Shown here: positions 1 through 63,836 of the stretch, one piece after another | How positions within the stretch are numbered: the stretch's first letter is position 1 | Layout: the number at the start of each line of letters is the position of its first letter | Source: Rotaria magnacalcarata | Taxonomy: Eukaryota | Length of the DNA stretch: 63,836 nucleotides | NCBI GenBank assembly: GCA_965140935.1 | Contig: CBCSLL010000228.1 | Span: forward strand, 14,084-77,919 | Direction of reading: 5' to 3' | Translations under genes and position numbers: made by a program | Notes under the pieces: model-generated | Database searches by the model: none | The model's input: only the letters and a program-made list of their open reading frames with translations | Told to the model about the DNA's origin: nothing

Positions 1-794
1 TGTTGGCTACAACTAGTTCGCGGACATTCGAGTAGAAGTTCATCATCGATGATGCCAAAAGGTTTTGCACACATTGCACACCATGGATGAATCTTGCACA
101 AACAAGAATAAAATTTAGTTGCGTATTTGTTATAAAAGAAATACATACAAATTTAATAAATATGTCTTTATGTCGGCTGTTTTTTTTGTGGTTTGGGCAC
201 ACTCGTTAATAAACTTTCTGAATCGTTCTCATCAAAATATGTTAAAATTGCATTATCATTGTCGAATTGTCCATCTTTATAAAGGGCGAAAGCATCGGCT
301 TTCAATTGGTCTATTGAATCGTACTTTTTCTTATTCAATATTTTCTCCTCTGAGAGACAGAAGACAGAAAATTTGCTATCGTTTGCCTTCTGGGAAATTG
401 AAGTTCGATTTGCGATAGTGGGTTCACTAGCGATGGACAATGCAACCCCATTTGAAGTATTTTCTTGTGGTTGATTGTTCATAATAGAAGACTAGTTGAT
501 GAAATTGTTTTCGAACTTATCTGATGGTAAAGACTCGAAAGCGGTGTTAATTATATACAAAAGTCGTGGCAAGAAAAATAAATAGTGGATGGATTCTTGG
601 AAAGTACACTGTGATATGAGTTTTTTAACGCACTGATAAGCAAAATAGGTAAACATGTAAATCTTAGTATATTTATCTTTCACCGTTTTATCTTCATTAT
701 CATCAGGTAGCTTAAGTTATTTTGGAAATTATCAACCTCGTCGTTGACTAATGCAAACAAGTTTTTTCATTTATCTATCCAAATATAAAATTCT

Positions 795-868
795 TGAGGG
801 TGTGGATGTGGGTGTGTTGGCAGAGAGATATGCACGCAAAGCGACACCCACACCCACACCCACACCCT
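795..868. repeat. GT-rich / CA-rich inverted repeat hairpin
   Basis: 'GGGTGTGGATGTGGGTGTG' (797-815) and 'CACCCACACCCACACCCACACCC' (846-868) are reverse complements. They are separated by approx 30 bp. Confidence 0.7.
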
Positions 869-1289
869 AAGCAACGTGAAACACTTAACATCCGGCACCA
901 TATTCATGACGATGTCTTACATCTAATTATTCAATCTAAAAGTTCTAAAAAAATAATGTTGTAAATCCCCATCACTATACCGGAAAGCACATGTTTTTAG
1001 TTTTTTCACAACAAAACCAAAGTAACACATCCATTAACGAAAACTTCTCCTAAAGAAAGTCTAAAAAGCATCTAAAATATCAAGTTATGATGTTCATGAT
1101 TTAATGGAAGATGAATAATTCATACTGAAAGGTTTCAAATTGACAAAAATGAATGAATATTCAGCAGCTTACATGATAGAACTTAGAAAAAGAGTACGCA
1201 GAAACAGCCTTAGATAATTAATTCTATAGTCAATGCGCCAAGTTTGAGTGGCCGACATTTCTAAAAGTGAAAACAGATAAAATATGAAT

Positions 1290-2100
1290 CATTTAAACGA
1301 ATCAAAAATAGTAAACTCATACGTTTAAACGGTTAAAAGCTGAAAAGCAAAAGAGACAAGTAATTTTGTTACCTTATATGAGTCCAAATGAAGAAAAGTT
1401 AATGTTAAAACGATTGAAATCTTCAAAATAATAACACGTAATAATTTGAAGCATTTAAACGTGACAGAAATGATAATTTTGAGCGTTTAAACAATAAACA
1501 ATTCTGGATGAAGGCATGCAAAGAATTTCATTGGACAGCGATGATGAAATTTATTGAACGATGATGTTTAAGCGATTAAATTCTTAATAGTAAAATAGCA
1601 AGATATTTATAGTCGTTTTCACGAGTGTGTATACCTGAAACAATGCGTTTAAATTAAGAAAATTCGGGGAGATATAGGTATGAAAAAATATTTAACATTT
1701 TTTTGGCTCTAGAGTAACATGGATTCACTGTTAAAACGACTAAGTTTAACAGGAAAATGGTGAAAGATAAATGTGGAGCAAAAAACGCATTATGTATTTC
1801 CTTTGGAAGGATGAGCATGATTAATAAAAGATGTCAATCTGGCCGTAATATTAATGGAATTAAAAACGTTCTGATAATTTGTATTACTGATGGCTAGCAT
1901 CCGTTTTTAGTAAAGTGAACATGTAAATGATCAGAAAGTCTCTCTTTCAAGCGTGAAAACGCACAAAAAGATTTCATTTGTTAAAAGTGGTCATGTTAAC
2001 AGGAAGAGGTGAAGATTTGTAGGCGTTTACACGACCACTTTTTTTTAAACGCGTGCGGACGCACAGAAAAGTCCTTTTTGTTACGTTTAAACGCGTTTTT
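1290..2100. repeat. Cluster of the palindromic motif (C/G/A)GTTTAAAC(G), approx 8 occurrences in approx 800 bp of non-coding DNA
   Basis: Occurrences: ATTTAAACGAATC (1292), ACGTTTAAACGG (1322), GCATTTAAACGTG (1449), GCGTTTAAACAAT (1483), GTTTAAGCG (1566), GCGTTTAAATT (1646), GCGTTTACACG (2023), TTTTAAACGCG (2042), ACGTTTAAACGCG (2083). Confidence 0.5.
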
Positions 2101-2491
2101 GAACATTCTTGTCTGCTTGGGTATATAACCCACTGTTGATGTTGACATTGAATCAATCAATATTTTAAAATCTCAGCTGTATAGTAAAACCTGTTTACGT
2201 ATTAAGTGTTCCATAAATCAATTAAGGTTTGAGATATTTTTATTATACAAGTGAAAAGTTATTTTTTTAAAAACGTAAGTACAATAAGATCATTGAAAAA
2301 GGGAGAACTCATTAAATTTGTTGCCTTAAAATATCATAACAATTGGTGTTGATGGTAATTTTTGAACATTATAGTTTCGGGAACATCTTGTTCAGTATCT
2401 TTTACTTCGTTATTAAATTCTTCAGGTTTGTATGTTCGAAGATAGACAAGTCAAAGTATTGGACTTGCCATAAATGTAGTTGCAAGCGCCA

Positions 2492-3891
2492 TTATAAAAA
2501 AAACATAGTAAAGAGGCCAGGTGAAAGAATATTAAGTTGAAGGTCAATATTTAATGCAATAAGTTCTACTAAACCTCGCGTATTCATTAGTATACCAACG
2601 CTTGTTGAAAATCTCCATGAACGATGTGTTACACATTTGGTCATCAAAGTTGCTGGCAGAAATTTAATCAACGTAGCAACAGCAAAAATAAGTACAGTTA
2701 TACCACCATGCAATGGATCATTTAACGAACCTAAACTTGTTCTCATGCCACTGGCAGCAAAAAGAATGGTAGTAATAATTCAACCGTGACCAATTCTATT
2801 TTCTCAAATAATTCAACAGTAAATCGTCCTGATTTTGGATATATCACACCGACAGTAAATGCACCGAAAAATGAATGTATACCAAGTGTATCGGAAAAAA
2901 AGATGATCCAAGAAGAAGAAGAAATATACCAATAAGAAATGAATGATTCATTTCAATATTACGTTGAATTAAAAGTGCATGTACTCGATTAATGGACCAT
3001 CGAACAATAGTAAACATAAAGAGAACATAACCAACAGAAATTAAAATCACCCTATGGATATATATCACAAAAGTTTTTTGTTAATCATTAACGTCTATTT
3101 TGAGTGTTTACTATACTTACCAGAAGCTAACAATACCTGACCCTTTGGCAAATGCGCCAGCAAGAGCCATGAACACCAACCCATCACGTCGTTCATTGCT
3201 GCACAACTAACTGTTAGAGTACCAAATGGCTACGATAAAAGTTTAGCCGATGTAAGAATAGATGCCAGTACAGGAAAAGCAGTAGATGACATAATTACTC
3301 GATGCTGCAAATAGAATGAATGCAATTCTATCGGGCGGTTTAAATCCATCGCGATTATTAATGTCATACAAATAGATAGAAAGTGCTGCACCAGCACCAT
3401 ATGGTACAATAATAGTAGCAATAGATATTGGAAGTGAATCTTCCCACCGACGTTTAAGTTGTTTCTGTTCAAGCTCTAGACCTAAATTGAACATGAATAA
3501 AATAAGACCAATGTCGCCAACTAATGTAACATAGTTTCACGATGATGGAGGAAATACACGTGTCGATCAAAAGTCACTAGTGCCCAATACTGAATGACCA
3601 ATGATAACTCCAACAATAATCTCGCCGATGACCTATATTCATGATGTATAAAAATCAAAAAACTATATAGGATTCATCTCTTACTGGTGGTTGTTTGATC
3701 AATGCAAGTAACCATCCCATAATGCGAACAAGTAGAAGAATAATAAAGATTTGCATGAGAAAACGTGCCCAATAGTTAACATCCAATGATGGATCCGCAA
3801 ATATATCGACTATGAGAGTATGCTTCTTGCTGTCTGAGAGAAAGAGAGTGCATGCAAGCATGCATGAATGTTTTGTATATTTATATTGCAC
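2492..3891 (-). CDS. Cation/H+ antiporter (CPA / Na_H_Exchanger-domain protein); multi-exon gene, exon blocks approx 3655-3891, 3243-3494, 2844-3068, 2492-2746
   Basis: Minus-strand ORF blocks translate to antiporter-like segments: 'RIMGWLLALIKQPPV' near the N-terminus, 'LGLELEQKQLKRRWEDSLPISIATIIVPYGAGAALSIYLY', and 'GILMNTRGLVELIALNIDLQ', which is the conserved CPA2 motif. The blocks are separated by short introns. Exon boundaries and the 5' end are not resolved. Confidence 0.6.
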
Positions 3892-5135
3892 AAGACATCA
3901 GACCAGCAACCGGTTAAAAAACCAGCTACTCAATCATCTTCTATTTCGATCACGCACAGTGAGATTGAGTGAGTGTAAAAGGTAACCTTTTCCTTTGGAG
4001 TTATTTTTTATTTCTTTCATTCTGTATTTGTTGCCTCTTCTTGATTTTCCTCTCCTATTCATAGTAAATGCAGTAATAGTTGAGAATCGTTCGATCTATA
4101 ATAAACTTTTCTAGGGTATGCAAAAAACATATAGAAGTTGCGCACGTGACAGTATTCATTCTACTGAAATTGATTGCATTTCATTCCATTGATTGTACTG
4201 ATTCGCTATTCGCTCCGTGTAAAAGAACAGGTAGAGAAGAGAACATTACAGACAAGATCACATAGTGTAGAACGTGAAAGAGACGATGTCAGATGAAGAA
4301 TATATGTCATTCACCTATAAACTAATCGATATAGGTTCTGTGAAAATTTTTACAATAGCGTATAATGTATTACAGCTTCTATTTATTTTTGTCTCGGAGG
4401 ATGTATCGAATCAAAATGAGCATTTAGAAAAATAATTTTAATTTATTTAAAAAAAAATCAATGCTACTTAATCAAACCCTAACCACGCGTTTGTGGACCG
4501 AATACACCATGCGAAAGCTAATCATCGATTTTTTCTTATAAAATATTTCTTTCAGTATTGCCTGGCTTTCGATTACAAGTTTTCGAAAATATCGGAATTA
4601 TCAGTCGAATTGCAAACCACAGTATTACAGTTAAGATCAGTTAATGTTAGACCGGAGGACATAGTCTACTGAATACAAATCGAAAATATTTGCTGGAGTT
4701 TAACTTCAAATTCAAACTATTTTCTCTTTCGATCTACGAAGAACATACATTTCGAACATGATAATATATTGTGATGTAAAAAAAATAATGCAAAAATGTT
4801 GCTCTCTAGCTCTAGCGTTAGAAGAATTTTTGCGCAGAGGTCCTGTTCATCGTGCTACTTTAAAGATTTCGAAAATTTATGATCGAAATAAGTACCATGA
4901 TAACTTAAGAAAGATGACACAAATAGAAGAGGTCGCTCGAATTTCTCGTTCAAATATTTTCTATTGGACTATAACACGACGTTAGACATCGTATGATAAT
5001 TGAAGACTTGACTGTGTACTATTATATAAGTTAAAGAATCGACAACTTATTAACCTGGTAGCACATACGATCAAGGTTTTTTATGCATTGAATCGATAAA
5101 TATTGAAATAATATGTCTCTTTTTTAGGCTGTACT

Positions 5136-5142
5136 TATAAAT
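5136..5142 (+). promoter_or_regulatory. TATA-box-like element (TATAAAT) upstream of HINT1
   Basis: It lies 58 bp upstream of the HINT1 ATG at 5200, the position expected if the 5'UTR is short. Confidence 0.3.
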
Positions 5143-5199
5143 TAGATCCTTCTTTCATTTGTGGAATAAAAATCTATTTTAAATATTTTTCAGATAGTT

Positions 5200-5691
<492 letters not shown>

Positions 5692-6071
5692 CGACTATTT
5701 TTGTTTTTCAATAGAACAAAAAACAGACTTCTTTTTTTTTAAGGGTGATAGTTTCCTACTTTTGTTCATTAAATCCAGAATAACCAAATGAAACTGTTTT
5801 TTCGATTAAAAGAGAATAAAAAAAAATAATCTCTATTGAGATATAGAAGATTAATGCAAAATTCGAGTCGATTTAGTAACTTAAAAGAATTTTTGGACGC
5901 TTTCTATGTAGCAAACAACATAGTATTTGAATTTTATTTATTGATTGATCGTAATAGATCCATTTGAAAATCTAAATGCTATAGTTTCGTTTATTTTAAT
6001 ATTGTCGAATAGACATCAAATATTTATCACAGAAAGACATTAATTCGAAAGCAACCTGGATGTAAGTTGTA

Positions 6072-8365
6072 TTACATCCAACCGACCGGATAGCCTCTTG
6101 CTAAATTTTCAGCTTTTAACCATGTATGCAATGGTTCGAAAAAGTCCAATATAGCTTTTGATTCTAATCTATCTTCGTCTGTTAAAACTTTTAAAATGTC
6201 TTGCCATGATTTTGAACTTCCCATAGCTAACATTTTTTTAAATCTGGCGCCGACAAATTTATTACCATATATATCGCACATATGCAATCGTTCCGTGACT
6301 CCTTGTAGTCGACACATAGCACGATAGAATTGAAATTGAAGAATATGAGCAATGAAATATCGTAAATAAGGAACATTCGATGGTATATGATATTTTGCAC
6401 CTGCGTCAAAATTTACTTTATCACTTCGATCTACAGCTGCCATTACGCCGCCATATTCGACACGTAAGGCCCACCACTGAGAATTTAATTCATATTCACG
6501 ATCGATTTGACCACGGAAAAGTAAAAATCGATATTTATCCATAATATAGCCAAATGGTAGAAAAGCAACTTTTTGTAATGCTAGACGAAATAGAAAATTG
6601 ATTTCGTAATGTTGATTCACAGCTTCTTCATCAAGAAAACCCAATCTTATTAAATGAGACGGTGAAACTAATAATAAATTTATAAAAAAATAAATAAATC
6701 ATTCAGTCAATAAACAAATCTTACTTGCATACATTCCAATGGTATCTCCAATGGCTTCATGAAAACCCGAATTAGCACCATCTCGATAAGCAAATGGTTG
6801 TTTTTCACCGTAAGCCATATAATATTCTACATGGCCCATTTCATGATGAATAGTATAGAAATAATCATCGTCAATTTCAGTACAAATTTTAACACGATAA
6901 TCATCATGATATCCCATATCGGACGCAGATGGATGACAAACAACATCACGGTCAGTTGGTTTTGTAAATAAACTACGAGCCCAAAATTTCGGTGTCATTG
7001 GATAAAGACCAATCGACGTAAAAAACGACTCGGATGTTGTATACATCTGATGAGTCGTAAACTTTTTCTTGGTTAACACTTCTGTTATATTAACTAGAGG
7101 CGCATCCGGATAAGGTATCAAATCATCAAAACGATCATGCCATGTTTGAGCCCACATATTACCTGAAAAAGATTGTAAATTAAATTTTCATATAAACAAT
7201 AAGAAACCAACCAAGAATATGTGCTGGAATAGGTCCATTACAACTAAAACGATTTGGATACATTGAACATAAACGACCTCGAACATACGCGTGTAGTTGT
7301 TCATATAATGGCATAATGTCTTTTAAGAGTTGATCAATAGTACCTTCGAATTCTACAACGCCACCCATCTCATAATCTTTAATCCAATATTCCTGATAAA
7401 GAAAAAACGTTTGATAAACGCATTCAACCATTTATAATTTAAATCAAATATTTACAGATAGATCAGTATATCCATTTTCTTTGATATTTTTATTCAATAG
7501 ATCAATATAAGATAAATAAACTGGACGAACTTTATTTCCACATTCATCGTGCCAGCCTTTCCATGCCCATGTTAAACGATCATAATCTTTTTCAACTTGC
7601 ATAACCCGTTCTAAATACGGCGCAAGTGCGTAACATTTTCCAGGATCACTTGATTCGCAAACCTTTGCGACTGCATAAATATTTTCTAGTTTTGCATGTA
7701 ATTTAGACGCTTTTTTCAACTCAACCATATTATCACTGACTACGCCTGTTGCTAAACGGCCGAATATACGTTTTAAATCGCCATTTTCGGATTCTTTTAA
7801 ATTTTCATTAAATTCTTTTGCTATTGGTACTACTTTATGACTAAACGGCGATTGAAGGAGACTTTGAGCAGTCATTAATTTTTGATTTTCTTCAGTGATA
7901 TTTGTCTCATAATTCCAGTGAAGATGTGCACTTACCTAAATAGAAGAAGAAGAAGGAAAAACTGATATAAATAAATTCCATTGTATTTAATTTTAATTTT
8001 ACTTGATGATGGCGTTGTGCTATACGAAAATACCATTTTAGCCATGCTGTTGCAGTCACTTCATCTGAATAATCGGTAATTGTTGGCATTGTTTTTTCAT
8101 CCTCTGCATTTAATCTATTCCATAATTCAACATTTACACGATCATTAGGATCCACTTGTGGCTCTATATTAAGCGAATCTGGATTATTATCATTATTTGC
8201 GTCGAATGTAATTGGTTCGTCAAAGTCATCGGTAAGATGTAATTTCAAAATATCTAACAGTTGTTCGAATCGTCTGTCAAAATGATGGTTACGTTTTTGA
8301 TATGATGTTGAAAATTCAAATGAAGAAATAAATAAAAGACTAACAATAATAATACAATTTTTCAT
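6072..8365 (-). CDS. Angiotensin-converting enzyme-like peptidyl-dipeptidase (peptidase family M2), single catalytic domain; exon model join(8003..8365, 7456..7935, 7212..7392, 6725..7162, 6072..6661) on minus strand
   Basis: The translation contains 'HHEMGHVEYYMAYGEKQPFAYRDGANSGFHEAIGDTIG' (HEMGH zinc-binding motif plus the downstream EAIGD third ligand region). Other ACE-like segments are 'GPIPAHILG|NMWAQTWHD', 'NYETNITEENQKL', 'FLFRLALQKVAFLPFGY' and 'FDAGAKYHIPSNVPYLRYFIAHILQFQFYRAMC'. Exon 1 carries an N-terminal hydrophobic signal peptide, 'MKNCIIIVSLLFISS'. All five exons are phase-consistent, total 2052 nt (683 aa). Introns are 45-67 bp with GTAAAA/GTAAAT/GTTGGT/GTAAGA donors. Confidence 0.85.
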
Positions 8366-9698
8366 TGTATTTTATTTTTGTAAAATCTAAAACATAATTT
8401 TCTAATAGAAATACTATTGCAGCCTTTTCTCGATCATAGTTATGAATTGTACATTCTAATGAAATATGTACTTACTGATTGTGTACGTTTTTCTTTTTTA
8501 TATGTTATATACACCCACGCAACGAAAATAAAACAAAATGAGGAAGGTATCAGCATGTTTATGAATGCTTTTCAACCAATATTATGCTATTATTTAATAC
8601 CGAAAATGAATCGATCGTTAGATTCTTTTTGCATGGTTCTGGTTATTAACAAGTTTATAAGCCGCATATAAATATTACAAGGTTTGCTGTTTTTTTCATT
8701 ATATGATTCCTGTACAATTATTTATAGTATACCCCAACGGGCATAGTCGAATTTTTTCTTCTCATACTTACGTGATTCGTTGTGCACAACTACACATGTC
8801 AGAGAAAAAACGATTCTCTGTTACCACCATTTTGCGACCAAGCTCTGTATACGTGTATATTTTTTTCTTCTCCTATTCCTACGCTTTTTTCTTTCTGTAC
8901 ATATACAGAATAAGAATATTATTCGTATGTATTGATACCGCTGTCATCATCCAGCGCTACCAAAATGATGACAGGCTTATGTTGATGCTTAAGGTTCTGT
9001 TTAACAATATTATCGTTTCGTTTGTTCTATGGCAAAATAACAAGCTTTGTTCAATATTTTTTTCTGTCATCTACGCTATTAAACTTCTAAAGATTGGTTG
9101 TATATAATGATTCATTCGTGTCGACTCTTGATGTCATTTGTTGAAAAGAAAATCGTGATGATTAATGCATTAGGAGCGACAAGTGTTAACAGTTATCAGA
9201 AGTTTCTATTCTATTACGCAGAAGAAATGCATTCATATATGTAGTATGTACATGAAAATCATTGGCTGTTTTCTATTTTACATAATGATGACATTGTTGA
9301 TAAACTTTGAGTTGTTGACTGTTTTTAAAAGATGATAGATTTAGATATATTTTCTTTATTTTAATAAACATAGACAAAAAGAAGAAGAAGAAGATGGATA
9401 TAGCTATAATTATGTACTAAATGTTTTATTTATTTATTGGATACACACAAATATATGATTAAAAAAGTTTGCTTGTTGTTATTGTAGAAATCGTCTTGTT
9501 CATCAACGTTTATTTGTTCAAGGCTAAAAATTAAAAGAATAAAAATAAATAAGAAAATTAAAAAAAAAATAAAGTGAAAGGAAAAATGACATGCAATGTG
9601 ACTTTCTAACAAATAGAAAAAAAAGACGAAAACTTACTCGATAAAATGCATTTAACTATATTACATTGATTCATAAGAGTTCGTTTTAACTATGGGCT

Positions 9699-11315
9699 TT
9701 AATTAATACTAACCTGTTTTTCCATTTGCAATTGTTGCATTGTTTTCGCTGGTGGTGTATTAGTAAAGAATAAGTCACGTGTTGTTTTCGCTGGTTTTGA
9801 AGATAGACCGAGCAAATCAAGATCACCAAATGGATTCGAAACCGTTGGTGGAGCAATCGGTGAAGCAGAACTAGGAGTTAACAAATTTGCTTGTGCTTGT
9901 GCTTGTGCTTGTGGAGGAGGAGGAGGCATCGATGTATATCCCATTGTCTGAGGTGGTTGATTATACATTGGTGTAGTGTTATAACCCATCGATTGTGTGT
10001 AATAACCAGTAGTTGGATTAATCACTGGTAGAGAAGGTATCGGTGTCGGTGCCGTATTAAACCATGGATCCGACAATGGATTATTATTTGCGACAGGAAC
10101 CGTAGCTTGAGGAATCACTGTTGCCGTTGTTAGTCCACCGAATATATCGGCCAATGGCTACATATTTAGAGAAAAAAAATTGCTGTGAATAAGTCAAATA
10201 CGTATGTTAAATGTTTCCTTTCTTTTTCGTTTACTACACTTCACACCAAATATGATAAGATAAAATTATGTAAAAGAAAACCTAAAACATTCTTAATTTG
10301 AAAATCTTACGTCAATTGATTGTGGAGGTGGTGGTGCTTGTGTAACAACGGCAGGAGTGTCATTGAAATTGAATAAATCATCAATTGGTGTCTGACTTGG
10401 TTGTGCGATTGTTGTAGTAGTAGTAGTAGTAGTGCTTTCTCCCCAAAGATCACCATCAAGAACTGATGGCTAAAAGCAAAATAAATGAGTTGTCTTTAAA
10501 AAAAACTAAATTAATCAAACAGAAAACTCACGGCAGCAGTTGGAGGAACATCGGGTGTTAAAAACAGTGGTTGTGGTGGTGTTGGTGGTTGTGGAGAAAC
10601 AGGCACAGTTGGTGTTGGTGGAAAGGCAGTAGCGACTGGTACTGGTGTCTAAACAGGATTTTAAAAATAGTTTAATAATTGAAAGTTTCTAGAATTGATC
10701 TATACTTGTGCTGGAGCAGGCTGCACCGGAGATGATTCTGGTACAGCTGGTGGTTGATTTGCTTCTCTAGCTTTTTCAGCATTTGTAAATTGTTCAAAAG
10801 CAAATTCAAATAGCTCTTTAAGTGCAAGCACAGTTACAGCAGCTGCTCGCTCGGTTTTGATAGCCCAAAATTGATGGCGATCATCAGTAGTATTATAAAT
10901 ATATCCAAATGCTCGTGTATCCCGAGGATCAATAACAACAAATGATATACGCTCAATTTCATGAGTAGCTATTGATGCCTAATATGTCAACGAGAAAAAA
11001 ATTAAAAACAAAAAGCTTTCTTTCTTAAAATACTTTAGTGGCGTCATCGATAATTTTAACAGCAGTTGTAGTTAAGTTCATTTGAACTTTTTGTTTGTGT
11101 TCTCCGCGAGCGCGCACAACAGCTTTGAGTTTAAACATCGAATCGAGACAAATTTTTTCATCGCGATCAATCGATAAATCCTCCATACCAATGAGTTTAG
11201 CTTTAAATGGAAGTCCTTCACCTTCGAATTTTTTCCCATTTGAACCATTTGCTGTCGTTGCAGCAGATTTGACTTCATTGTCTTTTGTCGGTGTTGCTGC
11301 TGGAGTCTCTGGCAT
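9699..11315 (-). CDS. Disabled (Dab1/Dab2)-like PTB-domain adaptor protein; approx 5 coding exons (11044-11315, approx 10706-10976, approx 10533-10647, approx 10327-10476, 9699-approx 10157)
   Basis: The N-terminal exon gives 'MPETPAATPTKDNEVKSA...FEGEGLPFKAKLIGMEDLSIDRDEKICLDSMFKLKAVVRARGEHKQKVQMNLTTTAVKIIDDATK'. Exon 2 gives 'ASIATHEIERISFVVIDPRDTRAFGYIYNTTDDRHQFWAIKTERAAAVTVLALKELFEFAFEQF'. Together these match the Dab PTB domain almost position-for-position against the vertebrate Dab1 segment FKAKLIGIDEV...CQDSMMKLKG...GEHKQKI. The C-terminal exons are Pro/Thr/Gln-rich and contain coding (QA)n and poly-Thr microsatellites. Confidence 0.8.
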
Positions 11316-12036
11316 CTTTGTATAACTCGTGATTGTTGCTAAATGAATAAAAAAAAACAAAAAGACAAAAAAAATGCAACATGGGTCAATATAAGTGAAA
11401 ATGATAAGAGATTTCTTTTTCTTCGTATGTTGATATCTGTTGCTTATTCATTTGAAGATATTTGAGAAAGACAGAGATAAAATAAAAACTAAATGCGTTG
11501 ACTATTTGCTGCAAGAAAAACGAAGCAACAAAAGAAACAAAGAGATAACTAGATACATGCGAGTGTCTAAGTAAATATTTGAAGTGAAGATGAAAAATGT
11601 GCTTCCTACTAATTCAGAAAATGTTCTTTGGAGATCTTCATTTCTTATAATAGATTTCAATAAGTAAATAAATCACTTAGAGAGTAAAAGAAATAAAATT
11701 CGTCTCAGAAAATTTATAGCGATTTTCCATCGTAGAATTCGAATCTTTGACAAATCGTATATACACTCTTGAATTTTGTATTTATGGATAAAATCTATGT
11801 AGAGGAGCTACTAAATCTCTCTACTGATCAATAAAAGTGTGTAGTTATCTCGTTGGTGGAGTTATGCGACAAATTAAATTTCGTACATCGTTATCCAACA
11901 GATATTTCAGTTATTTTTCGATGCGCTTTTCTCTATGAAACAAGGTAAGTTATAATTGAAGTGAGTTCATCCGGTTTATCGTTTCTGTGGGAAACGATAG
12001 AAAAAAGCTTCGAACTTCTCCGATCCCTATACGTCT

Positions 12037-12165
12037 ACGTCCTTTCTATAAGTCTTTATCTTGTACATATGTATCTGCATCTCCTAACCTATACATCGAA
12101 ATCCCTACATCTAAATATTTACGTCTTAATCTAATATGTCCAAATCTTTACATCAAAATAATACA
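12037..12165. repeat. Degenerate approx 12-bp satellite array (unit approx TACGTCTAAATC), orientation 1
   Basis: Run of approx 10 degenerate units: 'TACGTCTACGTCC', 'CTACATCTAAATATTTACGTCTTAATCTAATATGTCCAAATCTTTACATC' and so on. Confidence 0.6.
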
Positions 12166-12582
12166 GATAAATCCTCACGCTCCTTCTAGGTTACCCTATC
12201 TGACGATCCCATGGGATTTTAACAATATCACCTGGTATGCTAGTAACATCATGTAGGATGCTAGCAGCACCTGTGAAGCAGCAGAATCCAAATTCGTATG
12301 TTAAACTCCACGATGGCTAAAGGTAGATGCCGCTGTGTACATAGAGACAAGCGTTGGTCGCGACACTAAAATAAAAGGTTGTGGGGTTACTCATTGCTTT
12401 CCTATGCATAATCTTGCATTACATATAATTGTGCGCTATTGTTTCTTTTTTTTTCCTGAGTTTACGTGGGACTTAATTCGAATTGAACAATTGATATGAA
12501 TCTCAGGTAATGTCTCTAGCATTCCAAGTGAGGGTCAGGGAGGGAATAATCATGGATGGGCATAAAGATTTATCGATGCTGG

Positions 12583-12752
12583 TTTAGACGTGCTAGATTA
12601 GAATGTACAGATTAGAACGTATAAGATTTAGACGTATAGATTAGGACATATCTGATTTAGACGTACAGATTTGGATATGATAAATAAATTTGTACTGAGA
12701 AAACAATAACTGTGACTGAAGTATCAGTTTATTGGCGATTTAGACGTACTTC
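12583..12752. repeat. Degenerate approx 12-bp satellite array (unit approx GATTTAGACGTA), opposite orientation to 12037-12165
   Basis: 'GTTTAGACGTGCTAGATTAGAATGTACAGATTAGAACGTATAAGATTTAGACGTATAGATTAGGACATATCTGATTTAGACGTACAGATTTGGATATG', plus an extra unit 'GATTTAGACGTAC' at approx 12738. This is the reverse complement of the unit in the 12037-12165 array. Confidence 0.65.
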
Positions 12753-13797
12753 AGAGCCCCTCCAGAAATCTTCGTCTGTTTTTCTATCAGCGTTTCCGAG
12801 AGAAATCATAAAGCGGATTACATGAATTTAAGTCTAACAGTTTACTACAAATTTCTATAATAAAATTTTCCAATTGAATTATTTTTAAAAGATCTTATTA
12901 ATTTGTTACTAAAAACCATATTTCAACTTCTAATGTTTTTCTAGATTCAAACTTTTATCAGTTTGATTCCAATTTTTATCAACAACAAATGTACGATCTT
13001 TGTTTCGCTGTAATCATTACATGATATCGACTGTGAAAGATTTACAATTGTTGGATTATAGAGAAATTCAGTTGTAATTTTCTCACGTGTTAAACTAAAT
13101 GAGCTGCAAACAACAATGTTCATCTAGAATGGGTCAATATGACAAAACATAACAGACAAAGAAAACAACTTGATGATGTATAAGTCTTAAACTAGACATG
13201 AACAGCGTCGTGTTCACTTAGAATAAATAAATCATGACCAAATGGCATCCCGTGAAGTTTTTTACGTCTAAAAAAGTATTGAACCCGAAGTCTGAAATCA
13301 TATAATTCATATGATATTGCAAAATAAATACCTTTCGAATATTTTCCAAAAGGCTAATGGCTTTCTGCTCGATAACCTTTTCATGCGCAAAGTCATATGT
13401 CACGCTCGCCTTATATATTTTTTGTTTTATGACTATACGTGACTTGAATTTACTCTAAATAAACTTGAATACTTTACACCATAGCTGTTTACCATAAAAT
13501 GTAGGCAGAATAAAATTGCATTAATATCATTGTCATTAACGAAATCGTATTCAACTTCTTTTTACCGTGCATTTATAGACCTGCATGGGCAACCAACAAG
13601 AAATTAAAAGAAAAAATGCGACTCGAAATAAACCCATTCGCCAAAAATTAGAAATTAATAATAAGACTGAAAATCCATGTTTTGACTATAGAATTAAATA
13701 ACGCGTGCCAAAAATTAGTTTTGCTTCGGTGATCACTATGAATTCCAAGAAGCGTCTATAGAAAAATCTATGCATCACTGAGATTATTTCATGTTCT

Positions 13798-14140
13798 ACC
13801 CCCCTCCCCCTCCCCATAGAAACCCCCCTTTAATTAATTAATTTTTTGCTAATTATAAACTTTAATTAGCGTTTTTCCATCAAAATATGCCTGATTCTTC
13901 GCATTTTGAGCAGGAAATATCAAAAGAATGTGTTGACAATTATAATGACACCCTTAGAACCCTGGAAATCCTGATGGAAATCCTGAAAATCGCCTTAGTT
14001 TTCTGGAAAACCATTTAAATTAAATATTAGGAAAAAATGCGGTTCTTAATAGAAGGCCCTCCAGGAGAATTTTTACGCTGGAACATAATAGAAGACCCGG
14101 GGTCTTTTATTGTGACGGGGAAGGGGGGGGGGGGGATATT
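13798..14140. repeat. Poly-C / poly-G pair: C-rich block (13798-13825, 'CCCCCCTCCCCCTCCCC...CCCCCC') and a 14-nt G run 'GGGGAAGGGGGGGGGGGGG' (14117-14140)
   Basis: The two tracts are reverse-complementary in composition and sit approx 300 bp apart. Long G/C homopolymers are rare in this AT-rich sequence. Confidence 0.6.
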
Positions 14141-14295
14141 GTCCTTTTCATAAAAAAAAAACATTCTAGATATTTATAAATAATGACTTTTTCTCGCTCT
14201 TGGTGCTTTCCTCAGATTGTTTTAACACTTAAGAATGTACTTAGACATAGAACGAGCATTCAAACAAGTATTTCTAATTTAAAAAATGTGAAAAC

Positions 14296-14458
14296 ATCGA
14301 ATTTAAATCTGAGTGTTATGTGTACTTCAAAGAGTAAAACTAATTGATGACAACTTGATTTTGATCAAACTATCTAAAAAAAATAAAAAAACAAGTGAAT
14401 ATACTTTTTCACTCTTTGAAGTACACATAGCTAACACTCGGATTTAAATCCGAGGTTT
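14296..14458. repeat. Hairpin-forming inverted repeat (approx 45-bp arms, approx 65-bp spacer), MITE-like
   Basis: 'CGAATTTAAATCTGAGTGTTATGTGTACTTCAAAGAGTAAAA' (14299-14340) is reverse-complementary to 'TTTTCACTCTTTGAAGTACACATAGCTAACACTCGGATTTAAATCCGAGG' (14407-14456). Confidence 0.75.
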
Positions 14459-14984
14459 TTGCATTTATTCTATAAGACATTTGATCTCATCAAGATACAT
14501 CTCTTGTCACTAAATTGCAAGGAGAAAATACGGGCGTGCTAAATTATCATGGACCACACTGTCTGAGACCCTATCCGATGACCACTGACTCTACTCTTCG
14601 AATGATATAATATCTTAGAAACCACAGAAATTGAGCTCAGATTCGTGTTTAGCTTTGAAAACTGTGTAAGAAGAGTTATTTTGAATGGATTTGTGTTTGT
14701 ATCTAGCGAGATTACGAGTGTAAGCAGCCTCATTAATCTATACGAGATATATGATAGATACAAGTATCAATATTTTCTTAATAAATCACCAATATTAATA
14801 GCTATCGAGTTTGGGTTTTCCCTTTCGATGATCCTTTTGACTAGCTACAAAACCAGGCATTTGTAAAATTCCAAACTACTGGTCATCTGAGACATATCTA
14901 GGCAATTTGGTTTCTGGATGCAGTTTTGGTGCATTTTGACACCTTTTTCAGGCGATTTTTTGTTAGAAAGCTACGATCTGGTTC

Positions 14985-15305
14985 AAAATTAATATCAGAT
15001 TCGGAATCAGCGTTAAACACTGAGTCGATCTATATATGTTGTGAATAATTCTGAGAGAAAAATTGTTTTTTGAAAAATCCCTGTACTCCCCCTCAGGGAT
15101 GGTCTGGTCAATAATGACAATTTTTTCGATAGCTTAGCCATTTCTTGACGGATTGCTTTCATCTTCGAACTCGGCTGAGATATTGATAAGATCATTCTGT
15201 GTACAAAATTTCATGACAATTGGATGAGGCTTTCAAAAGTTATCGTGTTAACGGACGGACGGTCGGACACACTGACAGAATCTAGAGTGTACTCAATTTT
15301 TGAGT
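14985..15305 (+). repeat. Interspersed repeat, copy A (approx 320 bp seen; family also present inverted at 63541-63836)
   Basis: 14988-15305 aligns with the reverse complement of 63541-63836, with roughly 80-85% identity by eye. Shared blocks include 'ATATCAGATTC(G/A)GAATCAGCGTTAAA', 'GAAAAATCCCTGTACTC(C/T)CCCTCAGGGATGGTCTG', 'TTCTTGACGGAT', 'CATCTTCGAACTCG' and 'GGACGG(A/C)(C/T)GGACACACTGAC'. Confidence 0.8.
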
Positions 15306-15713
15306 ACATAAAACGAACACACGCGCCTCTTCAATATAAAAAGTCAACAGTTCATTGTTTTTTAATTATGAAATTTTATTAAACACATCTTAAATTCTCT
15401 CCTAAGACAATAATAACTGATCCTATTCCACATATGTCTCAATGGATTGATAGCTTGAACATTCTTTTTTTTTCTACTTACTAATCGAACTTGAGGAAAG
15501 ACGCATCTTCACTTGTATTCAAATAAACAATTCTATTGATCATATACACATACGCCATTACACATTGATTAGATAAGATCTATGTCATATACGTTTCAAA
15601 TTTCTTTATTTGATTTTTAATCAACAACGAACATTTATATCATACATGCATATCTATGAAACAGAGAAGAAGAAGAAAAAAGACCGGTATTCTTATGCTC
15701 CTAAATGAGTCTT

Positions 15714-16880
15714 TTATTTGTATTTAAATCCAAATGCAAATCCACTTGTAGTTAATATTGTACAAGGCGAATTGCGATCCATTAATTGAAATTGTTCACA
15801 ATTCGATGAGTGATTTGGATTCAATGAATCTTCATTATCGTAAAAACTTGAATGACGAAAGCAATGACAAATATTTATTTTTAATTTCATAAAAAGACGT
15901 TTCCATTCACGACGAAATTTTGAATCAAATAAAATATAAATATAAAAATTTATTGCGAATGATATTTGATATATTGAATGAAAATACTTTTCTAATAGAA
16001 GAATTAATTTTGTTTCAACTATTTTGTGTCCATATAGTAAACGCCATGTATGAATAGATGCATACGGGGCACATATTATTAAATATGATGTCGAAACAGC
16101 TAACAGTAATTTCGTCATTTTACGTGAAGCATTTCGACGTGTTATTTCACGAATTTTATTCAATTGAGAATGATTTCGAAAAAGAAATTCATGTGGACTT
16201 TGTTTCATTCGTCGTAAAGATATTAATATAATTGTATTCATTACTATGATCGAAATATACGGAATAAGAAACACAACAAAGCAATCCACTATATCCATTA
16301 ATTCATTTATCCAACGTAAATGTTTCAATGAAAAACATTGCCCATTAACAATACCGATAAGAAATGGTAAATATGAATAAATTAAACAAGCAATGAATAT
16401 TATGAATAAAGCTAAACATCGAGAACGATACCATGAAAGTACATGTGAAACACGAAATGGTTTTACAACAGCAAATAAACGTTGAGCTGTAAATGACACT
16501 GTATAATAGGCACTTATAAAATTACATACATATGTTAAATATAATGTTAATTGGCAAACTACTGGACGATGAAGGAGATTTATATAATTCGATACCCATA
16601 AACAAAATAAAACAAATAAATATATTGTATCCGAAATAGCCATATAAAAAAGAAATGGATACACGGACATATTCGAGCCCATGGATGCAATCGTCGTACG
16701 TAATGCTCGTTGACCAAAAACAATAATTGCAAAACCATTTCCAATGCATCCGATTAACACTAATAGTAACCAATAGATATGACGAAAGAAAAAATCCAAT
16801 AGAGTTATAGGTGATGGCAGTTCCGCCGTATCCAAACTACTATTTAAACTCGTCGATGTGATATTCTCTGCATCAATCAT
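15714..16880 (-). CDS. Intronless rhodopsin-like (class A) G-protein-coupled receptor, orphan; 388 aa
   Basis: This is a single uninterrupted 388-aa ORF with seven hydrophobic helices. The N-terminal ectodomain has N-glycosylation sites (NITS, NSS). The TM3 end reads 'SFTAQRLFAVV', an AQR variant of the D/ERY motif. TM7 reads 'AINFYIYILF', an NFxxY variant of NPxxY. It has a long basic third intracellular loop ('SLRRMKQSPHEF...RRNASRKMTK') and a cysteine-containing C-tail. Confidence 0.8.
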   Translation of the reverse strand: MIDAENITSTSLNSSLDTAELPSPITLLDFFFRHIYWLLLVLIGCIGNGFAIIVFGQRALRTTIASMGSNMSVYPFLFYMAISDTIYLFVLFCLWVSNYINLLHRPVVCQLTLYLTYVCNFISAYYTVSFTAQRLFAVVKPFRVSHVLSWYRSRCLALFIIFIACLIYSYLPFLIGIVNGQCFSLKHLRWINELMDIVDCFVVFLIPYISIIVMNTIILISLRRMKQSPHEFLFRNHSQLNKIREITRRNASRKMTKLLLAVSTSYLIICAPYASIHTWRLLYGHKIVETKLILLLEKYFHSIYQISFAINFYIYILFDSKFRREWKRLFMKLKINICHCFRHSSFYDNEDSLNPNHSSNCEQFQLMDRNSPCTILTTSGFAFGFKYK

Positions 16881-19695
16881 TATTCAAATCTAAAATATCA
16901 GTTTAATTCAAGATTTTTATAGTTTCTGAGTGTTTCTCGTAATGATGAATAATGGTTCGATAATTATCGAAAAGAAAATCTTTTTATATAACACTCATTA
17001 AATGTGAAATGACCCTCATAGGAAAATAATGGCGGAGTATACCTCGCTCTTCTGTTTTTACTTAAGTTTTCTGCTTCTTGTCTCTTATATTCACATTTCA
17101 GATAATGACAGTTGGACATTCAAGAGTACGATTAAACCCTAATAGATGCTAAATTGCTAGACAATATATCATATTCATATGCAAATACTGAACTAATCTA
17201 TTTACTGTCGTAGAATTTATATTAAACGAGATACCTCATGATTGGAATGCAAACAGAAAAGAATAGCAAGAGGCAAATTCTAAATATTTCTACTCAATAA
17301 TACAATAGTATATATCTATATATACGAAATAAACCTACTTCAATGCAACATAAGTCAATTATGATGTAAATAATCTTAATGAGGACGAAAAACACAAGTA
17401 GCACACGTTCTACATATGAGAGACTTCAATGTTGTATAAGTAAAATGTTGTCTATTAACTATCGAGGGGTTTTTATGTTATTAAAATTTATGTTTGTGTA
17501 GACTATTAACTTTTTTTCCTGCTGTAATTCCAACGTTAATGATACGCACGGAACAAAAACTATGCGAATATGATAAATAATTAGTCAAATCGTATGAATA
17601 GTTTTTTCCTAGGAGCGTTTTCCTTTTCCCTATGCTAATGATAAATGCTTGTAAAATAATTAACGATCAGTTCCTTCACGAAAAGTCAACATGATAATTA
17701 TGCAGCAAAAACAGATGAATATATGTCATGAACTAGAAACTTATTGCGAGATTGAAGACTCAATGTAACTGAGTGAGAAAATGTCTCATAGGAGTACTGC
17801 AACGATTGCAAAAGACAAGTGTTAACCCATTCGATTGTCAAATAACAACTAATTTATTTTCCATACTTGGAAGCAAGACAAATGCCTACCGTTTACGTGA
17901 CCTGATTGTTATCTATCGTTGGAGCTATTGAGTAGAAAAATAAAACAAAAATACTGATTAGTCTTATGACAACCAAAGAGAGGAGATGAAAGCGTAGGAT
18001 TAGATACTCAATTTCCATGATAATATGTTACTCGGCTAGTGTTAAGTAGTAAAACTAAAGCGAACTCTAGATGAAAACAAAACAAAGTGTTCCGCAACAA
18101 ATGCAAATAATTGTTTAAAGATATTTTATTATCATATATAATAAAAGTCAACTGTCGGGAATCTTAGTTCAACACTTGGCATATTAAAAAAATAGTCGAT
18201 AGAAAAGAATGCGAATCATCAGTTTAGAAAGAAACAAGAAGCAGACGACAGAACTGTCAGCAGTTACATCATATTGGTTTTGTATTTTCAACATTAAACA
18301 TATTCGATAAATATCAAATACTTAAAATTCTGTATTTCATCAAAAAGAAAAGGAAAAAATGTTGCTATTCAGATAAATACAAAAATGAACATTAGCATGC
18401 GTTTGTGGGCCTAAAACGACTGTTCTTATAGAGAAAAAGAGAATTTTTAATTTTAGCCTGCCAATTCGATTTTAACAGCATTATCACGTCTATTTAATGG
18501 ATAAAATAATAATTATCTTATGAATATTCTTTTATCTCAGTTGATCATAAAACAAAGAAAAACGATTTCGTTCAAATATTGCATGTATTTAGAACCGTAG
18601 AATTAAGTATGGAAAAAACCAGCGATAGCAATTTACGTTTTTCTCGGTGTTGAAGCATCAAATTATCTAGTTTGAATACGTATATATTTGAGTAAAGTTC
18701 TCATTATAAATGAAATAAAATATTCTAAGTCGCATATAAACGCAAAGTTTTTGGTTTTCTTCACGCCTACTATTAGTAAGCGCGGTACCAAAAATATGTA
18801 ATCATTGAACTCATATAAACTTTAATTGTGCTCTTTGACGTGTATGATGAACTTATTCTGATATTGAAAATTACTTTTATTAAAATCTAATCCTTTAAAA
18901 TGATAGCCATGCATTCAGTCATGATCACTTCTTGTTTTGTCTCCTTTCAATTGAACAATTGGCGAAGTTTCTTTTCTCTTGTAAAACACTACTATACCCA
19001 ATAATCAGGCAAGGAGTCCGTTTGATTCCAGTCTTTTTTTTTCTAAAGCTTCGATGATAAATGTATTATTTTACTTTTGAGAGAGTTTTCATTTTCTACT
19101 TTTAGGATTCATATCATATTTTTGCCGGTACAACCGAATTTGGATCCAATGTCTATCCTTTCTTTCTATTTAACAGACTATTAATCTGAATCAATGAACA
19201 TGATATATGGAAATGTCAGTCGAATTAATGGCTTGTAATTACTTTTTTTTATAACAGAAATCTTCCTCATTTACTCACGTGTTGCTCAATTTATAAGCTA
19301 ATTGACTTTTGAAAATAACGGTTTAGCAATAAAAAAAAAGTGCAACTTTATGACGATGATAATGGGTGTGATTTTTATTAATCAACAATAAGATAAGAAT
19401 GTACATTTTATTACGCTCAATCTAAAATAGAAGTAAGATTTCCCTATTTCGTACTTTTACTCCCGAGAAAATGCATTTTTACAAAAACAAGATAGCGCAA
19501 CGTTTCGATTGAAATTTAAAAACGGTCTGCTCTTTCTAATCGAATGATGCTCAGCTTCGAAAAATCTTTCGTTTTGTGGCAAAAATGAGTTATATTATTC
19601 TTTTTCATTAAAATGCGTTTTCGCAAGCGTAACTTGTGAAATACGTAGTAGACTATGACGTGTAAGAAAAATGTATGCTTGCTACTTGTGAGAAT

Positions 19696-21019
19696 AATGA
19701 GTCTTATTCACACTTTACTTGTTGGCCACGAACATGTTTAAAACTGGCCCCCCAAATAAATTTTTGTTGCTAAGAGCGGTTTATTTCCTTTTACCTATCT
19801 TTGACAATCGTCTTCCTTGCTTAGAGCATGTCCTCTTTGGTGTCACCCCGATTCGTCCCTTTTAATTTTTTCTTAACTCGTCCCATTCCGAATTTGTACC
19901 TATCTCAATTCGTCCCATACTTAATTGGTATCTAATTTTTCGGAATGTCATGATTATGCCCATCTATTGAATGCTAAATATATACTAATTACGATACCTT
20001 ATGTCTCGTTGGCCTTCCGAAGTACGAAAAAAACTTAGAAAATAGCGTGCACAAAGAAAATTGCTTTTATTTCTCTAGTAAACCAAATAACTACCATGCT
20101 TAAGTTCACATATAGCGAACGTTCAAAGCTTGTGTTGAACTTTAAAGGACATCAATATACCAAAAACCGGGAAGATAAAACTGGTCAAGAAAAAGAACAA
20201 TAAAGAGAGTAATAGCTTTAATGTAATCTTATTTTTCTTTGATAATAAATAGTTCTTTCTCTATAGGGTATTATATTAATTTACAGACAATCAGGGACGA
20301 GTTAAGAAAAATTTAAAACGGACGAATTGGGTATGGGACCAATCAGGGGCGAATCGGGGCTAAACCGTCCACTTTTCGCCTTTCCTCTTTCTCCTCTCCT
20401 TAATTGCGTTATCTCTTTGAAGTTGTCTTTTTCTTTTCTTTTTCGTCAAGACATGATCAACATCGGAAAGATACAAAAGTTATGTTTTTGCTTATTTTTC
20501 TAATCATTACAACTATCAACCATAAAAAGATTTGGATAATTTTTGTCATACGAACTTTTCGCTTAAAACTAAATTCTTCTGATAAATTACGACTGTTTTT
20601 TTTTAATTTTCACATCACTCCTGCTGTTATTATTCAAGTATTAACATATATGAAATAGGTGTTTTATGAACTAGAAATTAATTGTAACAAATTTAGTTGT
20701 AGTCTATATAAATACATCGTAATCCTTTTATCGTTGATAGTTGTAATGAATAGAATAATAAGCACGAACATAACTTTCGTATCTTTCCAATGTTAATCAT
20801 TTCTTGACGAAAAAGAAAGGAAGAAGACAACTTCAAAGAGATAACGCAATTAAGGAGAGGAGAAAGAGGAAAGGCGAAAAGTGGACATGCTCTAAGGAAG
20901 GAAGACGATTGTCAGAGATAGATAAAAGGAAATAAACCGCTCTTAGCAACAAAAATTTATTTGGGGGTCAGCTTTATACATGTTCGCGGTCAACAAGCAA
21001 AGTGTGAATAAGGCTCATT
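19696..21019. repeat. Complex nested inverted-repeat (foldback-like) structure, approx 1.3 kb: outer arms A 19696-19834 / A' 20881-21019; inner pair B 19845-19930 / B' 20281-20362; pair C 20360-20450 / C' 20800-20885
   Basis: A 'AATGAGTCTTATTCACACTTTACTTGTTGGCCACGAACATGTTTAAAACTGGCCCCCCAAATAAATTTTTGTTGCTAAGAGCGGTTTATTTCCTTTTACCTATCTTTGACAATCGTCTTCCTTGCTTAGAGCATGTCC' is the reverse complement of A' (approx 90% identity). C 'CACTTTTCGCCTTTCCTCTTTCTCCTCTCCTTAATTGCGTTATCTCTTTGAAGTTGTC...CGTCAAG' is the reverse complement of C' 'CTTGACGAAAAAGAAAGGAAGAAGACAACTTCAAAGAGATAACGCAATTAAGGAGAGG...GAAAAGTG'. B/B' share 'CCCCGATTCGTCCC...TTTTAATTTTTCTTAACTCGTCCC'. Confidence 0.8.
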
Positions 21020-21896
21020 CAAATTTTCAGTCGCACAAGTAGTAAAGGTAAAGAAAGAATAATCGTCTAATTATATAATCCAGAGTGTAATAAAAAATGC
21101 AACCTATTATTGTCCACCAGAGCAGAAAGTCTCTATACCAATTACAATATCCTTAGAAATTCTTTTACGAACTTCACGTTTGAGTACCCTTAGGATTTCC
21201 ATCCGAACTACTGACGGTGTTTATTACGATCTGCATGTGTTACGTTAAATATAGCAAAAATGCTCTATTCCGAACATCCGGTAAACACATTACGATCTTC
21301 CTGCTGTCTGTTGCGATCTCCGACACATAGATGTTTACGAACTCCTGTCATAAATTTTTACGAATAAAATTCATTTCCGAACATCCGGCAACGTTTACTG
21401 GTGTTCGGAAGAGATGAGACGAAACGTAAGTCACCCGAAAAAATAGGCAATTTACTTTGACAGCAGCATCAAAGTTTCTCAACTTAACCACACGAACGGA
21501 AAAAATGATTTTTGACCTCGAATAATAGGGCTGAATACACTAAAAGCGCAAGTATCTATATATATATATTAATGAGAGATCATTATTTTGCATCATACAA
21601 GAAAAGCAATTCAGTAGAATTCTTGCAACAATGTCTATTCAATACGTTAATAGATCATAGGAGCTGGAGCTTTTTCTGTCTGCACGAGACAAATTTCATC
21701 AAGTTTTTAACTGTAATTACAGTAAAAGTGAATAGTTACTTACTCTTATTAGTCTGGGAAATCTTGAGAAAAACAGCTACCGCATGTGTTAGATTTGAGA
21801 ATTCGGTCACAATGATCTTTTCAACATTCAAAGATGGTCATAGAAAAAGTGCATCAGCAAAAGGCATAACGTATTTTAGACGGAAATAGTGATATA

Positions 21897-23000
21897 TATA
21901 TATATATCAGAGACCGAAATCGAATCGAATCGAATGAATAAAAAAAAATGAAAAAAAGCCTAATCGAATCAATTCATTTTTCTTTCAGTTTCATTCGGCT
22001 ATTCAAAATCATTTTCTTTGTTCTGGTGTTATGGTCGAGGGTAGTTGACTAGTACACAAGAGATGACGAATGAAAAACGACGTCCACTGTTTCTCTTCCT
22101 TTGTTTCTGTCAGTCGTGCTTATTCAATAGTCATCCTTGTTCTGTTCATATCTTGAAGGTGTGGGTGTGAATTAAGGCATGTGATTGGTGTATTAAGAGG
22201 TAAGTAATCTTTTGGAGGTGATTTAACTCTTAATGTATCAATTAGATTGCTTAATACGACTTTAACTTTATTCACATTTCCAGTGCGATTGGGTTCTTGA
22301 TATCAGCCTCTTCATTTATTAAGCATGGGTACGGTCAACTGTAAATATAGATCCATATACAGTAAATAACATTATTTTTCTTCGTTCTATACAAAATAAA
22401 CTTATTTACTTACTCTACTTAGATGTGTTCATTAATTTATATTTTATGTATTCTTTCTTGAAAAAAATGAATAACCCAGGTCGACTGATCCGATAGGAAC
22501 CTGGAAATATCCTACACTCCGATACAATTCTATTGGATTCCAGGTCGAGGAATCAATGTCGGATCCTCAGTGTCGGAATCCTATGAACTTCCGATGACAT
22601 CCAACGGTTTTTCGTTGGAATTCATAGGAATCCGACACTGAGGATCCGACATCGATTCCTCGACCCGGAATCCAACGATAATTCTGTAAGATCTGACAGG
22701 ATCCGATAAAATCGTATTGGATTCCAGTCGGATCGGATGGGTTCCGATAGGTGCCTACTGGCGGATTGCTCGACCTGGGAATTCTTATGTAATTATATAT
22801 TCATAAATTATATTTATTCAACATATTATCTATAGAAGATCGACAGACTATTCTCATTCTAAGAAGATGAGAGTCTGAAAACAACAGTACCATGTTTTGT
22901 AAACCCAATTTGAGTCGAATCCGGATCCCGGTCCTGAAAACCCGAATCGAACCGAATGGCACTTTTGTCGTTCGTTTCGGTCTCTGACTCTGATATATAT
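21897..23000. mobile_element. Non-autonomous DNA-transposon-like element (MITE-like, approx 1.1 kb) with terminal inverted repeats, inserted between (TA)n tracts
   Basis: Left end 'TATATATCAGAGACCGAAATCGAATCGAATCGAATG' (21893-21930). Right end 'CATTCGGTTCGATTCGGG...TTTCGGTCTCTGACTCTGATATATATA' (approx 22935-23000). The two ends are imperfect reverse complements (core CAGAGACCGAAA / TTTCGGTCTCTG). (TA)n flanks both ends. The interior has no ORF and contains a 45-bp-arm perfect palindrome at 22543-22665. Confidence 0.55.
22543..22665. repeat. Near-perfect palindrome (45-bp arms, approx 33-bp loop) inside the MITE-like element
   Basis: 'GGTCGAGGAATCAATGTCGGATCCTCAGTGTCGGAATCCTATGAA' (22543-22587) is reverse-complementary to 'TTCATAGGAATCCGACACTGAGGATCCGACATCGATTCCTCGACC' (22621-22665), with a single mismatch. 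Confidence 0.85.
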
Positions 23001-23127
23001 ATGTTGCAGGGCAGATTGAAATTCAGTTCAGATTAAAATAACTTCGATTTCAACAAAGAAAAATTTTAAACTGAACTAGTTCAGATCAAAATTATTTTAA
23101 TCTGCACTGGATTTTAATCTATCCTAC

Positions 23128-23165
<38 letters not shown>
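23000..23165. repeat. (AT)n microsatellite (approx 23128-23162) preceded by a short inverted repeat 'CAGATTAAAATAA...TTATTTTAATCTG'
   Basis: Approx 17 AT dinucleotide units at 23128-23162. Arms of the inverted repeat are at approx 23021-23036 and 23090-23105. Confidence 0.8.
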
Positions 23166-24251
23166 TCAAAGAGCGAAATATTACGATATCATGTGGATCT
23201 TTCTTTTTAAACTGCTGAAATTAAGTAAGACAACGGCTTATTTTCATGATTGGAAAAACGACTAACTGCTGCTTTCTCTTTCGAAAAAATAGATCAAATT
23301 TTTAAAATTTATTCGCGTGAAAAAATAAATTCTAAGAAAAAACATTATTGCTTTTAATACAGTGAAAAAGTACTCGAAAAAATGCTCTTAAAGATAAATC
23401 GACTACAATTAGATCAGTCTCATTGCCTGGCTTTTTACGAGCTATTTCGATGGCGCTAGAAAGTAATTAGCACTGAAATAGTAGATTTCCATAAAAAGGA
23501 GAAAAGAGAACTGTCTACTTCAATAAAACTTAAAGTTCTTTATTACCCTATTTTATGCTTTTTTTCAATTAATAATCAAGGAAAATGTTCAAAACATCTG
23601 CTGCTTTGGATTTTATCTAAGCGTATCGGATGGAAAACTTTAAAAACCGTTATATTTCAACAAGCATAATTATATTGATAAAATTTATTACCGTAATAAC
23701 CAAATCTTCAATAAAGTAGATATCTTGACGGTTCTGTTTAATGAACGCTAAACTATTTTAAATGAGGAAATTCACGACAACATATAAATAAAGAGAATAA
23801 TGATATAATAGTTCAAGTTCTACTATAATATATAATTAGTTCTTTTGGCAATAGCTATTCCTAAACGTTGCAAAAATTTATTGAGAAAAAAATAATGTCG
23901 TCAACCCTTTCCACTGGGATCTGACGATAAAGTTGTTTTCATCGCATTCAATATATATCTTTTTTTTTACTATATAGATACACAAGATAGAACAAGAGAA
24001 AAGAAAAAAATCCAAGTGCTTTCAGATTATAACTTCTTTTTTTCAAAGTGCACTGTTTCGATAGTAATACGTTCAGAAAAAAAGTGAAGAGTACTTTTTT
24101 TCTTGAATTTACCCACTGAATTCAATTAGTGCCTGGAAAAATCAAGGTCATAAAATATAAATTTATTGATAAATCTATACTGTTTCTTAGTGCAATAATC
24201 AAGCGTAAGAACAATAAAAAAAAGAAATTAAAATGCCAACAAAAAATGACT

Positions 24252-26646
24252 TTAGCTCTTTGACTTTTTTAAAAAACTATCGTCTAGTTGTAGAGTGATC
24301 TTATGCCAGGCATTATTCATAACGCCACGAACATTCCAAATTCCTAATGGAGTATCCGGTTGAGTATTTCCATGTATATCCATCGCGCGGCAAACAATAT
24401 CGAATGGTTTCGAAGGTATATCATTGACATTGATATGATACGTCCACAACGTCCATGACCACGCACGCATATAGGGCTGCGCAAGTTGTTCAAGTTCAGC
24501 TTGAAACCAAGTTTTGCTAGAATAAAAATTAGCCTGGAGTCATTTCAATCAGTCACATCGTATAAAAAACTAAATAGAATATTGAAGACACATATTATTC
24601 CTTTTATTGTCAACTTTTGACATAAGCGGAAATTAGTATTCACTCAACAACTAAAGCTTTTTTCATTTTTTCTTATTATATCGTATAAATTTAGAAATTT
24701 TATTTTCTACTTCAATGCAATTTTTCTTATTAACCCTAGAGAACGATTTTGAATGGGACATGATTTTATATTTGAGAACTTCTATTTATAAAGCTTCCTC
24801 GTTTTTTTGTTCATTGAACTTTCAGGAACTATAAACGTTTGAAATGCAATTTTTTTCTAGGCAATTCGGAAAACATATTATTGCCTAGAAATAATAAACT
24901 ACTGAATATAAACCTATTGCAAATCGAAATGGGACATATGAAAATGACCTGGAGACTGCAATTATCTAATGAAAACAAATCATTATATAAATTTATTTAT
25001 CATTCGAAAAACGTTCTTAACTCTCGCGTGTCTCCAAATCTTGTTGATTAAGTTCTTAGACTTTTACACCAAGTTTGTTAATCATCGAAAGAACCATTTC
25101 GAGTATGTTTTTATGCTCTATAATATATTTCTAGAACTAAAATGAATAAAAAGTTTTGTTTGCTGATTCATGAATTTTTGAAGTCAAAATAATGATTCGA
25201 ATTGCGTTTCAGCAAAAATACTTACCCATGATCAAGACTAATCTGTACGTTTTGTATTGCTCTTCCGCCCCCACCTAATGCATAGCCTTTAACTGTAAGT
25301 CGTTGATCTTTATCATTTGGTTGTACTGATAAAACTTTAATTTTATTTCCATCGTCATCCGACGATGGATAACAAATAGCAGATTGCACATTGGATTCTT
25401 GTAACGCAGGTACTCTATCAAAATCGGCTTGTTGTGGTTCTTTTATTGATGGTGGAAGAATTTTATAATCAGATGTTTGCCAATGGCTGTCGGCTTCTTT
25501 ATCGGAAACAATAATTCGATTCAACCATTTAACACTACGAGCTCCAACTGTACCCGGTACAATTACGCGTAGAGGATAACCATGATCACTCGAGAGTAAT
25601 TCGCCGTTCATTTCATATGCAAGTAACACATCTTCGCTGAGCGCTTTTTCCATTGGAATGGATGCACCATAACATCTTTAGATAATAGAAAAATAAAAAT
25701 ATTTACAATTTTGTTTAGAAAAAAAATCTTACCTTTGTGATGTATCACAATCGAGACCCCAAAATTGAACATGTTTTCCTTCTTTATCAAGACCAAATGA
25801 TTCCAAAAGATCACGTAATTTAATGCCGGTCCAACGAGCATTTCCAATCGCTCCAACGTACCATTGCGTACCTAGTGCTGCTCCTTGATGTTCATTATTC
25901 ATGGCAGCACGACGGTTTCCAGCGCATTGTACAGCTGAAGTTATTGTGTGTGATTTATATTTATCGACTAAATCATCATAGGAAAGTGAATGGCTGGATT
26001 TTTCATTGCGAATTTCTAATTTAAATTCATTAATATTAACAACTGGCACATGCATATGATTGCGTACATAGAATTTTTCAACAGGGGTTAAAAATGATGA
26101 AACAAGTAGATTAGGTTTTGTTTCAGCATTAAACGGTCGTTGCGATCGAATGAAAAAAGTTTCGTTGGCATTGACACGCTCTGGATCATATTGGAATAGA
26201 TCGAGAACTGTCTCTTGATGTTTTTCATTCGCTTCTCTTTCGCCTAGAAAAACAAAATCTTTTCAAGTTTTTTTTTGCCTCTTTTTCTAAATACCTTCTG
26301 GTAGATTTCCTATTCGATATTGTTCTAAGGTTTCATAGACATGATCAATTTGATGGATCGTAAATATTTTCCAACAAGATTCAAGAGCTTTACCAGCAGT
26401 TTTTAGTATTTGTTTGCCACCTGGATGATTTTCAACAAATGAACTTACATCGTATACACCATCCTTATAGGCAAGCCAATAACCTACAGAATAGAACCAT
26501 TGCATAGAATTCGTTTTGTACTGAAAAACAATTCGTTCAACTGTACATGGAATATTTAAAAAAATTTTTGTGTGCACCTTCTGATTTTCATATACCAGAA
26601 GTACATGAAAGAACTCGATGATTAAATACTTTTTATTTTGAGACAC
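24252..26646 (-). CDS. SUOX: Sulfite oxidase (cytochrome b5 heme domain + Moco oxidoreductase domain + dimerisation domain); multi-exon, blocks approx 26287-26646, 25729-26060, 25226-25653, 24252-24524
   Basis: Cyt-b5 block: 'YKDGVYDVSSFVENHPGGKQILKTAGKALESCWKIFTIHQ'. Moco-domain blocks: 'SAVQCAGNRRAAMNN...GAIGNARWTGIKLRDLLESFGLDKEGKHVQFWGLD' and 'EMNGELLSSDHGYPLRVIVPGTVGARSVKWLNRIIV'. C-terminal dimerisation block: 'KTWFQAELEQLAQPYMRAWSWTLWTYHINV...HGNTQPDTPLGIWNVRGVMNNAWH'. A GTAAGT donor lies at approx 25221-25226. The last intron is about 0.7 kb. The 5' (mitochondrial presequence) exon is not resolved. Confidence 0.8.
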
Positions 26647-27792
26647 CTACATGGAAGTAGATAGCCGCTGAAAAAAGATTACGATTCGATGGAAACGTTT
26701 AACAGAAATTTCGAAGTCACTTATTTTGATAAGACTTTTGCTTTTGATTCTTGCCGGAAGGTTTTTCATACAAGGCAAATATGAACTATCGCTGTCAAAG
26801 TGTGTTGTTTTTCATTATAAAATAGGAGGCATCCCTAATGGCGAACCAGCGTTGTATTTATAAAAAAAAATGACGAGTTTTTCTTATAAAATTACTCTCA
26901 GGAAACTCAAGCATATTTATTTTACTTACACGACTCCTACTATTTTAAATAGTTAGTTTTTATCCTTATCAAATTGAAATTTACACCAGTACATTAGCAC
27001 GTGCGTTTTTTTACTTTATACAAAATATCGATTTATTCGTTTCTATGGTACTTTTTTTCACCTAAAATTCGATTTTTAATAAAGAACTTCATTCAAACAG
27101 AACGATGCTTTTTTAACGTTCAACAAATAGTAGACATTGAAAATCAACATTCTAAAGCTCTATCGAACTACTTTTAGACAAATAATACGAAATCTGAATA
27201 TGTGGATAAGAGTCAATGTTGATTCTTTCACTAACAACTCAGAAATGGGATCGTCGCTGAATACCAGGACACCTCTTTCTTTTAATCTTTATCAAGCAAA
27301 ATGTGTCTATATTTTATGTTTTTAATACCGCTTTCTTTCGTTGTATGTTTGGCAACTTCGGACATGGCATAATTTGGTAGAGTTGGAATTCTTTCTCCAA
27401 TAATAACATTTGCATGTGTATTTGCATGAACGATTGGTTTATATTTTGAAAATAAATAACCTTAGCAAAGGAAAAAAAAATAATAACAAACCTATGTTTA
27501 GTAACTTCTTTTCTATGTATATACCTGCAACTAATCCACTTGCTATTCCGGTTGTAATTAGATGAGGTTTAAAACTTTGACGAAAAATAAAGGCTAACCG
27601 TGATCGCATTGTGTTTGCTAATTACGACCCTTATTGTACCTAATTAACTTCGCCCAACACCATCTTTGGTATTTTAAATGATTGATCAATAGTAACAACC
27701 AATGAAATGCATGTTCGTTTTTACGGTACAAACTCAATGATTCGATTCGGTAGTTGTCAGTCCTGAATATGTAATTCATTTTTGATAGTGTT

Positions 27793-29032
<1,240 letters not shown>

Positions 29033-30361
29033 ATCAAAAGGCTACAGAACAAATGTTTTTTTGATACCTATCAAATCAGATTTTTAGAATAGCACAAACT
29101 AGTGCTTAACAGATAAAATCAATCAATTGTTTTTTTTTGTATTTCAGCACAATTTGCTTGTCTGTGACAATTTCGTGTTTCGTTTTTTTTTCTTTTTGCT
29201 TATTTTATTTGATGTTGTTACTAATACAAATAAAGATATGAAACTGCTTGGCTAAAATCACTTCTAGTCTTTTGGATATTTTCAATCAACTAGGGCATGG
29301 ATGCCGACGAAGAGAAGAAAGATGCCATCACCCGCACCCGCAGGTTTCGTAATAAATAGAACGAATAATTCAGTAGATGCTAAAAATAACTAATGAATTT
29401 TAGCCATACAAATTTCATACTTCATCCATTGTTCTGCCGCTCATGATCAAAACAGTTGGAGGTATTTTAATAACTAGATTCCAAGGTTGTTTTACTCAAT
29501 TATTCAGCAATTAAAAGCTATGCTAAATTGCCGCTCTAATAGTGAAAACACTCCTTTACAAAAATAGAAACACAACTTCATAAGAAAAAAGGTCTCTGTC
29601 ACATCCTAGATCTTTCGAACTGTGTGCGCTGCAAAACAAAAGAATATGTTTTGTCTGTTTATTTGCACATCTTTATTTCCGTTCTAGTAGACGATGAAAC
29701 AAAAGTCTTCATGAAAAATCAAGGTAACAACGACGACTAGAATCAATTTTTCCGTGAAGTTCGCTTTATGTCTAGACGCTAAATTCTTTTTTTTTGATCT
29801 ATATCCCAATAAATTTAAAAATCACAACAAAAATGAACCCTGGATTTTTGTTTCGTTTGCTTTATTTCAATTGCAACAGAAATTCGACTTTATTTTAGAT
29901 ATTTCTTATCAGTGATTCATAAATTGACAAATGGTTTACTCAATATTATCGTTTTACTAACTATTCTGGTGATTTCTCATATAGAATATTTCAGAAACAC
30001 ATGAAATCACCGCGTTGTTATCTTTATACCACAGTATTGCAGCACACAATGTCAAACAGGGCTTTTGCGTTCTTCTCTAATTCTCTCTCTGCAACCCTTC
30101 GTTTCTTTCTTTCTCCTTATTTACCACATGAATCAACCTCAGTCGATTAGTATTGTGAGTTAGTCGCGCAAGGTTTGACGTTTACTCATATTCATGTAAT
30201 TTCACAATCGAATTGAAAAAAGTTGTTTTTTTTGTTTCTCTCGCACGTAACCCCTTTATAGCGTAGCTGTTTTTCAACGGATACTAGCATACATAAAAGC
30301 ACTCCTTATTCTTACAGATTTGCCGTTTTTTTTTTGGTTTTTTGGATAAGAAAATCTATCG

Positions 30362-33300
30362 ATGACTGATTCGAAAACTACCGGTGGTAAGCTGCATGAT
30401 GAATATGTTGTTCTTCTAAATATCGATGATGGTACTCTATTTAGTATACCGAATTCCTCCTTTCTACTATTTGCATGTTCTCGATCAGAACACAAATGTA
30501 ACTCGACTTGAAGTAGGTCCTAAAACTTTTGTTAAACAAGATCATGAAAAAGTTTTACTGGGACCTGAAGGCATGTTAATTATTCCGTATGTTTAATTAT
30601 TGTTTGTTTTTTCGCGAGATAAAATATGTTTTCGTTCATAGTCCACGTCATTATGCTGTTATTGATAATCCAGCAGTTCGAGATAAAGATGGTCAAGTTG
30701 TTATAGATGCTAATGGTCAAGTTAAATTATTGCATTCCGATGTTGATATTCGTTTTGCACAAGAACCATTTCCACTTTATCCTGGAGAAACTCTCAAACA
30801 AAATGTTACGCCATTGAAAGTTATTGAACCTAATTGCGCACTACGTCTTCGTACTGTTCTTGACTTCACCAATGATCACGGTGAACTAGTCCGAGCTGGG
30901 GATGAATTTCTTTTCCAGGGACCTGGTATGAAACCATAAGATTTTAGCGGATAAATAGAAAAATTTTTATGTTTTGATGTTTAGGCACTTATTTTCCACG
31001 TAAGGAAGTTAGCGTAGAAGAACAAATTAAAGCTGTTATTCTTAAGCCAAATGAAGCTGTTCGTTTACGTGCTAAGAAAGAAATGATAGATCGAAGTGGT
31101 GTAGAACGAGAAACCGGTGAAGAATGGCTTAATCGAACCGTCGGTTCATATTTACCATTAGCCTATGAAGAAGTTGTCTCGGTTGTCAAAGCCTATGTAC
31201 TTACTGATAAAGTACGATGTTGTGATTCTGTAAAGCATCCTTAATATCCTATTATATGCATATTTTGTTTTCAGAAAGCTCTTCATGTTCGTGCTTTACG
31301 TACGTTCACTGATTTATTCAAGCGTAAGCGTCTTCATGGTGAAGAATGGTTAGTCTATGCAAGTGATAGTGAAACCTATATTCCTGATGTTTACGAAGAA
31401 GTATGTTATCTTGTGTTTTCTTCGATGCAAAGAAAATATCCTTTTTTCTAGGTTGTTGGCGTTGTATCAGTGACAGTATTGAACTCTCGTCAATATTGTG
31501 TTATTGTGGATCCAGTTGATGCCGATGGTAAACTTCAACTTGGAAGAAAAAAACTAATTAAAGTACGAGAAAAATAATTGCATTTATCAAATATAAATAA
31601 TTATTTAACATTTTTCTATTTTTCAGGGTGAAAAAACATTCTTTCTTCAACCTGGTGAAAAATTAGCAAATGGTATTCAAGATGTTTACGTACTTGAAGA
31701 AGACGAAGGTCTTATTCTTCGTTGTACTGAGTCGTTTAAAGAAGACGAAGTAAGTTTGTGCTTTTGTTTATGGTTAATAGAAAATAACGACGATCTCTAT
31801 CAATAGAAAGTCTTACGAAACCCTGGTGATCGTTGGATGGTTCGCGGACCTAAAGATTATATACCGGCTGTTGAAGCCGACGTTGTACTTCGACGTAAAG
31901 CAATTCCATTGGATATTAACGAAGGAATCTATGTTCGTGATGTTAAAAGTGGTAAAGTTCGTGCCGTCATTGGCACAACATATCTGTTAACTGAAAATGA
32001 GGAACTTTGGGAGAAAGATTTGCCAGCACAAGTCGAACAATTACTTGTTTTAGATGCTCGACACTTCGAAGATAAATCAGGTACACCAGCTGCTATTCCA
32101 CCAAGAAATAAATCAAAAGTTGTTAGCTATCGCGTACCGCACAATGCTGCTGTACAAATTTATGACTTTAAATCTAAGAAGGCCCGCATTGTCTTTGGCC
32201 CTGAACTTGTTATTCTTGGCCCTGATGAACAATTTACAATTTTGAATTTATCCGGTGAAAAACCCAAAGTACCAAACAAAATTCGAGCAATCTGCCTTCT
32301 ATTGGGACCAGAATTCTCAAGTGATATTGTTACAATTGAATCAAGTGATCATGCTCGTCTTTCACTTAGACTTTCATACAATTGGCATTTTGAAGTAAGA
32401 ACCATTGAGGTCTTTTTCATTAAAAAGTAAACTGTTTTATGTCCAGGTCAGTGATCGTGAAGATAGCAAAGAAGTTGCGAAACTCTTTTCGGTTCCAGAT
32501 TTCGTTGGAGACTTTTGCAAGGCTGTTGCGGCGAAGATTCGTGGTGCCGTTGCTGGTATTTCATTTGATGATTTTCATAAGAATTCAGCAAAAATTATTC
32601 GTGCTTCTGTCTTTGGTCTTGATGAAAACAAACGAGTTAACAAACGTCTCGTATTTCCACAAAATAACTTGATTTTAACTTCGATCGATATTCAAAGTGT
32701 CGAGCCTGTCGATCAACGAACACGTGATGCACTTCAAAAGAGTGTTCAATTAGCTATTGAGGTAAGATCAGCGTAATTGACATCATTCATTTCAATGAAT
32801 TTTGTTTTGTTAGATTACAACAAATTCTCAAGAAGCTCAAGCAAAGTAAAAATCATTGATGAATTCAAATTGAATGTTCGCAATATTTCTCTTCATAGAC
32901 ATACGGCATCTCGTACAGAACAAGAAGCGAAAGGTCATTTAGAGAGACAGAAGATTGCTGATGAAGCTGAAGGTAAAAAAAAGAATTGATTAATACTTTT
33001 GTAAACAAAGATTTTCATACGTTTTGTTTTTGTTTGTAGCCGAAAAAGAACGTCGAAAACTATTACAACTACAAGCTGAATCATCAGCCGTTGAATCAAC
33101 TGGTCAAGCTAAAGCTGAAGCTCAATCACGAGCAGAAGCTGCTAAAATTGAGGGTTCAGCTGCTGTTGATCAAGGTAAATACTCTTGTCTAGATATGATT
33201 CTAGATTTCATCACATAGATATCTTTTATTTTAGCTAAACTTCGTGCCGAAGCAACAAAAATTGAATCCGATAGTGAACTTCAACGTTTAACACAAGCAC

Positions 33301-33640
33301 GAGAACTTGAATTAACATATGCAAAATTATCAAGCGATTTAGAAATTGAAAAAGCGAAACGATTAGCTGATATTGAAATTCAAGAATTTAAAGAACACAT
33401 TAATTCTATTGGATCAAAAACAATCCAAGCTATTGCTACTAGCGGACCCGATAATCAAGTAAGATTTTTCATCCTGTATTTTGTGTACTTCATCATTAAC
33501 GGAAAATTTCGTCTTACTAGGTTAAACTTCTTCAAGCTCTTGGCATCAAATCTACATTGATTACTGACGGACGTAGTCCAATCAATCTTTTCAATACAGC
33601 TGTTGACTTGGTCGGAGGAGGAGCCCCACAACAGCATTGA
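30362..33640 (+). CDS. MVP: Major vault protein, copy 1 (approx 14 exons; stop TGA 33638-33640). Resolved 5' exons: 30362-30386, 30445-30586, 30642-30925, 30985-approx 31212; further blocks approx 31273-31399, 31452-31563, 31626-31750, 31806-32393, 32447-32761, 32812-32844, 32902-32975, 33037-33177, 33235-33459, 33521-33640
   Basis: Near colinear match to vertebrate MVP: '[28 protein letters not shown]' (exon 1-2), '[13 protein letters not shown]' (exon 2-3 junction; GTATGT donor at 30587), '[49 protein letters not shown]', '[26 protein letters not shown]', the shoulder-domain segment '[30 protein letters not shown]...[26 protein letters not shown]', the cap-helix coiled coil, and C-terminal '[25 protein letters not shown]'. 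The 5' start is ambiguous (see findings). Confidence 0.9.
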
Positions 33641-34557
33641 GCGCTCATTCATACAACATATTAATACAGTGTTGATGTGGGTGCAGTCAGATTTTATCGA
33701 AAAAGCGAACTTTTAGCGATGCCATTTATTTCTTTTTATGTATTTGTGTAACCTATAGAATCTTTTTTTCTATCACTATTATCAAAAATAAAATATTAGT
33801 ATACTTCGAAAAATCATTTGATCTATTATTCAAACGCTTGCTAAGACGAGAAAATTCAAGATGAATTACCTTGAGTTCTGTTTTCAATCATTACCGACTA
33901 ATATAGATGTTTAAAATACTTCGTAAACAATTATAAAAATAAGCTGTCAATAGCCAGGTAAAATAATGCACAGAAACGAAATTGCAGTAAGAAGAAAAAC
34001 AAGCAAAAAATAAATGACTTCGAATTTATACACAGAACGAAATCGTCAATTAATCGAGTAAAAATACCTATTCTAGAAAAACAAATATTTGTTGGCTCAG
34101 TTAAAGATTGAATTGATTGGCGGTCTCTGCAGAAAAACATTTCGATGCAATCAAGATCATGCCGAAGTACGAAAACAGGAGGTTCTGTTATCTGTAGATC
34201 GAAAACAATATCCTGTGCGCGTCCGTAGAAATGATGTTTCCCAATCGAGAAGAAAATTTTGCGCTTAAAATTCCATGAATAATTAAAAATTCGACCATTT
34301 TACCCATGAAATTTTGTGCGACAACAAGTTTTTCAAGTTCGATATATCTCCGACGACAATGACATTATAGCCAGACTTTCATTACGCTTAGAAGTGAACA
34401 GTAGACAGTGGTACAAAAATAATTGGAACTACTTTTTTTACCTTTATTATTCTTACATATATGTATTATTTCATAAGAAATCAAACTAAGTGTATATAAA
34501 ATAAAGTTCAACACGCAGCTACGACAGACAGAAAAAGAAATATTTTAAATTTTATAT

Positions 34558-37500
34558 CTATTCATGTTCTTCGACATGATAATTGCTCGAAGTTGCAGTT
34601 GATGTACGAGGTTTTTGATTCATATTTCCGGTCATACCGCCTAGAAGACCTTGTCCGAATCCCATAAGATTGATTGGTGAACGGCCATCGGTAACCAACA
34701 TTGATTGAAGACCAAGTGCTTGTAAAAGTTTAACTTGTGTATCTGGACCAGACGTCGCAATAGCTTGTATGGTTGATGCACCAATCGCTTCAACTTGTAA
34801 TTTGAATTTATCGGTTTCAATTCTTGACATTTCAGCTTTTTTCGTGATTTCTAATTCATTTTGTTCACGTAAATATTTGATTTCAGCTTCGCGTGCTAAT
34901 TTCAAACGTTCTAATTCAGCCTCAGCTTCAATACGTGTCGCATCGGCTTTGAGACGAGCTAATCGAAAGAAAGAAAAAGAAAAAGTTTATTATTTAAACA
35001 CTTCGATTTTATTTTTACCTTGTTCAACGGCAGCTTTGCCTTCAATGAGAGCTGATTCAGCTCGACTTTGTGCTTCAGCTTTAGCGTGACCACTGACTTC
35101 AACAGCAGCTGATTCAGCTTGCAATTCAAGAAGTTGTCGTCGAACTTCCTCAGCTTCGGCTTCATCTTTTATGCGTTGGCGTTCGAGTAAACCTTTGGCT
35201 TCTTGTTCTCGACGTGAAGCTTCATGTTTAGCTGCAGCCTCTTGTGAATTTGTTGTAATCTAAGAAGCCAAAAAATTCATTGATACGGATGAAATCAATT
35301 ACATGTATCTTACTTCAATAGCCAATTGAACACTCTTCTGAAGTGCATCACGTGTTCGTTGATCAACAGGTTCGACACTTTGAATATCAATCGACGTAAT
35401 AACGAGATTATTTTGCGGGAAAACGAATTCATCTCGTACACGTTGATTCGAATCAAGACCAAATACAGCTGCACGAATAATATGAGCTGAATTCTTATGA
35501 AAATCATCGAATTGAGTTCCAGCAACAGCACCGCGAATACGCGATGCAATAGCTTTAGCTGCATCACCAACAAAATCGGGTACTGAAAAAAGTTTAGCAG
35601 CTTCTTTTTCGTCTTTAGTGTCGTTAACGTCGAAATGCCAATCTAAAGAAAAAATAGAGAGTTCAAAAAACATTTTCCTTTTTGAAATTTATCAATTTAC
35701 TGTAAGATAATTGAAGTGAAAGGCGAGCATGATCAGCTGTTTCAATAACAATAACATCGGTAAAGAAATCAGGACCAAGAAGTAAACAGAGTGATTGAAT
35801 TTGGTTCGCTTTTTTTGGCACAGAACCACTCAATGAAAGTAATGTAAAATGTTCTTCTGGGCCAAGCATAACAAGTTCAGGGCCAAAGATAATGCGTGCT
35901 TTTTTAGCCTTATAATCATAAATCTGTACAGCGGCATTGTGTGGCACGCGATACGCAACTAATTTCGATTTATCACGTTGAGTTGCGCTTGATTTTGCAC
36001 TTGCTTGCGTTGTCGTAGTTGCTTGCTGTTGAGCTTTATCTGCGCCTTGATTACGTGTTGGAACATTTCGTTCGGCTAGCGGATCACGAGAAAGTAACTC
36101 TTCAACTTGTTTAGGCAATTCTTTTTGCCAAAGTTCTTCATTTTGTGTGAGCATATAAGTTTCACCAACAACAGCTCGTACACGACCGGTTTTGATATCA
36201 CGAACATAGATACCTTCGTTTTCATCTAAAGGCATTGCTTTACGACGTGTAACAACTTCAACTTGTGTTGGAGGAATATATTCGCTATAGCGAGAAAAAA
36301 ATTAAAATTTTCAAACTAAAACTCAATGAATCGGTTTCTTACTTTGGCCCACGAATCATCCATCTGTCGCCGGGATTTCTTTCAACATGTGCTTGTTCAT
36401 CGGTAAATGCTTCGATACATTTAAGAATAACACCTTCATCTTCACCCAATATATACACATCTTGAATACCATTTTCAAGCGTCTCACCGGGTTGAAGAAA
36501 GAATGATTTTTCGCCAACAATAAGTTTCTATTAGAAACAAGAAATGATAACTTAGACAAAAATAATACTAGCACAAACCTTTTTTCCTAATTGCGGTTTT
36601 CCGTCTTCAACTGGATCAAGAACAACGCAATATTGTCGTGAGTTAAGTGTTATTACACCAACTACGGCCACTAACTGTTCATAAACATTGAGTGTATGAG
36701 TTTCAGTATCTTTGAGAGTTACAAGCCATTCTTCTCCATTCATACGATTTTTACCAAAATCATCCGTAAATGTTTTCAGAGCACGAAGATGTAATGCTTT
36801 TTTATCTGTTAATACATGAGCACTTTCGACCGACACAACAGTTTCCTAGATTATGGAAATAATAGTTAGGAGAAGAATTTTCAAACGTAATTTCCCTTAC
36901 ATAGGCAAGTGGTAGATAAGCACCGGTTTTTTTTATTAACCATTCTTCGCCGGTGACACGTCGTTGACCTGTTCGATCGATGATTTCTTTTTTAGCACAC
37001 AAGCGAATAGCTTGATTCGAGCTAATGACCGTGGCACGAATTTGTTCTTCTACGCTAACTTCTTTTCGTGGAATGTAAGTGCCTGGTCCTTCAAATAGCC
37101 ATTCGTCACCAGCACGACGCTGTTCTTTTGCTGTATCATCGTCGAAGTCGAGTACAGCCTTTAAGCGTAAAGCTGAATTAGCTGGTACGACTTTAAGTGG
37201 AGTAACTGGCTATCAAAGACTAGATTGTAAAAATGAAAAGTAATAATATAAATTTTTCTACCTGACGAAGAACTTCGCCTGGATAAAGTGGAAATGGTGA
37301 TTGATCAGTTTGTGCAAGACGAATATCCAAATCAGCATGAACAAGTTTAGCTTGGCCATTGGCATCGAATTGAACTTGTCCTTCGACATTGCGTATGACA
37401 GGCGATTCAACGACACAATAGTGACGTGGCCTAAATATTATTTTTATTTTTACTTTGTTGTTTTTCGAATTAATTTACGTACGGTACTGTAATCATTTTT

Positions 37501-37688
37501 TCTGGTCCGATCGTAACTGTTTCATTGTCTTGTTTAATGAATGTTTTAGGACCAACTTCAAGTCGTGTGACATTTGTATTTTGATCCAAAACATGAATAT
37601 AATAGTAGGGTGGTATGCGGTACAATGGACCGGCACCACCTTTACCAGAAGATGTAGTCGATGTTGACGGATTCATATTATTTGTCAA
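34558..37688 (-). CDS. MVP: Major vault protein, copy 2 (diverged paralog, convergent with copy 1); exon blocks approx 37470-37688, 36552-37002 (several exons), 36300-36500, 35663-36235, 35299-35673, 35040-35215, 34558-34960
   Basis: Minus-strand translation: '[69 protein letters not shown]' (N-terminal exon), '[80 protein letters not shown]', '[43 protein letters not shown]', '[29 protein letters not shown]...[26 protein letters not shown]', and C-terminal '[27 protein letters not shown]'. By eye it is approx 70-80% identical to copy 1 over conserved blocks. It has extra Q/T-rich linkers ('[31 protein letters not shown]'). Confidence 0.9.
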
Positions 37689-38619
37689 TGATAATCTAGA
37701 CGAATGTATGAGAAAATGAATGCCTACTTATAAAAAACTGAAAAATACGGGAGAGATGAACGAGATATTGAGAGAAAAGCAGTGAAATAGTTTTACGCAG
37801 CAATTGTGCAATTTTACCCCTCGAAAAAAAGAGAAAAAAATCTATATTTTTCTCTTTTTACGTGCGTTGTCGCTGTTATTGCACAACTCATGTGTTTCAT
37901 TTTATAACCCTTCAAGTCAATAATAACGACACAAATACACATATAAATATGTGGCGATGAATCATCATGATAGCAACATCATGAAGAAAACTGCAATTTC
38001 ATAAACTATTCTACTATTTTGAAAATAGAACATTTACGATGAAATGTAATTTGATCGCTAATCAAGTGTACACGTTCACTGGCATAAATGACTCGATCTC
38101 GTTAATATAAAATTGTCTTTTTTCTCAACCGAGGATATTAAAAAATGTTCAATTACGAATGATTTAAGTCCAGTCGATAGAATGAATGCCAAGTATTTAT
38201 TTGTTTTTCACCGCAACGGTTAAATAATAAGAATTTCAAACATCGAATGAAATCGAGATCAAAACTATGAAATAAGTCGATTGCATACATTTAATTTATT
38301 ATGTTGCAAGATGTATGCTTTGGACTGGATTACCAAAATAAAAGACGGTTTGACAGTTCTTCGAGCATCTTATTGATTTTTCTCAATTTTCAGTATATTT
38401 CAAAAATTAGCCCGTTTAAAATTCTTACATGATATTCTCACTAAATCGTAGCTTGAAAGATATCAGCAGATTTCAATATTCATTCTGTCCGAACATCATA
38501 TATCCTAGCCGACCATTGCTGTACAATTCTAAAATATGAATATAAGGAGCATGTAAAAAAAAAGGTTTACGAACACTTGTAAAATAAAATATCCACTACA
38601 TTTAGCTTGATAGCTCACA

Positions 38620-39950
38620 GCAATCAGTAGCTCATCTCAGAGGTGGGCAATTCAAGTCAAGTCATTATTGACTGACTTTGACTCGACTAGAGCAACTTTT
38701 TGATGATTCGAAGACTTGACTTGACTTGTAAATCGCTGGAAAATGCAAGTCAAGTCAGGTGTATTTCTGCAACTAAAATGGATATTAGGTTCATAAAGTG
38801 TAACGTTATTCATTTTGTTCTATAAGGAAATTCTTCTCTTTTTCCCATCAATACTGCACAGAAAATTGGTCATTCTTCGAGCGAAATATTATATCTGACT
38901 ACATTATTAGCAGTTAAATTCAACCAATGATAGGAGTTTAGGATGATTCATCGTATTAAACCAATTAAATTTATTCCAACATTTCTTGAGACTTAATATG
39001 AGTGAAAATATTTCACAAGGTGATGTTTATCTTCCAAATGGTTCTCCAGAGACGTGGGATTAAATATAAAGTATTGAACCAGTTGCAAAATATAGTTTTC
39101 ACAGTTCCCCCAACGTCATCACTTGCAGAAAGAATTTTCTCTCAAAGCGTTTTTACAATTCGACAACATAGATCAAGATAGTCAAGAAAGACATTAGAAT
39201 TGTTAAAATGTAGTCAGGAGCTAATGAAAAACATATTTTCAATAAACGGCTTGTCCACGTAACTGTCACCTTCGCTGCTGACGCTTTTGAAAAAATGTTT
39301 TTGCGAGATGAACCAATCTCGATACATCATTATATGTAGTTTTTCTCGCTGATTGAGAATCTAATATTCGTTCTTTAAAAAGATCGTTTTTTGGCAACCA
39401 TAACGGTGTTTTAAACTTTCGAAAAAGTGTATTTTTAATTTTTCAAGGGAAAAATGTTTTTGAAGAAGTCTGATTATTGTACCATTCGATGCAGAATTTG
39501 ATTCTCTACAAAATAGCCTATTTTTTAAACTTTCTTTCCCGAACACAACTTTTACATTGCTGTAGACTTGTCAACTTCCCATACTAATAACGAGTTTTCG
39601 CATCGTTGTAGCAACTTGATTTTTTGAACAGAGGTTACACGCAGACAAGGGACCAAGTGCTGTAAAAATTAGATCGATCTGAGCACGCTAAGTGACCCAA
39701 AATTGATCGACAAAAAAGGTGTCACAGCGTTACGCTTGGACAAGTAGTAAATTGATGTAGAGTTAAATTAAATTTTTTTAAAGCAATATCAAGTGAATGA
39801 CTTGACCCGAAAAAAGACTGATGACTCGAGACTCGACTGGGACTTGGGTATGACTGTGACTTGACTCAAGCGTCTCAATATTTTTGGGGATGACTGAACT
39901 TGACTTGGGTAAAAAGAACCTGACTCGCCCATCTCTGGCTCATTTCATAA
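38620..39950. mobile_element. Candidate non-autonomous TIR element (approx 1.3 kb) with long sub-terminal arrays of GACTTGACTTG / CAAGTCAAGTC motifs
   Basis: Left end 'CATCTCAGAGGTGGGCAATTCAAGTCAAGTCATTATTGACTGACTTTGACTCGACT...GACTTGACTTGACTTG...CAAGTCAAGTCAGG' (38625-38760). The right end (39790-39950) contains the complementary 'GACTTGACCCG...GACTCGAGACTCGACTGGGACTTGGG...GACTTGACTCAAG...GAACTTGACTTGGG...CCTGACTCGCCCATCTCTGGCTCAT', which reverse-complements to 'ATGAGCCAGAGATGGGCGAGTCAGG'. The interior has no long ORF. Confidence 0.4.
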
Positions 39951-40457
39951 AACAGTTTTTCAGTTTTCATTGTGTTAACACTCCTTTGCGAACTCTCACA
40001 ACATTCTCTTAAACTTTGCACATGAATATCTACTTCCGACGTTATTAAGTTTAACTTACACATTTCTTTGTTGTTCGCTGTTATTTGCAAAGGTCTCTAG
40101 ATTTCTATTTTCGAACATATAAGCTGACAAAAAAAAATGAAAGAAGCACACCGACAATTACACAAAAAGAAAAGAGGAAATGAGCGTGATTGAACAAATA
40201 GAATAACCACACAGACGTACAAATAAACAAAGAAAAAAAAAGAATGTCTACACTTATTTTTCATAAACATCTTTTTATTCTGTTTTATTTTCTAAATACA
40301 CAAGCTAGACGTTTTTTAGAAACAAACAAAGGACAATTTTTCATTATGCGTCATTCAATATGAACTATCGCGATAATATTTAGAAAAAAAATTTTTGCTT
40401 TTTTTTTATTGAGCTCCTTTTTTGGTAAAAGAAAATGAAAACAACAATTATGCAATT

Positions 40458-43400
40458 CTATGCAGCCGGTGACGGTAATGATTGTACCGAAGGCAAATCA
40501 CCATGAACACGAAATCGATATACACATGTATAATTTGGATTACCCCAATTGGATGTTACTCGAAGTTCAACATATTCGATCGTTTGAACATTTGCAGTCT
40601 AAATTTTTTGAGAAAAGAAAAAAATTATTTCAAACAAAAATACATAGAAAACAAACCTGAGGTTTAAATCGTTGAAGTGGTGGGCCATTCTCTGCATCAT
40701 AATAATATCGACCGAGAACCATACCTTCTTTATCATTTTTATCTTTCAAAGCCTAAAAAAGACAAAAGAAAATATGTCAACCATTCGTCTTTCCTAAACT
40801 ATCGGGAATCGTCATAGCTGATCTAAAAATGAAAAATTTGACGTCTTTTTCAATACTATCTAGTTTCAGCATAAGCATTTAACACAAGCCGGAATTTTTT
40901 TTTCTACTTCATAGCACTCTACTTACCTTATGAAATCAAAATTTCCTGTACATCAAACCTTCAAATCATTCTAACAAGAGAACCATACAAAACTGAAAGT
41001 CATGATGAGACGGCTAGAAGAAGTTTCATTTCTCTTTAATAAATCCTGCTCATCTTCGATAAATACACAATCATCTGTGCTATACAAATAATCAATTCTA
41101 CATATTGCCCTTTCCTCTAATAGCTTGAGCAAAATGTCACAGCCTTTTTAATGAGATTATACTTATCTGGAATTGCCATGCCTATTTAATACAAACGAAA
41201 TGCGTTGCGCTACTCATATTGAAGTATCTAGCTATGTATGACAACATGTCTAAATATCCTTTCGGGTTGAATTTATAGTCACTACTTTGCCTATGAATAC
41301 TCAGCACAAAAAATAGATAACAATTATTCTTGAATTTAACACGTTCACTGAACTTCGACTTACATAAACAGTAAAATTATTTGGTGCACTATTAATATGT
41401 CCAACAACTGAAATACTTTTCGATAAATGTTCGAGTACAAATTCAGTTGGTTTAACTGGTACAGCTAATTTAATAATAACACTTCCTTGGTCACCTTTAA
41501 ATGGAAAACATTGACCAGGCATACGGCCAGCCTAAAGAAAACGAATATTCACATAATTAAAACTCCGACAATGTAACAAAACATACTTTAATCATAATAT
41601 CTGGTTGTTTTGACATGTGCACTATTGGAATACCAAGAAATTTCACAACGTGTTGACGTGGTTCATCTGTATATTCAGTACATCTTGTATCAACAACTTT
41701 TCCACCTAGAGGAGAATAAAATTGTTTTATTGGTTATCTATTTTTATTTTCAATATTATTTACCATTAGCTTCAAGGGCATAATCAGCTTGGCCAGTTTC
41801 ATCCGCAGAATATTCAACAAGTAACTGTCGAACAAGCTAAATAAACACAAATTGGAAATTAATAAAACTCCTAAGATAATTTTACTACTTACAGCTTCTA
41901 ATTCTTGCTGTTGATCAGGTTTTAACGCATTTCGACTGCCAAAAAATTTGTCTTTTTCACGTTTAAATTCTTCAATCAAATCGTTAACCTTTTGAACGCT
42001 GGCATCGAAATTTTCTTTTGCATTTTCTTTTGTTGTCCCAACAATACTCGTCACACTACGTTTGATTCTGATATATTGTCGATAAAATCCTTTTCTAGTA
42101 TTAGAATAAAGACCACCCAAGAAGTTAATTATGGACTTTTGGATATTAACTAGTGATTGATAACATTTTTTAAAACAATCAATACTACATTTAAAAGTAT
42201 TTTCTCGGAGAAAAGTTATGGATTTATCTATTTGCGTATTTCTATATTTTTGAAATGCACGACATTGTTGATAAGCTTTGGATTGAGGATAATGTTCCAA
42301 TGATTTGCATGCCAAATTAGGAACTAAAACAAAAAAAAAATGATGAGTCACACCACAAAGGTCTTTCTGTACATATTCATAAAACGCACAAGTCTCTACC
42401 TATATGTAACAAACGAGTAGAATTACTTACGGAAGTAAACGCCAAGCAAGAGAAGAAGTGGAATGAGTAACCACCATGGTAAACTAAATAGTGTACTGCA
42501 TAGAAATTTGAATAGTTTAATTGGTAGAAGAATAAGATTTTTTGTTAAATTAAAGAATTCATTTTCTTGCTGTTCTTCAAGTTTTTCATCTATGACTTCT
42601 TTTTCTTCACTAGGCGTTTCTTCTTGGCCATCTTGACTTTTACGGTCTTTACGTTGTTTAGTTGTTTTACGTTCTTCTAATTGTTCACTCTCAATATCAC
42701 GTGGCGTTGAATGAACAGGAGCACGTCGACGAAGATTATAACCTGTTGTTTGACCGTTAACTGATGATTGAGATGATGTACGAGAAAATCTTGTTGTACG
42801 TTGAGTTGTCGGCGAATTGAGAAGTGTTGATGCTGTTGCTGTTTCTGTTTCTAATTCTTGATTTGTATGATGTGTTAAACGATCACGAATAGCTGAATAG
42901 CCGTTAGCTAGGTGTGAACGAACATTTGAAATAAATCGTGTTGGTGATGAAAACAACGAATTTGTTGAAGTAAAACTTGATGAACCATATGAACGGCCGT
43001 CACCATGCAAATCACGACGAGCCATAACTGGAACACTGTAAGCGCCATGTTCCGTCACAGGCATATAAGAAACACTAAATTAAATAAAAGCAATTTTACA
43101 CGATAACGATCTTATTATGCATTTGTATTATTATCATTTTCACTTACTAAATAGCCGAATCACACGATTCAATATAAAGGATAAAATCACTCGCAAGTCC
43201 CACTCATTGAATACGAAAGCTCACACTCGGTGTCGCTACTCTGATGTGATCAAAAGCAAGTAATTGACAACGGACCATTTCTTCGCTGCTCTGATCAATC
43301 GAGACAATATACGAAACAACTCAATTCTAGGCTTGATAATTGTAACCTATACTTTCTCGTTGATAAAATTTTCAAGCTCGATACATAATATAGACCTTCA

Positions 43401-44367
43401 GACCTAGCAGTGGTTTCGATTCCACCATAGAAAAAACTCCTTTATGGAAGAGATAAAATCAGCTTAATATAGTTCTATAGAAAAAGGAATTTTCATGTGC
43501 TCATTATAACCTCACTATCGAGACCTTCGAATACGCACTCGAATAGCGTTCATTACTCGCTCTCGTAAATCAAGTTCATTTATTGTGTAACAGCGTTCAA
43601 AAAAATATCTTATCGCTTATACTGTCGGAGGTTATAAATTTTAACTACTCCTTTTTCTTATCTTAATTCCATTCTTTACTAATCATACTTCTTTTTCTTT
43701 TGTTTCAAGGTCATGCAACATACTTATTCACATTACAAAACAACAAAACCACCTGAAGACATTTAACTGCTTCAAGCTGCATTTTTAGCTTTCATATTGA
43801 AAATTGATTTTTTTTCTTCTTCTTTTGGTGAAATAATGTTTCGTTCATCAAATAGTGTTTCACGGAATGACGGAACGATATTTCTTTCGCAAACGTACTA
43901 GCACACGTCTTAACACCAAGGATCAGTCTATTTACTCAATCTCAAGTGTCACTTCTTTTTATATAAATAGAAAATTAAATGAACCGATTCATTTAAATCA
44001 AACAAACTGAACACGTCATTGAATATTTTAATGGTAGTTTACACACAACCGTGCTTACCTGTGAGCATATGTATAAGTTGTCGGTGGGAGTCCACTGTAA
44101 AAAACAAGACAAACTTTAGCATAGGGAAAATTTCCAAAAAGAAAGAAATACATACTCTGTAGGTGATCTCGTATTTTCAAGTATATCATAAACACTTCGA
44201 CTCCCAGTAGAAGTTGATCCTACTCGTCGTTTGGTCATTGTATCTGTTCGTACTTCAGTTTCAATAAACATGGCTCGACGAGATGATGTTGTTATTGAAG
44301 AGTTCGAGCCTGATGCTGTTGGTCTACTTGTATCAATAAGATCATCATCAATAATTATATCTGTCAT
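40458..44367 (-). CDS. SUN (Sad1/UNC-84) domain nuclear-envelope protein; confident core 40458-43064 (stop TAG 40458-40460); tentative 5' exon 44138-44367
   Basis: C-terminal SUN-domain exons: 'PGQCFPFKGDQGSVIIKLAVPVKPTEFVLEHLSKSISVVGHINSAPNNFTVY', 'GGKVVDTRCTEYTDEPRQHVVKFLGIPIVHMSKQPDIMI', 'ALKDKNDKEGMVLGRYYYDAENGPPLQRFKPQ', 'TANVQTIEYVELRVTSNWGNPNYTCVYRFRVHGDLPS*'. Upstream are a coiled-coil exon (41734-42351) and a TM segment 'LFSLPWWLLIPLLLLLGVYF' within a Ser/Thr/Arg-rich nucleoplasmic exon (42423-43064). A candidate first exon (MTDIIIDDD...) can be joined in frame: donor GA|GTATGT near 44138, acceptor TTTAG near 43086. Confidence 0.7.
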
Positions 44368-44604
44368 AGTTGATGTTGTTTTTCCTCTTTAGTCTATTTA
44401 ATAAAGAACAGATCTGAAATGGAGAAGAAGTAAGAGAATAAGAAGAAAAAAAAACTATATGTTGTATATCTCGATGCATTCTGTGTTTAACGTGACCTAT
44501 GTATGAAACAAAGTCAGTCACTACTATGAACAAAGTTCGACCGATTCGATCATGACGATAGATTAGAAGCTGACGGAAAAGAACGAAAGAAGAAAAGGAA
44601 AGCA

Positions 44605-44607
<3 letters not shown>

Positions 44608-44640
<33 letters not shown>
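44608..44640. repeat. (CT)n microsatellite, approx 15 units, in the 278-bp spacer between exostosin stop and the candidate SUN start
   Basis: 'CTCTCTCTCTCTCTCTCTCTCTCTCTCTCGCTTTCG'. Confidence 0.85.
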
Positions 44641-44644
44641 TTCG

Positions 44645-47600
44645 TTAACTAGGAAGAGAAGAGATAAAACGATCATTTAGAATATCAAGTGTAGTTAATA
44701 TAATTCGTGGTATTGATGAAAAATATTTTAACCATATATCAATACATTCTTTTTGCATTTGAATACGTTGTTGTTTACCGATCTTTTTCAAATAATATGG
44801 TAATAGACTTAATGGTGAATTGGAATAGACGATGATTGATTGTGACCAATTGATTATTTCACTAAATGGCAGGATTACGAATTCATTGTCGTTTGTTGTT
44901 ATCACAGGTATACAACCATATTGTAATACTTCAAGAAAACGATACGAATATAAACGACGCCCACTTGGTACAAGACAAAAATAAGATTGACGAAGAAGTT
45001 CAGTATATTCGTGTTGATCATAGGAACTTGTATTATCAGTATATTTGATGATAATATCGTGATTATTGTTTAAATGACGGAAAAATGTACGATGATGTTG
45101 AACATCTTCATAGCTTTTACCTTTAAATGAAAGTAGAATTGTTCGGGTAGATGAAAATTTATTTGTGAGATTCGATGGATAATCAGAATGAAACAATGGA
45201 AATGTTACGTGTGATAAACAATTATAGTTAGCAGTAGTCAAACTAGTTAATGCCAGAATATGACGAGATGGTAATGTGAAATCTAGGGTACGTCGATACA
45301 GTGGCCATGTTCCTATAAGAGAATGGTGTAATTAATTTTCTGTTTCTTATTGAAAAATAAATTGTTCGGAAATGATATCATCAAAGCGGAATGTCCGCGA
45401 GAGATTAAAAATGTTGCTGCCGGTCTTAATTGCTCGTAGAAACCGTTAGGTGCTTACTAATGATGTGTTCGATACATTTTTATGACCATACAAAATACAA
45501 TATGGTGCAGGTGCGATAAGAACGACTTTTTGATCATAACAAATAGTTTACCGCCTGAGTCGATTCTGCGATAGTGCCTGTCAAATTGATTATTTGTTAA
45601 TCAAATGAAGAAACAATCGTCAATAATCAGGAGCATAGAGAAGGATACTTGCTGCGATACTCATAGGTTTGAATGCGCGGAAATTCGGTGTAAAAACAAT
45701 GTGAATAGAATGAAAGAATAGGCCATTTGAAAACGATCAAGTTTCATTTGAATAACTGATTTATTTGTTCATTTTTTATATGTGTTGACCTTTAGATTTA
45801 GTACTGTTGTAAGAAATTTGCACATTCATTTTCGAGATAAGAGCTTTCACAGAATTCGATGATCAAGTGAGATGAGATTAGCGGAAGGATAAAATCAGAA
45901 GAAGTCTAACAATAACTACTTGATATGATGTGTCGTGAATAAATTAAAATTTTTTTTCACCTGCAACTGTCATCGGTACGTGCAAAACTGAAGTCATTGT
46001 TGTGATGTTCATTGACTAATTTCGTGTGTATGTGACAGTATTCTCTCGACATGCCTTACGGACAAGTCACTCAATATGGAGATAGTATCACTGTTTATAC
46101 GTTTGAATAAACACGAAGTACATCTGAACATACAGCTCACAGTGGGATTCATTTCAATTGTTTGCGTTCGCATCCTTCATTATTCCGTTATCGTGTATGT
46201 CAACAAACACGTCGATTCTACGTGCAGGTGCAACACGAAAGAAATTCTTAGACATTGTACAAAAACAATAATTCTATTTGCTGAGAAAATTTCAAACTGT
46301 TTTTAATGATCTACTCAGTTAGTCTCGTGAGTCAGAGTATCGGTCAACAATGATATGTATCAATGTTTATTTGACAGTTTTGTCGACGAGGGATGACAGA
46401 AATGATGTATCTAAGGTGACACGTGCATACAGAGAAAAACAAATTTGTCTTTCTTAATATCGAATTACTCGGTTTGTATGAACACGTTCTTAATCTAACT
46501 AACGCATGTGAATAGGGTTGAAGAATGTGTACGAACTATAATTTATTTGAAGTCAATGCTTAATTATGGAACATTTTGCTCAGAAATAATAAGCCGAGTG
46601 AGCCATATGAGACGAAATATTTGATTTCTTTTCTAGTTGTTACTCTAGCCCATGCTACCGGACTGTTTTACTCATGAGGCACAAGCAAGTCAAGATTAAC
46701 TGCTTCCATACGTTGAATTGCATAGGTCAAAAATGTTATTTTGTTCAATAGATCATATCAACTGCTTCGAAGAAAAGAAAATAGCCATAAGTCAATTGTG
46801 ATCTAATAGGATAAGAAATAGATGTCAACCTTAGCATTTCTCTTCTCCTCGGTTAAATAAATACCAATCTATAAGTTGAAAAAAGTCTCTCTCTCTCTCT
46901 AATATTTAAATTTTCTTGAACAAATTATGTCTGATAGAGCTTTAGTTATTTACTGGTGGGGAAAGGACGTTACGATCTTAATCAAACAATAGATGATAAG
47001 AACCACGCACCGCCACTAATGTCTATTAAATAAATATTTAATGCGGAAATCTCGAGTGTCCACTTTCATCATTATTCACTTTGAATAAGTTACTTTCTAC
47101 TATAGGAAGTGCCATACAGAATCCATGATCTCATCATCCTGATTTTCATTTCCTCCAAGAAAAATCCGTTAGTCTCCCCATCAAAGAATTGGATTAGATA
47201 TTCTATTGTTTTTCTCTTCATATGAATTTGACGACATGATTTACGGCCATGTCCAATGATTTTCTCATTACAGTCTATGCAAATTGAAGGGAAATAAATG
47301 AACTACCTGTGTAATGATTGAATATCAAATGAATTTTATTCGGATCGGACCATTCACGAAAAAAATTCAAACGTTGTTCAATAAAATATGTATAATAACC
47401 ATTCTTCGATCGACGATCTCGATCGATAGTATCAACAGGTGCTATATGTATGCAAGCTGACGTTGAATCATTAGTATAATACGATGAAGTTCGAATTGTA
47501 TCGAGTATAGTTGTAAAAACAGGCGAACGTACGTATGATAGATTCGGATATTGAATATTTTCATCAATATGTATAGAAAATCGTGTAATATTATTTGGAC

Positions 47601-47817
47601 ATTTTAATTTTTTTGTACAATTTAAAATCGTACTGAGATTGTCATTGGAAGATAATGAAAGAAATCGTTCTATTTCAGGTGACTCAGAAATGAGTTGAAG
47701 AATAAGTGTAAACTGTACAAAACATAGAACAAAACATATAACAACAAGAAAAGCTACCCGTTGAGAGAGATGAGAAAGTATTGAAAATGATTTTATCATT
47801 GTGTAATAACAGTTCAC
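44645..47817 (-). CDS. Exostosin-like glycosyltransferase (EXT1/EXT2 family, GT47 exostosin domain); type-II signal anchor at N-terminus; exon blocks approx 47275-47817, several small exons 45250-47270, 44645-45241
   Basis: N-terminal exon: 'MIKSFSILSHLSQRVAFLVVICFVLCFVQFTLIL' (signal anchor) ... 'SSYYTNDSTSACIHIAPVDTIDRDR...GYYTYFIEQRLNFFREWSDPNKIHLIFNHYTG'. This parallels EXT1 '[25 protein letters not shown]...HLIFNLYSG'. The 3' block, 'YFCLVPSGRRLYSYRFLEVLQYGCIPVITTNDNEFVILPFSEIINWSQSIIV...IDIWLKYFSSIPRIILTTLDILNDR', parallels EXT1 '[48 protein letters not shown]...[24 protein letters not shown]'. No GT64 (C-terminal GlcNAc-transferase) domain was seen before the stop at 44645. Confidence 0.8.
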
Positions 47818-48240
47818 TCTAACAGATGTTACTAATACTTGTCGATCGATTGACTACAGAAAATGACAGACAAAGTAAATGCCAACCAATTCTCACTTTG
47901 AGGTTTGTCCTCTAGCGTCTGAATATATTTATGCGAAGTTAGCGATTGCTGACAACTAGCGACCTCACTAAATCAGAGAACTTACTGTTTATATAAAACA
48001 GAAATCAAGTTTTTTGGAATTTATTATTAAGAATCAATGACGGAAAATTTAAAAACAGAGAAAATGTTAAATATAAGTTATATCTGATCCGCTGGGAGCA
48101 ATTAATTTTTTTGAAGTATGCAGACTTTGTTTTTGTATCAACGTGTTGAGTCATTCATATGAGACGACATAATCTTAAGTCTATATCAATTATGGAAAGA
48201 AGATCGTTCGAAAGAACGTAAAGTTTTTTCTTGTATCATA

Positions 48241-51200
48241 ATGCATTCGAATGCACAAGGTCGTCGACTGGTAAGTAGAAGTCTAATGTGGATCATAGAA
48301 GTATGTTGTTTTGGAATATATATTTAAAAGAAGTAATTCGTTTATTTGGATTGGAGAGAAATAGACCACTTATAAATAGAACGAGAAACTGATTGAAAAA
48401 TATTCAATATTTAAATCAATAATCCAATGTAGAATTATCTATTTATTGGTATTAAATGCATTAACCCAGAAAGAAAAGCGATGATATTATTGCTAAATCA
48501 GAATATCGGCTATGTTCATCCTATGAAATAGTTTTAATTAAGCATTCTTACAGTAATGTCAAGGTTAAATTTGAAGAGCGGTCGATATAAGTTGAATAAT
48601 TCAGATGCAAATAACTGCCAATAGTCATGCAAGAAAAATTGATCGAATAAATACGAAATTATGTTTGCTTAATATCGCGGTGAAAAGATCGTCACTTGGA
48701 CGATAGATTTGCAGCACTTCACTCGAAATAGGACACCGTCTTTATTCATAATTGACTTGCGGAATAATTTTATTGAATTTGAGTCACGGACAAAAGATGT
48801 CCGGAATTTTGCTTCTGATTGATGATCATCAACGAATGCTTTTGTCGAGCGATGGAGCCGTTATCCACTTTCCACTCAATTCTTGGACAGACATACATAT
48901 TCTATTATGAATTGTAATATATACTGATTAAAATTTCTACTAGTAGAAAGATGAATTGATCAGCAGGAGGTCTTTTATAATATTCGGCACATCGTATCTC
49001 CTAAGGAGGTCCTCTATTGTTTGAATTTTAATAGAAAAAAAAACTAGCTTGAGTCAAAAAGTGTGATGATATTATATTAAAATTGATTCTAATGGGAAAA
49101 TTGGAGTGAGATTAAAACGAAAAAAGTTGTTTTTCTTTCTAGAACACGCCCACGTCATTTAATGACACCTTGAAAATAGAATCGTTACAGATAAAAACCA
49201 ATGCAGCTTAAATCGGGTTTCTGAGTGAGCTAAAGGAGCTATCACTTCATAACTTATCTATAATCTATTGAACACTTTGTTGTCGATGAACTTGCAAGAT
49301 AAGGATCAGTAGTCGATTTCTGTGCTTATTCCATGATGCAAAATTATAATTGCTAAGATATTACTAAAGCAGTCTAGGTGAGTCTGAAATCCTCTGGCGA
49401 GGGTTGTATGTCCTCTAGTTCAGTGACTAAACGTGACTGTAATCAAACACGAACTGGAAGATTGACAAGATAATTAATTTTGAATTTTTTGTTTTTAGCG
49501 TAATCGTGTCAAGAAGAATTACGTAGACGATGATAATGATGATTTCTTTGAAGAAGTTTTTGAAAGACCGCAACGATGGCAGATTGCAGACAAATTAAAC
49601 GCTCCAGATAAGTATCAAGGCAAATTTGTCGAAGAACTCACAGCTAATGGTTTGTATTTGTTCACAATTTTACTGTAAATACTTATAGATGGAATCCGTT
49701 TTCAATTAGACCGATGCTTTAGAAAGTTGTATGCAAAATTTTCCAGTTGTAAATAAGCTATGTTTACTTGAGGATTTCAGAAGAGTTTCTAAAGATTAGA
49801 ATTTTTTCGATAACTTCGAAATCACGTTTAAATACGTAGCATAATAGAAATATATCGGATCAGAAGTAAGTACGTTTCTCTTCCTTGAAATCCTACGAGT
49901 GCATCGTATATGAGAAGCATTCATAGTAGCAGTTTTAGTTGAAATCCCATTTTCGCACTGCAATCCTTCCAGTAGGACACATTCTTCTCAGGTGTATGGA
50001 CAAAGCGGAACATGTACGAGATCTTATCTTATGTACTTTTCGGTAGCTAAGGCTTCCTCCAGTCCGCTTTTCTTTTAAATGAAAACAAAAAACAGTATAC
50101 CGTAAACAATGTTCGGACAAATCTTTTTTTTTCTATGAACTTAGAATTCAATTTATCCTATGTTCAACGTACCGGTTTTCCAAATCCGATTGTGATAAAA
50201 CAGCATCGTGGATTAGGTCTTCGTGTGCCAACATCAAAGTTTACCGTTCACGATGTTCGTACATGCGTCGGTTCTCAACGTCTTATCGACGTTGTTCATG
50301 TTGATACGCAACAATCATCTCAAATGACAATGAAATCTTGGACAGATTATTATGATCAACCATCAGAAAAACGAACTCGATTATTAAATGTTATTTCACT
50401 TGAATTTAGTCATACAAAACTTGAACGATATGTTGAATCACCGTCTATTGTAAATTAGAATTGAATTTTCAGCTTTTTTTTCTGTGATTTATTTCTTTAG
50501 GTGCGCGAAATAGATTGGGTATCAAATGCTTGGCCTCAAGATTGGCAAGATATTCAAGCTGAATATCAACATAATCTCAAACAAGAACATATGTATTATC
50601 CAAAAACTCGAAAGTAAAATAAAAATCTATTTTGAGAAGAAAACAACTGAAATCCAATATTTATTTTTCAGATATGCTCTCATGTCAGTTGCGAAATGTT
50701 TTACTGACTTTCATATTGATATGGGTAATAATGAGGGGGAGGGAATTGACTGAAATAAATAAATCAACTTAAATTATTTGTTCTGTTAAGGCGGATCTTC
50801 GGTTTGGTACCATTTACTTAAAGGAAAGAAAGTCTTCTGGTTAATTCCACCAACTGAATCTTATTTACGTTTATATGAAGAATGGATTTTATCTCGACAG
50901 CAAAATGAATGTTTTTTTGCTGATTTATGTGCTTCAAATGATTGTCAAATGATTGTTCTCGAACCTGATTGGACATTTTTTTTACCATCAGGCTGGATTC
51001 ACGCTGTATATACAGTGGAAGATTCTCTTGTTTTCGGTGGAAACTTCTTAAATTCTTTTAAAATTCCAATGCAAATACAAGTTTGGATGATTGAAAGAAA
51101 AGTTCGAATACCCGATCGATTTCGATATCCATATTTTATTGAAACTATGTGGTATGTCATTGAACGTTATGTACAGTGTCTAACTGGTGTGACACATATT

Positions 51201-54200
51201 TTGGATGATTGGTAAGAATTCTCTGGAGTTGTTCAATAGGAAAAAAAATAAGCATATTGAATTTGTAAGATCGACGATAGATATAGTAAAAATTTTCAGC
51301 GATCAAATAAACCTTGTTTCGAAGAATTCGAACTGCGATGTTTCTTTTGTATGTACGGTGGTACTACCGGTTGAAATTCCAGTAAAATGCCTATAGCACT
51401 GGTCAGAAGACCCAAGGAGATCTTTTATGCGTCACCGGACTCTACCTGATGAAAAAAGCTCGGACATTTGAAAACGTTTCCTCTTGAGAATAGCGGCGTT
51501 TTTGTAATATGAGTGTTGAAGGTAGGAATTTTCACCATTTCCTGTGACTCACATTGTTTATTTAACAGAAATGACGTTTGGTTATAATATATGAGCGACT
51601 TCCTTATTGCGTCCATGGAGAATAGAGTGACAGCAAAGCGAAGAAATGTGTCCCAAGATAGACAGAATAAAACGATGTCTCTGTGATTAGCATCAACAAC
51701 TACATTGTGTTTCACATTCTAATTCAACAGGGACTGTGCTAACAGATTTTTCATTGGGGACAGTATCAGTTATAGTCATGTTAAACTTGTTTCGAGCGTC
51801 ATATTTCTCATGAGTCATAGGCTTTAAATAGATATGGACAAGTGCGAGCCTTTTTTGAAAACTAACTTCGACTATCAGAATTTTTCTTCATTCTCATACT
51901 AGAAAGTTCTTTGTATGTTTCATTGAAACTTCGCTCTCCAATGACTGTTGAGTTATCATTAAAGCTCTTCTTTCAAGAGAAATTTCAGTTAAAATTTATT
52001 AAGAAAAAGAACAGTTAGTATCATACGCATCCCCATATGAAGAAATCAACAGAACTTAATAATAAATTCATCATAACATATAGACAATCTTCCATTCTCC
52101 GTCATATAATTTTTTTTTAACTACAATTGACTACATTGTTTTTGTTAAAAAACAAAATCAGCATGATATTTGAAAATAGAAAATATAATAATGGAAGATT
52201 TGTATCTAATTTTCATGAGTCATCACTTTGAATTGCGCTAAATTTTAACTATTTTTAGAATTCTAGGATATGAAGTATTTCGAAGAAAAAACATCGTCTG
52301 TTGACTTGAGTTATTTCGTCAGAAACGTTTTTTCTAATATTTTGAGTTTATTTTGTGTGAAGACAATTAATAATTGTTAAAAGATTTTATTAATGCAAGG
52401 ATAATTGCCTTGGCCGATGAAATAATCCAGAGGCAAATATTTTCATAAGAACATGTGTTAAAAGAACTGTTGACATTATCAAATGATTTGCTTTTTTCTA
52501 GAATGAAAAATAATTTTTCCATTAATCTAATCTTTCTTGCAGTTTGGAATATGCACAGAAGCAACAAGAAACAGATGGAACAAATCCAGCAACGCCAATC
52601 GACTCTTCAGGTAAGAATAAAACTTGAACAAGAAATTTCAAGGACAACTACGAAGTTGAATTTTGTATTCTTTTTGACGTAGGATTGTTTTTATCCGTTT
52701 TAGTTTTTGCTAAAGTTTGTTTGTCTCATTGACTTTATTAAGTAATATTAGCCATAGATAAAATTATCCAATAATATTAATAGCATCAATTACCTCCGAC
52801 TCTCCTATATGCATCTTAGTTGGCCGTTTTTCTTTTTTCCTCTTCTTCTCTGTCGATTCCTATGCACACATACGTTAAGAAGATGATAATGATGTTGTTA
52901 GCAAGCCTTTTAATGTTGTATCGATTATTGATGTAGAACAGATTTATTTTTTTTGATTTAGTCATAGGATGAGTGGGTGCAAACGAGAATTACTTATTCC
53001 AAGTACTTGATCGTTCGATCGGCGTCATCAACACTTTGATCTGTCTTGTATATATATGCGTATATAAACTTATGAAGATGTTGCTTAATCGTTAAAAAAA
53101 TCGAACATGTTAATTTGAAGACTGCAATCCGAGATAATCAAATTAGTAGTATTTTATTGTATAGTAAATTAAGCGAAAATTTATTTTAAACTTAGTTCAA
53201 ACAAAAAAACTAAGAAGAATATATATATATATATTTGCTTTGTTTTTCTTTTAACGAACTCAACTGTATATTGTGAATGTAAAAGTTAATCGGAAAGTAT
53301 TGTTGTTCTGATTGACGAGAGAAAAGAATAGAAAAAAGGAAGACGAAGAAAAGTTTTGACCCAAATTAGCATTGCTTTGATTTCTACAACATTTCCTTCG
53401 CTAATTTTTCCGGTATTTGATCTTTTTTAGAAAATGCATAGAAGCGAAAAAGTAAATATGAATAATAATCATGGTTGAAAACAGATTTTCAACTAAATTT
53501 TATGCAAAAATTAGAGATAAGCTATATATATATAAGTGAATTACAAATGAAATTGTCTTTTTGCATAATCAATGGATATATATGGAAATAGCAAAAAAAA
53601 ATAAGAAACTGAATTTTCTCTTGAACTACGCTCTCTTATTCATCATCGGTTGTCGTTCATCGATTTCGTCAAGTGTAAGAGAGCGTACATCTTTTCTTGT
53701 CAAGCATGCTTCTTTTCTCCATGATGTCAATTATTGATTTTAAATGTCTTCCTCTTCGAATTATTCCGGAACGGATCTGATCTTCTTCCTTTTTTATATA
53801 TTCATATGTGTGTAATTCAGCAAGCGTTTGTCTTACGATAACAAACATAGAAGTATCCATGTCATTTGTCTATATGTCTATGCTGTTTTCGCTACAAAAC
53901 TAAATAGATATATATATACGATCCTAAAACGGTTAGACTATTTTGTTACGATTCTTAGTAGAAGAAAAAAAACTTGTTATAATATCATGTCTATTAGGTA
54001 AATAATCATACAGCTATGTCGTTGTTTCAAATAGAGAGAGAGAGAGAGCTATTTCTGATCATGATCGCTCTTGAACAGGAGATGATGAAAACTCTAGAGG
54101 TAACATTTGGTATTTTATATTGAGAGGCATGCAATTATTTAAGATAATCTGATAATAGTCTCTCTGGGTGTAGAACGATGAAGAAGAGAATAAGATGGTG

Positions 54201-57200
54201 ATCATAATGATTTTTTTTTCTTTTACTGTTTCCTGCATACACGAGTACGATTTTGCACGGTCTCAGGAGACACATGAATAGTAAGCAAAGACGTGTTGTC
54301 GTCAGCATCTACCATCATCGCTAGGATGTTGAATGATTTGTTATGTTGATAATAACGCCATTGCCATCGCCATGTTTCTTCAGAGTGAAAAAAAAAGATA
54401 CATAGAAGTATGCATGCCTATGTAAGACCATTGTTTGTGCGCAATGTGTGTATCCGATCGAATAAGTCAGATTTGGTAAGAAGCTTTTCAAGGATTTTTC
54501 TTCTTTCTATTCTTTATATTGACTAAATAAAATAAAAATAAAAAATGTATCGATTAACTTTGTGAATAATTGTCATTCAGTTGTATGAGAAGAAAGAAAC
54601 AAAAGAAGAGAATTTCTTTTTCTTTTATATACCGTCCATTCAACCGAAAATAATCGTCATCGAAATACGACACTTATTTTCTTCATTCACTTTGAGAATT
54701 TTCTTTCTTTTTCTTTTTTTTTTGTATTTTAATTCTTATTTAGAAATCTTTTTTTGAGAATTTAATGCATTTACCTTGAAACGTAGAGTATGTAAAATAT
54801 GTCCCTGATAGTAAAGTTTAATCATTATCATGTGTTCTTATTATTATGTGATGTTGTCATGTTGATCTGCGAGAAACCTCTTCTTTTCTTTTTCATCTTA
54901 TCCTATATTCATTTTATTGTTCAAACACAAATACTTTGTCGTGTTATGATTTGTCTGGTTTATCTTATATTGACAATCTCAAGCATTGCTAAAAAGAAAA
55001 GAAAGCACAAGCGAATCAACACAAATGAGAACATAGATTTTTGTTGTTAATTTTTCTTTTATATTTATATGCGTGTTTGAAAAGAAAGAAATGTTTGTAT
55101 TTGCTAATTAATAAATGAAATCTTTCCGTTTCTTGGACAACCACGCACACATTTATAACAAATTTTCAGAAGTAGGCATAGGTTGCACTTGTAAATACAT
55201 AAGCATAGAAAGACCATCAATTTTAAATTCTTATTTGAAATGACAGAAGTAGCAGAAGAAGGAAGAAGAAGAGAATAATTAATGCGTACTACCGCTATTA
55301 CAACCTGATCATTCGACGTTCTCATTTTCTCTCTCTCTCTATGTTCTCACTCGTCAATCACTTTCTCTCGCTTGTGCAATCACACACACACACAATCATA
55401 ATAATATGTTCTCGCTACACAAGGCGCGCTTATGCGTTGTTCTTTGTTCTTTGTTCAAAATTTTCCTTCCCTCTTTTCCCTATGTTATTGCTGTCTTCTG
55501 ATCAATTCAAAGAAAAGAGAGAAATAGCAGAAGAAAAGAAATCTGTGTGCAAATTACTCAAATCTTCTATGAATGAACGCATAGAGGCGAAAAAGGGAAA
55601 AACTAGTTGTTTCTATACACTCTTCGTTTTCTCTTCTTTTTTCTCTCTTTCTGTCTCCCTTCTTGTTCATGGCTCTATTTATTCCAACTTGTATTGATTG
55701 TCTTGAGTTTTAGTTCTCAAAAAAAAAAAGAAAACAAACAATCAAATAGTATATTCACACAGGTAGAAATATATTTGTCAATCGACGCATCTCGTCCTTT
55801 TCTTGTAAAACATCATGTTATGTTTCGCTCTCTCTCTCTCTCTTTTCTTTAATATGCTCATTTATTACTTGCTACTCTCATTCGTATTTTCGAGAAGTCT
55901 ATTGTTATTCTGTTCAAATGATGAACAGTAAGAAGGAAGCCTTTTTTGTTCCATTCTTCTTTCTTTCTTTTTTCATGTCTCTATTACATGGGTACAATAA
56001 TTTTGTCTTTAGATCTGAAACCTTGTCAAACAAGTCGATTGTTGCTAGTGAATAACAATAATAATAATAATAATAAAGACATTGAACAGCAACATCAACA
56101 TTTGACCCGATTTGAACTAGACGGTCTACAAACATTATGTTCACTCTTGCGCAAATTAAAAGAAAAGTCGGTTCCGGAAGACCTTATTCAACCGCAGCAA
56201 CTATTGGAAACCATGGAGGTAAATTAAAACGAATTGAGCGATATTGGAAATTATACAAAATGATTCAACTATCAAAATCTCTCGTTGATATTGAAAATAA
56301 TTTTATTTAAAAAAATTTCATCAATGAAGTACAAAAAAAGAGACGAAAGTATTGCCAATGTCTATATATCTTATCAAAAGACATTTACACAAAAAAAGCC
56401 ATTTGACCTCTCATTCTTTTTATTTTATTTTTTTTTGAAGAAAACCTTGTATCATAACATAAATATACTCTTAATCTTTAATCTAGCGTCTTCTTATTGA
56501 TCATGCTTCTGATGATTCTCAATTATCAATAACTGGTCAACCGATAATTCATTACAACTATAATCACCAATATTCATTCGATACAACTAACAATCAAGTA
56601 AGCTAAAAACAACAAAATGACACAGGCACTTGTACATAAAGTCGGAGCTCTAAATAAACTATTACAAAAGTCATGTTGATTCAAATATTTTCCTTTTTTT
56701 TTCGTTTTTCTTATTCGCGTCATTTGTGACATAATTTCTATTTGATATATTTAAGAACGAAACGAAGACTTTTCAAGGCATCAAACGCAAAAATTCTGAC
56801 ACGAACAATATGCAACAATCATCGTATCACCACCTTCATCCATCTCACCAATACGATGCGCTATCAATGCAACAGCCAACGACCAATGTTGTTACATTAC
56901 GTCCATCAACAACTGTTCTATTGAGTGGACCATTAGCTAGTTCAGATTCATCAAATTATTATTCTCCCCCTCCACCGCCACCACCTCCTCAACAACAACA
57001 TTATATTAACAATTATAATCAATACACTCCAACACGATCACCAACCCAACAACATTATCCAGTAGATAAGAATTCAACTGCAAAAGATCGTCATAAACGT
57101 GTCCGGTAAATTTTATTTCCGGATTTTTTTGGTTTTCGTTGAATTCTTTCTTATCTTCTTTTGTCTTAGATGTAAACAATGTGAACCATGTTGTCGAGAT

Positions 57201-58071
57201 GATTGTTCTGAATGTGTACACTGTAAAGATATGCCAAAATTTGGTGGTGTCGGGAAAATGAAACAATGTTGTTTAACTAAACAATGTGTCGCGCCAATAT
57301 TACCTTCAACAGCAACATGTCAAGTTTGTTTGAAAAAGAAAGGTTCAAGAAAATTATCACAATTGAAACCCGAAGAAGTTCTTTACGAATGTGAACGTTG
57401 CATGGAAATTAATCATCTGCCATGTTTTCATGTCTGTTTCAAGTTATTCAAAATAGAAATCAAATAATTTTTATTTTTGTTTTAGAGTGCTCACTCGGAT
57501 GCATCTGCAAGTGAAGGTGTCTTTAGTGATGACATACCTGAAACATGGTTATGTCCAAAATGTATTACAGCTAATACACCTGAACCGCCTCTATACAAAT
57601 TACGACCAATTGTTCGACGAACATTGGTTACAAACAATAAGGGAAAAAACGGACTTATCGAATTACCATACTCTGATCCTTTGCAACAGCAACATCATAT
57701 TTTACAACAACAACAACAACAACAACTGCAGCAGCAACAGCAGCAGCAGCAGCAGCAACACCATTATCATATGTATGGAGCCAATATGAATACGAATTTA
57801 AATTATACAGATCCGTATGAAATAATGGAAAGCGAAGCAAAAAAAGTAAGTGAACATAATTAATAATGATTTTAGAAGTGTTTTCTTTTTTCTTTCGAAA
57901 TTTAAGCGTCGTCTTTATGCAAGCATGTACACAGCAAATGGGAATATTGATACACCTGGCATAGCAACCCATCCATCGTCAACAATGAATAATAATCTTG
58001 TTCCTCTTGATGATATTTCACAATCACTGAACGATTCGGATTTATATATACCACAAATGTTTGCTGTTTAA
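48241..58071 (+). CDS. Lysine-specific histone demethylase KDM2/JHDM1-like (JmjC + CXXC zinc finger + PHD finger); approx 13 exons. Resolved: 48241-48270, 49499-49649, 50145-50444, 50501-approx 50617, approx 50671-50745, approx 50790-51213; later blocks approx 52541-52608, approx 55990-56218, 56478-56600, approx 56750-57107, approx 57170-57445, 57486-57846, approx 57904-58071
   Basis: Exons 1-2: MHSNAQGRRL|RNRVKKNYVDDDNDDFFEE (GTAAGT donor at 48271). JmjC region: 'FNLSYVQRTGFPNPIVIKQHRGLGLRVPTSKFTVHDVRTCVGSQRLIDVVHVDTQQSSQMTMKSWTDYYDQPSEKRTRLLNVISLEFSHTKLE', 'YALMSVAKCFTDFHID', '[23 protein letters not shown]...[54 protein letters not shown]...WYVIERY'. All of these align with human KDM2A/B. 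CXXC: 'CKQCEPCCRDDCSECVHCKDMPKFGGVGKMKQCCLTKQCVAPILPSTATCQVC'. PHD-like: 'ETWLCPKC'. Downstream are a poly-Q tract (57700-57765) and a poly-N tract (approx 56055-56085). There is a stop at 58071 with no F-box/LRR found in the window. Confidence 0.8.
57700..57765 (+). repeat. Coding CAA/CAG trinucleotide repeat (poly-glutamine tract, approx 20 Q) within the KDM2-like gene
   Basis: 'CAACAACAACAACAACAACTGCAGCAGCAACAGCAGCAGCAGCAGCAGCAACAC' translates to QQQQQQQLQQQQQQQQQQHH. Confidence 0.85.
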
Positions 58072-59017
58072 TATATATATATATATTTTTTTTTTCTTCT
58101 TCTCATTCTTTCTCACTCTCTCTTGCTTTTGATAGTTATCATCGATTCCTCTTTTTGAATTAGGCTACGAGCAGATACCCCGGTGTATGTGCATGAGTAT
58201 AAAAATTAAGAAAAAAAAAAGAGAAAGACAAAGAGAGTCTGTGTATTTACTTTTCATTTTTATTTACTATTCATTCATTTGTTTTGTTTTTCTTTTTCGT
58301 CAGTCATTTCTGTCTCGTCTCTTTTTTTCTCACTCTCTCTCTCTCTCTTCTGTACTTATTACTGTTCAATTTCTTTTCAAGATAAAGACAGATGAAGAAA
58401 CAGCAGAAAAAAATTCAAGATGTCGAAATGCATATATAATTTGACACGCAATAACATTATTCATTGGCAAAAGATTTTAGTTCCTTTCTATTTGTTTGAT
58501 TGACCTTTCATTTAAAATGCATTGTTTGAACATTTCCCTTTTTCTTTTTTCTTCTTCAAAAAAAGAAAAATTTAATCAATGATTAATTATCCAATCTAGT
58601 CGTGTTGATTCAAAGAAATTTAACAGAAGATGAAAAATAACACTGATTGGCAACTTTGTTGCAGTAAAACTATATTTGTTTTTGAATATTTCATATGACA
58701 TTTATTGACACAGATATAATTGATTTTCTTTTTGTATTCTGCTAAGGAGAAGAGAGAAGAAGGAGGAAAAAAAAGAAAGAAAATCGTTTTTTCATCAATA
58801 TCAGAAATACTTTTTAAAAACGTTAATGTGCACTCAATTGAATCTCTTATTCTTGACAATCGATTTTGTCTACATGGTATTTCCATGGATTTCTAACAAA
58901 ACGAGTTTCTGAATTTAAACATTTATTTAATCAAATGCAAAATGCCAATCTAGGTTATATATAAAAAAAGATAGTTTTCTTTTGTTTAATAGATCTGTCT
59001 AGAATTCATCGTGATGT

Positions 59018-59504
59018 TCATTTGCGTTTTTCTTCCTTGCTTTTCCGACGCTGCAATGGCGAATCTACTCTTCGAGCTTCAAAAACACGTTGTTGTTGTA
59101 ATGGCCAATACTGTTGATAACCAGAAACATTTTGACCTAAATACGATTGAGGCCAAAGCGAAGCTTGTTGCTGTTGCGGATAATACGAAAGCTGCTGCTG
59201 ATAAAATGGATATTGTGCTACTTGTTGCGGATAGTAGCTCTGCTGAGGGTAGTAGCTTTGTTGAGGATAGGAATATTGTTGCGGATAGTAGCTTTGCTGA
59301 GGATAGGGATACTGTTGCGGTTGGTAGTATTGTTGTGGATATGATGCACCATATCCTGGATATTGCTGTGGTAGAGCAGCATTTGAAAAAGCATTAAAAC
59401 TGCCTGTGCAAGGTGCACATTGTTGACACTTAAAAAAACGAAGTTCAATTGTTAGTTTATTTTATAAAAGGAAAAACTCTCACTTGTTGTGGAACGGCTT
59501 GCAT
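59018..59504 (-). CDS. Small Gln/Tyr/Pro-rich tandem-repeat protein (approx 144 aa), 2 exons: 59484-59504 and 59018-59428 (minus strand)
   Basis: Minus-strand model: ATG at 59504, 21-nt exon 'MQAVPQQ', GTGAGA donor, 55-bp intron ending ...TTTAAG, then the second exon. It translates to 'CQQCAPCTGSFNAFSNAALPQQYPGYGASYPQQYYQPQQYPYPQQSYYPQQYSYPQQSYYPQQSYYPQQVAQYPFYQQQLSYYPQQQQASLWPQSYLGQNVSGYQQYWPLQQQRVFEARRVDSPLQRRKSKEEKRK*' (stop TGA 59018-59020). There are TATA-like elements (59596-59607) upstream and ATTAAA/AATAAA signals downstream at approx 58905-58925. No homolog recognised, so this rests on gene structure only. Confidence 0.45.
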
Positions 59505-62187
59505 TGCTGTGTATATGTTTGAATAAGATGCGAATATTAAAAAGAGTGTTTTGTAATGAAAGTACTGTGTTTATATACTCGAATGTTTAATGATAGCTAT
59601 ATAAAAACTAAGGGTCGAAGGTCTTTTTCTTTTTTGCTTCAGGCAGTTTCTTTATTGTCAAATAAATATATCATGATGTCAGATATTAAGAGTGAGAATA
59701 GTCTATACATATTTGGACTTGATACTTAAGGAGACAAAGATCTCTCATAAAGTATTGATAACGCATTTTGATAAACGAATCATGACCATGAAGAGAAAAA
59801 AATTAATTTTGTGCCGATGAGTAATACAAATCATAGGCAGAGTTCAACAATGTTGTGTTTTATTATTGCGATATTTAAATCAGTCGTGCAGAACAGCGTA
59901 GCTGTTTCTTTAGATAGTTTCATATATGATTCATTCAAGAAAATTACTTTAAGTTTGTAAATTAATCATCAAAAATTTAGATGTTAATATGCATATTAAA
60001 TGTTAAGATAACAAGTAATTTATCCATTAGAATATAACGATTTATATGTGAATTTTTAATCTAAACTATGTACTCATGTCGATATTGCAGAATATTATAA
60101 GGAGAAAAAAAAATAGTCATAAATATGTTATAGATTTTATTGAAAAGTATAAAAGCGAAAGTTATTCCTTGAATAAGGACATTGACACTATGAACTATAG
60201 CTGGCAGGTATGATTGAAAGAACATACTTACTGCCTAGCGGCATCTCTAAAGTGAAGAATTTTATTTGACACATAGAAACTAGCCACACGAATAGGTTCG
60301 TATTTTTAAATCATACGATCTGTTAGTACGCTTGTAAGCAAAGATCCATCGATCTAGCCAATCACGCGCCGTCATTCCTGTTATCATTAATTGAATTTAT
60401 AAGATGCGGTAACTTGCACTGAAATCACTATTTTTTAATGATAGTATCACAAAAACAACGTTCGATATGCCTACGTTAGTGCGAACAAACATATCACTAG
60501 GGAATATTACTGTCAACAATGGCAATACGGTCTATATTATTCTATAGGACTGTAATCGTTCATGTCTGATTCACAGGTTAATTTTTACTAGCACCAAATT
60601 CGCTTTGATTTTTCTATATAAAGAAAAAATGTCGAATATAAACGTACTTTTCAATCACAAATCGATTGACGTTAATGAGGCAAAGCGAATAAATTAGATA
60701 CACAATGCTGAAAACTAAAACTGGTATTCACAGTTTGATCTGCTTGAATAAGTTATGTCCATTTTTTACATTCAAAATATTCCCTGCCGTACTATTTTTC
60801 CTTTGTGCATTTTCTACTAAATCCTATTTCATTCCTACCATTTGAGAATGATGAAGCCATTGAAACCCTATAGCAGATGCCTCCTACACAATAATCAATA
60901 GGTTTGAAAATCCAATGTCTATCATTACAAGTATAGTGTTTATATCGAATGACGATGTTATATTTAGCATTTACATGGGTATGAATTTTTTCTATAAAGC
61001 GAAATTGAAGAATTCGAGGAAACAAAACAAAGCAAATATTTTGATTGATGTAACAAAGGAAATGTATCGGTGAGCTATTGATAAAGCAAAAGAACGATGT
61101 TGCAGAGTCTGCGTCTGCTAGCTATGAAATATTATCAAAGAGGAAAAACCTAGAGTCGTTTATATAAATAGCACGAGTTCCGATCTCCGAATATAGAATT
61201 AGTAGTCTGTAATCAGGCTCGAATACTAATTACATAATAATGCGAGTCATATGTTATTCACAAATCGCACATAATCACTTCAAACTTCTGTTCGATCTTG
61301 ATACTTATAAATCAAAGGGTTTTCTTTTTCTATTGTACTTTTTGTTTCATAGAAAGCCTGAAAAACAAAATTCACAAAAGAATTCAACCGTATTTTATTG
61401 TCGATTTGTATAGCATTTCCTGTAAGATGATCAGTATTGTTTTACTTCCGATTTTCTTTTTATAATGTCCCGTTGCCGACGTGTTACGATAGGATGCATG
61501 CATTGTTTGAAACAAAATTTCCACACACAAAAGTACTTTATTATGATAAAACATGCCGCTCTGTAAAGGGCACATTGTTACAGTAAAATAAATGCTGTCC
61601 TGTCCGAGTGGTCCTTTTGTCGGGGTATCGGCGATTATGCTGGCACCTGACAATCTCAGAACGATCTATAAATTTTGTTTTCGGTTGATTGATAATATAT
61701 ATATTCCTGAAGATTAACACATGGCACATTATTTCGAAGTCATTTATTCTCCAAAGCGACAATTGAAAGCTTTCTAGAAAAGCAAAACAGATCTATTTTA
61801 ATACTATCAGCACAAAAAAAAAGAAAAAGAAACAAAAGCCCACTATTGGTGAATCCAAAAATCCCGCCATTATACAAATGAATTGAAGCGAAGATATTCC
61901 GATAGTTTTTTTTCTCTATCATACTGTTTTTTTATGCTTCATCCCAAATATAGAAAGTGTGAATGGGAGAGGGAGCGAGAAAAAAGTCCAAAATCTATTT
62001 GTTATAGAGAAAATAGAACAACTTCAAGTGGAATTTATATCAAAGTTATTTCTATGTTTAATGTTATTCGACATATTTCTTTCCAACTAACAATTATTTT
62101 CTCTACTACTCAAACAAGCAAGGTACTAGTATTTGAATATCAACAAAAACCTTTAATTCGATGTTTTGAAATCTTCTAGAAATTATT

Positions 62188-62451
62188 ATGCGTGCAACAT
62201 TGATGAATAGTCTATTATGCTGTTTTTTCATGGTTCTTCTCGGTATAACATTTTTGTCGAGTGCATCAATTGAAAATAATGAACACTCTCTTGATGATAA
62301 GGACTACAACAGTTTTTATCCAGTGCATGCATTCGATGATCGTGCAGTTAAATCACGATTTTGGAAACGTGCTCCACGTCGTCATTTTTGGAAACGATCA
62401 GTGGTTGAGCCATCAATGCAAAATGATAATACGGCTAAACCTGTCTCTTAA
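62188..62451 (+). CDS. Putative small secreted prepropeptide (87 aa) with signal peptide and two dibasic-flanked R[S/H]FWKR motifs
   Basis: Single ORF 'MRATLMNSLLCCFFMVLLGITFLSSASIENNEHSLDDKDYNSFYPVHAFDDRAVKSRFWKRAPRRHFWKRSVVEPSMQNDNTAKPVS*'. It has a hydrophobic N-terminal signal (predicted cleavage approx after SSAS) and an acidic spacer. It then carries two copies of xRxFW followed by KR (prohormone-convertase-type sites), a layout typical of neuropeptide / antimicrobial peptide precursors. No homolog recognised. Confidence 0.35.
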   Translation: MRATLMNSLLCCFFMVLLGITFLSSASIENNEHSLDDKDYNSFYPVHAFDDRAVKSRFWKRAPRRHFWKRSVVEPSMQNDNTAKPVS

Positions 62452-62927
62452 CAGCTTCAACAACAGAATAAACATTGAACTATAGAAGAAAAAATAAATA
62501 AAACAGCACAAGTTCTTTTTGTCCTTTTTCTACTTTCTTCAATAGAGACTCACTGATGCAATACTTTATCATCGAAGACATTAGCCCATTCATTTTGAGT
62601 ATAATTGAATAAAAAATAAAAGTAAGAAGCACGAAAAAGAAATATGTATCCTTGTCATTAGCTATCGATAATGCAATCGAATCCACAGGGAGACAGTCAT
62701 TGTGCTTCTAATGAAGCTTTTAACTACCAATTGTTAAGAAGGACAATCATAGAAATATTCAATATAGGTAATAATTCATTTGAATCATTCTTTTATCTCT
62801 TTTTTTCACCAACATTTATTCATGCATGCACTCAATAAAAATTTACAACAATAGAAAAAGAGATTCAAGATTGTTCTGATTGTGTCAAAGAACATGTATT
62901 GATATGGTCGATCTTTCGTCTGGATTA

Positions 62928-63251
62928 TTAATATACTGAATTGGTTGATAATCTGAGTATTTGTTTAATACTTGAGGGTGTGTAATTTCTTGATTTAACA
63001 CGTCGAACTTTGGGATAGCCTAAATGACTATTAATTTGAGGTACCATTGCATTTCTTGCGCTTGGATTAGTACTTCGATATATTTTAGCGACACATTGAA
63101 TACATAACAATAATATAGATAACACAACTATGACCACGCCAATAATAAAAAGCCATTGATTTAAAGATTCTTCTGAATTTGGCCATTGAAAATTATCTGA
63201 AGGTAGTCGACTCATAGCTTTTAATTCTTTTTTAATTGACTTTTTATGCAA
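62928..63251 (-). CDS. Hypothetical small single-pass membrane protein (107 aa)
   Basis: ORF 'MHKKSIKKELKAMSRLPSDNFQWPNSEESLNQWLFIIGVVIVVLSILLLCIQCVAKIYRS...' with one clear TM helix (LFIIGVVIVVLSILLLCI). No recognisable family. It could be an exon of a larger gene. Confidence 0.2.
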   Translation of the reverse strand: MHKKSIKKELKAMSRLPSDNFQWPNSEESLNQWLFIIGVVIVVLSILLLCIQCVAKIYRSTNPSARNAMVPQINSHLGYPKVRRVKSRNYTPSSIKQILRLSTNSVY

Positions 63252-63540
63252 TAAGAAAGGAAATTGAAATGATTTTGAAAAAAAAACATGACATATAAAT
63301 TGATGTTGAATTTTTCTAACATTATGTAAATCATGTTAAATTCCATGTTCTTCTATTGATACATTCACTTCGATCTCTCGACATGGATTTCTTCCCGATA
63401 AAAAACAAAATTTGCAAGCCAAGTAGCCTATTGTAATAATTATTTTCTATAATCCCAGGTTATTATTACAGCGGAGACTTTTGTTGATATTAAAAAAATC
63501 CACTCCGTTTTTGATTATCATACGTCAGTATTGATTATTT

Positions 63541-63836
63541 GTGTACTCAAAAGTGAGTAAACTACTAAAGTCGGTCAGTGTGTCCAGCCGTCCGTTTATT
63601 CGATTGAGCTGAAATTTTGTGTACAGAATTATCTCATCAATATCTAGGTCGAGTTCGAAGATGAGAGGGATCCGTCAAGAAACGGCTGAGTTATCGAAAA
63701 AATTGTCATTTTTGATCAGACCATCCCTGAGGGAGAGTACAGGGATTTTTCAAAAATAAAAAAGCTTTTCTCAGAATTATCCACAACATATATAAATCGA
63801 CTCAGTTTTTAACGCTGATTCTGAATCTGATATTAG
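63541..63836 (-). repeat. Interspersed repeat, copy B (same family as 14985-15305, opposite orientation; truncated by window end)
   Basis: This is the reverse complement of copy A, as described for that feature. It runs to the last base of the window, so its full length is unknown. Confidence 0.8.

Follow-up and report, generated by a model that had tools for sequence, protein, structure and literature searches.

Within a stretch of 63,836 nucleotides of Rotaria magnacalcarata DNA (the window), a G-protein-coupled receptor (GPCR) gene with an undivided coding sequence and unconventional residues at its activation motifs lies among genes cut into many short exons; the question raised by this locus is whether the receptor is an aberrant newcomer or an ordinary one. 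We find that it is ordinary: both the “odd” motifs and the lack of introns are usual in its receptor group. An ORF scan of the window (GC = 32%) places the 388-aa, ATG-to-stop reading frame at 15714..16880 on the minus strand, the longest in the window, with a runner-up of only 213 aa. The encoded protein is the same as R. magnacalcarata CAF1108191.1, an unnamed GPCR-family entry, and it is found, encoded by one exon, in six R. magnacalcarata records. Taken together with its Pfam 7tm_1 match, this makes it highly probable that the ORF is the complete CDS of a functional, conserved single-exon gene of this bdelloid, encoding a class A (rhodopsin-beta, peptide-receptor-like) GPCR of the GPR139/142 and protostome supergroup.

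The limits of the gene are well marked. An in-frame TGA lies two codons 5' of the ATG (16884..16886, minus strand), so that the frame has no upstream extension unless it is spliced, and the homologues begin within a few residues of one shared alignment column, with N- and C-termini that match those of the 388-aa query. The original prediction had raised two ways in which it could be mistaken: that the ORF might be one exon of a larger spliced gene, or that correction of a frameshift might restore canonical DRY and NPxxY motifs. The first is ruled out by the upstream TGA, by stand-alone annotation in nine assemblies from three species and by the coinciding termini of the homologues. As for the second, no frameshift was found, and a frameshift or mis-assembly masking canonical motifs is excluded by the identity of the protein in six independent R. 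magnacalcarata records and by the invariance of the motifs in 57 homologues. Introns in the 5'-UTR of the gene are possible; a 2.4-kb Logan contig (ERR2135452) follows the genome collinearly from end to end and carries no poly(A), and so is uninformative on splicing or expression. An AATAAA hexamer at 15605..15610 (minus strand), 104 nt past the stop codon, is a candidate polyadenylation signal. The ratio dN/dS is 0.27 against R. socialis and 0.24-0.42 across all pairs computed, which shows that the receptor gene is under purifying selection; the CDS is ~95% identical to that of R. socialis at the nucleotide level (61 differences in 1,167 nt) vs. 88-91% for the flanks.

The call of a class A GPCR made in the original prediction was borne out both by the Pfam 7tm_1 match (PF00001; E=5.5e-14, 52.7 bits against a cutoff of 30.5) and by a seven-helix model. 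The top PDB sequence matches found with HMMER were NTSR1, the motilin receptor and the CysLT receptors, with NTSR1 scoring highest (E=7e-14, 54.9 bits) in an alignment running from TM1 to helix 8. The AF2 model has seven TM helices, helix 8 and an ECL2 hairpin; it was built from a shallow 23-sequence alignment (pLDDT 61.9) and is used for topology only, with no inference on side chains or the TM7 kink. In a Foldseek search, its top matches were all peptide GPCRs (NMUR2, NTSR1, opioid, CCK1R; probability 1.00), with TM scores of 0.66-0.77 by target length and 0.50-0.60 by query length. The microswitch and scaffold set of class A is present, with position numbers assigned via alignment to NTSR1: N48 (N1.50), D84 (D2.50), C109 and C182 (the C3.25-ECL2 disulfide), R134 (R3.50), P207 (P5.50), P272 (P6.50), N311 (N7.49) and Y315 (Y7.53), all of them family-invariant. 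The residues invariant in 23 bdelloid sequences comprise N48, D84, C109, Q133-R134-L135, C182, P207, N215, P272, N311-F312, Y315 and F322.

The receptor is not the isolated orphan that had been proposed, since it has 57 close homologues across bdelloids (53-92% identity between genera), with syntenic single-exon orthologues in Rotaria, Adineta and Didymodactylos, and a paralogue in the same species. Rotaria and Adineta vaga share a block that contains sulfite oxidase, the GPCR, a PID-domain gene, peptidase M2 and HIT; a clade-B paralogue belongs to the ohnologous block, which is on a different A. vaga chromosome, and this B copy is also present in Rotaria, including R. magnacalcarata itself. 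The gene and its B copy are thus ohnologues, both kept since the ancient genome duplication of bdelloids. With only two loci per haploid genome, there is no lineage-specific intronless expansion of the kind first suggested; the subfamily is small and restricted to Syndermata (bdelloids plus a distant acanthocephalan relative). One R. socialis record carries a truncated, 209-aa family member.

The canonical residues E/D3.49, W6.48 and P7.50 are replaced in this receptor by Q133, C270 and F312, respectively. At the cytoplasmic end of TM3, the E/DRY site is Q133-R134-L135 (Q3.49, R3.50, L3.51; 16476..16484, minus strand); the replacement of E/DRY by “AQR,” as first read, was a one-residue register error, as HMMER alignments set the E-R-Y of NTSR1 opposite Q133-R134-L135, so that R3.50 is kept and only 3.49 (acidic to Q) and 3.51 (Y to L) differ. 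All three residues are invariant in the 23-sequence alignment, and Q-R is found in 56 of the 57 family members, the remaining one being unaligned there. The CWxP site of TM6, aligned to CWLP of NTSR1, is I269-C270-A271-P272 (16065..16076, minus strand): P6.50 is retained and invariant, and the toggle-switch tryptophan is a C, or in a few family members a G. The NPxxY site of TM7, aligned to NPILY of NTSR1, is N311-F312-Y313-I314-Y315, with F at 7.50 (15936..15950, minus strand), and NF[Y]xY is present in 57/57 family members. NFYIY was thus correctly recognized in TM7, but it is not peculiar to this receptor, being invariant in its bdelloid homologues and common to the supergroup to which it appears to belong.

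That supergroup consists of the deuterostome receptors GPR139 and GPR142 and the protostome receptors for FMRFamide (type 1), NPY-4, proctolin, MIP/sex peptide, myosuppressin/myomodulin and RGWamide; the protostome expansion has GPR139/GPR142 as its deuterostome sister group, and the ligands of the supergroup are mostly amidated peptides with aromatic ends (PMC8557429). On the evidence of motifs and of a crude neighbor-joining (NJ) tree with limited sampling, the bdelloid subfamily probably lies inside it. Among the best 147 non-family matches of 1.84 billion representatives, NFxxY is present in nearly all that align and N5.58 in 139/147. In the labelled references (Thiel et al., 2021; PMC8557429, supplementary files 9 and 12), NFxxY is found in GPR139, GPR142, FMRFaR1 (four species) and the proctolin, MIP, myomodulin and RGWamide receptors; NPxxY is instead the motif of the TRHR, EFLGa, luqin, FMRFaR2 and EP receptors. 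NTSR1 has NPxxY as well. The combination of NFxxY and N5.58, a signature that we observed in labelled members and not a published definition, is carried by the query as NFYIY and N215. In the NJ tree (320 columns, 200 bootstraps, capped Kimura distances, few outgroups, with NMU and ghrelin receptors left out), the bdelloid family groups with all NFxxY receptors at 92% bootstrap, to the exclusion of TRHR, EFLGaR and NTSR1; a run without NTSR1 gives 94% for the family placed with the protostome expansion, and the node joining it to its nearest orphan group has 37-59% support only. The ancestral state of this supergroup has NFxxY in TM7 and Asn at 5.58, so that both are inherited features rather than degeneration.

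The protostome RFamide/Wamide expansion resembles the bdelloid family in NFxxY, in N5.58 and in its place in the same NJ clade (the 92% node, which includes GPR139/142), and Q3.49 also occurs in its MIP receptor and in the Terebratalia FMRFa1/NPY4-related receptor, the latter being the top labelled match of the family profile (40.9 bits). It differs, however, in identity (15-21%), in L3.51 and C6.48, which are peculiar to the bdelloid family, and in the lack of one-to-one orthology to any deorphanized type. Identity to any deorphanized receptor is <=21%, with no one-to-one orthologue, and A1-profile scores against the labelled supergroup references are 23-41 bits. One-to-one orthology to FMRFaR1 was not found: the profile scores are 22-27 bits, identity is 17-19.5% and the family is separate from the FMRFaR1 clade in the trees. 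Human GPR139 and GPR142 share N5.58 and have NFFLY or NFGLY in TM7, but GPR139 keeps DRY and W6.48 (LWAP), identity is 21%, and the GPR139 sequence from the supplement of Thiel et al. scores only 27.0 bits against the family profile; no GPR139 structure was among the PDB matches listed.

The nearest relatives outside Syndermata are a protostome orphan group, A2, with 25-30% identity and <=157 bits against the family profile. These receptors also have NFxxY and N5.58, have also lost W6.48 and have a single-exon CDS in Lingula and Owenia, but they mostly carry E3.49 (ERY or ERF) and LNLPS in TM6, where the bdelloid family has QRL and ICAP. Naming group A2 from database entries was abandoned, as the RefSeq auto-names are mutually inconsistent: “thyrotropin-releasing hormone receptor” (Lingula, Periplaneta, Onthophagus), “FMRFamide receptor-like,” “npr-9-like” and “kappa-opioid-like.”

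By raw HMM score, NTSR1, which is outside the supergroup, exceeds any labelled supergroup member (54.9 bits), and the best PDB scores come from the neurotensin/NMU/ghrelin/TRH receptor group. Like the bdelloid receptor, NTSR1 has N5.58, an ECL2 hairpin and the disulfide between C3.25 and ECL2, and NTSR1 and NMUR2 dominate the Foldseek neighbor lists. Nonetheless, the features expected of a member of that group were not found: NTSR1 has ERY, CWLP and NPILY, so that all three motifs differ, identity is ~20%, and the tree places both NTSR1 and TRHR outside the NFxxY clade. Our literature search returned nothing useful on NFxxY or on FMRFamide receptors together with NPxxY, and no paper on bdelloid GPCRs of this type. 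The practical gain is one of annotation, beyond which it matters little: an “unnamed protein product” becomes a placed member of the GPR139/142 and protostome RFamide/Wamide supergroup and one of a syntenic ohnologue pair conserved across bdelloids.

If the receptor works as its relatives do, its ligand would be extracellular and most probably a neuropeptide, plausibly one whose C-terminus is amidated and either aromatic or hydrophobic, as in most deorphanized supergroup members. The ligand pocket would lie under the ECL2 beta-hairpin, itself presumably tied to TM3 via the C109-C182 disulfide, and the activation signal would pass through D2.50, P5.50, P6.50, N7.49 and Y7.53 to R3.50, which may then couple to a heterotrimeric G protein; basal activity may be changed by the neutral residue at 3.49 (Q) and by the lack of W6.48. 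The family is a candidate for deorphanization in rotifers, a phylum with very few neuropeptides and no receptors characterized; in Rotaria, very few neuropeptide precursors have been found (PMC8557429). One could go further and propose that the bdelloid and acanthocephalan receptors are an undescribed, Syndermata-specific type within the GPR139/protostome RFa/Wa supergroup, with a peptide ligand of its own and with Q3.49, L3.51 and C6.48 giving unusual signaling, e.g., high constitutive activity. We regard this as a tentative idea, more doubtful than not; if true, it would offer an entry point to the almost unexplored peptidergic signaling of gnathiferans.

Q3.49, C6.48 and F7.50 together could mean unusual G-protein signaling or none, and the residues had indeed been taken as atypical from the start. 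One such reading, that the receptor is constitutively active, arrestin-biased or a non-signaling decoy, draws on the loss of the acidic 3.49, the W6.48 toggle and the P7.50 kink all at once, with substitutes that are family-invariant, and on general pharmacology, as neutralization of D/E3.49 often raises the basal activity of GPCRs. However, F7.50 and N5.58 are common to the ligand-activated FMRFaR1, proctolin, MIP, myomodulin and RGWamide receptors and GPR139; W6.48 is absent from these receptors too, except GPR139; Q3.49 occurs in the deorphanized Platynereis MIP receptor; and R3.50, D2.50, N7.49, Y7.53 and the helix-8 Phe are intact. Class A receptors often, but not always, carry E/D3.49, W6.48 and P7.50, and deorphanized supergroup members lack these residues too. 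We thus consider atypical signaling improbable. For genome scans, the lesson is that non-textbook DRY and NPxxY motifs are no evidence of aberrant signaling, because NFxxY is the norm of a whole bilaterian receptor clade.

It is about equally improbable that the protein is an Srw-like environmental chemoreceptor and not a neuropeptide receptor. The ORF does match Pfam 7TM_GPCR_Srw (PF10324; E=8.9e-5), and many of its relatives have precomputed Srw or Srx matches, but the 22.4 bits of this match are marginal, barely over the cutoff of 22.2 and far weaker than the 7tm_1 match. Chemoreceptor families are typically large, fast-evolving expansions in tandem arrays, whereas this family has two loci per haploid genome, stable synteny, well-conserved sequences across bdelloid genera (53-92% identity) and purifying selection, and its closest relatives in both structure and sequence are peptide receptors.

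An ordinary neuropeptide receptor is, then, the preferred reading, and its lack of introns is equally ordinary. The undivided coding sequence in an intron-dense neighborhood was correctly described in the original prediction: it is one exon in all annotated assemblies, and the neighboring genes are cut into short exons by gaps of ~30-60 nt (the peptidase M2 ORFs, for example, stop and resume at 6644/6699 and 7875/7907). This contrast, together with the enrichment of GPCRs among intronless genes (PMC8302217), is what speaks for a processed retrogene, i.e., a recent copy, made in this lineage by retroposition, of a GPCR parent with introns, but such an origin is very unlikely. The locus is syntenic between Rotaria and Adineta; the paralogue in the ohnologous block implies that the gene was intronless already before the bdelloid genome duplication; and the nearest outside relatives, in Pomphorhynchus (an acanthocephalan), Lingula (a brachiopod) and Owenia (an annelid), are single-exon too, so that the intronless state long predates bdelloids. 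The marks of retroposition were likewise not seen: there is no poly(A) remnant at the 3' end of the gene (~240 nt separate the stop from the nearest A9 run), there are no convincing target-site duplications (the flanking direct repeats are AT-rich and at chance level) and no intron-containing parent was found among 60 close matches. The single-exon coding state, seen in all three outside relatives checked, looks inherited; retroposition deep in animal evolution is possible, but such an event would concern more than this gene alone. In an intron-rich genome, a GPCR with one exon reflects an inherited and common condition, and is no sign of recent retroposition. That the ORF is spurious or a decaying pseudogene, as the non-canonical motifs and the truncated R. 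socialis record might suggest, is extremely improbable, given that 388 open codons would arise by chance with a probability of ~5e-14 (from an estimated stop frequency of ~0.076 per codon in AT-rich DNA), that full-length conservation extends over >50 bdelloid sequences and that the CDS has low dN/dS and is closer to R. socialis than its flanks are.

The neighboring genes, all on the minus strand, were located by mapping the L001 annotation (window position = 26881 minus the locus coordinate). Downstream of the receptor lies the multi-exon PID-domain gene (9517..15506, from the annotation and a reading of the sequence), to which newer annotations give an extra 25-nt first coding exon at 15482-15506, and beyond it the peptidase M2 (ACE-like) gene (6071..8364), a syntenic anchor with mini-introns that was delimited from the annotation and ORF spacing and has a Pfam Peptidase_M2 match on the exon ORF at 6072-6644. 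The upstream neighbor, also a syntenic anchor, is the multi-exon sulfite oxidase gene (Cyt-b5, Oxidored_molyb, Mo-co_dimer; 24114..26880), seen also as ORF fragments. Between this gene and the start of the receptor, an interval of 7.2 kb (16881..24113) has no called genes in eight Rotaria assemblies, nor does it contain ORFs of at least 60 aa with a Pfam match, Rfam families or tRNAs. The “approx 7-kb repeat-rich gene desert” of the original prediction is therefore gene-free as described, but “repeat-rich” was an overstatement: TRF reports only (AT)16 at 23131-23163, in addition to which the interval holds nested inverted repeats (19696-21019) and two palindromes (22533-22675 and 22993-23140), none of which has a copy in the rest of the window. 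In A. vaga the homologous gap measures just 1.4 kb, and the 7.2-kb gene-free interval is Rotaria-specific; presumably, it holds the promoter and regulatory region of the receptor gene.

The class A GPCR is an already deposited, uncharacterised member of a known receptor supergroup (GPR139/142 together with the protostome RFamide/Wamide receptors), and its sole distinction is that it belongs to a small subfamily that so far seems to be specific to Syndermata. The original prediction was essentially right in what it observed, the motif register excepted; its reading of the gene as a retrogene or expansion product, an isolated orphan and a carrier of aberrant coupling motifs is for the most part unsupported. 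The coding sequence (15714-16880, minus strand; 388 aa from ATG to stop) is the longest in the ORF listing of the 63.8-kb window, where the runner-up is 213 aa. GC content is about 32%, and at our own estimate of about 0.076 stops per codon we put the probability of a 388-codon open frame by chance near 5e-14. Reading of the sequence places an in-frame TGA two codons 5' of the ATG. In Pfam the protein matches 7tm_1 (E=5.5e-14, 52.7 bits, cutoff 30.5) and, marginally, Srw (22.4 bits vs. a cutoff of 22.2).

The exact protein is present in both NCBI and UniProt as "unnamed protein product [Rotaria magnacalcarata]" (CAF1108191.1 and others). At 99.9% identity, the window matches contig CBCPNK020000111.1 (GCA_965120335.2). 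Eight assemblies, four each of R. magnacalcarata and R. socialis, annotate the gene as one 1,167-nt exon, and it also lies on two more short R. magnacalcarata contigs. A second R. magnacalcarata copy, differing by one residue (A19V), is presumably allelic. The same 90% cluster includes an R. socialis record (P0064) with a truncated receptor of 209 aa, which may be either a broken allele or an assembly fragment.

The motif register was set by aligning the protein, and a family profile built from 23 sequences, to neurotensin receptor 1 (NTSR1) with HMMER: Q133-R134-L135 aligns with E-R-Y of NTSR1, I269-C270-A271-P272 with C-W-L-P, and N311-F312-Y313-I314-Y315 with N-P-I-L-Y. NFYIY does occupy the NPxxY site of TM7, as proposed. 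The AQR proposed to replace E/DRY was placed one residue off; R3.50 is kept, and it is the acidic 3.49 and Y3.51 that have changed. Departures from the canonical residues are Q at acidic 3.49, L at Y3.51, C at the W6.48 toggle and F at P7.50. Invariant in the Rotaria, Adineta and Didymodactylos sequences are N1.50 (N48), D2.50 (D84), the C109-C182 disulfide pair, P5.50 (P207), N5.58 (N215), P6.50 (P272), N7.49, Y7.53 and helix-8 F322, as well as Q133, R134, L135 and F312. TM7 reads NFY[I/L]Y in all 57 family members retrieved, and the TM3 site reads xQR in 56 of the 57 (the remaining one is unaligned there). Such states reflect constraint rather than decay.

The same TM7 motif extends well beyond the bdelloids. 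Searching 1.84 billion representatives with the family profile yielded 4,149 matches, with scores falling steeply from 530 bits for the family to 192 for the acanthocephalan Pomphorhynchus laevis, the nearest non-bdelloid relative, and to 157 or less for all others (Lingula and Owenia proteins are among the remoter relatives). When the 147 best non-family matches were aligned to the profile, nearly all that aligned in TM7 carried NFxxY (NFFLY alone 53 times), 139 of the 147 had N at 5.58, TM6 was typically xLNLPS, and the DRY site was mostly ERY or ERF, with a minority of QRF. Database names of these relatives conflict (TRH receptor, FMRFamide receptor-like, npr-9-like, kappa-opioid-like), and the group was anchored with labelled reference receptors from the supplement to Thiel et al. 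(2021; PMC8557429). Among these, NFxxY is found in human GPR139 (NFFLY) and GPR142 (NFGLY), arthropod FMRFamide receptor type 1, the Drosophila proctolin receptor, the Platynereis MIP/allatostatin-B, myomodulin and RGWamide receptors and the Terebratalia FMRFa1/NPY4-related receptor; NPxxY is found in TRHR, EFLGamide, luqin, FMRFamide type 2 and excitatory-peptide receptors and in NTSR1. The labelled NFxxY receptors correspond exactly to what that study calls the "third supergroup", an RFamide/Wamide receptor expansion confined to protostomes, with GPR139/142 as its sister group (PMC8557429). The Platynereis MIP and Terebratalia receptors share Q3.49 with our family but read QRY where it reads QRL.

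In a neighbour-joining tree (320 columns, 200 bootstraps), the bdelloid family was recovered at 99%, the family with Pomphorhynchus at 100%, and all NFxxY receptors in one clade, without TRHR, EFLGaR and NTSR1, at 92%; a run without NTSR1 placed the family with the protostome expansion at 94%. The idea of aberrant coupling motifs is mostly unsupported, since NFxxY is common to deorphanised receptors of the supergroup and R3.50 is kept. No close relative was found among the deorphanised receptors: the labelled references score 23-41 bits against the family profile, with at most 21% identity, and NTSR1 scores higher (54.9 bits) yet lies outside the NFxxY clade, so the placement holds at the supergroup level only and the ligand is not predictable. 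An unnamed 403-aa protein from a 4150-nt environmental metagenome contig (P0068; VQR at the DRY site, NFFLY in TM7) joins the bdelloid and acanthocephalan clade with 94-96% neighbour-joining bootstrap and may come from another gnathiferan, e.g., a monogonont rotifer.

The contrast between this single exon and its intron-split neighbours is real: peptidase M2, sulfite oxidase, vault protein and exostosin domains fall on short ORF fragments tens of nucleotides apart. A lineage-specific intronless expansion can be dismissed, as there are only two loci per haploid genome. Retrogene origin does not hold up either: neither a poly(A) remnant nor a convincing target-site duplication was found around the gene by sequence reading and a flanking direct-repeat check, synteny is conserved, and ohnologues and outside relatives are also single-exon. 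In Adineta vaga, the order of genes around the orthologue (393 aa, one exon) is that of Rotaria (sulfite oxidase, GPCR, PID-domain gene, peptidase M2, HIT). Clade B homologues (about 65% identity, single-exon, with a "...CC" C-terminal tail) occupy a paralogous block (UAA/TPT transporter, GPCR, PID, peptidase M2, HIT, Cript) of a different chromosome in A. vaga and a comparable block in Rotaria sp. Silwood2, and R. magnacalcarata has the B copy too (392 and 400 aa). Such a block is the expected product of ancient bdelloid tetraploidy, and clades A and B are therefore ohnologues. The receptor, described as isolated, is neither isolated nor young, and its intronless state looks inherited from a deep ancestor, because the ohnologues and all three outsiders checked (Pomphorhynchus laevis, Lingula and Owenia) have single-exon coding sequences. 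This agrees with the enrichment of GPCRs among intronless genes (PMC8302217).

Against R. socialis, the gene has a dN/dS of 0.27 at a dS of 0.13 (Nei-Gojobori; 0.24 in the 7TM core), with values of 0.25-0.42 for all pairs of Rotaria and Adineta A and B copies; the coding sequence is about 95% identical (61 differences in 1,167 nt) vs. 88-91% for its flanks. AlphaFold2, run on a shallow alignment, predicts with modest confidence (pLDDT 61.9) seven TM helices, helix 8 and an ECL2 beta-hairpin, and the Foldseek PDB neighbours of this model are exclusively peptide GPCRs (NMUR2, NTSR1, opioid, CCK1R, kisspeptin and ghrelin receptors). By homology, the protein would act as a ligand-activated class A GPCR, with a presumably extracellular N-terminus bearing the N-glycosylation sequons NIT and NSS, a disulfide-tethered ECL2 hairpin that would cap the binding pocket, and a relay that would run through D2.50, P5.50, P6.50, N7.49 and Y7.53 to R3.50; C348 and C350, past helix 8, are candidate palmitoylation sites. 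Since peptides ending in an amidated aromatic residue activate most deorphanised members of the supergroup (PMC8557429), the ligand would, by analogy, most likely be a neuropeptide; very few Rotaria neuropeptide precursors have been found so far (PMC8557429). Speculating from general GPCR pharmacology, the neutral Q3.49 and absent W6.48 might raise basal activity.

The proposed 7-kb repeat-rich gene desert is indeed gene-free: none of the Rotaria assemblies has a gene call in the 7.2 kb (16881-24113) that separate the receptor from sulfite oxidase, and the interval has no Pfam match among stop-free stretches of at least 60 aa and no Rfam or tRNA match. "Repeat-rich" was generous for a few nested inverted repeats (19696-21019; arms of 143 nt and 166-171 nt, 92-96% complementarity), two palindromes of about 145 nt each (22533-22675 and 22993-23140) and an (AT)16 microsatellite (23131-23163). 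The inverted repeats and palindromes look like foldback or MITE-like structures and have no further copies in the window. In A. vaga the gap at this site measures just 1.4 kb (locus L009, 8626-10001), five-fold shorter than the 7.2 kb of both Rotaria species; therefore the desert is an expansion of intergenic DNA in the Rotaria lineage at a syntenic site and is not tied to the receptor.

On the other side of the receptor, a ~420-nt element (14898-15313) just downstream has three matches at 85-90% identity in R. socialis loci L005-L008 (~11665-12080, 450-1110), at the collinear site, in an adjacent inverted copy and in a remote copy close to sulfite oxidase; it is a dispersed repeat or small mobile element. 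Newer annotations extend the PID-domain gene over 9517-15506 (minus strand) through a 25-nt first coding mini-exon (15482-15506; ATG at 15506, GTAAGT donor) that lies 208 nt past the receptor stop and is followed by a ~4.3-kb intron, very long vs. the ~55-nt introns of this genome; older annotations start the gene near 11228, and the mini-exon may be either a genuine alternative first exon or an artefact of gene prediction. The putative long intron holds a tandem repeat (12583-12672; period 14, 29 or 43 nt, ~2-6 copies). Farther along, major vault protein domains (Vault_4, Vault_3, MVP_shoulder) fall on two exon blocks in opposite orientation about 3 kb apart (31837-32430, plus strand; 35663-36235, minus strand), which suggests an inverted duplicate of the MVP gene; in A. 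vaga, the paralogous block of the GPCR also has a vault gene beside it. An exon-sized ORF of another multi-exon gene (44645-45241, minus strand) carries the C-terminal part of an exostosin GT47 glycosyltransferase domain.

Follow-up and report, generated by a model that had tools for sequence, protein, structure and literature searches.

The ~1.3-kb foldback described here lies in intergenic nuclear DNA of the bdelloid rotifer Rotaria magnacalcarata. We interpret it, with a probability of roughly 0.6, as two nested and decayed relics of non-autonomous class II (DNA) transposons: a foldback-type palindrome and, within it, a Mutator-like MITE. The three inverted-repeat pairs that make up the block are best read as these two elements, a near-palindrome consisting of A + C, a 178-bp centre and C' + A', and a second element, B, nested in its left arm (Table 1).

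Genomic setting

The window, by which we mean the whole stretch of 63,836 nt that was analysed, has a G+C content of 32% and contains few long ORFs. The foldback is located 2.8 kb upstream of an intronless gene for a rhodopsin-type GPCR of 388 aa (15714-16880, minus strand), the protein of which shares 92% identity with one from Rotaria socialis. Several NCBI assemblies encode precisely this protein, among them GCA_905261645.1, GCA_905273325.1 and GCA_905319835.1, which represent R. magnacalcarata individuals MAG1-3 (Rg_MAG1-3; Nowell et al., 2021, PMC7943196). The original prediction placed the foldback in a gene desert, and this is borne out in five of five assemblies, where ~7.2 kb without a called gene extend from the GPCR gene to a sulfite-oxidase-like gene (from ~24114).

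Inverted-repeat anatomy

Self-alignment and the predicted DNA fold both recover, far above chance, the ~1.3-kb foldback of three inverted-repeat pairs that had been proposed, and the pair coordinates and the fold agree with the proposed nesting order, A-B...B'-C...C'-A'. The A/A' pair (19696-19838 with 20878-21019) extends over 143 nt at 91.6% identity (E=2e-53) and the C/C' pair (20367-20537 with 20716-20886) over 171 nt at 92%, while the entire segment 20367-20886 aligns with its own reverse complement at E=7e-117. The ends of B pair over 38 nt (19847-19884 with 20294-20331, 92%) and again over 22 nt (19839-19860 with 20345-20366). As single-stranded DNA, the 1325 nt of the block are predicted to fold into a nested three-way hairpin of -356 kcal/mol.

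Two details of the arrangement need to be redrawn. An AT-rich segment of ~350 bp had been assigned to the interval between C and C'; this spacer measures 178 nt, and the AT-rich segment, ~360-410 nt long, lies within B/B'. The A-C junction, said to recur, is intact only once, as the 20-mer GAGCATGTCCACTTTTCGCC at 20873-20892 on the minus strand. On the plus strand the same 20-mer is broken by element B, with GAGCATGTCC ending at 19834 and GTCCACTTTTCGCC starting at 20367. Read as its reverse complement, the right arm thus runs ...GAGCAT GTCCACTTT TCGCC..., and the left arm runs ...GAGCAT GTCCTCTTT (19839-20366) GTCCACTTT TCGCC.... Because the junction is intact in the right arm and split in the left by a flanked insert, A and C form one continuous arm. 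This does not support an array of two or three copies of one short element in alternating orientation, as had been suggested: A and C are the halves of a single ~300-bp arm, and B is unrelated to them. The general class that had been named, a foldback transposon or MITE cluster, was well chosen, given that B is an insertion with a target-site duplication (TSD) and an internal empty site, that the block is absent from R. socialis, and that other insertions with terminal inverted repeats (TIRs) or palindromic structure are found nearby.

Table 1. Coordinates of the foldback, of its component elements and of the host repeat that flanks it (positions in the window)
Feature	Position	Strand	Remarks
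Whole insertion, outer near-palindrome with nested B	19694..21018 (1325 bp)	.	Present in R. magnacalcarata, absent from R. socialis
Outer element, left arm, distal part (A)	19697..19838	+	Pairs with 20878-21019; last 9 nt are the left TSD copy of B
Left copy of the B target-site duplication, GTCCTCTTT	19830..19838	+	8/9 bases match 20367-20375
Element B, 528-bp non-coding TIR element (MITE)	19839..20366	+	Removal together with one TSD copy restores the arm
B 5' end, terminal repeat GGTGTCACCCCGATTCGTCCC and subterminal motifs	19839..19934	+	Inverted pairs, direct repeat, end-to-end alignment
B 3' end, terminal repeat (reverse complement) GGTTTAGCCCCGATTCGCCCC and inverted motifs	20294..20366	-	Inverted pairs, alignment
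Right copy of the B target-site duplication, GTCCACTTT	20367..20375	+	
Outer element, left arm, proximal part (C)	20367..20537	+	Pairs with 20716-20886, 92% over 171 nt
Outer element, centre, AT-rich, weakly palindromic	20538..20715	.	Self reverse-complement alignment spans 20367-20886
Outer element, right arm, uninterrupted (C' + A')	20716..21018	-	Holds the junction 20873-20892 and the unduplicated B target 20878-20886
Host-side 9-bp perfect inverted repeat, CTACTTGTG, partner CACAAGTAG	19682..19690 / 21034..21042	+	Brackets the insertion site

Element B, a nested miniature transposon

Element B is demonstrably a non-autonomous cut-and-paste element that arrived as a transposon insertion. 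Its 528 bp, with an AT-rich, non-coding interior, hold stop-free frames of no more than 54 codons, in keeping with the small size (under ~800 bp) and lack of coding capacity that characterise a MITE. The termini begin GGTGTCACCCCGATTCG... and form the terminal inverted repeat expected of such an element, 21 bp in length (GGTGTCACCCCGATTCGTCCC / GGTTTAGCCCCGATTCGCCCC) with 17 of the 21 bases paired. Subterminal motifs of the form AAYTCGTCCC follow, three to four per end and in inverted orientation: GATTCGTCCC (19850-59), AACTCGTCCC (19875-84) and AATTCGTCCC (19907-16) at the 5' end, and their inverted counterparts at 20294-303, 20319-28, 20335-44 and 20346-55 at the 3' end. TRF detects in the 5' end a 16-nt period with 3.4 copies (19872-19926).

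On either side of B stands a 9-bp target-site duplication, GTCCTCTTT / GTCCACTTT, with eight of nine bases matching; a target-site duplication is expected of a MITE, and one of this length of a MULE. The other arm of the outer element retains the target in unduplicated form, as a single GTCCACTTT in the same context on the minus strand (20878-20886), and thus provides a built-in empty site; removal of B and one copy of the duplication yields an uninterrupted left arm that is colinear with the right arm. The 9-bp duplication and this internal empty site together identify B as the product of transposition, and since only one arm is interrupted, B is later than the outer element. A duplication of 8 bp was also considered, but because it shifts the TIR register by one base and makes the termini asymmetric, we favour the longer one.

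The combination of a 9-bp TSD with ends built from a terminal motif and subterminal repeats makes B a candidate Mutator-like element and points to a transposase of that kind (MULE, 'type 2 foldback'), with Merlin, whose elements generate TSDs of 8-9 bp, as the alternative. In the Rotaria loci that we fetched, no autonomous partner for B was found; the only transposases there are Tc1-like, with the TIR CAGTGGCTACC..., and are unrelated to B. Nor did these loci yield a transposase partner for the outer element.

The outer near-palindrome

Once B and one copy of its TSD are removed, the outer element measures 788 bp and its halves are colinear. Two arms of ~300 bp each, ~92% identical, surround a centre of ~180 bp (178 bp), so that the element has the long inverted repeats and non-coding character of a foldback. 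Arm identity per 50-column block, counted from the tips, is 82, 96, 92, 98, 90 and 88%, and then drops to 56-60% in the centre, with the axis of symmetry near 20626. The 1.3-kb block contains no ORF of at least 100 aa, its longest being 84 aa, and neither Rfam nor tRNA scanning gave a match anywhere in the window. For tandem sub-repeats in the arms, TRF gives only two 14-nt traces of 1.9 copies and one 6-nt run.

The ends of the outer element read ATGAGYCTTATTCACAC... and, to our knowledge, match no known superfamily terminal motif. No TSD of fixed length is present at any choice of boundary, the flanks being ...GTGAGA(ATA) and (T)CAAATT, although a decayed 2-bp TA/TC duplication may be represented here. 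Neither the flanks nor the ends fit Tc1/mariner (TA), PIF/Harbinger (TWA), hAT (8 bp) or a Spy-like element (AAA^TTT, no TSD). The insertion falls between A and T without a TSD and is Helitron-like on this point alone. A Helitron was rejected: whichever strand is read, the ends are ATAATGAG... and ...GGCTCAT instead of 5'-TC...CTRR-3' with a 3' subterminal hairpin, and the palindrome takes in the full element.

Presence across assemblies

Five other R. magnacalcarata assemblies (loci L001-L005) contain the whole structure, in the same order and with 99.75-99.9% of the sequence shared, and because none of the five is identical to the window, six independent assemblies are represented. Among them, ~1.5 kb contain six variable sites (19738, 19746, 20915, 19812, 20560 and 20562). 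Four of the variable sites fall in the arms, and at three of these one of the two alleles agrees with the opposite arm while the other does not; two of the three are separated by 8 bp and occur in one individual (L004). The pattern reflects either recent mutations that still segregate or gene conversion between the arms.

This concordance bears on the worry, raised at the outset, of an assembly artefact, and equally on one of amplification; either would take the form of a chimeric inverted duplication. There is precedent, in that doubt was later cast on palindromes reported from an early bdelloid assembly, as effects of assembly or scaffolding (PMC5916493). In an artefactual palindrome, however, the copies are perfect, whereas here the arms mismatch at ~8% of positions and one arm only carries a 528-bp insertion with its TSD, and the window and five assemblies from different individuals agree on the arrangement with just the six variable sites noted above. 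We regard an artefact as exceedingly improbable.

An empty site in R. socialis

The block is missing from six R. socialis loci, where the flanking DNA can be aligned, at ~84.5% identity, as far as 19693 and again past the block. Deletion of 19694-21018 from the window joins CTTGTGAGA to TCAAATTTTCAGTCG, and this junction aligns with CTTGTGAGA joined to TCAATTCCAATGTTCAGTCG in R. socialis. The site of the outer element, occupied in one species, is thus empty in the other (GTGAGA^TCAATT), and because this empty site is clean, we take the 1325 bp to be an insertion specific to the R. magnacalcarata lineage. The alignment fits an entry after the split between R. magnacalcarata and R. socialis. It compares these two species, and with a private segment of ~835 bp in R. 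socialis close by, the history of the site may be one of replacement rather than insertion. Divergence between the arms (~8%), set against that between the flanks of the two species (~15.5%), likewise fits insertion after the split. Provided that the two arms started out identical, the date of insertion would be about half-way back to that split.

The empty site also helps in judging whether the outer palindrome could instead be two copies of an asymmetric ~390-bp A-C element inserted tail-to-tail, an inverted dimer or MITE cluster with the third element between or within them. All 1325 bp are missing from R. socialis at one clean site, no host DNA separates the supposed copies, and weak palindromy runs through the centre; a solo A-C unit was seen neither in the window nor in the Rotaria loci compared, and two hits at exactly one point would be needed. 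In its favour, the arms are 92% rather than 100% identical, as independent members of a family would be, and identity falls sharply toward the centre, where the inner ends of two such copies would lie. On balance, we consider a tail-to-tail pair quite unlikely, and retain the reading of one palindromic element that was later interrupted by B.

The insertion site

The insertion is bracketed by a short host-side inverted repeat (Table 1). Perfect inverted repeats of at least 9 bp straddle just 0.8% of random window positions (empirical p ~0.008), and the host repeat is kept in part in R. socialis. The 1.3-kb block thus occupies the loop of a short hairpin that was already there. R. socialis carries a private segment of ~835 bp (L008, 5790-6624) in the same ~20-bp loop, ~20 bp from the empty site. 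This segment has an internal inverted repeat of 110 bp (84%), its motifs TTACGATCT and GTTCGGAA resemble window positions 21140-21410, and neither TIRs nor a TSD are recognisable in it.

These features of the site lend some support to an origin of the outer palindrome in break repair, as a one-off product in which fold-back priming or template switching made an inverted duplicate of ~400 bp captured from elsewhere, with B inserted later. The break point would lie inside a pre-existing short hairpin (9-bp repeat, p ~0.008), a plausible fragile site, and the independent ~835-bp rearrangement of R. socialis ~20 bp away suggests a break-prone spot; the outer element, moreover, has no TSD and no other copy in the DNA searched. 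Neither arm, however, is homologous to local ancestral sequence. For lack of such local homology, a simple fold-back of the flanks in situ is excluded and capture followed by inversion is needed. The 178-bp centre is itself weakly palindromic, palindromic MITEs with long arms are a common and well-known class, and the same intergenic region is a demonstrable sink for mobile elements. We therefore hold a repair origin to be a serious but unlikely alternative to a foldback-type transposon.

A more speculative view, to which we give very little weight, is that the 788-bp outer palindrome is neither a usual MITE nor a single accident but belongs to a TSD-less class of hairpin-shaped DNA, mobile or repair-generated, that enters the loops of short pre-existing, cruciform-prone hairpins. 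It is favoured by the 9-bp repeat that brackets the site and by the independent rearrangement of R. socialis within the same loop. If general, it would imply a structure-directed insertion or palindrome-forming pathway in long-asexual bdelloids.

Searches for further copies

The Rotaria DNA compared for copies amounts to ~0.2 Mb in total and samples ~0.1% of the ~178-Mb genome. Within the window, self-comparison for a second copy of the outer element or of B shows only the element's own arms, and at the orthologous loci, five from R. magnacalcarata and six from R. socialis, there is nothing but the orthologous copy or the empty site. Both elements are likewise without another copy in an additional ~100 kb of unique R. 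magnacalcarata DNA and in TE-rich Rotaria DNA around Tc1-like transposases related to that of L005 (14 loci, ~150 kb, many overlapping).

Larger collections were searched as well, of which JGI metagenomes, IMG/VR and GTDB contain no rotifer genomes. An exact-pattern scan of JGI metagenomes returned 0 matches for the outer terminus CTTATTCACACTTTRCTTGTTG and 10 for the B subterminal block, all of them chance matches confined to the pattern. A two-block B pattern had 0 matches in IMG/VR, and a 23-mer from the outer arm had 0 in GTDB genomes. A 1196-aa pseudo-protein made from all stop-free frames found no match at E<=0.01 in a collection of 5.8 billion proteins, in which the window's own ORFs are evidently uncalled too.

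Other repeats in and around the window

Downstream of the foldback, a TIR element of 1.09 kb (~21908-22995) has TIRs CAGAGACCGAAATCGAATCG... / ...TTCGTTTCGGTCTCTG and is flanked by (TA)n. R. socialis lacks the 1261-bp segment (21898-23159) around it, and within the element is a palindrome of 143 bp (22533-22675) with 55-nt arms at 95% identity. A 130-bp palindromic element within (TA)n (23003-23132) is present in the window and absent from GCA_965120335.2 (L001), and is an insertion/excision polymorphism within R. magnacalcarata. Just beyond it, GCA_905319835.1 (Rg_MAG3, L005) departs from the window after 23138, either through structural variation or because another haplotype or an assembly join is represented. 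The same locus carries a full Tc1-like transposon (~1750-3705, plus strand) that starts with TA followed by CAGTGGCTACCAAAATTATCCAACAAG... and encodes an HTH_Tnp_Tc3_2/DDE_3 transposase.

A dispersed repeat of ~420-520 bp occurs at 14898-15313 and again at 63538-63836, where the second copy is cut by the window end. At its end is a GTGTACTCA...TGAGTACA hairpin, after which the sequence is A-rich. An additional copy is present in R. socialis (L008, ~690-1212, plus strand) at the site that corresponds to 26865-26869 of the window. Adjoining the copy at 14898-15313 is an imperfect palindrome of 211 bp (14270-14480), 71% self-complementary. An 864-bp segment (11962-12825) is present in R. magnacalcarata (window, L005) and has no counterpart at the R. 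socialis locus. On a larger scale, 30447-33179 and 35014-37622 form an inverted duplication of 67-80% identity that includes several ORFs, a gene-scale palindrome around ~34.1 kb.

Discussion

The nested arrangement suggests an order of events in three steps. First, a ~788-bp non-coding element entered GTGAGA^TCAAAT after the R. socialis split, by an inferred mechanism; its architecture would have been that of a foldback or palindromic MITE, almost all of it one long inverted repeat. Second, the unrelated 528-bp element B inserted in the left arm at GTCCACTTT, where a staggered cut and fill-in duplicated 9 bp. The subterminal motifs of B are predicted to be the binding sites of a transposase acting in trans. 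Third, both elements have decayed, to arms that are ~92% identical and a TSD that matches at 8/9 positions, in a form present in all six sampled assemblies. More broadly, small mobile elements have collected in this intergenic region, which supports a mobile-element reading in general.

Both elements have partial counterparts elsewhere. For the outer element, the comparison among palindromic MITEs is with the PAL-type elements of C. elegans, and among foldback elements with Drosophila FB, which makes a 9-bp TSD, and with Galileo/Kepler/Newton. In all of these, as here, a non-coding element consists nearly entirely of an inverted repeat around a short centre, and is intergenic and lineage-specific. 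In contrast to FB and to Galileo, which has a TSD of 7 bp (PMC4168063), the outer element has no TSD, and unlike strict Drosophila FB elements, its arms are without tandem sub-repeats.

For B, the relevant model is Muta1 of Aedes aegypti, a MULE with 8-9-bp TSDs and TIRs composed of a terminal motif and 12-bp subterminal repeats, classified as a type 2 Foldback TE (PMC5225508); MULEs in general are recognised by TSDs of 8-10 bp, typically 9 bp (PMC5225508). B resembles Muta1 and its ~500-bp non-autonomous derivatives (PMC5225508) in its 9-bp TSD without obvious sequence preference and in its ~0.5 kb of non-coding DNA. As in Muta1, its ends combine a short terminal motif with several inverted subterminal repeats, here of ~10-16 bp. 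It differs from Muta1 in having three to four subterminal motifs per end, compared to nine 12-bp repeats, and in sharing no sequence similarity with it.

Within bdelloids, a MITE fraction exists among the repeats (PMC7943196), and an indel of a foldback-like DNA TE has been reported from gene-rich contigs (PMC2861651). Our locus is likened to that indel by description, and the species differ, Adineta and Philodina there and Rotaria here. The palindromes of the 2013 Adineta vaga assembly (PMC5916493) are, similarly, inverted duplications in a bdelloid genome, but they span tens of kb, consist of homologous genes that share a scaffold and have in part been attributed to scaffolding, whereas the structure described here is 1.3 kb and non-coding.

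If the region became single-stranded or were transcribed, the fold model indicates that it would form a long nested hairpin. Formation of a cruciform, or of dsRNA that feeds small-RNA silencing, is a conceivable effect of such a structure.

The locus is otherwise ordinary intergenic transposon debris. Its value for annotation lies in the exact boundaries that it provides for two apparently undescribed non-autonomous DNA elements of R. magnacalcarata, and it illustrates that a small palindrome in a bdelloid assembly may be real. It also gives modest evidence that a DNA transposon with a 9-bp TSD moved in an asexual lineage after the split from R. socialis, and so bears modestly on the old question of whether DNA transposons are still active in the long-asexual bdelloid rotifers.

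Follow-up and report, generated by a model that had tools for sequence, protein, structure and literature searches.

A nest of three small non-coding DNA transposons, the largest probably hAT-like, in an intergenic region of the bdelloid Rotaria magnacalcarata

Three transposons at one intergenic site

Where the initial annotation had placed a single MITE-like element, our analysis found three small non-coding cut-and-paste transposons in a TA-rich intergenic spot of the Rotaria magnacalcarata genome, a case of ordinary genome parasitism. That annotation had correctly recognized an inserted, non-coding DNA element bounded by terminal inverted repeats (TIRs), and the corresponding site in Rotaria socialis is empty; it is the notion of one element that has to be given up, with A, B, and C being separate. 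We consider it reasonably probable that the region holds three unrelated DNA transposons, all non-autonomous, in a nest in which element A would belong to a family with 8-bp target site duplications (TSDs), most likely hAT, element B would be nested within A, and element C would be a later neighbour.

Locus and samples compared

The window, by which we mean the whole 63.8-kb stretch of R. magnacalcarata DNA analysed here, is eukaryotic, has ~33% GC, and is rich in genes. From left to right, the region of interest consists of a (TA)8 run (21892-21907), element A (21908-22992, plus strand) with element B inside it (22475-22779), a (TA)5 run (22993-23002), element C (23003-23130), and a (TA)16 run (23131-23163). 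The length of the last run varies among assemblies and is 20 nt shorter in one of them (contig L004). The transposon nest is intergenic, situated ~1.3 kb beyond the 3' end of a sulfite-oxidase gene (which ends at ~24252 of the window according to the gene tables) and ~5 kb upstream of a GPCR gene with a single-exon ORF on the minus strand (15714-16880, start codon at 16880).

An identical GPCR ORF is present in GCA_905261645.1, GCA_905273325.1, and GCA_905319835.1, as well as in two newer assemblies and one Logan run. The first three accessions are the R. magnacalcarata assemblies MAG1, MAG2, and MAG3 of Nowell et al. 2021 (PMC7943196). For comparison with the sister species, six R. socialis loci were obtained via the GPCR orthologue P0001 (92% identity). 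The contigs named individually below are L001 (GCA_965120335.2), L003 (MAG2), L004 (MAG1), L005 (MAG3), and L010 (R. socialis).

Several other repeated structures were observed in the window. A 1.3-kb foldback-like element (element D, 19694-21019) has TIRs of ~143 bp (19696-19838 and 20878-21019) that are 92% identical, together with a further 534-nt internal inverted repeat (79%). Element D is missing from R. socialis, where ~856 bp of unrelated DNA is found close by instead (L010:5790-6645). Further along the window, the major vault protein gene occurs as two diverged copies arranged head-to-head in an inverted duplication (31837-32776, plus strand; 35299-36235, minus strand), with short inverted matches between 32.8-33.2 kb and 35.0-35.3 kb. 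An 18-bp tandem repeat of ~7 units (GTTGCGGATAGTAGCTYT-like, 59222-59347) lies inside a 128-aa ORF.

Empty sites in the sister species

All six R. socialis loci align to positions 26869-23159 of the window and then resume directly at 21898-21033. The TA runs, element A with element B, and element C are missing from them as one block, and the motif CATATAA replaces the whole of it (the R. socialis junction reads ...GACGGAAATAGTGACATATAAGTCAAAGAGCGG..., and the empty site ...AGTGACATATAAGTC...). TA repeats aside, the two copies of A's TIR lie at the two edges of this missing block. The R. magnacalcarata loci that span the site all carry A and B, nearly unchanged. Overall, empty sites with boundaries at element termini were found for A and C (in R. 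socialis), for C (in L001), and for a further element, E, which is described below (in R. magnacalcarata).

These patterns can be read in either of two ways, i.e., A, B, and C may be lineage-specific insertions that followed the split between R. magnacalcarata and R. socialis, or the block may have been lost from R. socialis. Under the first of these, A would have entered a short TA-rich site, seen as CATATAA in the sister species, after the split.

The ends and interior of element A

Element A measures 1079 bp to an inner CTCTG motif and 1085 bp to an outer one, or ~775 bp when B is subtracted. Its left TIR, CAGAGACCGAAA (21908-21919, plus strand), has an exact inverted copy, TTTCGGTCTCTG, at 22975-22986 (minus strand), which is its perfect reverse complement. 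The pair is perfect over 12 bp, or over 13 bp when T21907 and A22987 are counted. The earlier description of the termini as reverse complements holds over these 12-13 bp; the length of ~30 bp given for the TIR was overstated, because the CGAATCGAA-type repeats that adjoin it (21921-21936 and 22943-22958) are on the same strand and are thus direct, not inverted. The form CGATTCGGG, as quoted in that description, is the minus-strand reading.

Inverted pairs of 12-13-mers at a spacing of 100-2500 bp are common in this AT-rich window (~45 isolated pairs, vs. ~31 expected from shuffles), and A's TIR, taken alone, is no better than chance. What makes it significant is its position, one copy standing at each edge of the block that is absent from R. 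socialis; judged from this comparison of sequences, the TIR is credible.

The right end of A is slightly irregular. The motif ACTCTG (22987-22992) follows the right TIR as a near-duplicate of the terminus and is the same in all R. magnacalcarata loci, with CTCTGA standing twice in tandem (22982-22987 and 22988-22993). This extra ACTCTG could have arisen by slippage duplication, or it could mark the real outer end of the element. Were the outer CTCTG the true terminus, ATATATAT would directly adjoin it and would form a perfect 8-bp TSD with the last 8 bp of the left (TA)8 run, which are likewise ATATATAT and are a candidate TSD (R. socialis has CATATAA at this point). A's own TSD is nonetheless illegible, with a TA microsatellite on both flanks and a left-hand ATATATAT that has its counterpart on the right only when A is taken to end at the outer CTCTG.

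Inside the TIRs, four copies of a (T)CGAAT repeat were counted in the left subterminal region (21920-21969, plus strand) and three copies of CGAAT in the right one (22915-22957, plus strand), the latter being direct relative to the left-end copies. Seven of the eight CGAAT motifs in A are found within 60 bp of an end (<=60 bp), all on the same strand, and the mean for the window is 1.6 per kb. The longest ORF in A is 53 aa and a Pfam search of A's ORFs gave no match, in agreement with the initial annotation, which had assigned it no coding capacity.

A relative in R. socialis and the superfamily of element A

The superfamily of A is best approached through element E, a 555-bp non-coding element that was found in R. 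socialis only (L010:8277-8831) and has an empty site at ~18040 of the window. Its TIRs, CATAGTCCGAAA and CATAGACTGAAA, are each 10/12 identical to the TIR of A; the fraction of window 12-mers that match so well is 4.7e-5. The similarity is also end-specific (A-left vs. E-right, 19/25; A-right vs. E-left, 19/25), and the right subterminal region of A can be aligned with the left end of E over 44 nt with gaps, at a score reached in 0/300 shuffles. Based on the TIR identity and the end-specific matches, A and E are evidently relatives in opposite orientation, a kinship that rests on ~25-45 nt per end, with no detectable similarity between the interiors of the two elements.

Element E is flanked by CTTCACAC and CTTCGCAC, and the uninterrupted R. 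magnacalcarata site has a single CTTAACAC. The 8-bp TSD of E is therefore clean and unambiguous, with no TA at either junction.

The terminus of A, CAGAG, fits the hAT terminal motif (YARNG) and resembles the ends of hobo and Hermes; the terminus of E, CATAG, departs from YARNG at the third base. Both CTTAACAC and ATATATAT fit nTnnnnAn, the target consensus of Ac-type elements. Short subterminal repeats are a layout typical of hAT ends. In published descriptions, hAT elements have TIRs of 10-25 bp and TSDs of 8 bp (PMC3942097), and the perfect 12-13-bp TIR of A, starting with CAGAG, lies within this range. Considering the 8-bp TSD of E together with the short TIR, the CAGAG terminus, the target sites, and the subterminal CGAAT repeats, A is probably a non-autonomous hAT-like (class II) element that is mobilised in trans. 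It would be a deletion-derivative or a MITE-like member of an 8-bp-TSD family, without a transposase of its own, and its cut-and-paste movement would depend on a transposase made elsewhere, with the TIRs of 12-13 bp (CAGAGACCGAAA) and the (T)CGAAT repeats just inside both ends as its binding sites.

It is unlikely, though worth some weight, that A and E are not hAT elements and come from one of the other superfamilies that make TSDs of 7-9 bp (P, Merlin, or Mutator-like), with the same non-autonomous cut-and-paste mechanism. TSDs of 8 bp also occur outside hAT, the P superfamily making TSDs of 7-8 bp, and both CAGAG and CATAG fit CANRG, a terminal motif attributed to P elements. It also counts in favour of such an assignment that a tblastn search with the hATC consensus against the window and the Rotaria loci found no hAT transposase. 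However, the TIRs of Merlin and Mutator elements are usually longer and have a different start, and a 12-13-bp TIR, CAGAG, subterminal repeats, and nTnnnnAn sites make up the classic hAT combination. We thus retain the hAT-like reading of A as the probable one.

Each of the two sister species has gained a member of one end-family (A in R. magnacalcarata, E in R. socialis), at points ~4 kb from each other within a single intergenic region. This proximity could be a coincidence, or the region could be a permissive one.

Element C and the TA tract

Element C is a 128-bp, AT-rich, non-coding MITE (23003-23130) bounded by TIRs of ~40 bp (GTTGCAGGGCAGATT... and GTCGTAGGATAGATT...) and embedded in (TA)n; in size, ends, and lack of coding sequence it agrees fully with the MITE class. 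It is precisely missing from L001, whose TA run continues unbroken for ~15 units, and it is missing from the R. socialis loci too. Being present in the window and precisely missing from L001, C is polymorphic within R. magnacalcarata, which could reflect either a recent insertion or a deletion via the flanking TA repeats. Its features fit a Tc1/mariner-type MITE, with a TSD that is illegible inside (TA)n. In the order of events that we envisage, C would have inserted after A, into the (TA)n next to it.

A (TA)n run is found at every R. magnacalcarata junction, with a length that varies by assembly, and the sister species has only CATATAA. The TA microsatellite may have grown from TA-rich TSDs, or it may be older than the insertions and have attracted them. 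The MAG3 contig (L005) parts from the locus inside the TA tract that follows C and is without the sulfite-oxidase gene; the GPCR side is joined there to other sequence, either by a mis-join or by a real rearrangement. This contig contains a Tc1-like transposon (L005:1751-3706) with a TIR beginning TACAGTGGCTACC..., a TA TSD, and a called transposase of 276 aa. A 262-bp MITE, which has a TA TSD and the termini CCCAGG...CCTGGG, interrupts the left TIR of this transposon.

On account of its TA flanks, the region had been attributed to one Tc1/mariner-type MITE that targets TA and has the palindrome as its own centre. TA repeats do flank A on both sides, as (TA)8 on the left and (TA)5 on the right; Tc1-like transposases are present in the species, with a Tc1-like element just past the same TA tract in L005; and TA also flanks both C and the small element that lies inside the Tc1 copy of L005. 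We nevertheless regard this attribution as highly improbable. The bracketing by (TA)n is interrupted at the right end of A, where ACTCTG precedes any TA, and a (TA)n microsatellite fits a TA duplication and an 8-bp ATATATAT duplication equally well. The Tc1/mariner reading of A fails on this non-TA right junction and on the TA-free 8-bp TSD of its relative E. In addition, A and the Tc1 element of L005 have unrelated TIRs (that of the latter being TACAGTGGCTACC...), and the palindrome is located in a separate element with its own termini, to which we now turn.

Element B, a palindrome nested in element A

Element B is a 305-bp palindromic MITE (22475-22779), TIR-bounded, non-coding, and well within the size range of the class. 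It has termini of its own, CCCAGGTCGA...TCGACCTGGG, with AA on each flank (AA|...|AA), and the CCAGGTCGAGG/CCGGGTCGAGG motif of these termini is present again inside B. The inner arms of the palindrome (22533-22587, plus strand; 22621-22675, minus strand) are 55 nt long and complementary at 52/55 positions, i.e., with 3 mismatches. The central palindrome of the initial annotation is thus real, and it is less than the perfect 45-bp structure first described: two mismatches fall within its 45-nt core, and no perfect run is longer than 22 bp. Nor is it the centre of the larger element, as it belongs to the nested B, whose separate termini and likely second copy set it apart; the two long inverted-repeat arms of B are its sole source, with none contributed by A. 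When folded as DNA, B forms a single long hairpin (-92.9 kcal/mol, z = -13.4), and the central palindrome folded as RNA reaches -108 kcal/mol (z = -14.8).

Further support for B as a unit comes from contig L003, which agrees with the window as far as 22779, where B ends, and from there runs into unrelated DNA. L003 has five differences from the window, all of them in the right arm of B, and there are only two in the adjoining 567 bp of A. An exit exactly at 22779, with all five SNPs in the right arm, points to a further copy of B in the genome, ~96% identical, that was presumably reached by an assembler switch in L003. This second copy is flanked by GA.

In L004 (~4197-4236), the B palindrome has an N and a 40-bp duplicated stretch placed exactly at its loop and arm. 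These are an assembly artefact caused by the hairpin and, like the exit of L005 at the TA tract, do not speak for recombination in the rotifer itself, for which the initial annotation had suggested a possible hotspot here. Between them, the palindrome of B and the TA tract disrupt the draft assemblies MAG1, MAG2, and MAG3.

Two other interpretations of B were rejected. A piggyBac origin, prompted by the CCC...GGG termini, does not agree with the flanks, which are not TTAA. An inner copy of B nested in an outer one is at odds with the DNA beside the inner motif, which continues the palindrome and is without direct duplications.

It seems very unlikely to us that the palindrome is under selection as a gene for a hairpin RNA, such as the precursor of a miRNA or endo-siRNA, beyond serving as the arms of a MITE. 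Its predicted RNA fold is very stable, and one study of bdelloid genomes describes an expanded RNAi machinery and piRNAs that target transposons in Adineta vaga (PMC7943196), both of which would be in favour of such a role. However, a search of Rfam gave no family at the gathering score (e.g., 37.7 bits vs. a threshold of 139.7 bits), and the sub-threshold hairpin-like matches are nearly all over element C or a TA run, with one weak match overlapping B. Moreover, the hairpin is bounded by transposon-type termini and has an indicated second genomic copy, and it is not conserved, since it is missing from the sister species. We therefore continue to treat B as a palindromic MITE.

Copy number and search for partners

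A second copy of A was found neither in the 63.8-kb window nor in ~340 kb of Rotaria loci, and C is present once in the same DNA. We also sampled R. magnacalcarata through its Tc1-like transposases, each of which mapped to a single locus repeated across isolates, with ~three new loci gained; no copies of A, B, C, D, or E were detected in these ~three further loci. Beyond Rotaria, the 21-nt core of B had 0 matches in prokaryote genomes, and nine ORF variants from A and B were absent from a collection of 15 billion proteins. The 20-nt left end of A matched two JGI metagenome contigs (GC 42% and 56%) that share the 20 nt only, and we rejected these matches as chance. A very low copy number of A would be unsurprising, since bdelloid class II elements are reported to be mostly low-copy (PMC7943196).

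It is barely credible that A is not mobile at all, being a chance 13-bp inverted repeat in an ancestral block that was deleted in R. socialis between TA repeats: inverted 12-13-mer pairs at such a spacing are common by chance, A is single-copy in all DNA searched, and the TA repeats could mediate a deletion, but both TIR copies stand exactly at the block edges, the ends of A are homologous to those of E (which was independently inserted with a TSD), the subterminal motifs are clustered at both ends of A, and R. socialis has only CATATAA left, with no TA tract.

Comparison with known transposon systems

The closest likeness of A is to hAT-derived MITEs of Drosophila (Mar and BuT2-derived elements; PMC3517528, PMC3942097). 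Shared features are the 12-13-bp TIRs, the CAGAG terminus, the non-coding interior, a length of several hundred bp to ~1 kb, a position near genes, short repeats under both ends, and an 8-bp TSD, the last being seen in the relative E. In contrast to those elements, A has a TSD masked by the TA microsatellite, a 6-bp duplication at the right end, and neither an autonomous partner nor a further copy among the loci searched. Its size of 1.08 kb (~775 bp without B) is at the upper limit for MITEs and, with the class taken as under about 800 bp, A is borderline at 1079-1085 bp and falls within it only when B is left out.

Element C (128 bp, AT-rich, almost all TIR, and lying between TA repeats) resembles Stowaway-like Tc1/mariner MITEs. 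The CCCAGGT terminus of B also recalls mariner TIRs (e.g., CCAGGTG, that of Mos1), but B differs from the Stowaway-like elements in its flanks, which are AA|AA (GA in the second copy) and not TA. A differs from them in having a relative with an 8-bp TSD and a right junction that is non-TA. With foldback-like or palindromic MITEs, B and D share a build made up almost entirely of long imperfect inverted arms that form a single hairpin. This likeness is structural only; unlike foldback elements, B and D were seen without subrepeat arrays, a 9-bp TSD, or a coding partner.

The pattern observed here is the same as that of low-copy bdelloid class II transposons (Arkhipova and Meselson 2000, cited in PMC7943196; Nowell et al. 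2021). In the latter study, the insertion-polymorphism analysis of bdelloids concerns LTR retrotransposons, and MITEs are counted in bulk only (PMC7943196); the particular small elements of this locus do not appear to be described there.

Implications for bdelloid transposons

A more speculative idea, to which we give a small chance, is that the TA-rich site, expanded to a variable (TA)n, serves as a landing site used in common by DNA transposons of unrelated families, and that the hairpin of B, if transcribed, feeds RNAi as a source of hairpin-siRNAs. The idea draws on the three insertions in 1.3 kb, on element D ~0.9 kb away, and on the Tc1-like element that one assembly has at this tract. 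If true, this would be taking place in an anciently asexual animal, with C still segregating between clonal lineages.

The main value of our results is a correct annotation, in which a supposed single Tc1/mariner MITE is replaced by three elements, the largest of them probably hAT-derived. These are ordinary elements of known kinds, and the current understanding of bdelloid transposons is unchanged by them. The locus is mildly interesting for its clean presence-absence differences between and within species of an asexual lineage, and because unrelated insertions are gathered at a single TA tract. It also provides small, clean examples of DNA-transposon gain in bdelloids: A-D occur in R. magnacalcarata only and E in R. 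socialis only, and C varies within R. magnacalcarata. In the published view, bdelloid transposons remain active despite asexuality (PMC7943196), and the presence and absence of elements A-E agree with this.

Follow-up and report, generated by a model that had tools for sequence, protein, structure and literature searches.

What vaults do has been unclear ever since they were discovered; mammals and the other best-studied animals use a single major vault protein (MVP). The mammalian vault is a homo-oligomer from one gene, and its solved rat and human structures (among them 4V60, 7PKZ and 9Z4W) show a layout of vault repeats, shoulder, cap-helix and cap-ring. Paralogous MVPs have been studied in two lineages. 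In Trypanosoma brucei, three diverged full-length paralogs, MVP1, MVP2 and MVP3, occur in one genome, are conserved clade-wide, and reportedly build one vault shell together (PMC12547018). Each of them resembles MVPs from distant species more than, or about as much as, it resembles the other two. Dictyostelium discoideum, an amoebozoan with an independent duplication, has two paralogs, MvpA and MvpB, which are described as highly similar; according to the available accounts, disruption of either alters vault morphology, indicating mixed particles (Vasu and Rome 1995), and the available text of PMC12547018 gives these paralogs as a precedent for mixed vaults.

For bdelloid rotifers, the available text and Table S5 of Moris et al. 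(2024; PMC10809525) report that several MVP genes of Adineta vaga are radiation-induced, as are PARP4-like genes with a VIT domain. Two of the MVP genes, FUN_011957 and FUN_011958, have consecutive ids and are presumably adjacent. Both are full-length, with the same expression level (baseMean 8758 and 8625) and the same time course (log2FC 2.55 and 2.48 at 2.5 h after X-rays). The available parts of that source list them as over-expressed 'MVPs' only, and paralog classes, convergent pairing, conservation and conversion are absent from those parts.

Herein, we describe a bdelloid locus that holds two classes of MVP gene. The window, the whole stretch of 63,836 nt analysed, comes from Rotaria magnacalcarata (contig CBCSLL010000228.1 of assembly GCA_965140935.1). 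The original prediction was that two complete MVP genes lie here on opposite strands with their stop codons about 0.9 kb apart. This was borne out: both genes, designated MVP-A and MVP-B, are intact, and the stop-to-stop gap is 917 bp (Table 1). In our judgement, the locus is very probably a genuine, intact convergent pair of anciently diverged MVP paralogs, both of them functional vault-shell genes. The two genes are ordinary MVPs that are already annotated as such in public databases. What is of value is the organisation of the locus rather than any novelty of the molecule, and the definition of MVP is unchanged. With two MVP classes, bdelloids offer a natural animal system for asking whether metazoan vault shells can be heteromeric.

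The MVP-A model was built by hand and cross-checked with a purpose-written spliced protein-to-genome aligner. With the Lottia MVP as an independent guide, exons 2-14 were recovered, and with the MVP-A protein itself as the guide, all 14 exons were recovered. The gene runs from an ATG at 30362 to a TGA at 33638-33640 and has 13 GT-AG introns of 51-67 nt. MVP-B runs from an ATG at 37676 to a stop at 34560-34558 and has 8 introns; the end coordinate of 37688 given earlier is that of an upstream TTG and is replaced here by the true start. In R. socialis, protein P0001 is 97% identical to MVP-A and the product of the neighbouring gene is 96.5% identical to MVP-B. In addition, a 61-aa fragment of R. 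magnacalcarata matches MVP-B at 61/61 residues.

Table 1. Coordinates of the features of the MVP-A/MVP-B locus in the window.
Feature	Position	Strand	Remarks
MVP-A gene, A-type major vault protein	30362..33640	+	14 exons, 841 aa
MVP-A exons 1-7	30362-30386, 30445-30586, 30642-30925, 30985-31211, 31275-31400, 31452-31562, 31627-31749	+	
MVP-A exons 8-14	31807-32394, 32447-32761, 32814-32845, 32899-32972, 33040-33174, 33235-33458, 33521-33640	+	TGA included
MVP-B gene, B-type major vault protein	34558..37676	-	9 exons, 892 aa
MVP-B exons 1-5	37676-37483, 37430-37262, 37209-36901, 36845-36579, 36527-36343	-	
MVP-B exons 6-9	36284-35701, 35642-35314, 35259-35019, 34958-34558	-	TAG included
MVP-B-specific R8-loop insertion	about 35978-36072	-	rich in Q, T, A, S; pairwise alignment
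MVP-B-specific extended C-terminal tail	34561..34635	-	about 19-25 residues longer than that of MVP-A
Tract 1, A-side	32113..32232	+	high identity; start of repeat R9
Tract 1, B-side	35849..35968	-	counterpart of A-side
Tract 2, A-side	32671..32848	+	exon 9 end, intron 9 (32762-32813), exon 10; encodes shoulder/cap-helix junction
Tract 2, B-side	35228..35404	-	exon 7 end, intron 7 (35313-35260), exon 8 start
Intergenic spacer	33641..34557	.	917 bp between stops; contains both predicted 3'UTRs, plus some 600 bp of DNA with poor conservation
Predicted poly(A) signal of MVP-A	33787..33792	+	first AATAAA, 147 nt past stop; pattern scan
Predicted poly(A) signal of MVP-B	34443..34448	-	first AATAAA, about 110 nt past stop; pattern scan
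Proximal C/EBP-like site, MVP-B promoter	37804..37811	-	TTGCACAA (gene strand), -135 from ATG
Distal C/EBP-like site, MVP-B promoter	37879..37886	-	TTGTGCAA (gene strand), -210
Degenerate counterpart, MVP-A promoter	30200..30221	+	TTTCACAATCGAATTGAAAAAA, -163; by eye, one mismatch; weak

Both proteins match the five MVP-specific Pfam families Vault, Vault_2, Vault_3, Vault_4 and MVP_shoulder. The repeat array of each is matched by Vault in four stretches, by Vault_2 in two, and by Vault_3 and Vault_4, with E values from 1e-17 to 1e-66, and positions 1-118 of the 118 in the MVP_shoulder profile (PF11978) are covered in both (E = 1.9e-48 for MVP-A and 7.9e-53 for MVP-B). MVP-A residues 8-839 align with residues 6-855 of the solved mammalian MVP, whose vault repeats R1-R9 match MVP-A residues 8-513, and MVP-B residues 18-867 align with residues 7-851 of the solved chains. 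The cap-helix and cap-ring region is present in both, within one full-length alignment reaching solved-chain residues 851-855, and the mammalian layout is thus common to A and B over their full length. Given their identity of about 60% to proteins that assemble, MVP-A and MVP-B are probably competent to assemble as subunits of the 78-subunit vault shell. A shoulder-loop insertion of the mammalian protein is missing from the rotifer MVPs, whereas an insertion in the R8 loop and an extended tail are MVP-B's own. R8 holds 21 B-only residues, a single net insertion of about 21 residues relative to MVP-A, aligned at a place where mammalian MVP also has small insertions relative to MVP-A. The Q/T-rich linker extras and the different C-terminal tail that had been noticed in this copy are recovered in the alignment as this insertion and the longer tail. 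An Rfam scan of the window returned no family at the gathering score, Vault RNA included.

The two paralogs are well separated from each other. BLASTP of MVP-A against MVP-B gave 66% identity and 81% positives over 851 columns (E = 0), and an earlier estimate of 70-80% amino acid identity holds inside conserved blocks but not overall. The three T. brucei paralogs are more divergent (52-58% similarity). When conversion tracts are left out, the coding nucleotides of A and B are about 67% identical. As had been predicted, the intron numbers differ (13 in A and 8 in B), with three positions and phases in common (A aa 56, phase 2; aa 648, phase 0; aa 728, phase 1); further common positions appear when Didymodactylos carnosus is added. 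Eleven exon-to-exon inverted repeats, 71-91% complementary, join A and B in colinear inverted order. Both paralogs are kept by purifying selection, with a dN/dS against the R. socialis orthologs of 0.099 for MVP-A and 0.122 for MVP-B.

Examination of related genomes revealed a convergent A/B pair in every bdelloid examined, including the early-branching Didymodactylos. R. socialis has the pair on 11 contigs; three of these, from three independent assemblies, are colinear with the window at about 92.6% nucleotide identity, and their convergent pair also encodes proteins of 841 and 892 aa. In the chromosome-level assembly of A. vaga, the same pair has the TPT and Sad1_UNC (SUN) flanks seen in the window, and Rotaria sp. 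Silwood1 and R. socialis each have a second pair locus with these flanks. Other flanking contexts surround the A/B pairs of Silwood1 L007 and D. carnosus L001. Conservation of the pair at a gap of 0.8-4 kb could be passive, and the TPT and SUN neighbours are also conserved between Rotaria and Adineta. All of the A-type genes examined (8/8) have a convergent B partner, and B-type genes also occur alone. Rotaria has at least three A-type and at least four B-type lineages. A third pair, A'/B3, was expected in R. magnacalcarata, where the B3 gene was found to have no A-type neighbour, indicating that the third pair has not been kept everywhere. Collectively, the gene order across these genomes indicates that the A/B pair has been inherited as one unit since the duplication, and that this unit was itself duplicated once more. 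Adjacency sets the bdelloid genes apart from the MVP genes of T. brucei, which by their gene ids lie on chromosomes 5 and 10 and are not neighbours; for Dictyostelium, we know of no description of a convergent MVP gene pair.

In neighbour-joining (NJ) trees, the A genes and the B genes each formed a clade with 100% bootstrap, and the topologies of the two subtrees were mirrored. Since Didymodactylos lies inside both clades, the trees place the inverted duplication earlier than the last common ancestor of extant bdelloids, and the intron positions still common to A and B indicate that it took place at the DNA level. The earlier claim of an old inverted duplication, and not a recent copy or an artefact, is upheld by the recurrence of the arrangement in other bdelloids, by an A-B synonymous divergence (dS) of about 1.1 and by the support for the two clades. 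The NJ bootstrap for monophyly of A and B relative to monogononts was 58% with all columns and 24% without the conversion tracts, and the alternatives received 47% (A with monogononts) and 29% (B with monogononts); gene conversion can bias tests of such grouping.

Gene conversion is well documented in bdelloids. The two paralogs had been called co-evolving, and this proved literally true, as comparison across lineages indicates that short tracts have been repeatedly homogenised by gene conversion between the inverted copies A and B. In tract 2, into which inverted repeats I4/I16 fall, A and B are 72-98% identical in 40-nt windows. The tract 2 intron has an A-B identity of 74% in the window, the highest among 104 intron pairs (z 3.4), and also of 74% in R. 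socialis. In A. vaga and at Silwood1 L010, the A and B introns are 100% identical to each other, yet unrelated between those lineages. For tract 1, the A-B identity in the window is 78-90% at the nucleotide level, and in A. vaga it is 94%, versus 77-88% for that A gene against orthologous A genes. Within the window, the coding sequence gives modest evidence of conversion, and most of the case comes from the intron. As in interlocus conversion between inverted duplicates generally, the tracts are short, include an intron and arose independently in different lineages. They are confined to about 120-180 bp in genes that are elsewhere 34% diverged, and whole-gene concerted evolution was not seen. 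These lineage-specific tracts provide a clean small case, from an asexual animal, of interlocus conversion acting on inverted paralogs.

Given two conserved classes of subunit, the reading that we prefer is that both enter the same particle. An MVP gene was duplicated in inverted orientation before the living bdelloids diverged, and the A/B pair has since been passed on as a unit, now present at two TPT/SUN-flanked loci and in other contexts. Purifying selection holds both members, each with its paralog-specific fixed differences. On the preferred reading, A and B would mix within the same vault shells, as do the MVP paralogs of trypanosomes and Dictyostelium. Isoform-specific surfaces would come from the R8-loop insertion and C-terminal tail of B, which the bdelloid pair allows to be studied in the R8 loop and at the cap. 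Such co-assembly is plausible, and by analogy with these systems we give it close to an even chance. Co-assembly in T. brucei has experimental support. Fixed differences between A and B were found at 32 sites, and their density is lowest in the cap-helix (2/156), which is the main lateral-contact domain of MVP.

Expression in A. vaga also bears on this point. BLAST of FUN_011957 and FUN_011958 to Lottia (2.5e-274 and 1.9e-288) fits an A-type gene followed by a B-type gene, as far as the available data on the two genes go. A. vaga has an orthologous TPT-A-B-SUN locus, and the two genes could be another pair. Judging from this consecutive-id pair, which could thus be a different one, A and B are likely to be co-expressed and stress-inducible.

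The closest alternative, which we regard as less likely than co-assembly but not by far, is that each paralog builds its own homomeric vaults, the two populations being either constitutive versus stress-induced or specific to tissues or stages. Vault assembly has been described as templated on a single polyribosome, a model that favours homomeric particles and predicts particles from one mRNA (PMC7916137). Furthermore, the half-shell has 39 subunits according to the available text of PMC13347060; this number is odd, and strict A/B alternation is therefore excluded. Three T. brucei subunits fit such a shell (39 = 3 x 13), but alternation of two kinds fails in a 39-mer. The fixed differences and the B-only loop insertion and tail, conserved across bdelloids, and the B-type genes without an A neighbour also fit separate populations. 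Against them, co-assembly is indicated in both lineages with studied MVP paralogs (PMC12547018), subunit exchange of vaults has been reported in vivo (PMC7916137), and in the available data of PMC10809525 the consecutive-id genes of A. vaga match in both level and time course. The sparsity of fixed differences in the cap-helix likewise speaks for shared shells. If the populations were separate, the adjacency of the genes would be a mere relic of the duplication.

The promoters provide a further point for separate populations, as the conserved C/EBP-like sites differ between A and B: B promoters have two such sites, and A promoters have mostly degenerate ones. The proximal site of MVP-B recurs at -132 to -143 in 5/5 of the other Rotaria and Adineta B1 and B2 promoters examined. 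At the place of the degenerate counterpart in MVP-A, the A gene of A. vaga carries a perfect TTGCACAAT...TTGAAAAA. In total, 12 C/EBP-like sites were counted in 3.9 kb of MVP promoters, versus 0.68 expected, among promoters that are related and whose counts are not independent. The 9-mer CGCACGTAA, common to both promoters of the window, was dropped as a candidate, as other species are without it.

Co-assembly can also be put in a stronger form. Bdelloid vaults would then be obligate A/B hetero-oligomers, with the convergent pair duplicating as a unit, conversion at the shoulder/cap-helix junction keeping the lateral interfaces compatible, and an expanded MVP family, inducible by radiation and desiccation (seven or more Rotaria loci), aiding extremotolerance; taken as a whole, this chain is improbable. 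A possible form of such a shell, suggested by the excess of B-type over A-type genes, is 13 x (A+2B), which fits the 39-fold half-shell. Bdelloids suit the question of whether vault abundance aids radiation and desiccation tolerance; R. magnacalcarata itself is a non-desiccating species.

Plain dosage redundancy, in which A and B would be functionally alike and extra copies would raise MVP output in a stress-tolerant animal, seems less probable still. The many bdelloid MVP loci, with the A-type and B-type lineages of Rotaria counted above, are consistent with it, as are the lack of relaxed constraint in either paralog and the radiation induction of several A. vaga MVP genes in the available data of PMC10809525. 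It fits poorly with a protein divergence of 34% that is stably maintained at a dN/dS of about 0.1 in both genes, with fixed differences, a B insertion and a B tail conserved since before the bdelloid radiation, and with a B partner for every A-type gene examined. Moreover, with gene conversion operating, homogenisation over the whole length would be expected, and only short tracts are homogenised.

It is very unlikely that one paralog has left the vault for a new role, although a non-vault function has a parallel in the extracellular cement-like MVP that the available text of PMC11219742 reports for another invertebrate, the salmon louse. In favour of such a role, MVP-A is the more derived paralog, with 45 unique changes at outgroup-invariant sites versus 31 in MVP-B. 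However, all MVP domains are full length in both proteins, and a domain-by-domain comparison found no domain degenerating, lost or gained. The MVPs of distant animals are about 66-70% identical to MVP-A and MVP-B, and inspection by eye revealed no obvious hydrophobic leader at either N-terminus.

A slighter chance again attaches to the proposal that the convergent layout is itself regulatory, with overlapping 3' ends and antisense or transcriptional-interference coupling. The gap in the window is short and the convergent orientation is conserved everywhere seen, but the poly(A) signals predict about 600 bp between the transcript ends, and the consecutive-id MVP genes of A. vaga rise together, not reciprocally. 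The stop-to-stop gap also varies among loci (797, 901, 917, 1897, 2832 and 4129 bp). Conservation across the locus is lowest in the spacer, with 86% identity to R. socialis versus about 96% for the rest of the CDS; against A. vaga, Silwood1 and D. carnosus, no conservation was found in it except for a block of about 30 nt at 33726-33760, in the 3'UTR of MVP-A. The coupling suggested in the original prediction is thus not sustained. Two candidate non-coding RNAs were rejected: a SNORD36-like match in the spacer at 34226-34315 (E = 1.3), below threshold and without conservation past R. socialis, and one resembling snR87 (E = 3.8), below the Rfam threshold.

An early bdelloid assembly reportedly contained palindromic mis-assemblies, but a wrongly joined haplotype or a duplicate that was collapsed or expanded has next to no probability here, as the copies are too dissimilar in protein, coding nucleotides and exon structure, and the reading is refuted by the same junction in three independent R. 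socialis assemblies, with the structure repeated in other genera, one of them assembled to chromosome level.

The convergent pair in the window consists of two intact, constrained and anciently separate genes for major vault protein (MVP), which have been kept tail to tail while swapping short conversion tracts. As originally predicted, MVP-A and MVP-B lie on opposite strands with their stop codons about 0.9 kb apart (917 bp). The window is AT-rich (about 33-37% GC), and its GT-AG introns are very short. The model of gene A was built by hand and checked with a purpose-written spliced protein-to-genome aligner; exons 2-14 of A were recovered with the Lottia MVP as guide, and all exons of A and B with their own proteins as guides. 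The second gene is present as described, except for its start: position 37688, taken as the outer edge of the pair, is an upstream TTG, and the ATG lies at 37676. Both proteins carry the five MVP-specific Pfam families (Vault, Vault_2, Vault_3, Vault_4 and MVP_shoulder), and each aligns in a single stretch to solved mammalian MVP chains (residues 8-839 of A with 6-855, residues 18-867 of B with 7-851). Every hallmark of the MVP family that can be tested by sequence was found in both A and B, and public records already annotate these genes as 'Major vault protein'. The proteins are clear paralogs, 66% identical and 81% similar, which calls for a small correction to the earlier by-eye estimate of roughly 70-80% in conserved blocks. 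The extra Q/T-rich insertion and the different C-terminal tail ascribed to the second copy were both found: the R8 loop of B (R1-R9 denote the vault repeats) carries some 21 more residues than that of A as a net insertion enriched in Q, T, A and S, and the tail of B is longer. The unequal intron numbers were likewise confirmed.

Coordinates of the two MVP genes and of the high-identity A/B tracts
Feature	Coordinates	Strand	Details
MVP-A gene	30362-33640	+	ATG 30362, TGA 33638-33640, 14 exons, 841 aa
MVP-B gene	37676-34558	-	ATG 37676, end 34558, 9 exons, 892 aa
Tract 1	A-side 32113-32232 vs B-side 35849-35968	A-side +, B-side -	inverted-repeat and identity scans
Tract 2	A-side 32671-32848 vs B-side 35228-35404	A-side +, B-side -	inverted-repeat and identity scans

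The top database match of A was a Rotaria socialis MVP (97% identity), and R. socialis contigs, 11 of which carry the A-type protein, were colinear with the window at about 92.6% nucleotide identity. Over a 61-aa fragment from R. magnacalcarata, B agrees at 61/61 residues (R. socialis, 58/61), which makes R. magnacalcarata, closely related to R. socialis, the most likely source of the window. Three R. socialis contigs, from three different assemblies, share the gene order Mo-cofactor oxidoreductase, TPT transporter, MVP of 841 aa (+), MVP of 892 aa (-) and Sad1/UNC protein. Given this recurrence, a mis-assembled junction is excluded, and A and B cannot be alleles, being only 66% identical and differently split into exons; a haplotype or assembly artefact was therefore ruled out, as had been anticipated.

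Elsewhere in the window, Pfam domains marked an ACE-like peptidase M2 exon (6072-6644, -), an intronless rhodopsin-type GPCR (15714-16880, -; the A. vaga locus, too, has a GPCR upstream) and an exostosin GT47 exon (44645-45241, -). The colinear R. socialis contigs lack a 1.26-kb stretch (21899-23158) that is framed by (TA)n runs together with short inverted termini (CAGAGACCGAAA..., 21907-21929 vs 22971-23002); a transposon insertion specific to this species is the probable explanation. R. socialis likewise has no counterpart of the roughly 1.3 kb that separate the MVP-B promoter from the Sad1/UNC gene (38640-39937), in which neither a long ORF nor inverted repeats were found. At 19696-21019, a non-coding element of some 1.3 kb resembles a foldback or MITE-like transposon: its terminal inverted repeats are long (19696-19838 vs 20878-21019, 84-96%), and it encloses a palindrome (20367-20537 vs 20716-20886, 92%). 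Two inverted copies of a roughly 240-nt dispersed repeat (14990-15225 vs 63598-63835), 48 kb apart and 87-88% complementary, probably belong to a repeat family.

The convergent A/B pair with its TPT and Sad1_UNC flanks was also found in chromosome-level Adineta vaga, at a second Rotaria sp. Silwood1 locus, which is probably homoeologous, and at a second R. socialis locus; further convergent pairs, in Silwood1 (L007) and in Didymodactylos carnosus, have unrelated flanks. Neighbour-joining trees built from rotifer and outgroup MVPs gave 100% bootstrap to Rotifera and to each of the two bdelloid clades, A and B. Didymodactylos was found in both A and B clades, and the two subtrees have the same shape (Didymodactylos first, then the L007 type, then the type with TPT/SUN flanks), which leads to the conclusion that the pair predates the crown bdelloid divergence and was later re-duplicated as a unit. 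Together with an A-versus-B dS of about 1.1, this bears out the proposed old inverted duplication, and the synteny check suggested with it revealed a double MVP locus in all four of these relatives. Monophyly of A plus B relative to monogononts received 58% bootstrap, and 24% with the conversion tracts masked. The Brachionus calyciflorus contig (L009, 2242-4809) carries one MVP with a single intron, versus 13 (A) and 8 (B) in bdelloids, at a position common to no bdelloid intron.

Rotaria genomes hold at least three A-type and at least four B-type MVP lineages. A convergent B partner was present for 8/8 A-type genes examined. B-type genes sometimes stand alone, as in Silwood1 (L011, 10001-13780) and at a further R. 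magnacalcarata locus (L013, 9001-12116); among the eight A-type genes, pairing is invariable. At the second R. socialis locus (L012, 1264-6563), the Sad1/UNC gene is separated from MVP-B by three additional genes, one of them for a pentapeptide-repeat protein. That family is mostly bacterial, and the insertion was possibly acquired horizontally.

Both genes are under constraint, with dN/dS against the R. socialis orthologs of 0.099 (A) and 0.122 (B) at a dS of 0.13-0.14 and similar values in deeper comparisons; a domain-by-domain search of A and B found no decaying domain. Unique changes at outgroup-invariant sites numbered 45 in A versus 31 in B, and A is slightly the more derived paralog. 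Thirty-two sites set every A sequence apart from essentially every B sequence by a fixed difference; they are densest in R5, R7 and the cap-ring and sparsest (2/156) in the cap-helix, the main lateral-contact domain of MVP. Three intron positions and phases are common to A and B of the window, and four more once Didymodactylos is counted; the remaining introns are paralog-specific and kept within each class across Rotaria and Adineta, indicating duplication at the DNA level followed by intron turnover.

Third-codon-position identity between A and B was about 45-55% over most of the gene, with two peaks, at the start of R9 (A residues about 450-482, tract 1) and at the shoulder/cap-helix junction (A residues about 610-657, tract 2). 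The second peak extends into a shared phase-0 intron. Its A and B copies show 100% identity both in A. vaga (57 nt) and in Silwood1 L010 (56 nt), although the A. vaga and Silwood1 introns are unrelated to each other. Introns identical inside one genome yet unrelated across genomes rule out a conserved intronic element and argue for recurrent, lineage-specific gene conversion. In the window and R. socialis, the A and B introns are 74% identical, ranking first among 104 pairings of an A intron with a B intron (z = 3.4); the value was 65% at the second R. socialis locus and at background in L007 and Didymodactylos. In A. vaga tract 1, A was 94% identical to B, versus 77-88% to orthologous A genes. 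In the window, conversion is of old date and has partly decayed; coding sequence by itself would be weak evidence here, and the argument is carried by the intron. In D. carnosus, the N-terminal 30 or so codons (first sliding window) of A and B share 90% of nucleotides and 77% of third positions, the rest being far lower, which suggests a separate lineage-specific conversion tract elsewhere in the gene.

Moris et al. report that five MVP genes are over-expressed in irradiated A. vaga (PMC10809525). Two full-length genes with consecutive identifiers, FUN_011957 and FUN_011958, appear in their Table S5 with mean counts of 8758 and 8625, that is, about 1:1, and with X-ray log2FC of -0.78 and -1.03 at 0 h, +2.55 and +2.48 at 2.5 h, and +0.59 and +0.34 at 8 h, respectively. 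Judged by their BLAST scores against Lottia, the first would be an A-type and the second a B-type gene. PARP4-like genes with a vault VIT domain are likewise induced.

A and B presumably both make vault shell subunits and are presumably expressed together. Mixing of the two within the same shells has close to an even chance. The 1:1 expression in A. vaga, the constant pairing of A with B (8/8) and the scarcity of fixed differences in the cap-helix point this way, as do the studied paralogs of T. brucei and Dictyostelium, for which the evidence points to mixed particles (PMC12547018). Against it, a half-shell of 39 subunits makes strict two-subunit alternation impossible (PMC13347060), and the polyribosome-templated assembly model favours homomers (PMC7916137); separate homomeric populations of A and B are somewhat less likely than mixed shells. 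A pure dosage role of the extra copies is improbable, and a non-vault role for one of the two genes very much so.

The nearest parallels described so far are the vault of trypanosomes, with its three paralogs, and MvpA/B of Dictyostelium. Unlike these, the bdelloid case is an animal one, its classes form a convergent gene pair re-duplicated as a unit, and the pair undergoes local gene conversion. A full-text literature search for vault or MVP with rotifer or bdelloid returned the A. vaga transcriptome paper only (PMC10809525), which does not describe paralog classes, convergent pairing, re-duplication or gene conversion.

The spacer between the stop codons (33641-34557) is the least conserved portion of the locus (86% identity to R. 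socialis) and ranges from 797 to 4129 bp across loci. The first AATAAA signals lie at 33787 (+) and 34448 (-), placing the predicted transcript ends about 600 bp apart, and an Rfam scan gave no family at gathering score. The suggested antisense or transcriptional-interference coupling through overlapping 3' ends thus finds no support. A SNORD36-like match in the spacer was weak and not conserved, and was discarded. Within the 3'UTR of MVP-A, some 30 nt (33726-33760) form the only spacer block with similarity in other genera; it matches A. vaga and Silwood1 L010 (E 0.001-0.002) and may be a 3'UTR regulatory element.

The MVP-B promoter carries two C/EBP-like octamers of the form TTGYRCAA, TTGTGCAA at -210 (37879-37886) and TTGCACAA at -135 (37804-37811), and both recur at equal distances in all Rotaria and Adineta promoters of the B-type groups B1/B2 examined (including L003, L006, L010 and L011). 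Twelve such sites occur in 3.9 kb of MVP promoters versus 0.68 expected, the promoters being related and the counts not independent. A-type promoters have mostly degenerate, one-mismatch versions, e.g. TTTCACAA (window 30200-30207) then TTGAAAAAA. The sites are candidate regulators of MVP-B, a lead and not a demonstration; a C/EBP-like bZIP is itself listed as radiation-induced in A. vaga in Table S5 (PMC10809525).

Follow-up and report, generated by a model that had tools for sequence, protein, structure and literature searches.

A small gene family of bdelloid rotifers encoding predicted disordered Gln/Tyr/Pro-rich repeat proteins

The SS18/SSXT family has an N-terminal SNH domain, a helical region of about 60 amino acids that binds BRG1. 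In the FET family (FUS/EWS/TAF15), RRM, RGG boxes and a RanBP2-type zinc finger are located C-terminal to an SYGQ-rich domain. The N-domain of yeast Sup35 contains oligopeptide repeats, PQGGYQQYN. Tyrosines drive self-association and phase separation of the Gln/Pro/Gly/Tyr-rich QPGY domain of SS18 (PMC9117659), and the tyrosines, or their aromatic side chain, are critical for the activity of the degenerate hexapeptide repeat SYGQQS of EWS (PMC3005952). A protein reminiscent of these domains is encoded on the minus strand of the window, the whole 63,836-nucleotide stretch of Rotaria magnacalcarata DNA analysed here. Like the QPGY domain of SS18/SYT, a BAF-complex subunit, it is predicted to be disordered, is rich in Gln, Pro and Tyr with closely spaced tyrosines, and is almost uncharged. 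Unlike SS18, it consists essentially of a low-complexity domain, a short motif and a tail; Gly is scarce, homology is not detectable, and there is no SNH (SSXT) domain in Pfam, for which the N-terminus, MQAVPQQCQQC..., leaves no space. The likeness to the FET family is in kind only, comprising the hexapeptide period, one or two tyrosines per unit amid Gln and Ser, disorder and the absence of charge, whereas the rotifer protein is Pro-rich rather than Gly-rich, about 140 amino acids long, restricted to bdelloids and without RRM, RGG or RanBP2 zinc finger in Pfam. Sup35 also has Gln/Tyr-rich oligopeptide repeats, and GYQQY is common to its repeat and the rotifer motif, but this likeness is short and compositional; the rotifer protein has little Asn, far more Pro and no attached functional domain. 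We hold, with a little better than even confidence, that the locus is a real bdelloid protein-coding gene whose product is a disordered protein self-associating through tyrosine and glutamine.

The 143-aa product is read from two exons at 59018-59504 (487 bp), and the features of the locus are collected in Table 1. The initial annotation had described a minus-strand gene with an ATG, a 7-codon first exon, a 55-bp intron and a 411-nt exon, flanked by TATA-like and poly(A)-signal motifs, and all of these were confirmed at every coordinate. No ATG lies in frame within exon 2, and a stop codon in the intron closes the frame, so that translation depends on splicing. Tandem Repeats Finder reported for the core repeat a period of 18 with 4.3 copies and 75% matches, together with periods of 36 and 54, in agreement with the imperfect tandem repeat noticed at first; the 18-nt period of the DNA corresponds to a hexapeptide unit of the YPQQSY type.

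Table 1. Positions of the gene features and flanking motifs in the window
Feature	Positions	Strand	Remarks
Upstream block CACTCTTAATATCTGACATCATGAT	59670..59694	-	166-190 bp 5' of ATG; conserved
TATA box TATATAAA	59570..59577	-	66-73 nt 5' of ATG; read directly
Coding exon 1 (ATG + 6 codons, MQAVPQQ)	59484..59504	-	ATG CAA GCC GTT CCA CAA CAA
Intron, 55 bp, phase 0, GT..AG	59429..59483	-	GTGAGA...TTTTTTTAAG (ends TTTAAG)
Coding exon 2 (411 nt = 136 codons + TGA)	59018..59428	-	no stop in five species examined
CQQCAPC, residues 8-14	59408..59428	-	family-conserved: C11 only (59417-59419)
Core tandem repeat, 18-nt period, hexapeptides YPQQSY / YYPQQS	59222..59341	-	Tandem Repeats Finder
C-terminal motif GQNVSGYQQYWPLQQQRVFE, residues 105-124	59078..59137	-	invariant or near-invariant alignment columns
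Basic tail RVFEARRVDSPLQRRKSKEEKRK, residues 121-143	59021..59089	-	carries every charged residue of the protein (14); net charge +6
Candidate poly(A) signal AATAAA	58922..58927	-	about 90 nt past stop codon; read directly

The gene is already predicted, though unnamed, in public R. magnacalcarata assemblies, and the idea that it had been undiscovered is thus not borne out. In five such assemblies, a 143-aa minus-strand gene is called on exactly these 487 bp, and the public call L006 6831-7317 begins at the same start codon as the gene in the window. The DNA of the locus is identical in four of the five assemblies, and one allele carries Q39P. The organism is confirmed by an ORF of the window that is identical to R. 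magnacalcarata CAF1108191.1.

Homologues were found in A. vaga (I4U23_013370), A. ricciae (two copies), A. steineri, Rotaria sp. Silwood2, R. socialis, where the orthologue is annotated and has 138 aa, and R. sordida, and further at eight metagenomic/Logan loci. Matches by phmmer reached E=2.8e-10 and 1.2e-7, and a profile search gave E values as low as 6e-43 (A. vaga) and between 4e-21 and 6e-10 (A. ricciae, A. steineri, Rotaria sp. Silwood2). GYQQYWP, taken from the C-terminal motif, was also successful as a search pattern. In an exhaustive profile search, family members appeared at E values from 1e-35 to 1e-7 and no genuine relative outside bdelloids was found, the searched protein collections being ones that lack the R. 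magnacalcarata and R. socialis products. The sole non-rotifer profile match, P0030 (E=3e-4), resembles G-alpha and contains a YPLIEQDVI repeat that is an artefact, and it was rejected as a compositional match. Profile searches of incomplete protein collections did not find the family in monogonont rotifers or acanthocephalans. All the relatives are thus bdelloid rotifers or unassigned metagenomic contigs of the same architecture, as foreseen in the proposal of a lineage-specific gene, and the family appears, as known so far, to be restricted to bdelloid rotifers. Spliced transcripts were sought among the Logan and metagenome contigs and none was found; the intron is present in every homologous contig, showing that these contigs are genomic.

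The architecture of the gene is kept throughout the family. Every full-length homologue begins with a start of the MQxFPQQ type, and an intron of 49-63 bp lies at the same position and in the same phase, directly before xQQC, as compared in A. vaga, Rotaria sp. Silwood2, R. socialis, R. sordida and four metagenomic loci. Near the C-terminus, GQNxxGYQQYWPQQQxRVFE is nearly invariant, with G105, Q106, N107, G110-P116, Q118, Q119, R121 and V122 as invariant columns, and is followed by the basic tail, to which YERxY(S) is added in Adineta and some metagenomic copies. The neighbours are also shared, namely a convergent zf-CXXC/PHD/JHD (KDM2-like) gene and an RFW-type secreted precursor upstream. 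The repeat itself is less constant: its unit is YPQQSY in Rotaria versus QQQQYPFYPQ in Adineta, and the number and length of the units vary among genera. Between R. socialis and R. magnacalcarata there is one clean indel of a whole 6-aa unit.

The length of the ORF is not sufficient to identify a gene in this sequence. Random windows of matched composition (Markov-1) contain 0.55 stretches of 137 or more codons without a stop per window, so that such a length is not rare; it is the conservation across genera, together with the identical public gene call, that places the gene beyond chance. The locus might in principle be non-functional, being an ORF that arose by chance in a microsatellite-like repeat or a non-coding RNA, or its expressed frame might be the Ala/Val-rich ORF of 128 aa on the plus strand (59011-59397), which does exist as the mirror image of the low-complexity coding repeat, the antisense frame of the window running through 125-128 codons without a stop. 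In five species, however, the Gln/Tyr/Pro frame has no stops, while the plus-strand frame has one to four (one in the window itself), and the longest open run of the antisense frame is 47 codons in Rotaria sp. Silwood2 and 65 in locus L002. The plus-strand ORF was rejected as a real product, since it is broken by stops in the homologues, and the gene survives the test by which the initial annotation would have given it up. The start codon, the intron phase and the stop region are kept across genera, indels of repeat units are multiples of 3 or 18 nt, and searches of Rfam at gathering and E-value thresholds gave no credible match within the gene or its surroundings. In comparison with R. socialis, dN is 0.045 and dS 0.27 (dN/dS 0.17), and at the longer distances between genera pN is 0.25-0.34, far below a saturated pS of 0.5-1.0. 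Judged by these comparisons, the family is evidently under purifying selection, and the non-functional and plus-strand readings are largely refuted and extremely improbable. Not all copies are intact. A frameshift destroys the conserved C-terminal motif in R. sordida and several Tyr and Trp residues are changed to Cys in Rotaria sp. Silwood2, suggesting that the function is dispensable or changing in that clade.

Upstream of the coding region, TATA(T/A)AA is found in alignment in each of the five upstream regions that were compared, and likewise at L018 and L020. The upstream block of Table 1 is the best-conserved stretch of the five-species upstream alignment. Its pattern, CACWCTYRATAWYNGACATCATGAT, has a single occurrence, at the corresponding position, in A. 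vaga, in one metagenomic rotifer, in R. socialis and at every R. magnacalcarata locus except L010; variants with one mismatch are found at L003, L004, L017, L018 and L020. From this conservation, the block is probably a cis-regulatory element. A resemblance of TGACATCA within it to a CRE/ATF site is only a lead, since the first T varies. Variation at third positions of the block resembled that of coding sequence. The block was also considered as the first coding mini-exon of a gene running divergently on the plus strand (ATG ATG TCN NNT ATH RAG followed by GTGAG), a reading that was rejected because a 1-nt insertion in Rotaria sp. Silwood2 shifts the phase; in addition, tblastx from the block to the next gene detected no conserved downstream exon. 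The conserved TATA box and upstream block together suggest a tightly regulated transcription, specific to a cell type or a condition.

The product, MQAVPQQ|CQQCAPC...RRKSKEEKRK with the bar at the exon junction, contains 26.6% Gln, 15.4% Tyr, 11.9% Pro and 9.1% Ser, while Gly is scarce (3.5%) and Lys is confined to the tail. Residues 1-120 are free of Asp, Glu, Lys and Arg and consist of repeats of hexapeptide type in which Gln, Tyr and Pro are joined by Phe and Ser, and the protein terminates 23 residues beyond the repeat domain. Throughout the family, a domain free of these four residues makes up about 80-85% of the protein, Gln amounts to 25-35% and Tyr to 11-17%, and the lysines are grouped in the tail. 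The first charged residue appears at 71-88% of the protein length in nine of the 11 family members, the exceptions being the frameshifted R. sordida copy and L002 with one early Lys, and the net charge of the tail is +3 to +7 among the intact members. AlphaFold2 with a 9-sequence alignment returned a mean pLDDT of 47 and no secondary structure, and the product is thus predicted to be disordered and without a fold. It matched no Pfam family by hmmscan at E<=10, in line with the remark that no known family is recognizable. A PDB sequence search gave at best weak compositional matches (E 0.01-0.3) to the Tyr-rich stretch of mammalian PrP, and homology to PrP was rejected on that ground.

The predicted disorder, the charge-free aromatic/Gln domain and the hexapeptide repeats fit the prion-like or phase-separating composition that had been suggested at the outset. 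Self-association through Tyr and Gln is plausible from this composition. The repeat domain could serve as a multivalent self-association module in which tyrosines act as 'stickers' and Gln and Pro as 'spacers', and it may drive assembly of a condensate, a gel or an amyloid-like structure within the cell, as the QPGY domain of SS18 does. About 12% Pro and 3.5% Gly, which differ from FUS/EWS-type domains, would speak against amyloid formation. The conserved C-terminal motif might be a specific partner-binding element, and the basic tail might direct the protein to the nucleus or bind nucleic acids or an acidic partner, although the tail resembles an NLS only loosely and a protein of 16 kDa requires none. 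Selection acts on the composition and on both ends, with gain and loss of whole units letting the repeat number drift.

The N-terminal CxxCxxC pointed out in the initial annotation is present in the window protein but is not a feature of the family. CQQCAPC occurs in R. magnacalcarata and R. socialis, which could speak for a small zinc- or copper-binding protein acting through these cysteines. In its place are AQQCSTC in L002, CQQCLLT in A. vaga and QC only in A. ricciae, where it holds the single Cys of the whole protein, and the number of cysteines per family member ranges from one to eight. With one of the three cysteines conserved and no zinc-finger family matched in Pfam, metal binding is barely credible as the function.

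The one invariant Cys also enters into a different proposal, that of a covalently cross-linked intracellular structural protein, analogous to cornified-envelope proteins of the small proline-rich (SPRR) or involucrin type and perhaps located in the intracytoplasmic lamina or the jaws. Cross-links would be formed by transglutaminase between the Gln-rich body and the Lys-rich tail, by dityrosine or by a disulfide of the single Cys. The skeletal layer of the syncytial rotifer integument is intracytoplasmic, and the absence of a signal peptide would suit a cytoplasmic structure; the small size, the construction from repeats, the high Gln and Tyr contents and the clustering of Lys in the tail are all consistent with it, as is the promoter, since TATA boxes are typical of terminal-differentiation genes. 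The combination of a Gln-rich body and a Lys-rich tail is, however, a compositional parallel only, and no Cornifin/involucrin-type signature domain was detected in Pfam. Monogonont rotifers and acanthocephalans also possess the intracytoplasmic lamina, and the family was not found there in the incomplete protein collections searched; the R. sordida copy is decaying, and the literature searched on prion-like, Gln-rich and integument proteins of bdelloids contained nothing concerning the Gln/Tyr/Pro family. We regard such a structural role as rather unlikely.

The analogy drawn at first, with secreted eggshell or cyst-wall proteins of the flatworm vitelline type that are quinone-tanned, is disfavoured. 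Flatworm vitelline and eggshell precursors share Tyr-rich tandem repeats with the rotifer protein, but they are secreted and rich in Gly, Lys and DOPA, whereas the latter comes from a rotifer, lacks a signal peptide, is poor in Gly and carries Lys in its tail alone. Absence of the signal peptide was judged by a hydrophobicity proxy (Kyte-Doolittle, 12-residue windows over the first 41 residues): none of 11 members has a hydrophobic N-terminal segment, the maximum being 0.53 for the window protein and at most 0.96 in the family, versus 3.0 for the neighbouring secreted precursor. A missing upstream exon encoding a signal peptide is unlikely because the MQxFPQQ N-terminus is conserved. As the family lacks a signal peptide, a secreted eggshell protein is very unlikely.

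Returning to the self-associating disordered protein that we prefer, the outcome of the analysis is a conserved, taxon-restricted gene family with a defined start, intron, repeat domain, motif and tail. At present it is another uncharacterized orphan low-complexity gene, predicted earlier by public annotation pipelines. R. magnacalcarata and R. socialis have intact copies of the gene, and the copy of R. sordida has decayed. In the comparisons of Nowell et al., R. magnacalcarata and R. socialis are said to be non-desiccating; if these phenotypes are right, the pattern of intact and decayed copies argues against a simple role in anhydrobiosis. Being very small and nearly all a charge-free Tyr/Gln/Pro module, the protein is a convenient natural test case for the composition rules of self-association. 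Taxon-restricted disordered proteins often hold lineage-specific biology, of which CAHS and Dsup of tardigrades are the standard examples. By a bolder reading, which we consider improbable, the family would be a specific invention of bdelloids, either a self-templating or condensate-forming protein serving bdelloid physiology or a cross-linked building block of the cytoplasmic syndermatan skeleton, with the conserved motif recruiting a partner. If this were true, nature would have supplied a compact 'sticker-spacer' protein on which selection has worked solely through composition.

Read over 58700-59900 and spliced at the junctions proposed in the initial annotation, the minus strand yields a product of 143 aa, MQAVPQQ followed by CQQCAPCTGSFNAFSNAALPQQYPGYGASYPQQYYQPQQYPYPQQSYYPQQYSYPQQSYYPQQSYYPQQVAQYPFYQQQLSYYPQQQQASLWPQSYLGQNVSGYQQYWPLQQQRVFEARRVDSPLQRRKSKEEKRK, which contains 26.6% Gln, 15.4% Tyr, 11.9% Pro, 9.1% Ser and 3.5% Gly. 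The exons, intron, repeat, TATA-like motif and AATAAA were all confirmed by this reading, and the gene had been delineated correctly in every detail. Exon 2 lacks an internal Met, and a stop within the intron closes its frame on the upstream side, so that translation requires the splice to the 7-codon exon. Translated, the 18-nt period in exon 2 gives YPQQSY-type hexapeptides. Five contigs of R. magnacalcarata assemblies, found via a neighbouring ORF (62188-62451), each have a minus-strand gene call that spans 487 bp and encodes 143 residues. Because the public call maps exactly onto 59018-59504, the proposed model is an existing unnamed gene prediction. Its DNA is identical in four of the five contigs, while the fifth differs at one base (Q39P). 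The gene has thus been predicted before, and is uncharacterised, taxon-restricted and low-complexity.

Features of the Gln/Tyr/Pro-rich gene and of its surroundings in the window
Feature	Position	Strand	Sequence or remark
Exon 1	59504-59484	minus	ATGCAAGCCGTTCCACAACAA, 7 codons
Intron, 55 bp	59483-59429	minus	GTGAGAGT...TTTTTAAG
Exon 2, 411 nt	59428-59018	minus	TGA at end; direct reading
Tandem repeat	59222-59341	minus (gene)	Tandem Repeats Finder: period 18, also periods 36 and 54
TATA box	59577-59570	minus	TATATAAA; direct reading
AATAAA	58927-58922	minus	direct reading
Conserved upstream block, 25 bp	59670-59694		CACTCTTAATATCTGACATCATGAT; most conserved upstream element
Single-exon GPCR ORF	15717-16880		exact match to R. 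magnacalcarata CAF1108191.1 and related accessions

Stop-free stretches of at least 137 codons occur on average 0.55 times per Markov-1 random window of the same composition, and the length of the ORF alone is weak evidence for the gene. A 128-aa ORF lies opposite it on the plus strand, and expression of the plus-strand Ala/Val frame had been named as an outcome that would overturn the model. The Gln/Tyr/Pro frame is free of stops over exon 2 in all five species with DNA. Every other frame of exon 2 is interrupted across these species, including the antisense Ala/Val frame, whose longest open run drops to 47 codons in Rotaria sp. Silwood2 and 65 in a metagenomic rotifer contig (L002). With a sole open frame in five species, a non-coding or plus-strand reading of the locus is very improbable.

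A single-sequence search with the window protein returned three relatives, including the A. vaga hypothetical protein I4U23_013370, and a profile built from four full-length sequences added A. ricciae (two copies), A. steineri, Rotaria sp. Silwood2 and more metagenome and Logan sequences. An R. socialis orthologue, annotated as 138 aa, and a 92-aa R. sordida copy were found via the neighbouring gene, and a pattern scan of metagenome contigs gave three further loci. When 1.84 billion cluster representatives were searched exhaustively with a HMMER profile, the same family was recovered, along with one weak outside match (E=3e-4) that was rejected: a G-alpha-like protein whose YPLIEQDVI repeat is artefactual. 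Pfam gave no family even at E<=10, and the only matches among PDB sequences were weak and compositional, to the part of PrP that is rich in Tyr; when membership in the FET, SS18, eggshell-protein and Cys-cluster families was examined, the product belonged to none. The 143-aa (R. magnacalcarata) and 138-aa (R. socialis) products are present in the gene-position index and absent from the exact look-up and both homology searches. The searched protein sets are incomplete for the assemblies of these two species, and therefore all results of no match elsewhere are qualified. Within these sets the accepted relatives are all bdelloid rotifers or metagenomic contigs, in agreement with the suggestion of a lineage-specific gene of no known family. 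It is almost certainly a real, bdelloid-restricted gene encoding a disordered protein.

All full-length members share a start of the MQ(Y/F)FPQQ type, a phase-0 intron of 49-63 bp directly ahead of xQQC, a domain of Gln, Tyr/Phe and Pro repeats that differ by genus in unit and copy number, a WP dipeptide and, a few positions beyond it, the nearly invariant GQN(A/V)xGYQQYWPQQQxRV(F/Y)E, and a Lys/Arg-rich tail, which ends in YERxY(S) in Adineta and some environmental copies. In the window protein, residues 1-120 are free of Asp, Glu, Lys and Arg; the 14 charged residues (net +6) are all confined to the last 23 positions. The same charge pattern is seen in 9 of the 11 tabulated members, the first charged residue being at 71-88% of the length; the metagenomic L002 copy, with one early Lys, is the sole intact member off the pattern. 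The N-terminal CxxCxxC had been put forward as a feature of the protein. Across the family only its middle Cys, C11, is kept (QC alone in A. ricciae, CQQCLLT in A. vaga and AQQCSTC in one metagenomic copy), which makes a metal-binding protein hardly credible. A secreted, tanned eggshell protein, drawn from the analogy with flatworms, is equally remote, because the organism is a bdelloid rotifer and no tabulated member has a hydrophobic N-terminus (maximum 12-residue Kyte-Doolittle value <=0.96 vs 3.0 in the adjacent secreted precursor).

Between genera, pN is 0.25-0.34 and pS is 0.5-1.0, with synonymous sites saturated. Between R. magnacalcarata and R. socialis, dN is 0.045 and dS 0.27 (dN/dS=0.17), and the sequences differ in length at two places, by a full 6-aa repeat unit and by a single codon; these values point to clear constraint in both species. 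In R. sordida (L017 600-927, minus), deletions of 1 nt and 7 nt within the conserved motif cause the frameshift and truncation to 92 aa, and two other R. sordida contigs have no copy within the 6 kb examined. The Silwood2 copy (L004 10001-10390) keeps its frame, with several Tyr or Trp residues changed to Cys (8 Cys in total). The gene is decaying or changing in the R. sordida/Silwood2 clade. R. magnacalcarata and R. socialis are intolerant of desiccation, and R. sordida is tolerant. Constraint in two intolerant species and decay in a tolerant one therefore count against a dedicated anhydrobiosis function, if these phenotypes are correct.

Synteny is kept in Rotaria, Adineta and metagenomic contigs, with a convergent KDM2-like (zf-CXXC/PHD/JHD) gene downstream and an RFW-type secreted precursor upstream. 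In every upstream region compared, a TATA box occupies the aligned position. The core of the conserved upstream block occurs once in the window, and the block is most simply taken as a candidate promoter-proximal cis element; a mini-exon of a divergent gene was rejected, as there is a 1-nt indel in Silwood2 and no conserved downstream exon. Over about 650 bp past the stop of the KDM2-like gene (after ...IPQMFAV; 58074-58730, in the plus-strand sense of that gene), islands are almost invariant between Rotaria and Adineta (AGGCTACGAGCAGATACCCCGGTGTATGTGCATGA, TTAAAATGCATTGTTTGAACATTT, AATCAATGATTAATTATC.AATCTAGTC.TGTTGATTC, TTTGTTTTTGAATATTTCATATGACATTTATTGAC), despite saturation of synonymous sites at this distance. 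Stops in every frame, and indels in lengths other than multiples of 3, mark the segment as non-coding; it is probably an unusually conserved 3'UTR, abutting the 3' end of the Gln/Tyr/Pro-rich gene; an Rfam search of it gave sub-threshold miRNA-like matches only. The 87 aa encoded by the plus-strand ORF at 62188-62451 include a clear signal peptide and peptides flanked by dibasic sites (...KSRFWKR APRRHFWKR...), and resemble the precursor of a neuropeptide or peptide hormone. This ORF, which carries no annotation beyond an unnamed product, has conserved counterparts in R. socialis, R. sordida, A. vaga (L001 8703-8945) and metagenomic rotifers. In the same neighbourhood, minus-strand ORFs of A. 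vaga (L001 5347-5691) and L002 (6654-6998) encode a signal peptide and then five copies of LASAKFASGLGKR (predicted amidated LASAKFASGL), by their layout a classic multi-copy neuropeptide precursor; the window itself, whose last base is 63836, yielded no counterpart. At 31-37% GC, the window is AT-rich, and it is dense in short-intron eukaryotic genes (ACE-like, GPCR, sulfite oxidase, two major vault protein copies, exostosin-like). The two major vault protein copies, diverged sets of exons at 30589-32776 (plus) and 34558-36235 (minus), lie tail to tail over about 6 kb; the protein cluster yielded by the exact look-up includes 892-aa products from R. magnacalcarata and R. socialis that bear a major vault protein annotation.

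AlphaFold2 with a 9-sequence alignment gave a mean pLDDT of 47, a pTM of 0.12 and no secondary structure, with slightly higher pLDDT (50-56) over the conserved C-terminal part, and the protein is predicted to be intrinsically disordered. By composition and predicted disorder it is placed among Tyr/Gln-rich prion-like proteins, as had been suggested. The protein is conserved, selected, non-secreted and disordered, combining charge-free aromatic/Gln/Pro repeats with a short invariant motif and a basic tail. Its repeat domain finds its closest functional parallels in the QPGY domain of SS18, where tyrosines bring about both self-association and liquid-liquid phase separation (PMC9117659), and in the degenerate hexapeptide repeat SYGQQS of EWS, whose activity needs the aromatic ring (PMC3005952). 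By analogy, the repeat domain may be a multivalent self-association module, a mechanism that is quite possible, if short of probable; the invariant C-terminal motif would be the obvious candidate for binding a specific partner, and the basic tail a candidate for nuclear import or polyanion binding. The main rival, a covalently cross-linked cytoplasmic structural protein like cornified-envelope precursors, is rather unlikely; it would draw on the Gln-rich body, the Lys-rich tail, the many Tyr residues and the single invariant Cys, and a possible site for it would be the intracytoplasmic lamina of rotifers. Nothing in the gene so far would surprise a specialist; the family presents a clean and compact case of an unusually strict charge-free design with a sharply conserved motif.

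Follow-up and report, generated by a model that had tools for sequence, protein, structure and literature searches.

An open reading frame (ORF) on the forward strand of a 63.8-kb stretch of Rotaria magnacalcarata DNA (the window, 63,836 nucleotides in all) belongs to what, judged by sequence comparison, is a real, conserved, and previously undescribed gene family present in all sampled bdelloid rotifers and, as far as detectable, restricted to them. We refer to it as the FW-peptide family. The gene appears to have a single coding exon for a small, presumably secreted prepropeptide, and we propose that this product is probably a prohormone-type precursor that would be processed into two signaling peptides, AVKSRFW and APRRHFW, with free-acid ends. 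The evidence favors a neuropeptide over a host-defense peptide without settling the matter; because no homology to any known neuropeptide family is detectable, assignment to the neuropeptide type is made from architecture alone.

Anatomy of the predicted precursor

The window is AT-rich eukaryotic DNA (approximately 32% GC) that contains many short spurious ORFs. The ORF under study (62188 to 62451, + strand) starts with ATG, encodes 87 amino acids, and ends in a TAA stop codon that lies inside the end coordinate, exactly as given in a preliminary description of the sequence. Its product, MRATLMNSLLCCFFMVLLGITFLSSASIENNEHSLDDKDYNSFYPVHAFDDRAVKSRFWKRAPRRHFWKRSVVEPSMQNDNTAKPVS, matches an R. magnacalcarata protein annotated as "unnamed protein product" at 100% identity. 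In the list of its parts below, conservation counts come from 111 family sequences, and pN/pS ratios (Nei-Gojobori) come from nine orthologous coding sequences, summed over 36 pairs.

62188..62265 (+): signal peptide, residues 1 to 26, placed by hydropathy; rule-based predicted cleavage after SSA26 (Ser at -3, Ala at -1)
62266..62340 (+): acidic pro-region, residues 27 to 51; net charge, -6; pN/pS, 0.42; mean entropy, 1.64 bits
62341..62343 (+): Arg52, predicted monobasic cleavage site at the N terminus of peptide 1; entropy, 0
62344..62364 (+): predicted peptide 1, AVKSRFW; average mass, 893.0 Da; free-acid C terminus
62365..62370 (+): Lys60-Arg61, predicted first dibasic processing site; KR in 111 of 111 sequences
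62371..62391 (+): predicted peptide 2, APRRHFW; average mass, 969.1 Da; free-acid C terminus
62392..62397 (+): Lys69-Arg70, predicted second dibasic processing site; KR in 111 of 111 sequences
62398..62451 (+): variable C-terminal tail, residues 71 to 87, plus the TAA stop; pN/pS, 0.76; entropy, 2.15 bits

In the signal peptide, a basic n-region (R2) precedes a 16-residue hydrophobic core that reaches 3.1 in a 9-residue Kyte-Doolittle window, and cleavage is predicted between SSA and the Ser that follows. Homologs conserve this segment, and N7 and C12 within it change rarely or never. In an AlphaFold model based on the family alignment, it is the sole confident helix (pLDDT, 82 to 94), after which pLDDT ranged from 47 to 61 (pTM, 0.28). 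Pfam searches with the window ORF and two homologs gave sub-threshold noise alone and no domain match, and Cys is absent after the signal peptide in 99 of 112 family sequences. With no predicted fold and with Cys mostly absent beyond the signal peptide, a folded secreted protein is unlikely.

Two motifs follow Arg52, namely, AVKSRFWKR (residues 53 to 61; nucleotides 62344 to 62370) and APRRHFWKR (residues 62 to 70; nucleotides 62371 to 62397). The tetrapeptide FWKR occurs twice in the six frames of the window, both times inside this ORF. Together, residues 53 to 70 carry a net charge of +8 and include two Trp and two Phe. The signal peptide, the acidic pro-region, and the dibasic sites after both motifs had all been named in the preliminary description and are borne out by these data. 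Its characterization of the motifs as near-identical is too strong, since they share only five of nine residues (A, F, W, K, and R).

Distribution and constraint of the FW-peptide family

A search with the window protein as a single sequence returned 12 homologs, and a full-length profile search of 5.8 billion proteins (E ≤ 10) returned 85 clusters (approximately 85 in the family). A filter-free HMMER profile scan of 1.84 billion cluster representatives, which used no word index, gave nine matches, all from the FW-peptide family. The named members are all bdelloid: R. magnacalcarata, Rotaria socialis, Rotaria sordida, Adineta vaga, Adineta steineri, Adineta ricciae, and Didymodactylos carnosus, the last an early-branching bdelloid. 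The remaining members come from metagenome or read-archive assemblies. Besides bdelloid sequences, the full-length profile at E ≤ 10 found just metagenome sequences; monogonont relatives that share only the motif could escape such a profile.

Annotations of family members read "unnamed" or "hypothetical" throughout, and none carries a Pfam domain. The strings SRFWKR, HFWKR, and RFWKRAP were not found in the literature searched. A mollusc-centered survey that included Rotaria transcriptomes brought up rotifers only when dealing with molluscan families (FMRFamide, RYamide, and FCAP, for example), and none of the rotifer neuropeptidome lists in the NP-HMMer preprint (10.1101/2024.07.20.604414) contains FWKR.

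Most species have two paralog types, one with RHFW as its second motif and the other with RKFW or RRFW, which is consistent with the expectation for degenerate tetraploids. There is one gene per subgenome, with one or two paralogs per species and no lineage-specific expansion. The R. magnacalcarata paralog (P0041/P0105) sits elsewhere in the genome, and tblastn found no second FW-peptide copy in the window.

In a window of 32% GC that is full of spurious short ORFs, a chance ORF in intergenic DNA has to be considered, as does an exon of a larger gene, given that some database models carry N-terminal extensions (117 to 162 amino acids). We give virtually no credence to either reading. The longer models deviate only upstream of the signal peptide, where one of them (P0007) continues through the 5' region in a different frame. 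Stand-alone models of 78 to 98 amino acids exist in seven species, among them R. socialis, R. sordida, A. vaga, A. steineri, A. ricciae, and D. carnosus; these rule out the unrelated larger gene that the preliminary description had raised as a concern. The pN/pS ratios are also below 1, with constraint that differs by region.

Constraint is concentrated in the two peptides and the basic residues around them. Arg52, SRFW, and both Lys-Arg sites are present in all 111 family sequences. Peptide 1 ends in SRFW in 111 of 111, is 7 amino acids long in 109, and has the family consensus AAKSRFW in 87. Peptide 2 is 7 amino acids long in every sequence, with a terminal FW in 110. Its P63 and R65 hardly vary, unlike positions 64 and 66, and the family consensus is xPxR(K/H/R)FW. 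A Ser follows the second KR in 106 of 111 sequences, and His stands at P6 relative to Arg52 in equally many (106 of 111). The tail ranges from 5 to 30 amino acids across the family. In both FW peptides, variation lies toward the N terminus and the fixed residues toward the C terminus. This is the pattern of receptor-constrained neuropeptides, the AstA, FMRFa, and orcokinin peptides of bdelloids included.

Column entropy is 0 bits at R52, SRFW, KR, F67, and the second KR and averages 1.64 in the pro-region and 2.15 in the tail. Likewise, the core (residues 52 to 70 for this calculation) has the lowest pN/pS, at 0.19; the pro-region and signal peptide follow at 0.42 and 0.46, and the tail is highest at 0.76. 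Nine of ten degenerate motif codons have synonymous variants and none has a replacement; changes in the SRFW codons are synonymous only, and at Lys60-Arg61 both AAA/AAG and CGT/CGC variants were seen. At the most distant loci, the sole stretch of the gene region that blastn could align was the core (62312 to 62408). This regional pattern of pN/pS and entropy indicates that the target of selection is the encoded peptide cores with the basic residues beside them, as opposed to the DNA or the overall composition. A search for orthologs with a conserved RxFW core, as the preliminary description had suggested, has found them throughout Bdelloidea, with the cores and dibasic sites as the most conserved part.

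The pro-region is itself partly constrained: N30, D39, P45, H47, and a Trp are conserved, and a pN/pS of 0.42 would not be expected of a pure spacer. Such constraint, along with the absence of a predicted fold, would suit a small, disordered secreted protein that is never processed and whose basic/aromatic cluster is a binding motif for a polyanionic matrix, mucus, eggshell, or membrane. We consider that reading decidedly unlikely, given that the invariant KR pairs, the invariant upstream Arg, and the fixed 7-residue spacing make up a convertase-site signature and that the tail varies freely and tolerates truncation. Moderate pro-region conservation is common in genuine prohormones, where it serves sorting or processing.

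The window copy departs from its relatives in two places. Compared with all other homologs, it has a 3-residue deletion in the pro-region, and among the lost residues is a Trp that over 90% of the family retains. Its TAA stop corresponds to AAA (Lys) in R. socialis and a close relative; this nonsense change drops the last nine tail residues, and the sequence past the stop still aligns in frame. Both changes lie outside the intact core, which fits the view of the pro-region and tail as spacers. A neighbor gene is frameshifted as well, and with the lost Trp and the tail nonsense codon this could mean that the window copy, its core intact, is under relaxed constraint.

Putative transcription unit and locus

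We infer a gene layout with a noncoding first exon, a short intron in the 5' untranslated region (UTR), one coding exon, and a 3' UTR of approximately 190 nucleotides (nt). Identities in the following list were calculated region by region between the window and two more distant Rotaria-type loci (R. sordida and lgnP4).

Intergenic DNA: identity, 53 to 57%
61877..62122 (+), left boundary approximate: putative noncoding exon 1 (5' UTR and/or core promoter), predicted from conservation only; identity, 67 to 73%
62123..62179 (+): putative 57-nt 5'-UTR intron, GTACTA...TTCTAG, ending 8 nt before the ATG; identity, 47 to 49%
Signal peptide coding DNA: identity, 79 to 84%
Pro-region coding DNA: identity, 71 to 72%
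Peptide-core coding DNA: identity, 90 to 91%
Tail coding DNA: identity, 59 to 67%
62452..62640 (+): putative 3' UTR; identity, 76 to 78% (first ~190 nt after the stop), above that of the pro-region and tail
62549-62562 (+): conserved linear element CTCACTGATGCAAT in the putative 3' UTR
62576-62584 (+): linear element AGACATTAG, invariant in eight aligned loci, including distant paralogs
62608-62620 (+): AATAAA signals in the putative 3' UTR

The GT and AG of the putative intron are invariant in five aligned Rotaria-type loci. A GT..YAG unit of 52 to 76 nt that ends 5 to 10 nt before the ATG is found at 10 of 12 loci, including the locus of a distant RKFW-type paralog (L016); because this pattern is permissive in AT-rich DNA, we keep the intron as putative. 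Downstream, AATAAA lies 125 to 190 nt past the stop at most of the 12 loci. RNAalifold predicted no pairs, and hence no consensus RNA structure, in the conserved 3' UTR, and an Rfam search over 60000 to 63836 gave no match. Farther on, a 55-amino-acid ORF (62671 to 62838) within a conserved block (62641 to 62855) was rejected as coding on account of 2-nt indels in the orthologs.

The R. socialis ortholog is annotated as a 98-amino-acid gene with a single coding exon. On one side of it is a CXXC/PHD/JmjC gene and on the other a small opposite-strand gene; the window has the same neighbors. Conserved synteny and conserved 5' and 3' noncoding architecture together indicate a maintained transcription unit. 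A transcript was sought among six short NCBI, ENA, and Logan contigs with homologs (P0002, P0009, P0012, P0042, P0078, and P0031); all are genomic or metagenomic, and they hold neighbor genes or keep the putative intron.

Candidate processing and relation to known peptide systems

In the processing route that we propose, the signal peptide would route the 87-amino-acid precursor to the secretory pathway, subtilisin-like PC1/3- or PC2-type prohormone convertases would cleave after Arg52, Lys60-Arg61, and Lys69-Arg70, and a carboxypeptidase E-like enzyme would remove the basic residues. The products would be two basic heptapeptides, AVKSRFW and APRRHFW, with free-acid C termini because no Gly follows the Trp; the acidic pro-region and variable tail would serve as spacers. 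Most likely, the FW peptides would then act as intercellular signals (neuropeptides or peptide hormones) at one or more receptors. The canonical furin site is R-x-K/R-R, with Arg at P4. As F-W-K-R has no Arg at P4, the KR pairs are better read as dibasic sites of the PC1/3 or PC2 type. The gene combines a signal peptide (by rule-based prediction) with short peptides flanked by basic sites, peptides that are more conserved than their spacers, and no globular domain, as in the prohormone class. For the processing machinery we draw on the literature only, in which PCSK1, PCSK2, and furin2 are reported from A. vaga in four copies each (preprint 10.1101/802215).

The preliminary description had matched the ORF to the architecture of neuropeptide or host-defense precursors, and the conserved cores and cleavage sites, along with the absence of a Pfam domain and of a fold, support that match in silico. 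If the gene encodes a host-defense (antimicrobial) precursor, the acidic pro-region would neutralize the cationic segment until removed, and the active product would be the whole AVKSRFWKRAPRRHFWKR segment or a trimmed form of it, acting on microbial membranes, with the KR pairs as part of the peptide. The layout fits this equally well: a pro-region with a charge of -6 precedes a core with a charge of +8, two Trp, and two Phe, in a small protein that has a signal peptide, mostly lacks Cys after it, and has no predicted fold. The core resembles Arg/Trp-rich antimicrobial peptides in composition (indolicidin or tritrpticin type), and an anionic propiece before a cationic Trp/Phe segment is shared with precursors of such peptides, as in the anionic/cationic layout of the arminin type in Hydra.

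Effector antimicrobial peptides, however, usually diversify. Here the cationic part evolves slowest and is under the strongest purifying selection (pN/pS, 0.19), with ten invariant residues across three bdelloid families at saturated dS. Its conservation goes beyond composition to specific positions (R52, the exact 7+2+7+2 spacing, the C-terminal FW, and the Ser after the second KR), a pattern that suggests proteolysis at defined sites and recognition of the receptor type. Neither fast evolution nor family expansion was found, each subgenome having a single gene. We regard the antimicrobial reading as unlikely.

The missing amidation Gly had been pointed out in the preliminary description, and its absence holds across the family (Gly after Trp in 0 of 111 sequences); what does not hold is the view that this is unusual, as peptides without an amide are ordinary in rotifers, the orcokinins being an example. 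Like the FW precursor, rotifer orcokinin precursors (R. socialis Rsoc26551/29739 and A. ricciae Aric20607/22421) release multiple non-amidated peptides with aromatic ends (...NDFF, then KK/KR), and their genes occur as paralog pairs, consistent with bdelloid tetraploidy, as the FW genes do. They differ in that orcokinins are acidic 11-mers in 8 to 10 copies from a pan-protostome family, whereas the FW peptides are basic 7-mers in two copies with no relatives outside bdelloids.

The Wamide/allatostatin-B (MIP) precursor of A. ricciae (Aric9711; 10.1101/2024.07.20.604414) resembles the FW precursor in being small, with a signal peptide, a short acidic spacer, and two tandem Trp-terminated peptides, each followed by KR, and then a Ser and a variable tail (KR-LSSQWG-KR-LQTIWG-KR-S...). 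Its peptides are 5-mers followed by Gly and are thus amidated, whereas the FW peptides are 7-mers in which KR comes directly after Trp, and its first peptide is freed at KR, whereas FW peptide 1 is predicted to be freed at a single Arg. FMRFamide-like and other RFamide precursors offer a second likeness, with an Arg-Phe core near the C terminus of a short basic peptide and basic cleavage sites around it. The RF-Gly amidation signal is missing from FW precursors, which read R-F-W-KR at site 1 and R-x-F-W-KR at site 2, with Trp after Phe in 221 of 222 motif copies. The one exception is site 2 of P0016 (1 of 111 sequences), where ...RKFG-KR would give an RKF-amide.

These likenesses raise the question of whether the FW gene is a diverged member of a known family, either a Wamide precursor that lost its amidation Gly or an RFamide precursor in which Gly became Trp (GGG to TGG). 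The layout shared with the A. ricciae Wamide precursor would favor the former, and P0016 implies that the W and G states are interconvertible. We nevertheless find this derivation very unlikely. A comparison of the family profile with the A. ricciae Wamide precursor by hhalign gave a probability of 1.7%, i.e., no detectable sequence homology, and A. ricciae and D. carnosus carry both the FW and the Wamide genes, so the two are not orthologs. No sequence homology to bdelloid FMRFa precursors extends beyond the dipeptide, no member has Gly after Trp, and the profile scan of 1.84 billion representatives gave no member outside bdelloids. The resemblance of RHFW to the melanocortin HFRW core was also considered and dropped, as the residues stand in another order and homology is lacking.

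A more specific evolutionary scenario, to which we assign a very slim chance, is that bdelloid-only FW signaling arose from an RF-Gly (RFamide-type) precursor by Gly-to-Trp changes (GGG to TGG) at both copies. The amide would then have given way to a C-terminal indole as the receptor-recognition element, and the FG-KR of P0016 would be a reversion or a relic. If this were true, it would represent a traceable switch of neuropeptide C-terminal chemistry, presumably with a co-evolving RFamide-type receptor.

Peptide signaling in rotifers is almost unexplored. Before 2024, only an AKH-like precursor had been reported from them, and the NP-HMMer survey found only families with arthropod relatives (10.1101/2024.07.20.604414). 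Multicopy prohormones with non-amidated peptides are already well known, and the FW gene would be a lineage-specific prohormone and no new kind of system; it should be useful to neuropeptide and rotifer biologists, though unsurprising to a specialist. The FW gene also shows that a search based on conserved cleavage sites can pick up peptide genes to which homology-based pipelines give no more than the label "unnamed protein product." The pairs AAKSRFW/AVKSRFW and APHRKFW/APRRHFW are concrete synthetic peptides for receptor deorphanization and behavioral assays; AAKSRFW and APHRKFW, the forms predicted for Adineta, have masses of 865.0 and 941.1 Da. In bdelloids, an animal group studied for its asexuality and desiccation tolerance, a lineage-restricted two-peptide precursor kept across all sampled families would add a taxon-specific ligand.

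Linkage of the FW-peptide gene to a convergent neighbor

The predicted two-copy FW-peptide precursor gene (window 62188-62451, plus strand) faces a convergent gene, and conserved features lie upstream of it and between the two genes:

61273-61418, conserved non-coding block about 0.9 kb upstream of the FW-gene ATG
62576-62584, invariant putative 3'-UTR motif AGACATTAG, also at the equivalent positions in the homologous loci L001-L017
62641-62855, conserved non-coding block between the FW-peptide gene and the convergent membrane-protein gene
62885-63251 (-), small single-pass membrane-protein gene, convergent to the FW-peptide gene

The membrane-protein gene, which matched no Pfam family above threshold, is also found at the Rotaria loci and at the more distant loci L012 and L017, and it is probably present at L007 as well. 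Because this neighbor is common to Rotaria and to more distant loci, the linkage of the gene pair is ancient. Compared with R. socialis and L005, the copy in the window has one extra nucleotide inserted near 62975, which shifts the frame of the last ~30 residues of the protein; the lost C terminus is still readable as an ORF at 62885-63001. The extra base may reflect true damage to the gene, or a CCC run may have been misassembled.

Conserved non-coding sequence around the gene pair

The block between the convergent genes (62641-62855) is 77 to 80% identical to R. sordida and lgnP4, which exceeds the identity of most of the FW-gene coding sequence in the same comparison. Orthologs contain 2-nt indels, and a coding function was therefore ruled out. 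An invariant TTTATT near 62816, which reads as AATAAA on the minus strand, suggests that the block may be the 3' UTR of the membrane-protein gene or, alternatively, a regulatory region shared by both genes.

The motif AGACATTAG, which is preceded by TGC(A/G)AT, is unchanged in eight aligned loci, distant paralogs included. We found no RNA secondary structure supporting it; it may be a site to which an RNA-binding protein or a microRNA binds.

The upstream block (61273-61418) shows 72 to 74% identity to R. sordida and lgnP4, against background levels in the flanking DNA, and 81% across the R. sordida match in blastn. It had no match in Rfam, and it may be an enhancer or, alternatively, an additional exon upstream.

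Other genes in the window

Elsewhere in the window, we detected the following genes and gene fragments:

6072-8365 (-), angiotensin-converting-enzyme-like peptidase M2 gene, several exons (Peptidase_M2, E=8e-60), with an HEMGH zinc motif
15714-16880 (-), rhodopsin-family GPCR, uninterrupted 388-aa ORF (7tm_1, E=5.5e-14; Srw-like match weaker)
25222-25653 (-), sulfite-oxidase-type molybdopterin oxidoreductase exon (gene fragment)
31837-32776 (+), diverged major-vault-protein paralog, one of two
35299-36235 (-), diverged major-vault-protein paralog, the other of the two
44645-45241 (-), exostosin GT47 glycosyltransferase exon (gene fragment)
57099-57467 (+), KDM2-like gene, CXXC zinc finger (gene fragment); the KDM2-like gene is syntenic with the R. 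socialis locus

The vault paralogs, with Vault_3, Vault_4, and MVP_shoulder domains, are inverted relative to each other and separated by ~2.5 kb. The GPCR lies ~45 kb from the FW-peptide gene, and this analysis yielded no link between it and the FW peptides.

A variant family member

One family member, P0016, encoded on a 127-kb ENA metagenome contig, has RR before peptide 1 instead of a single R, and it alone in the family carries ...VPYRKFG-KR as its second motif in place of ...FW-KR. If processed, its product is predicted to be an amidated RKF-amide peptide.
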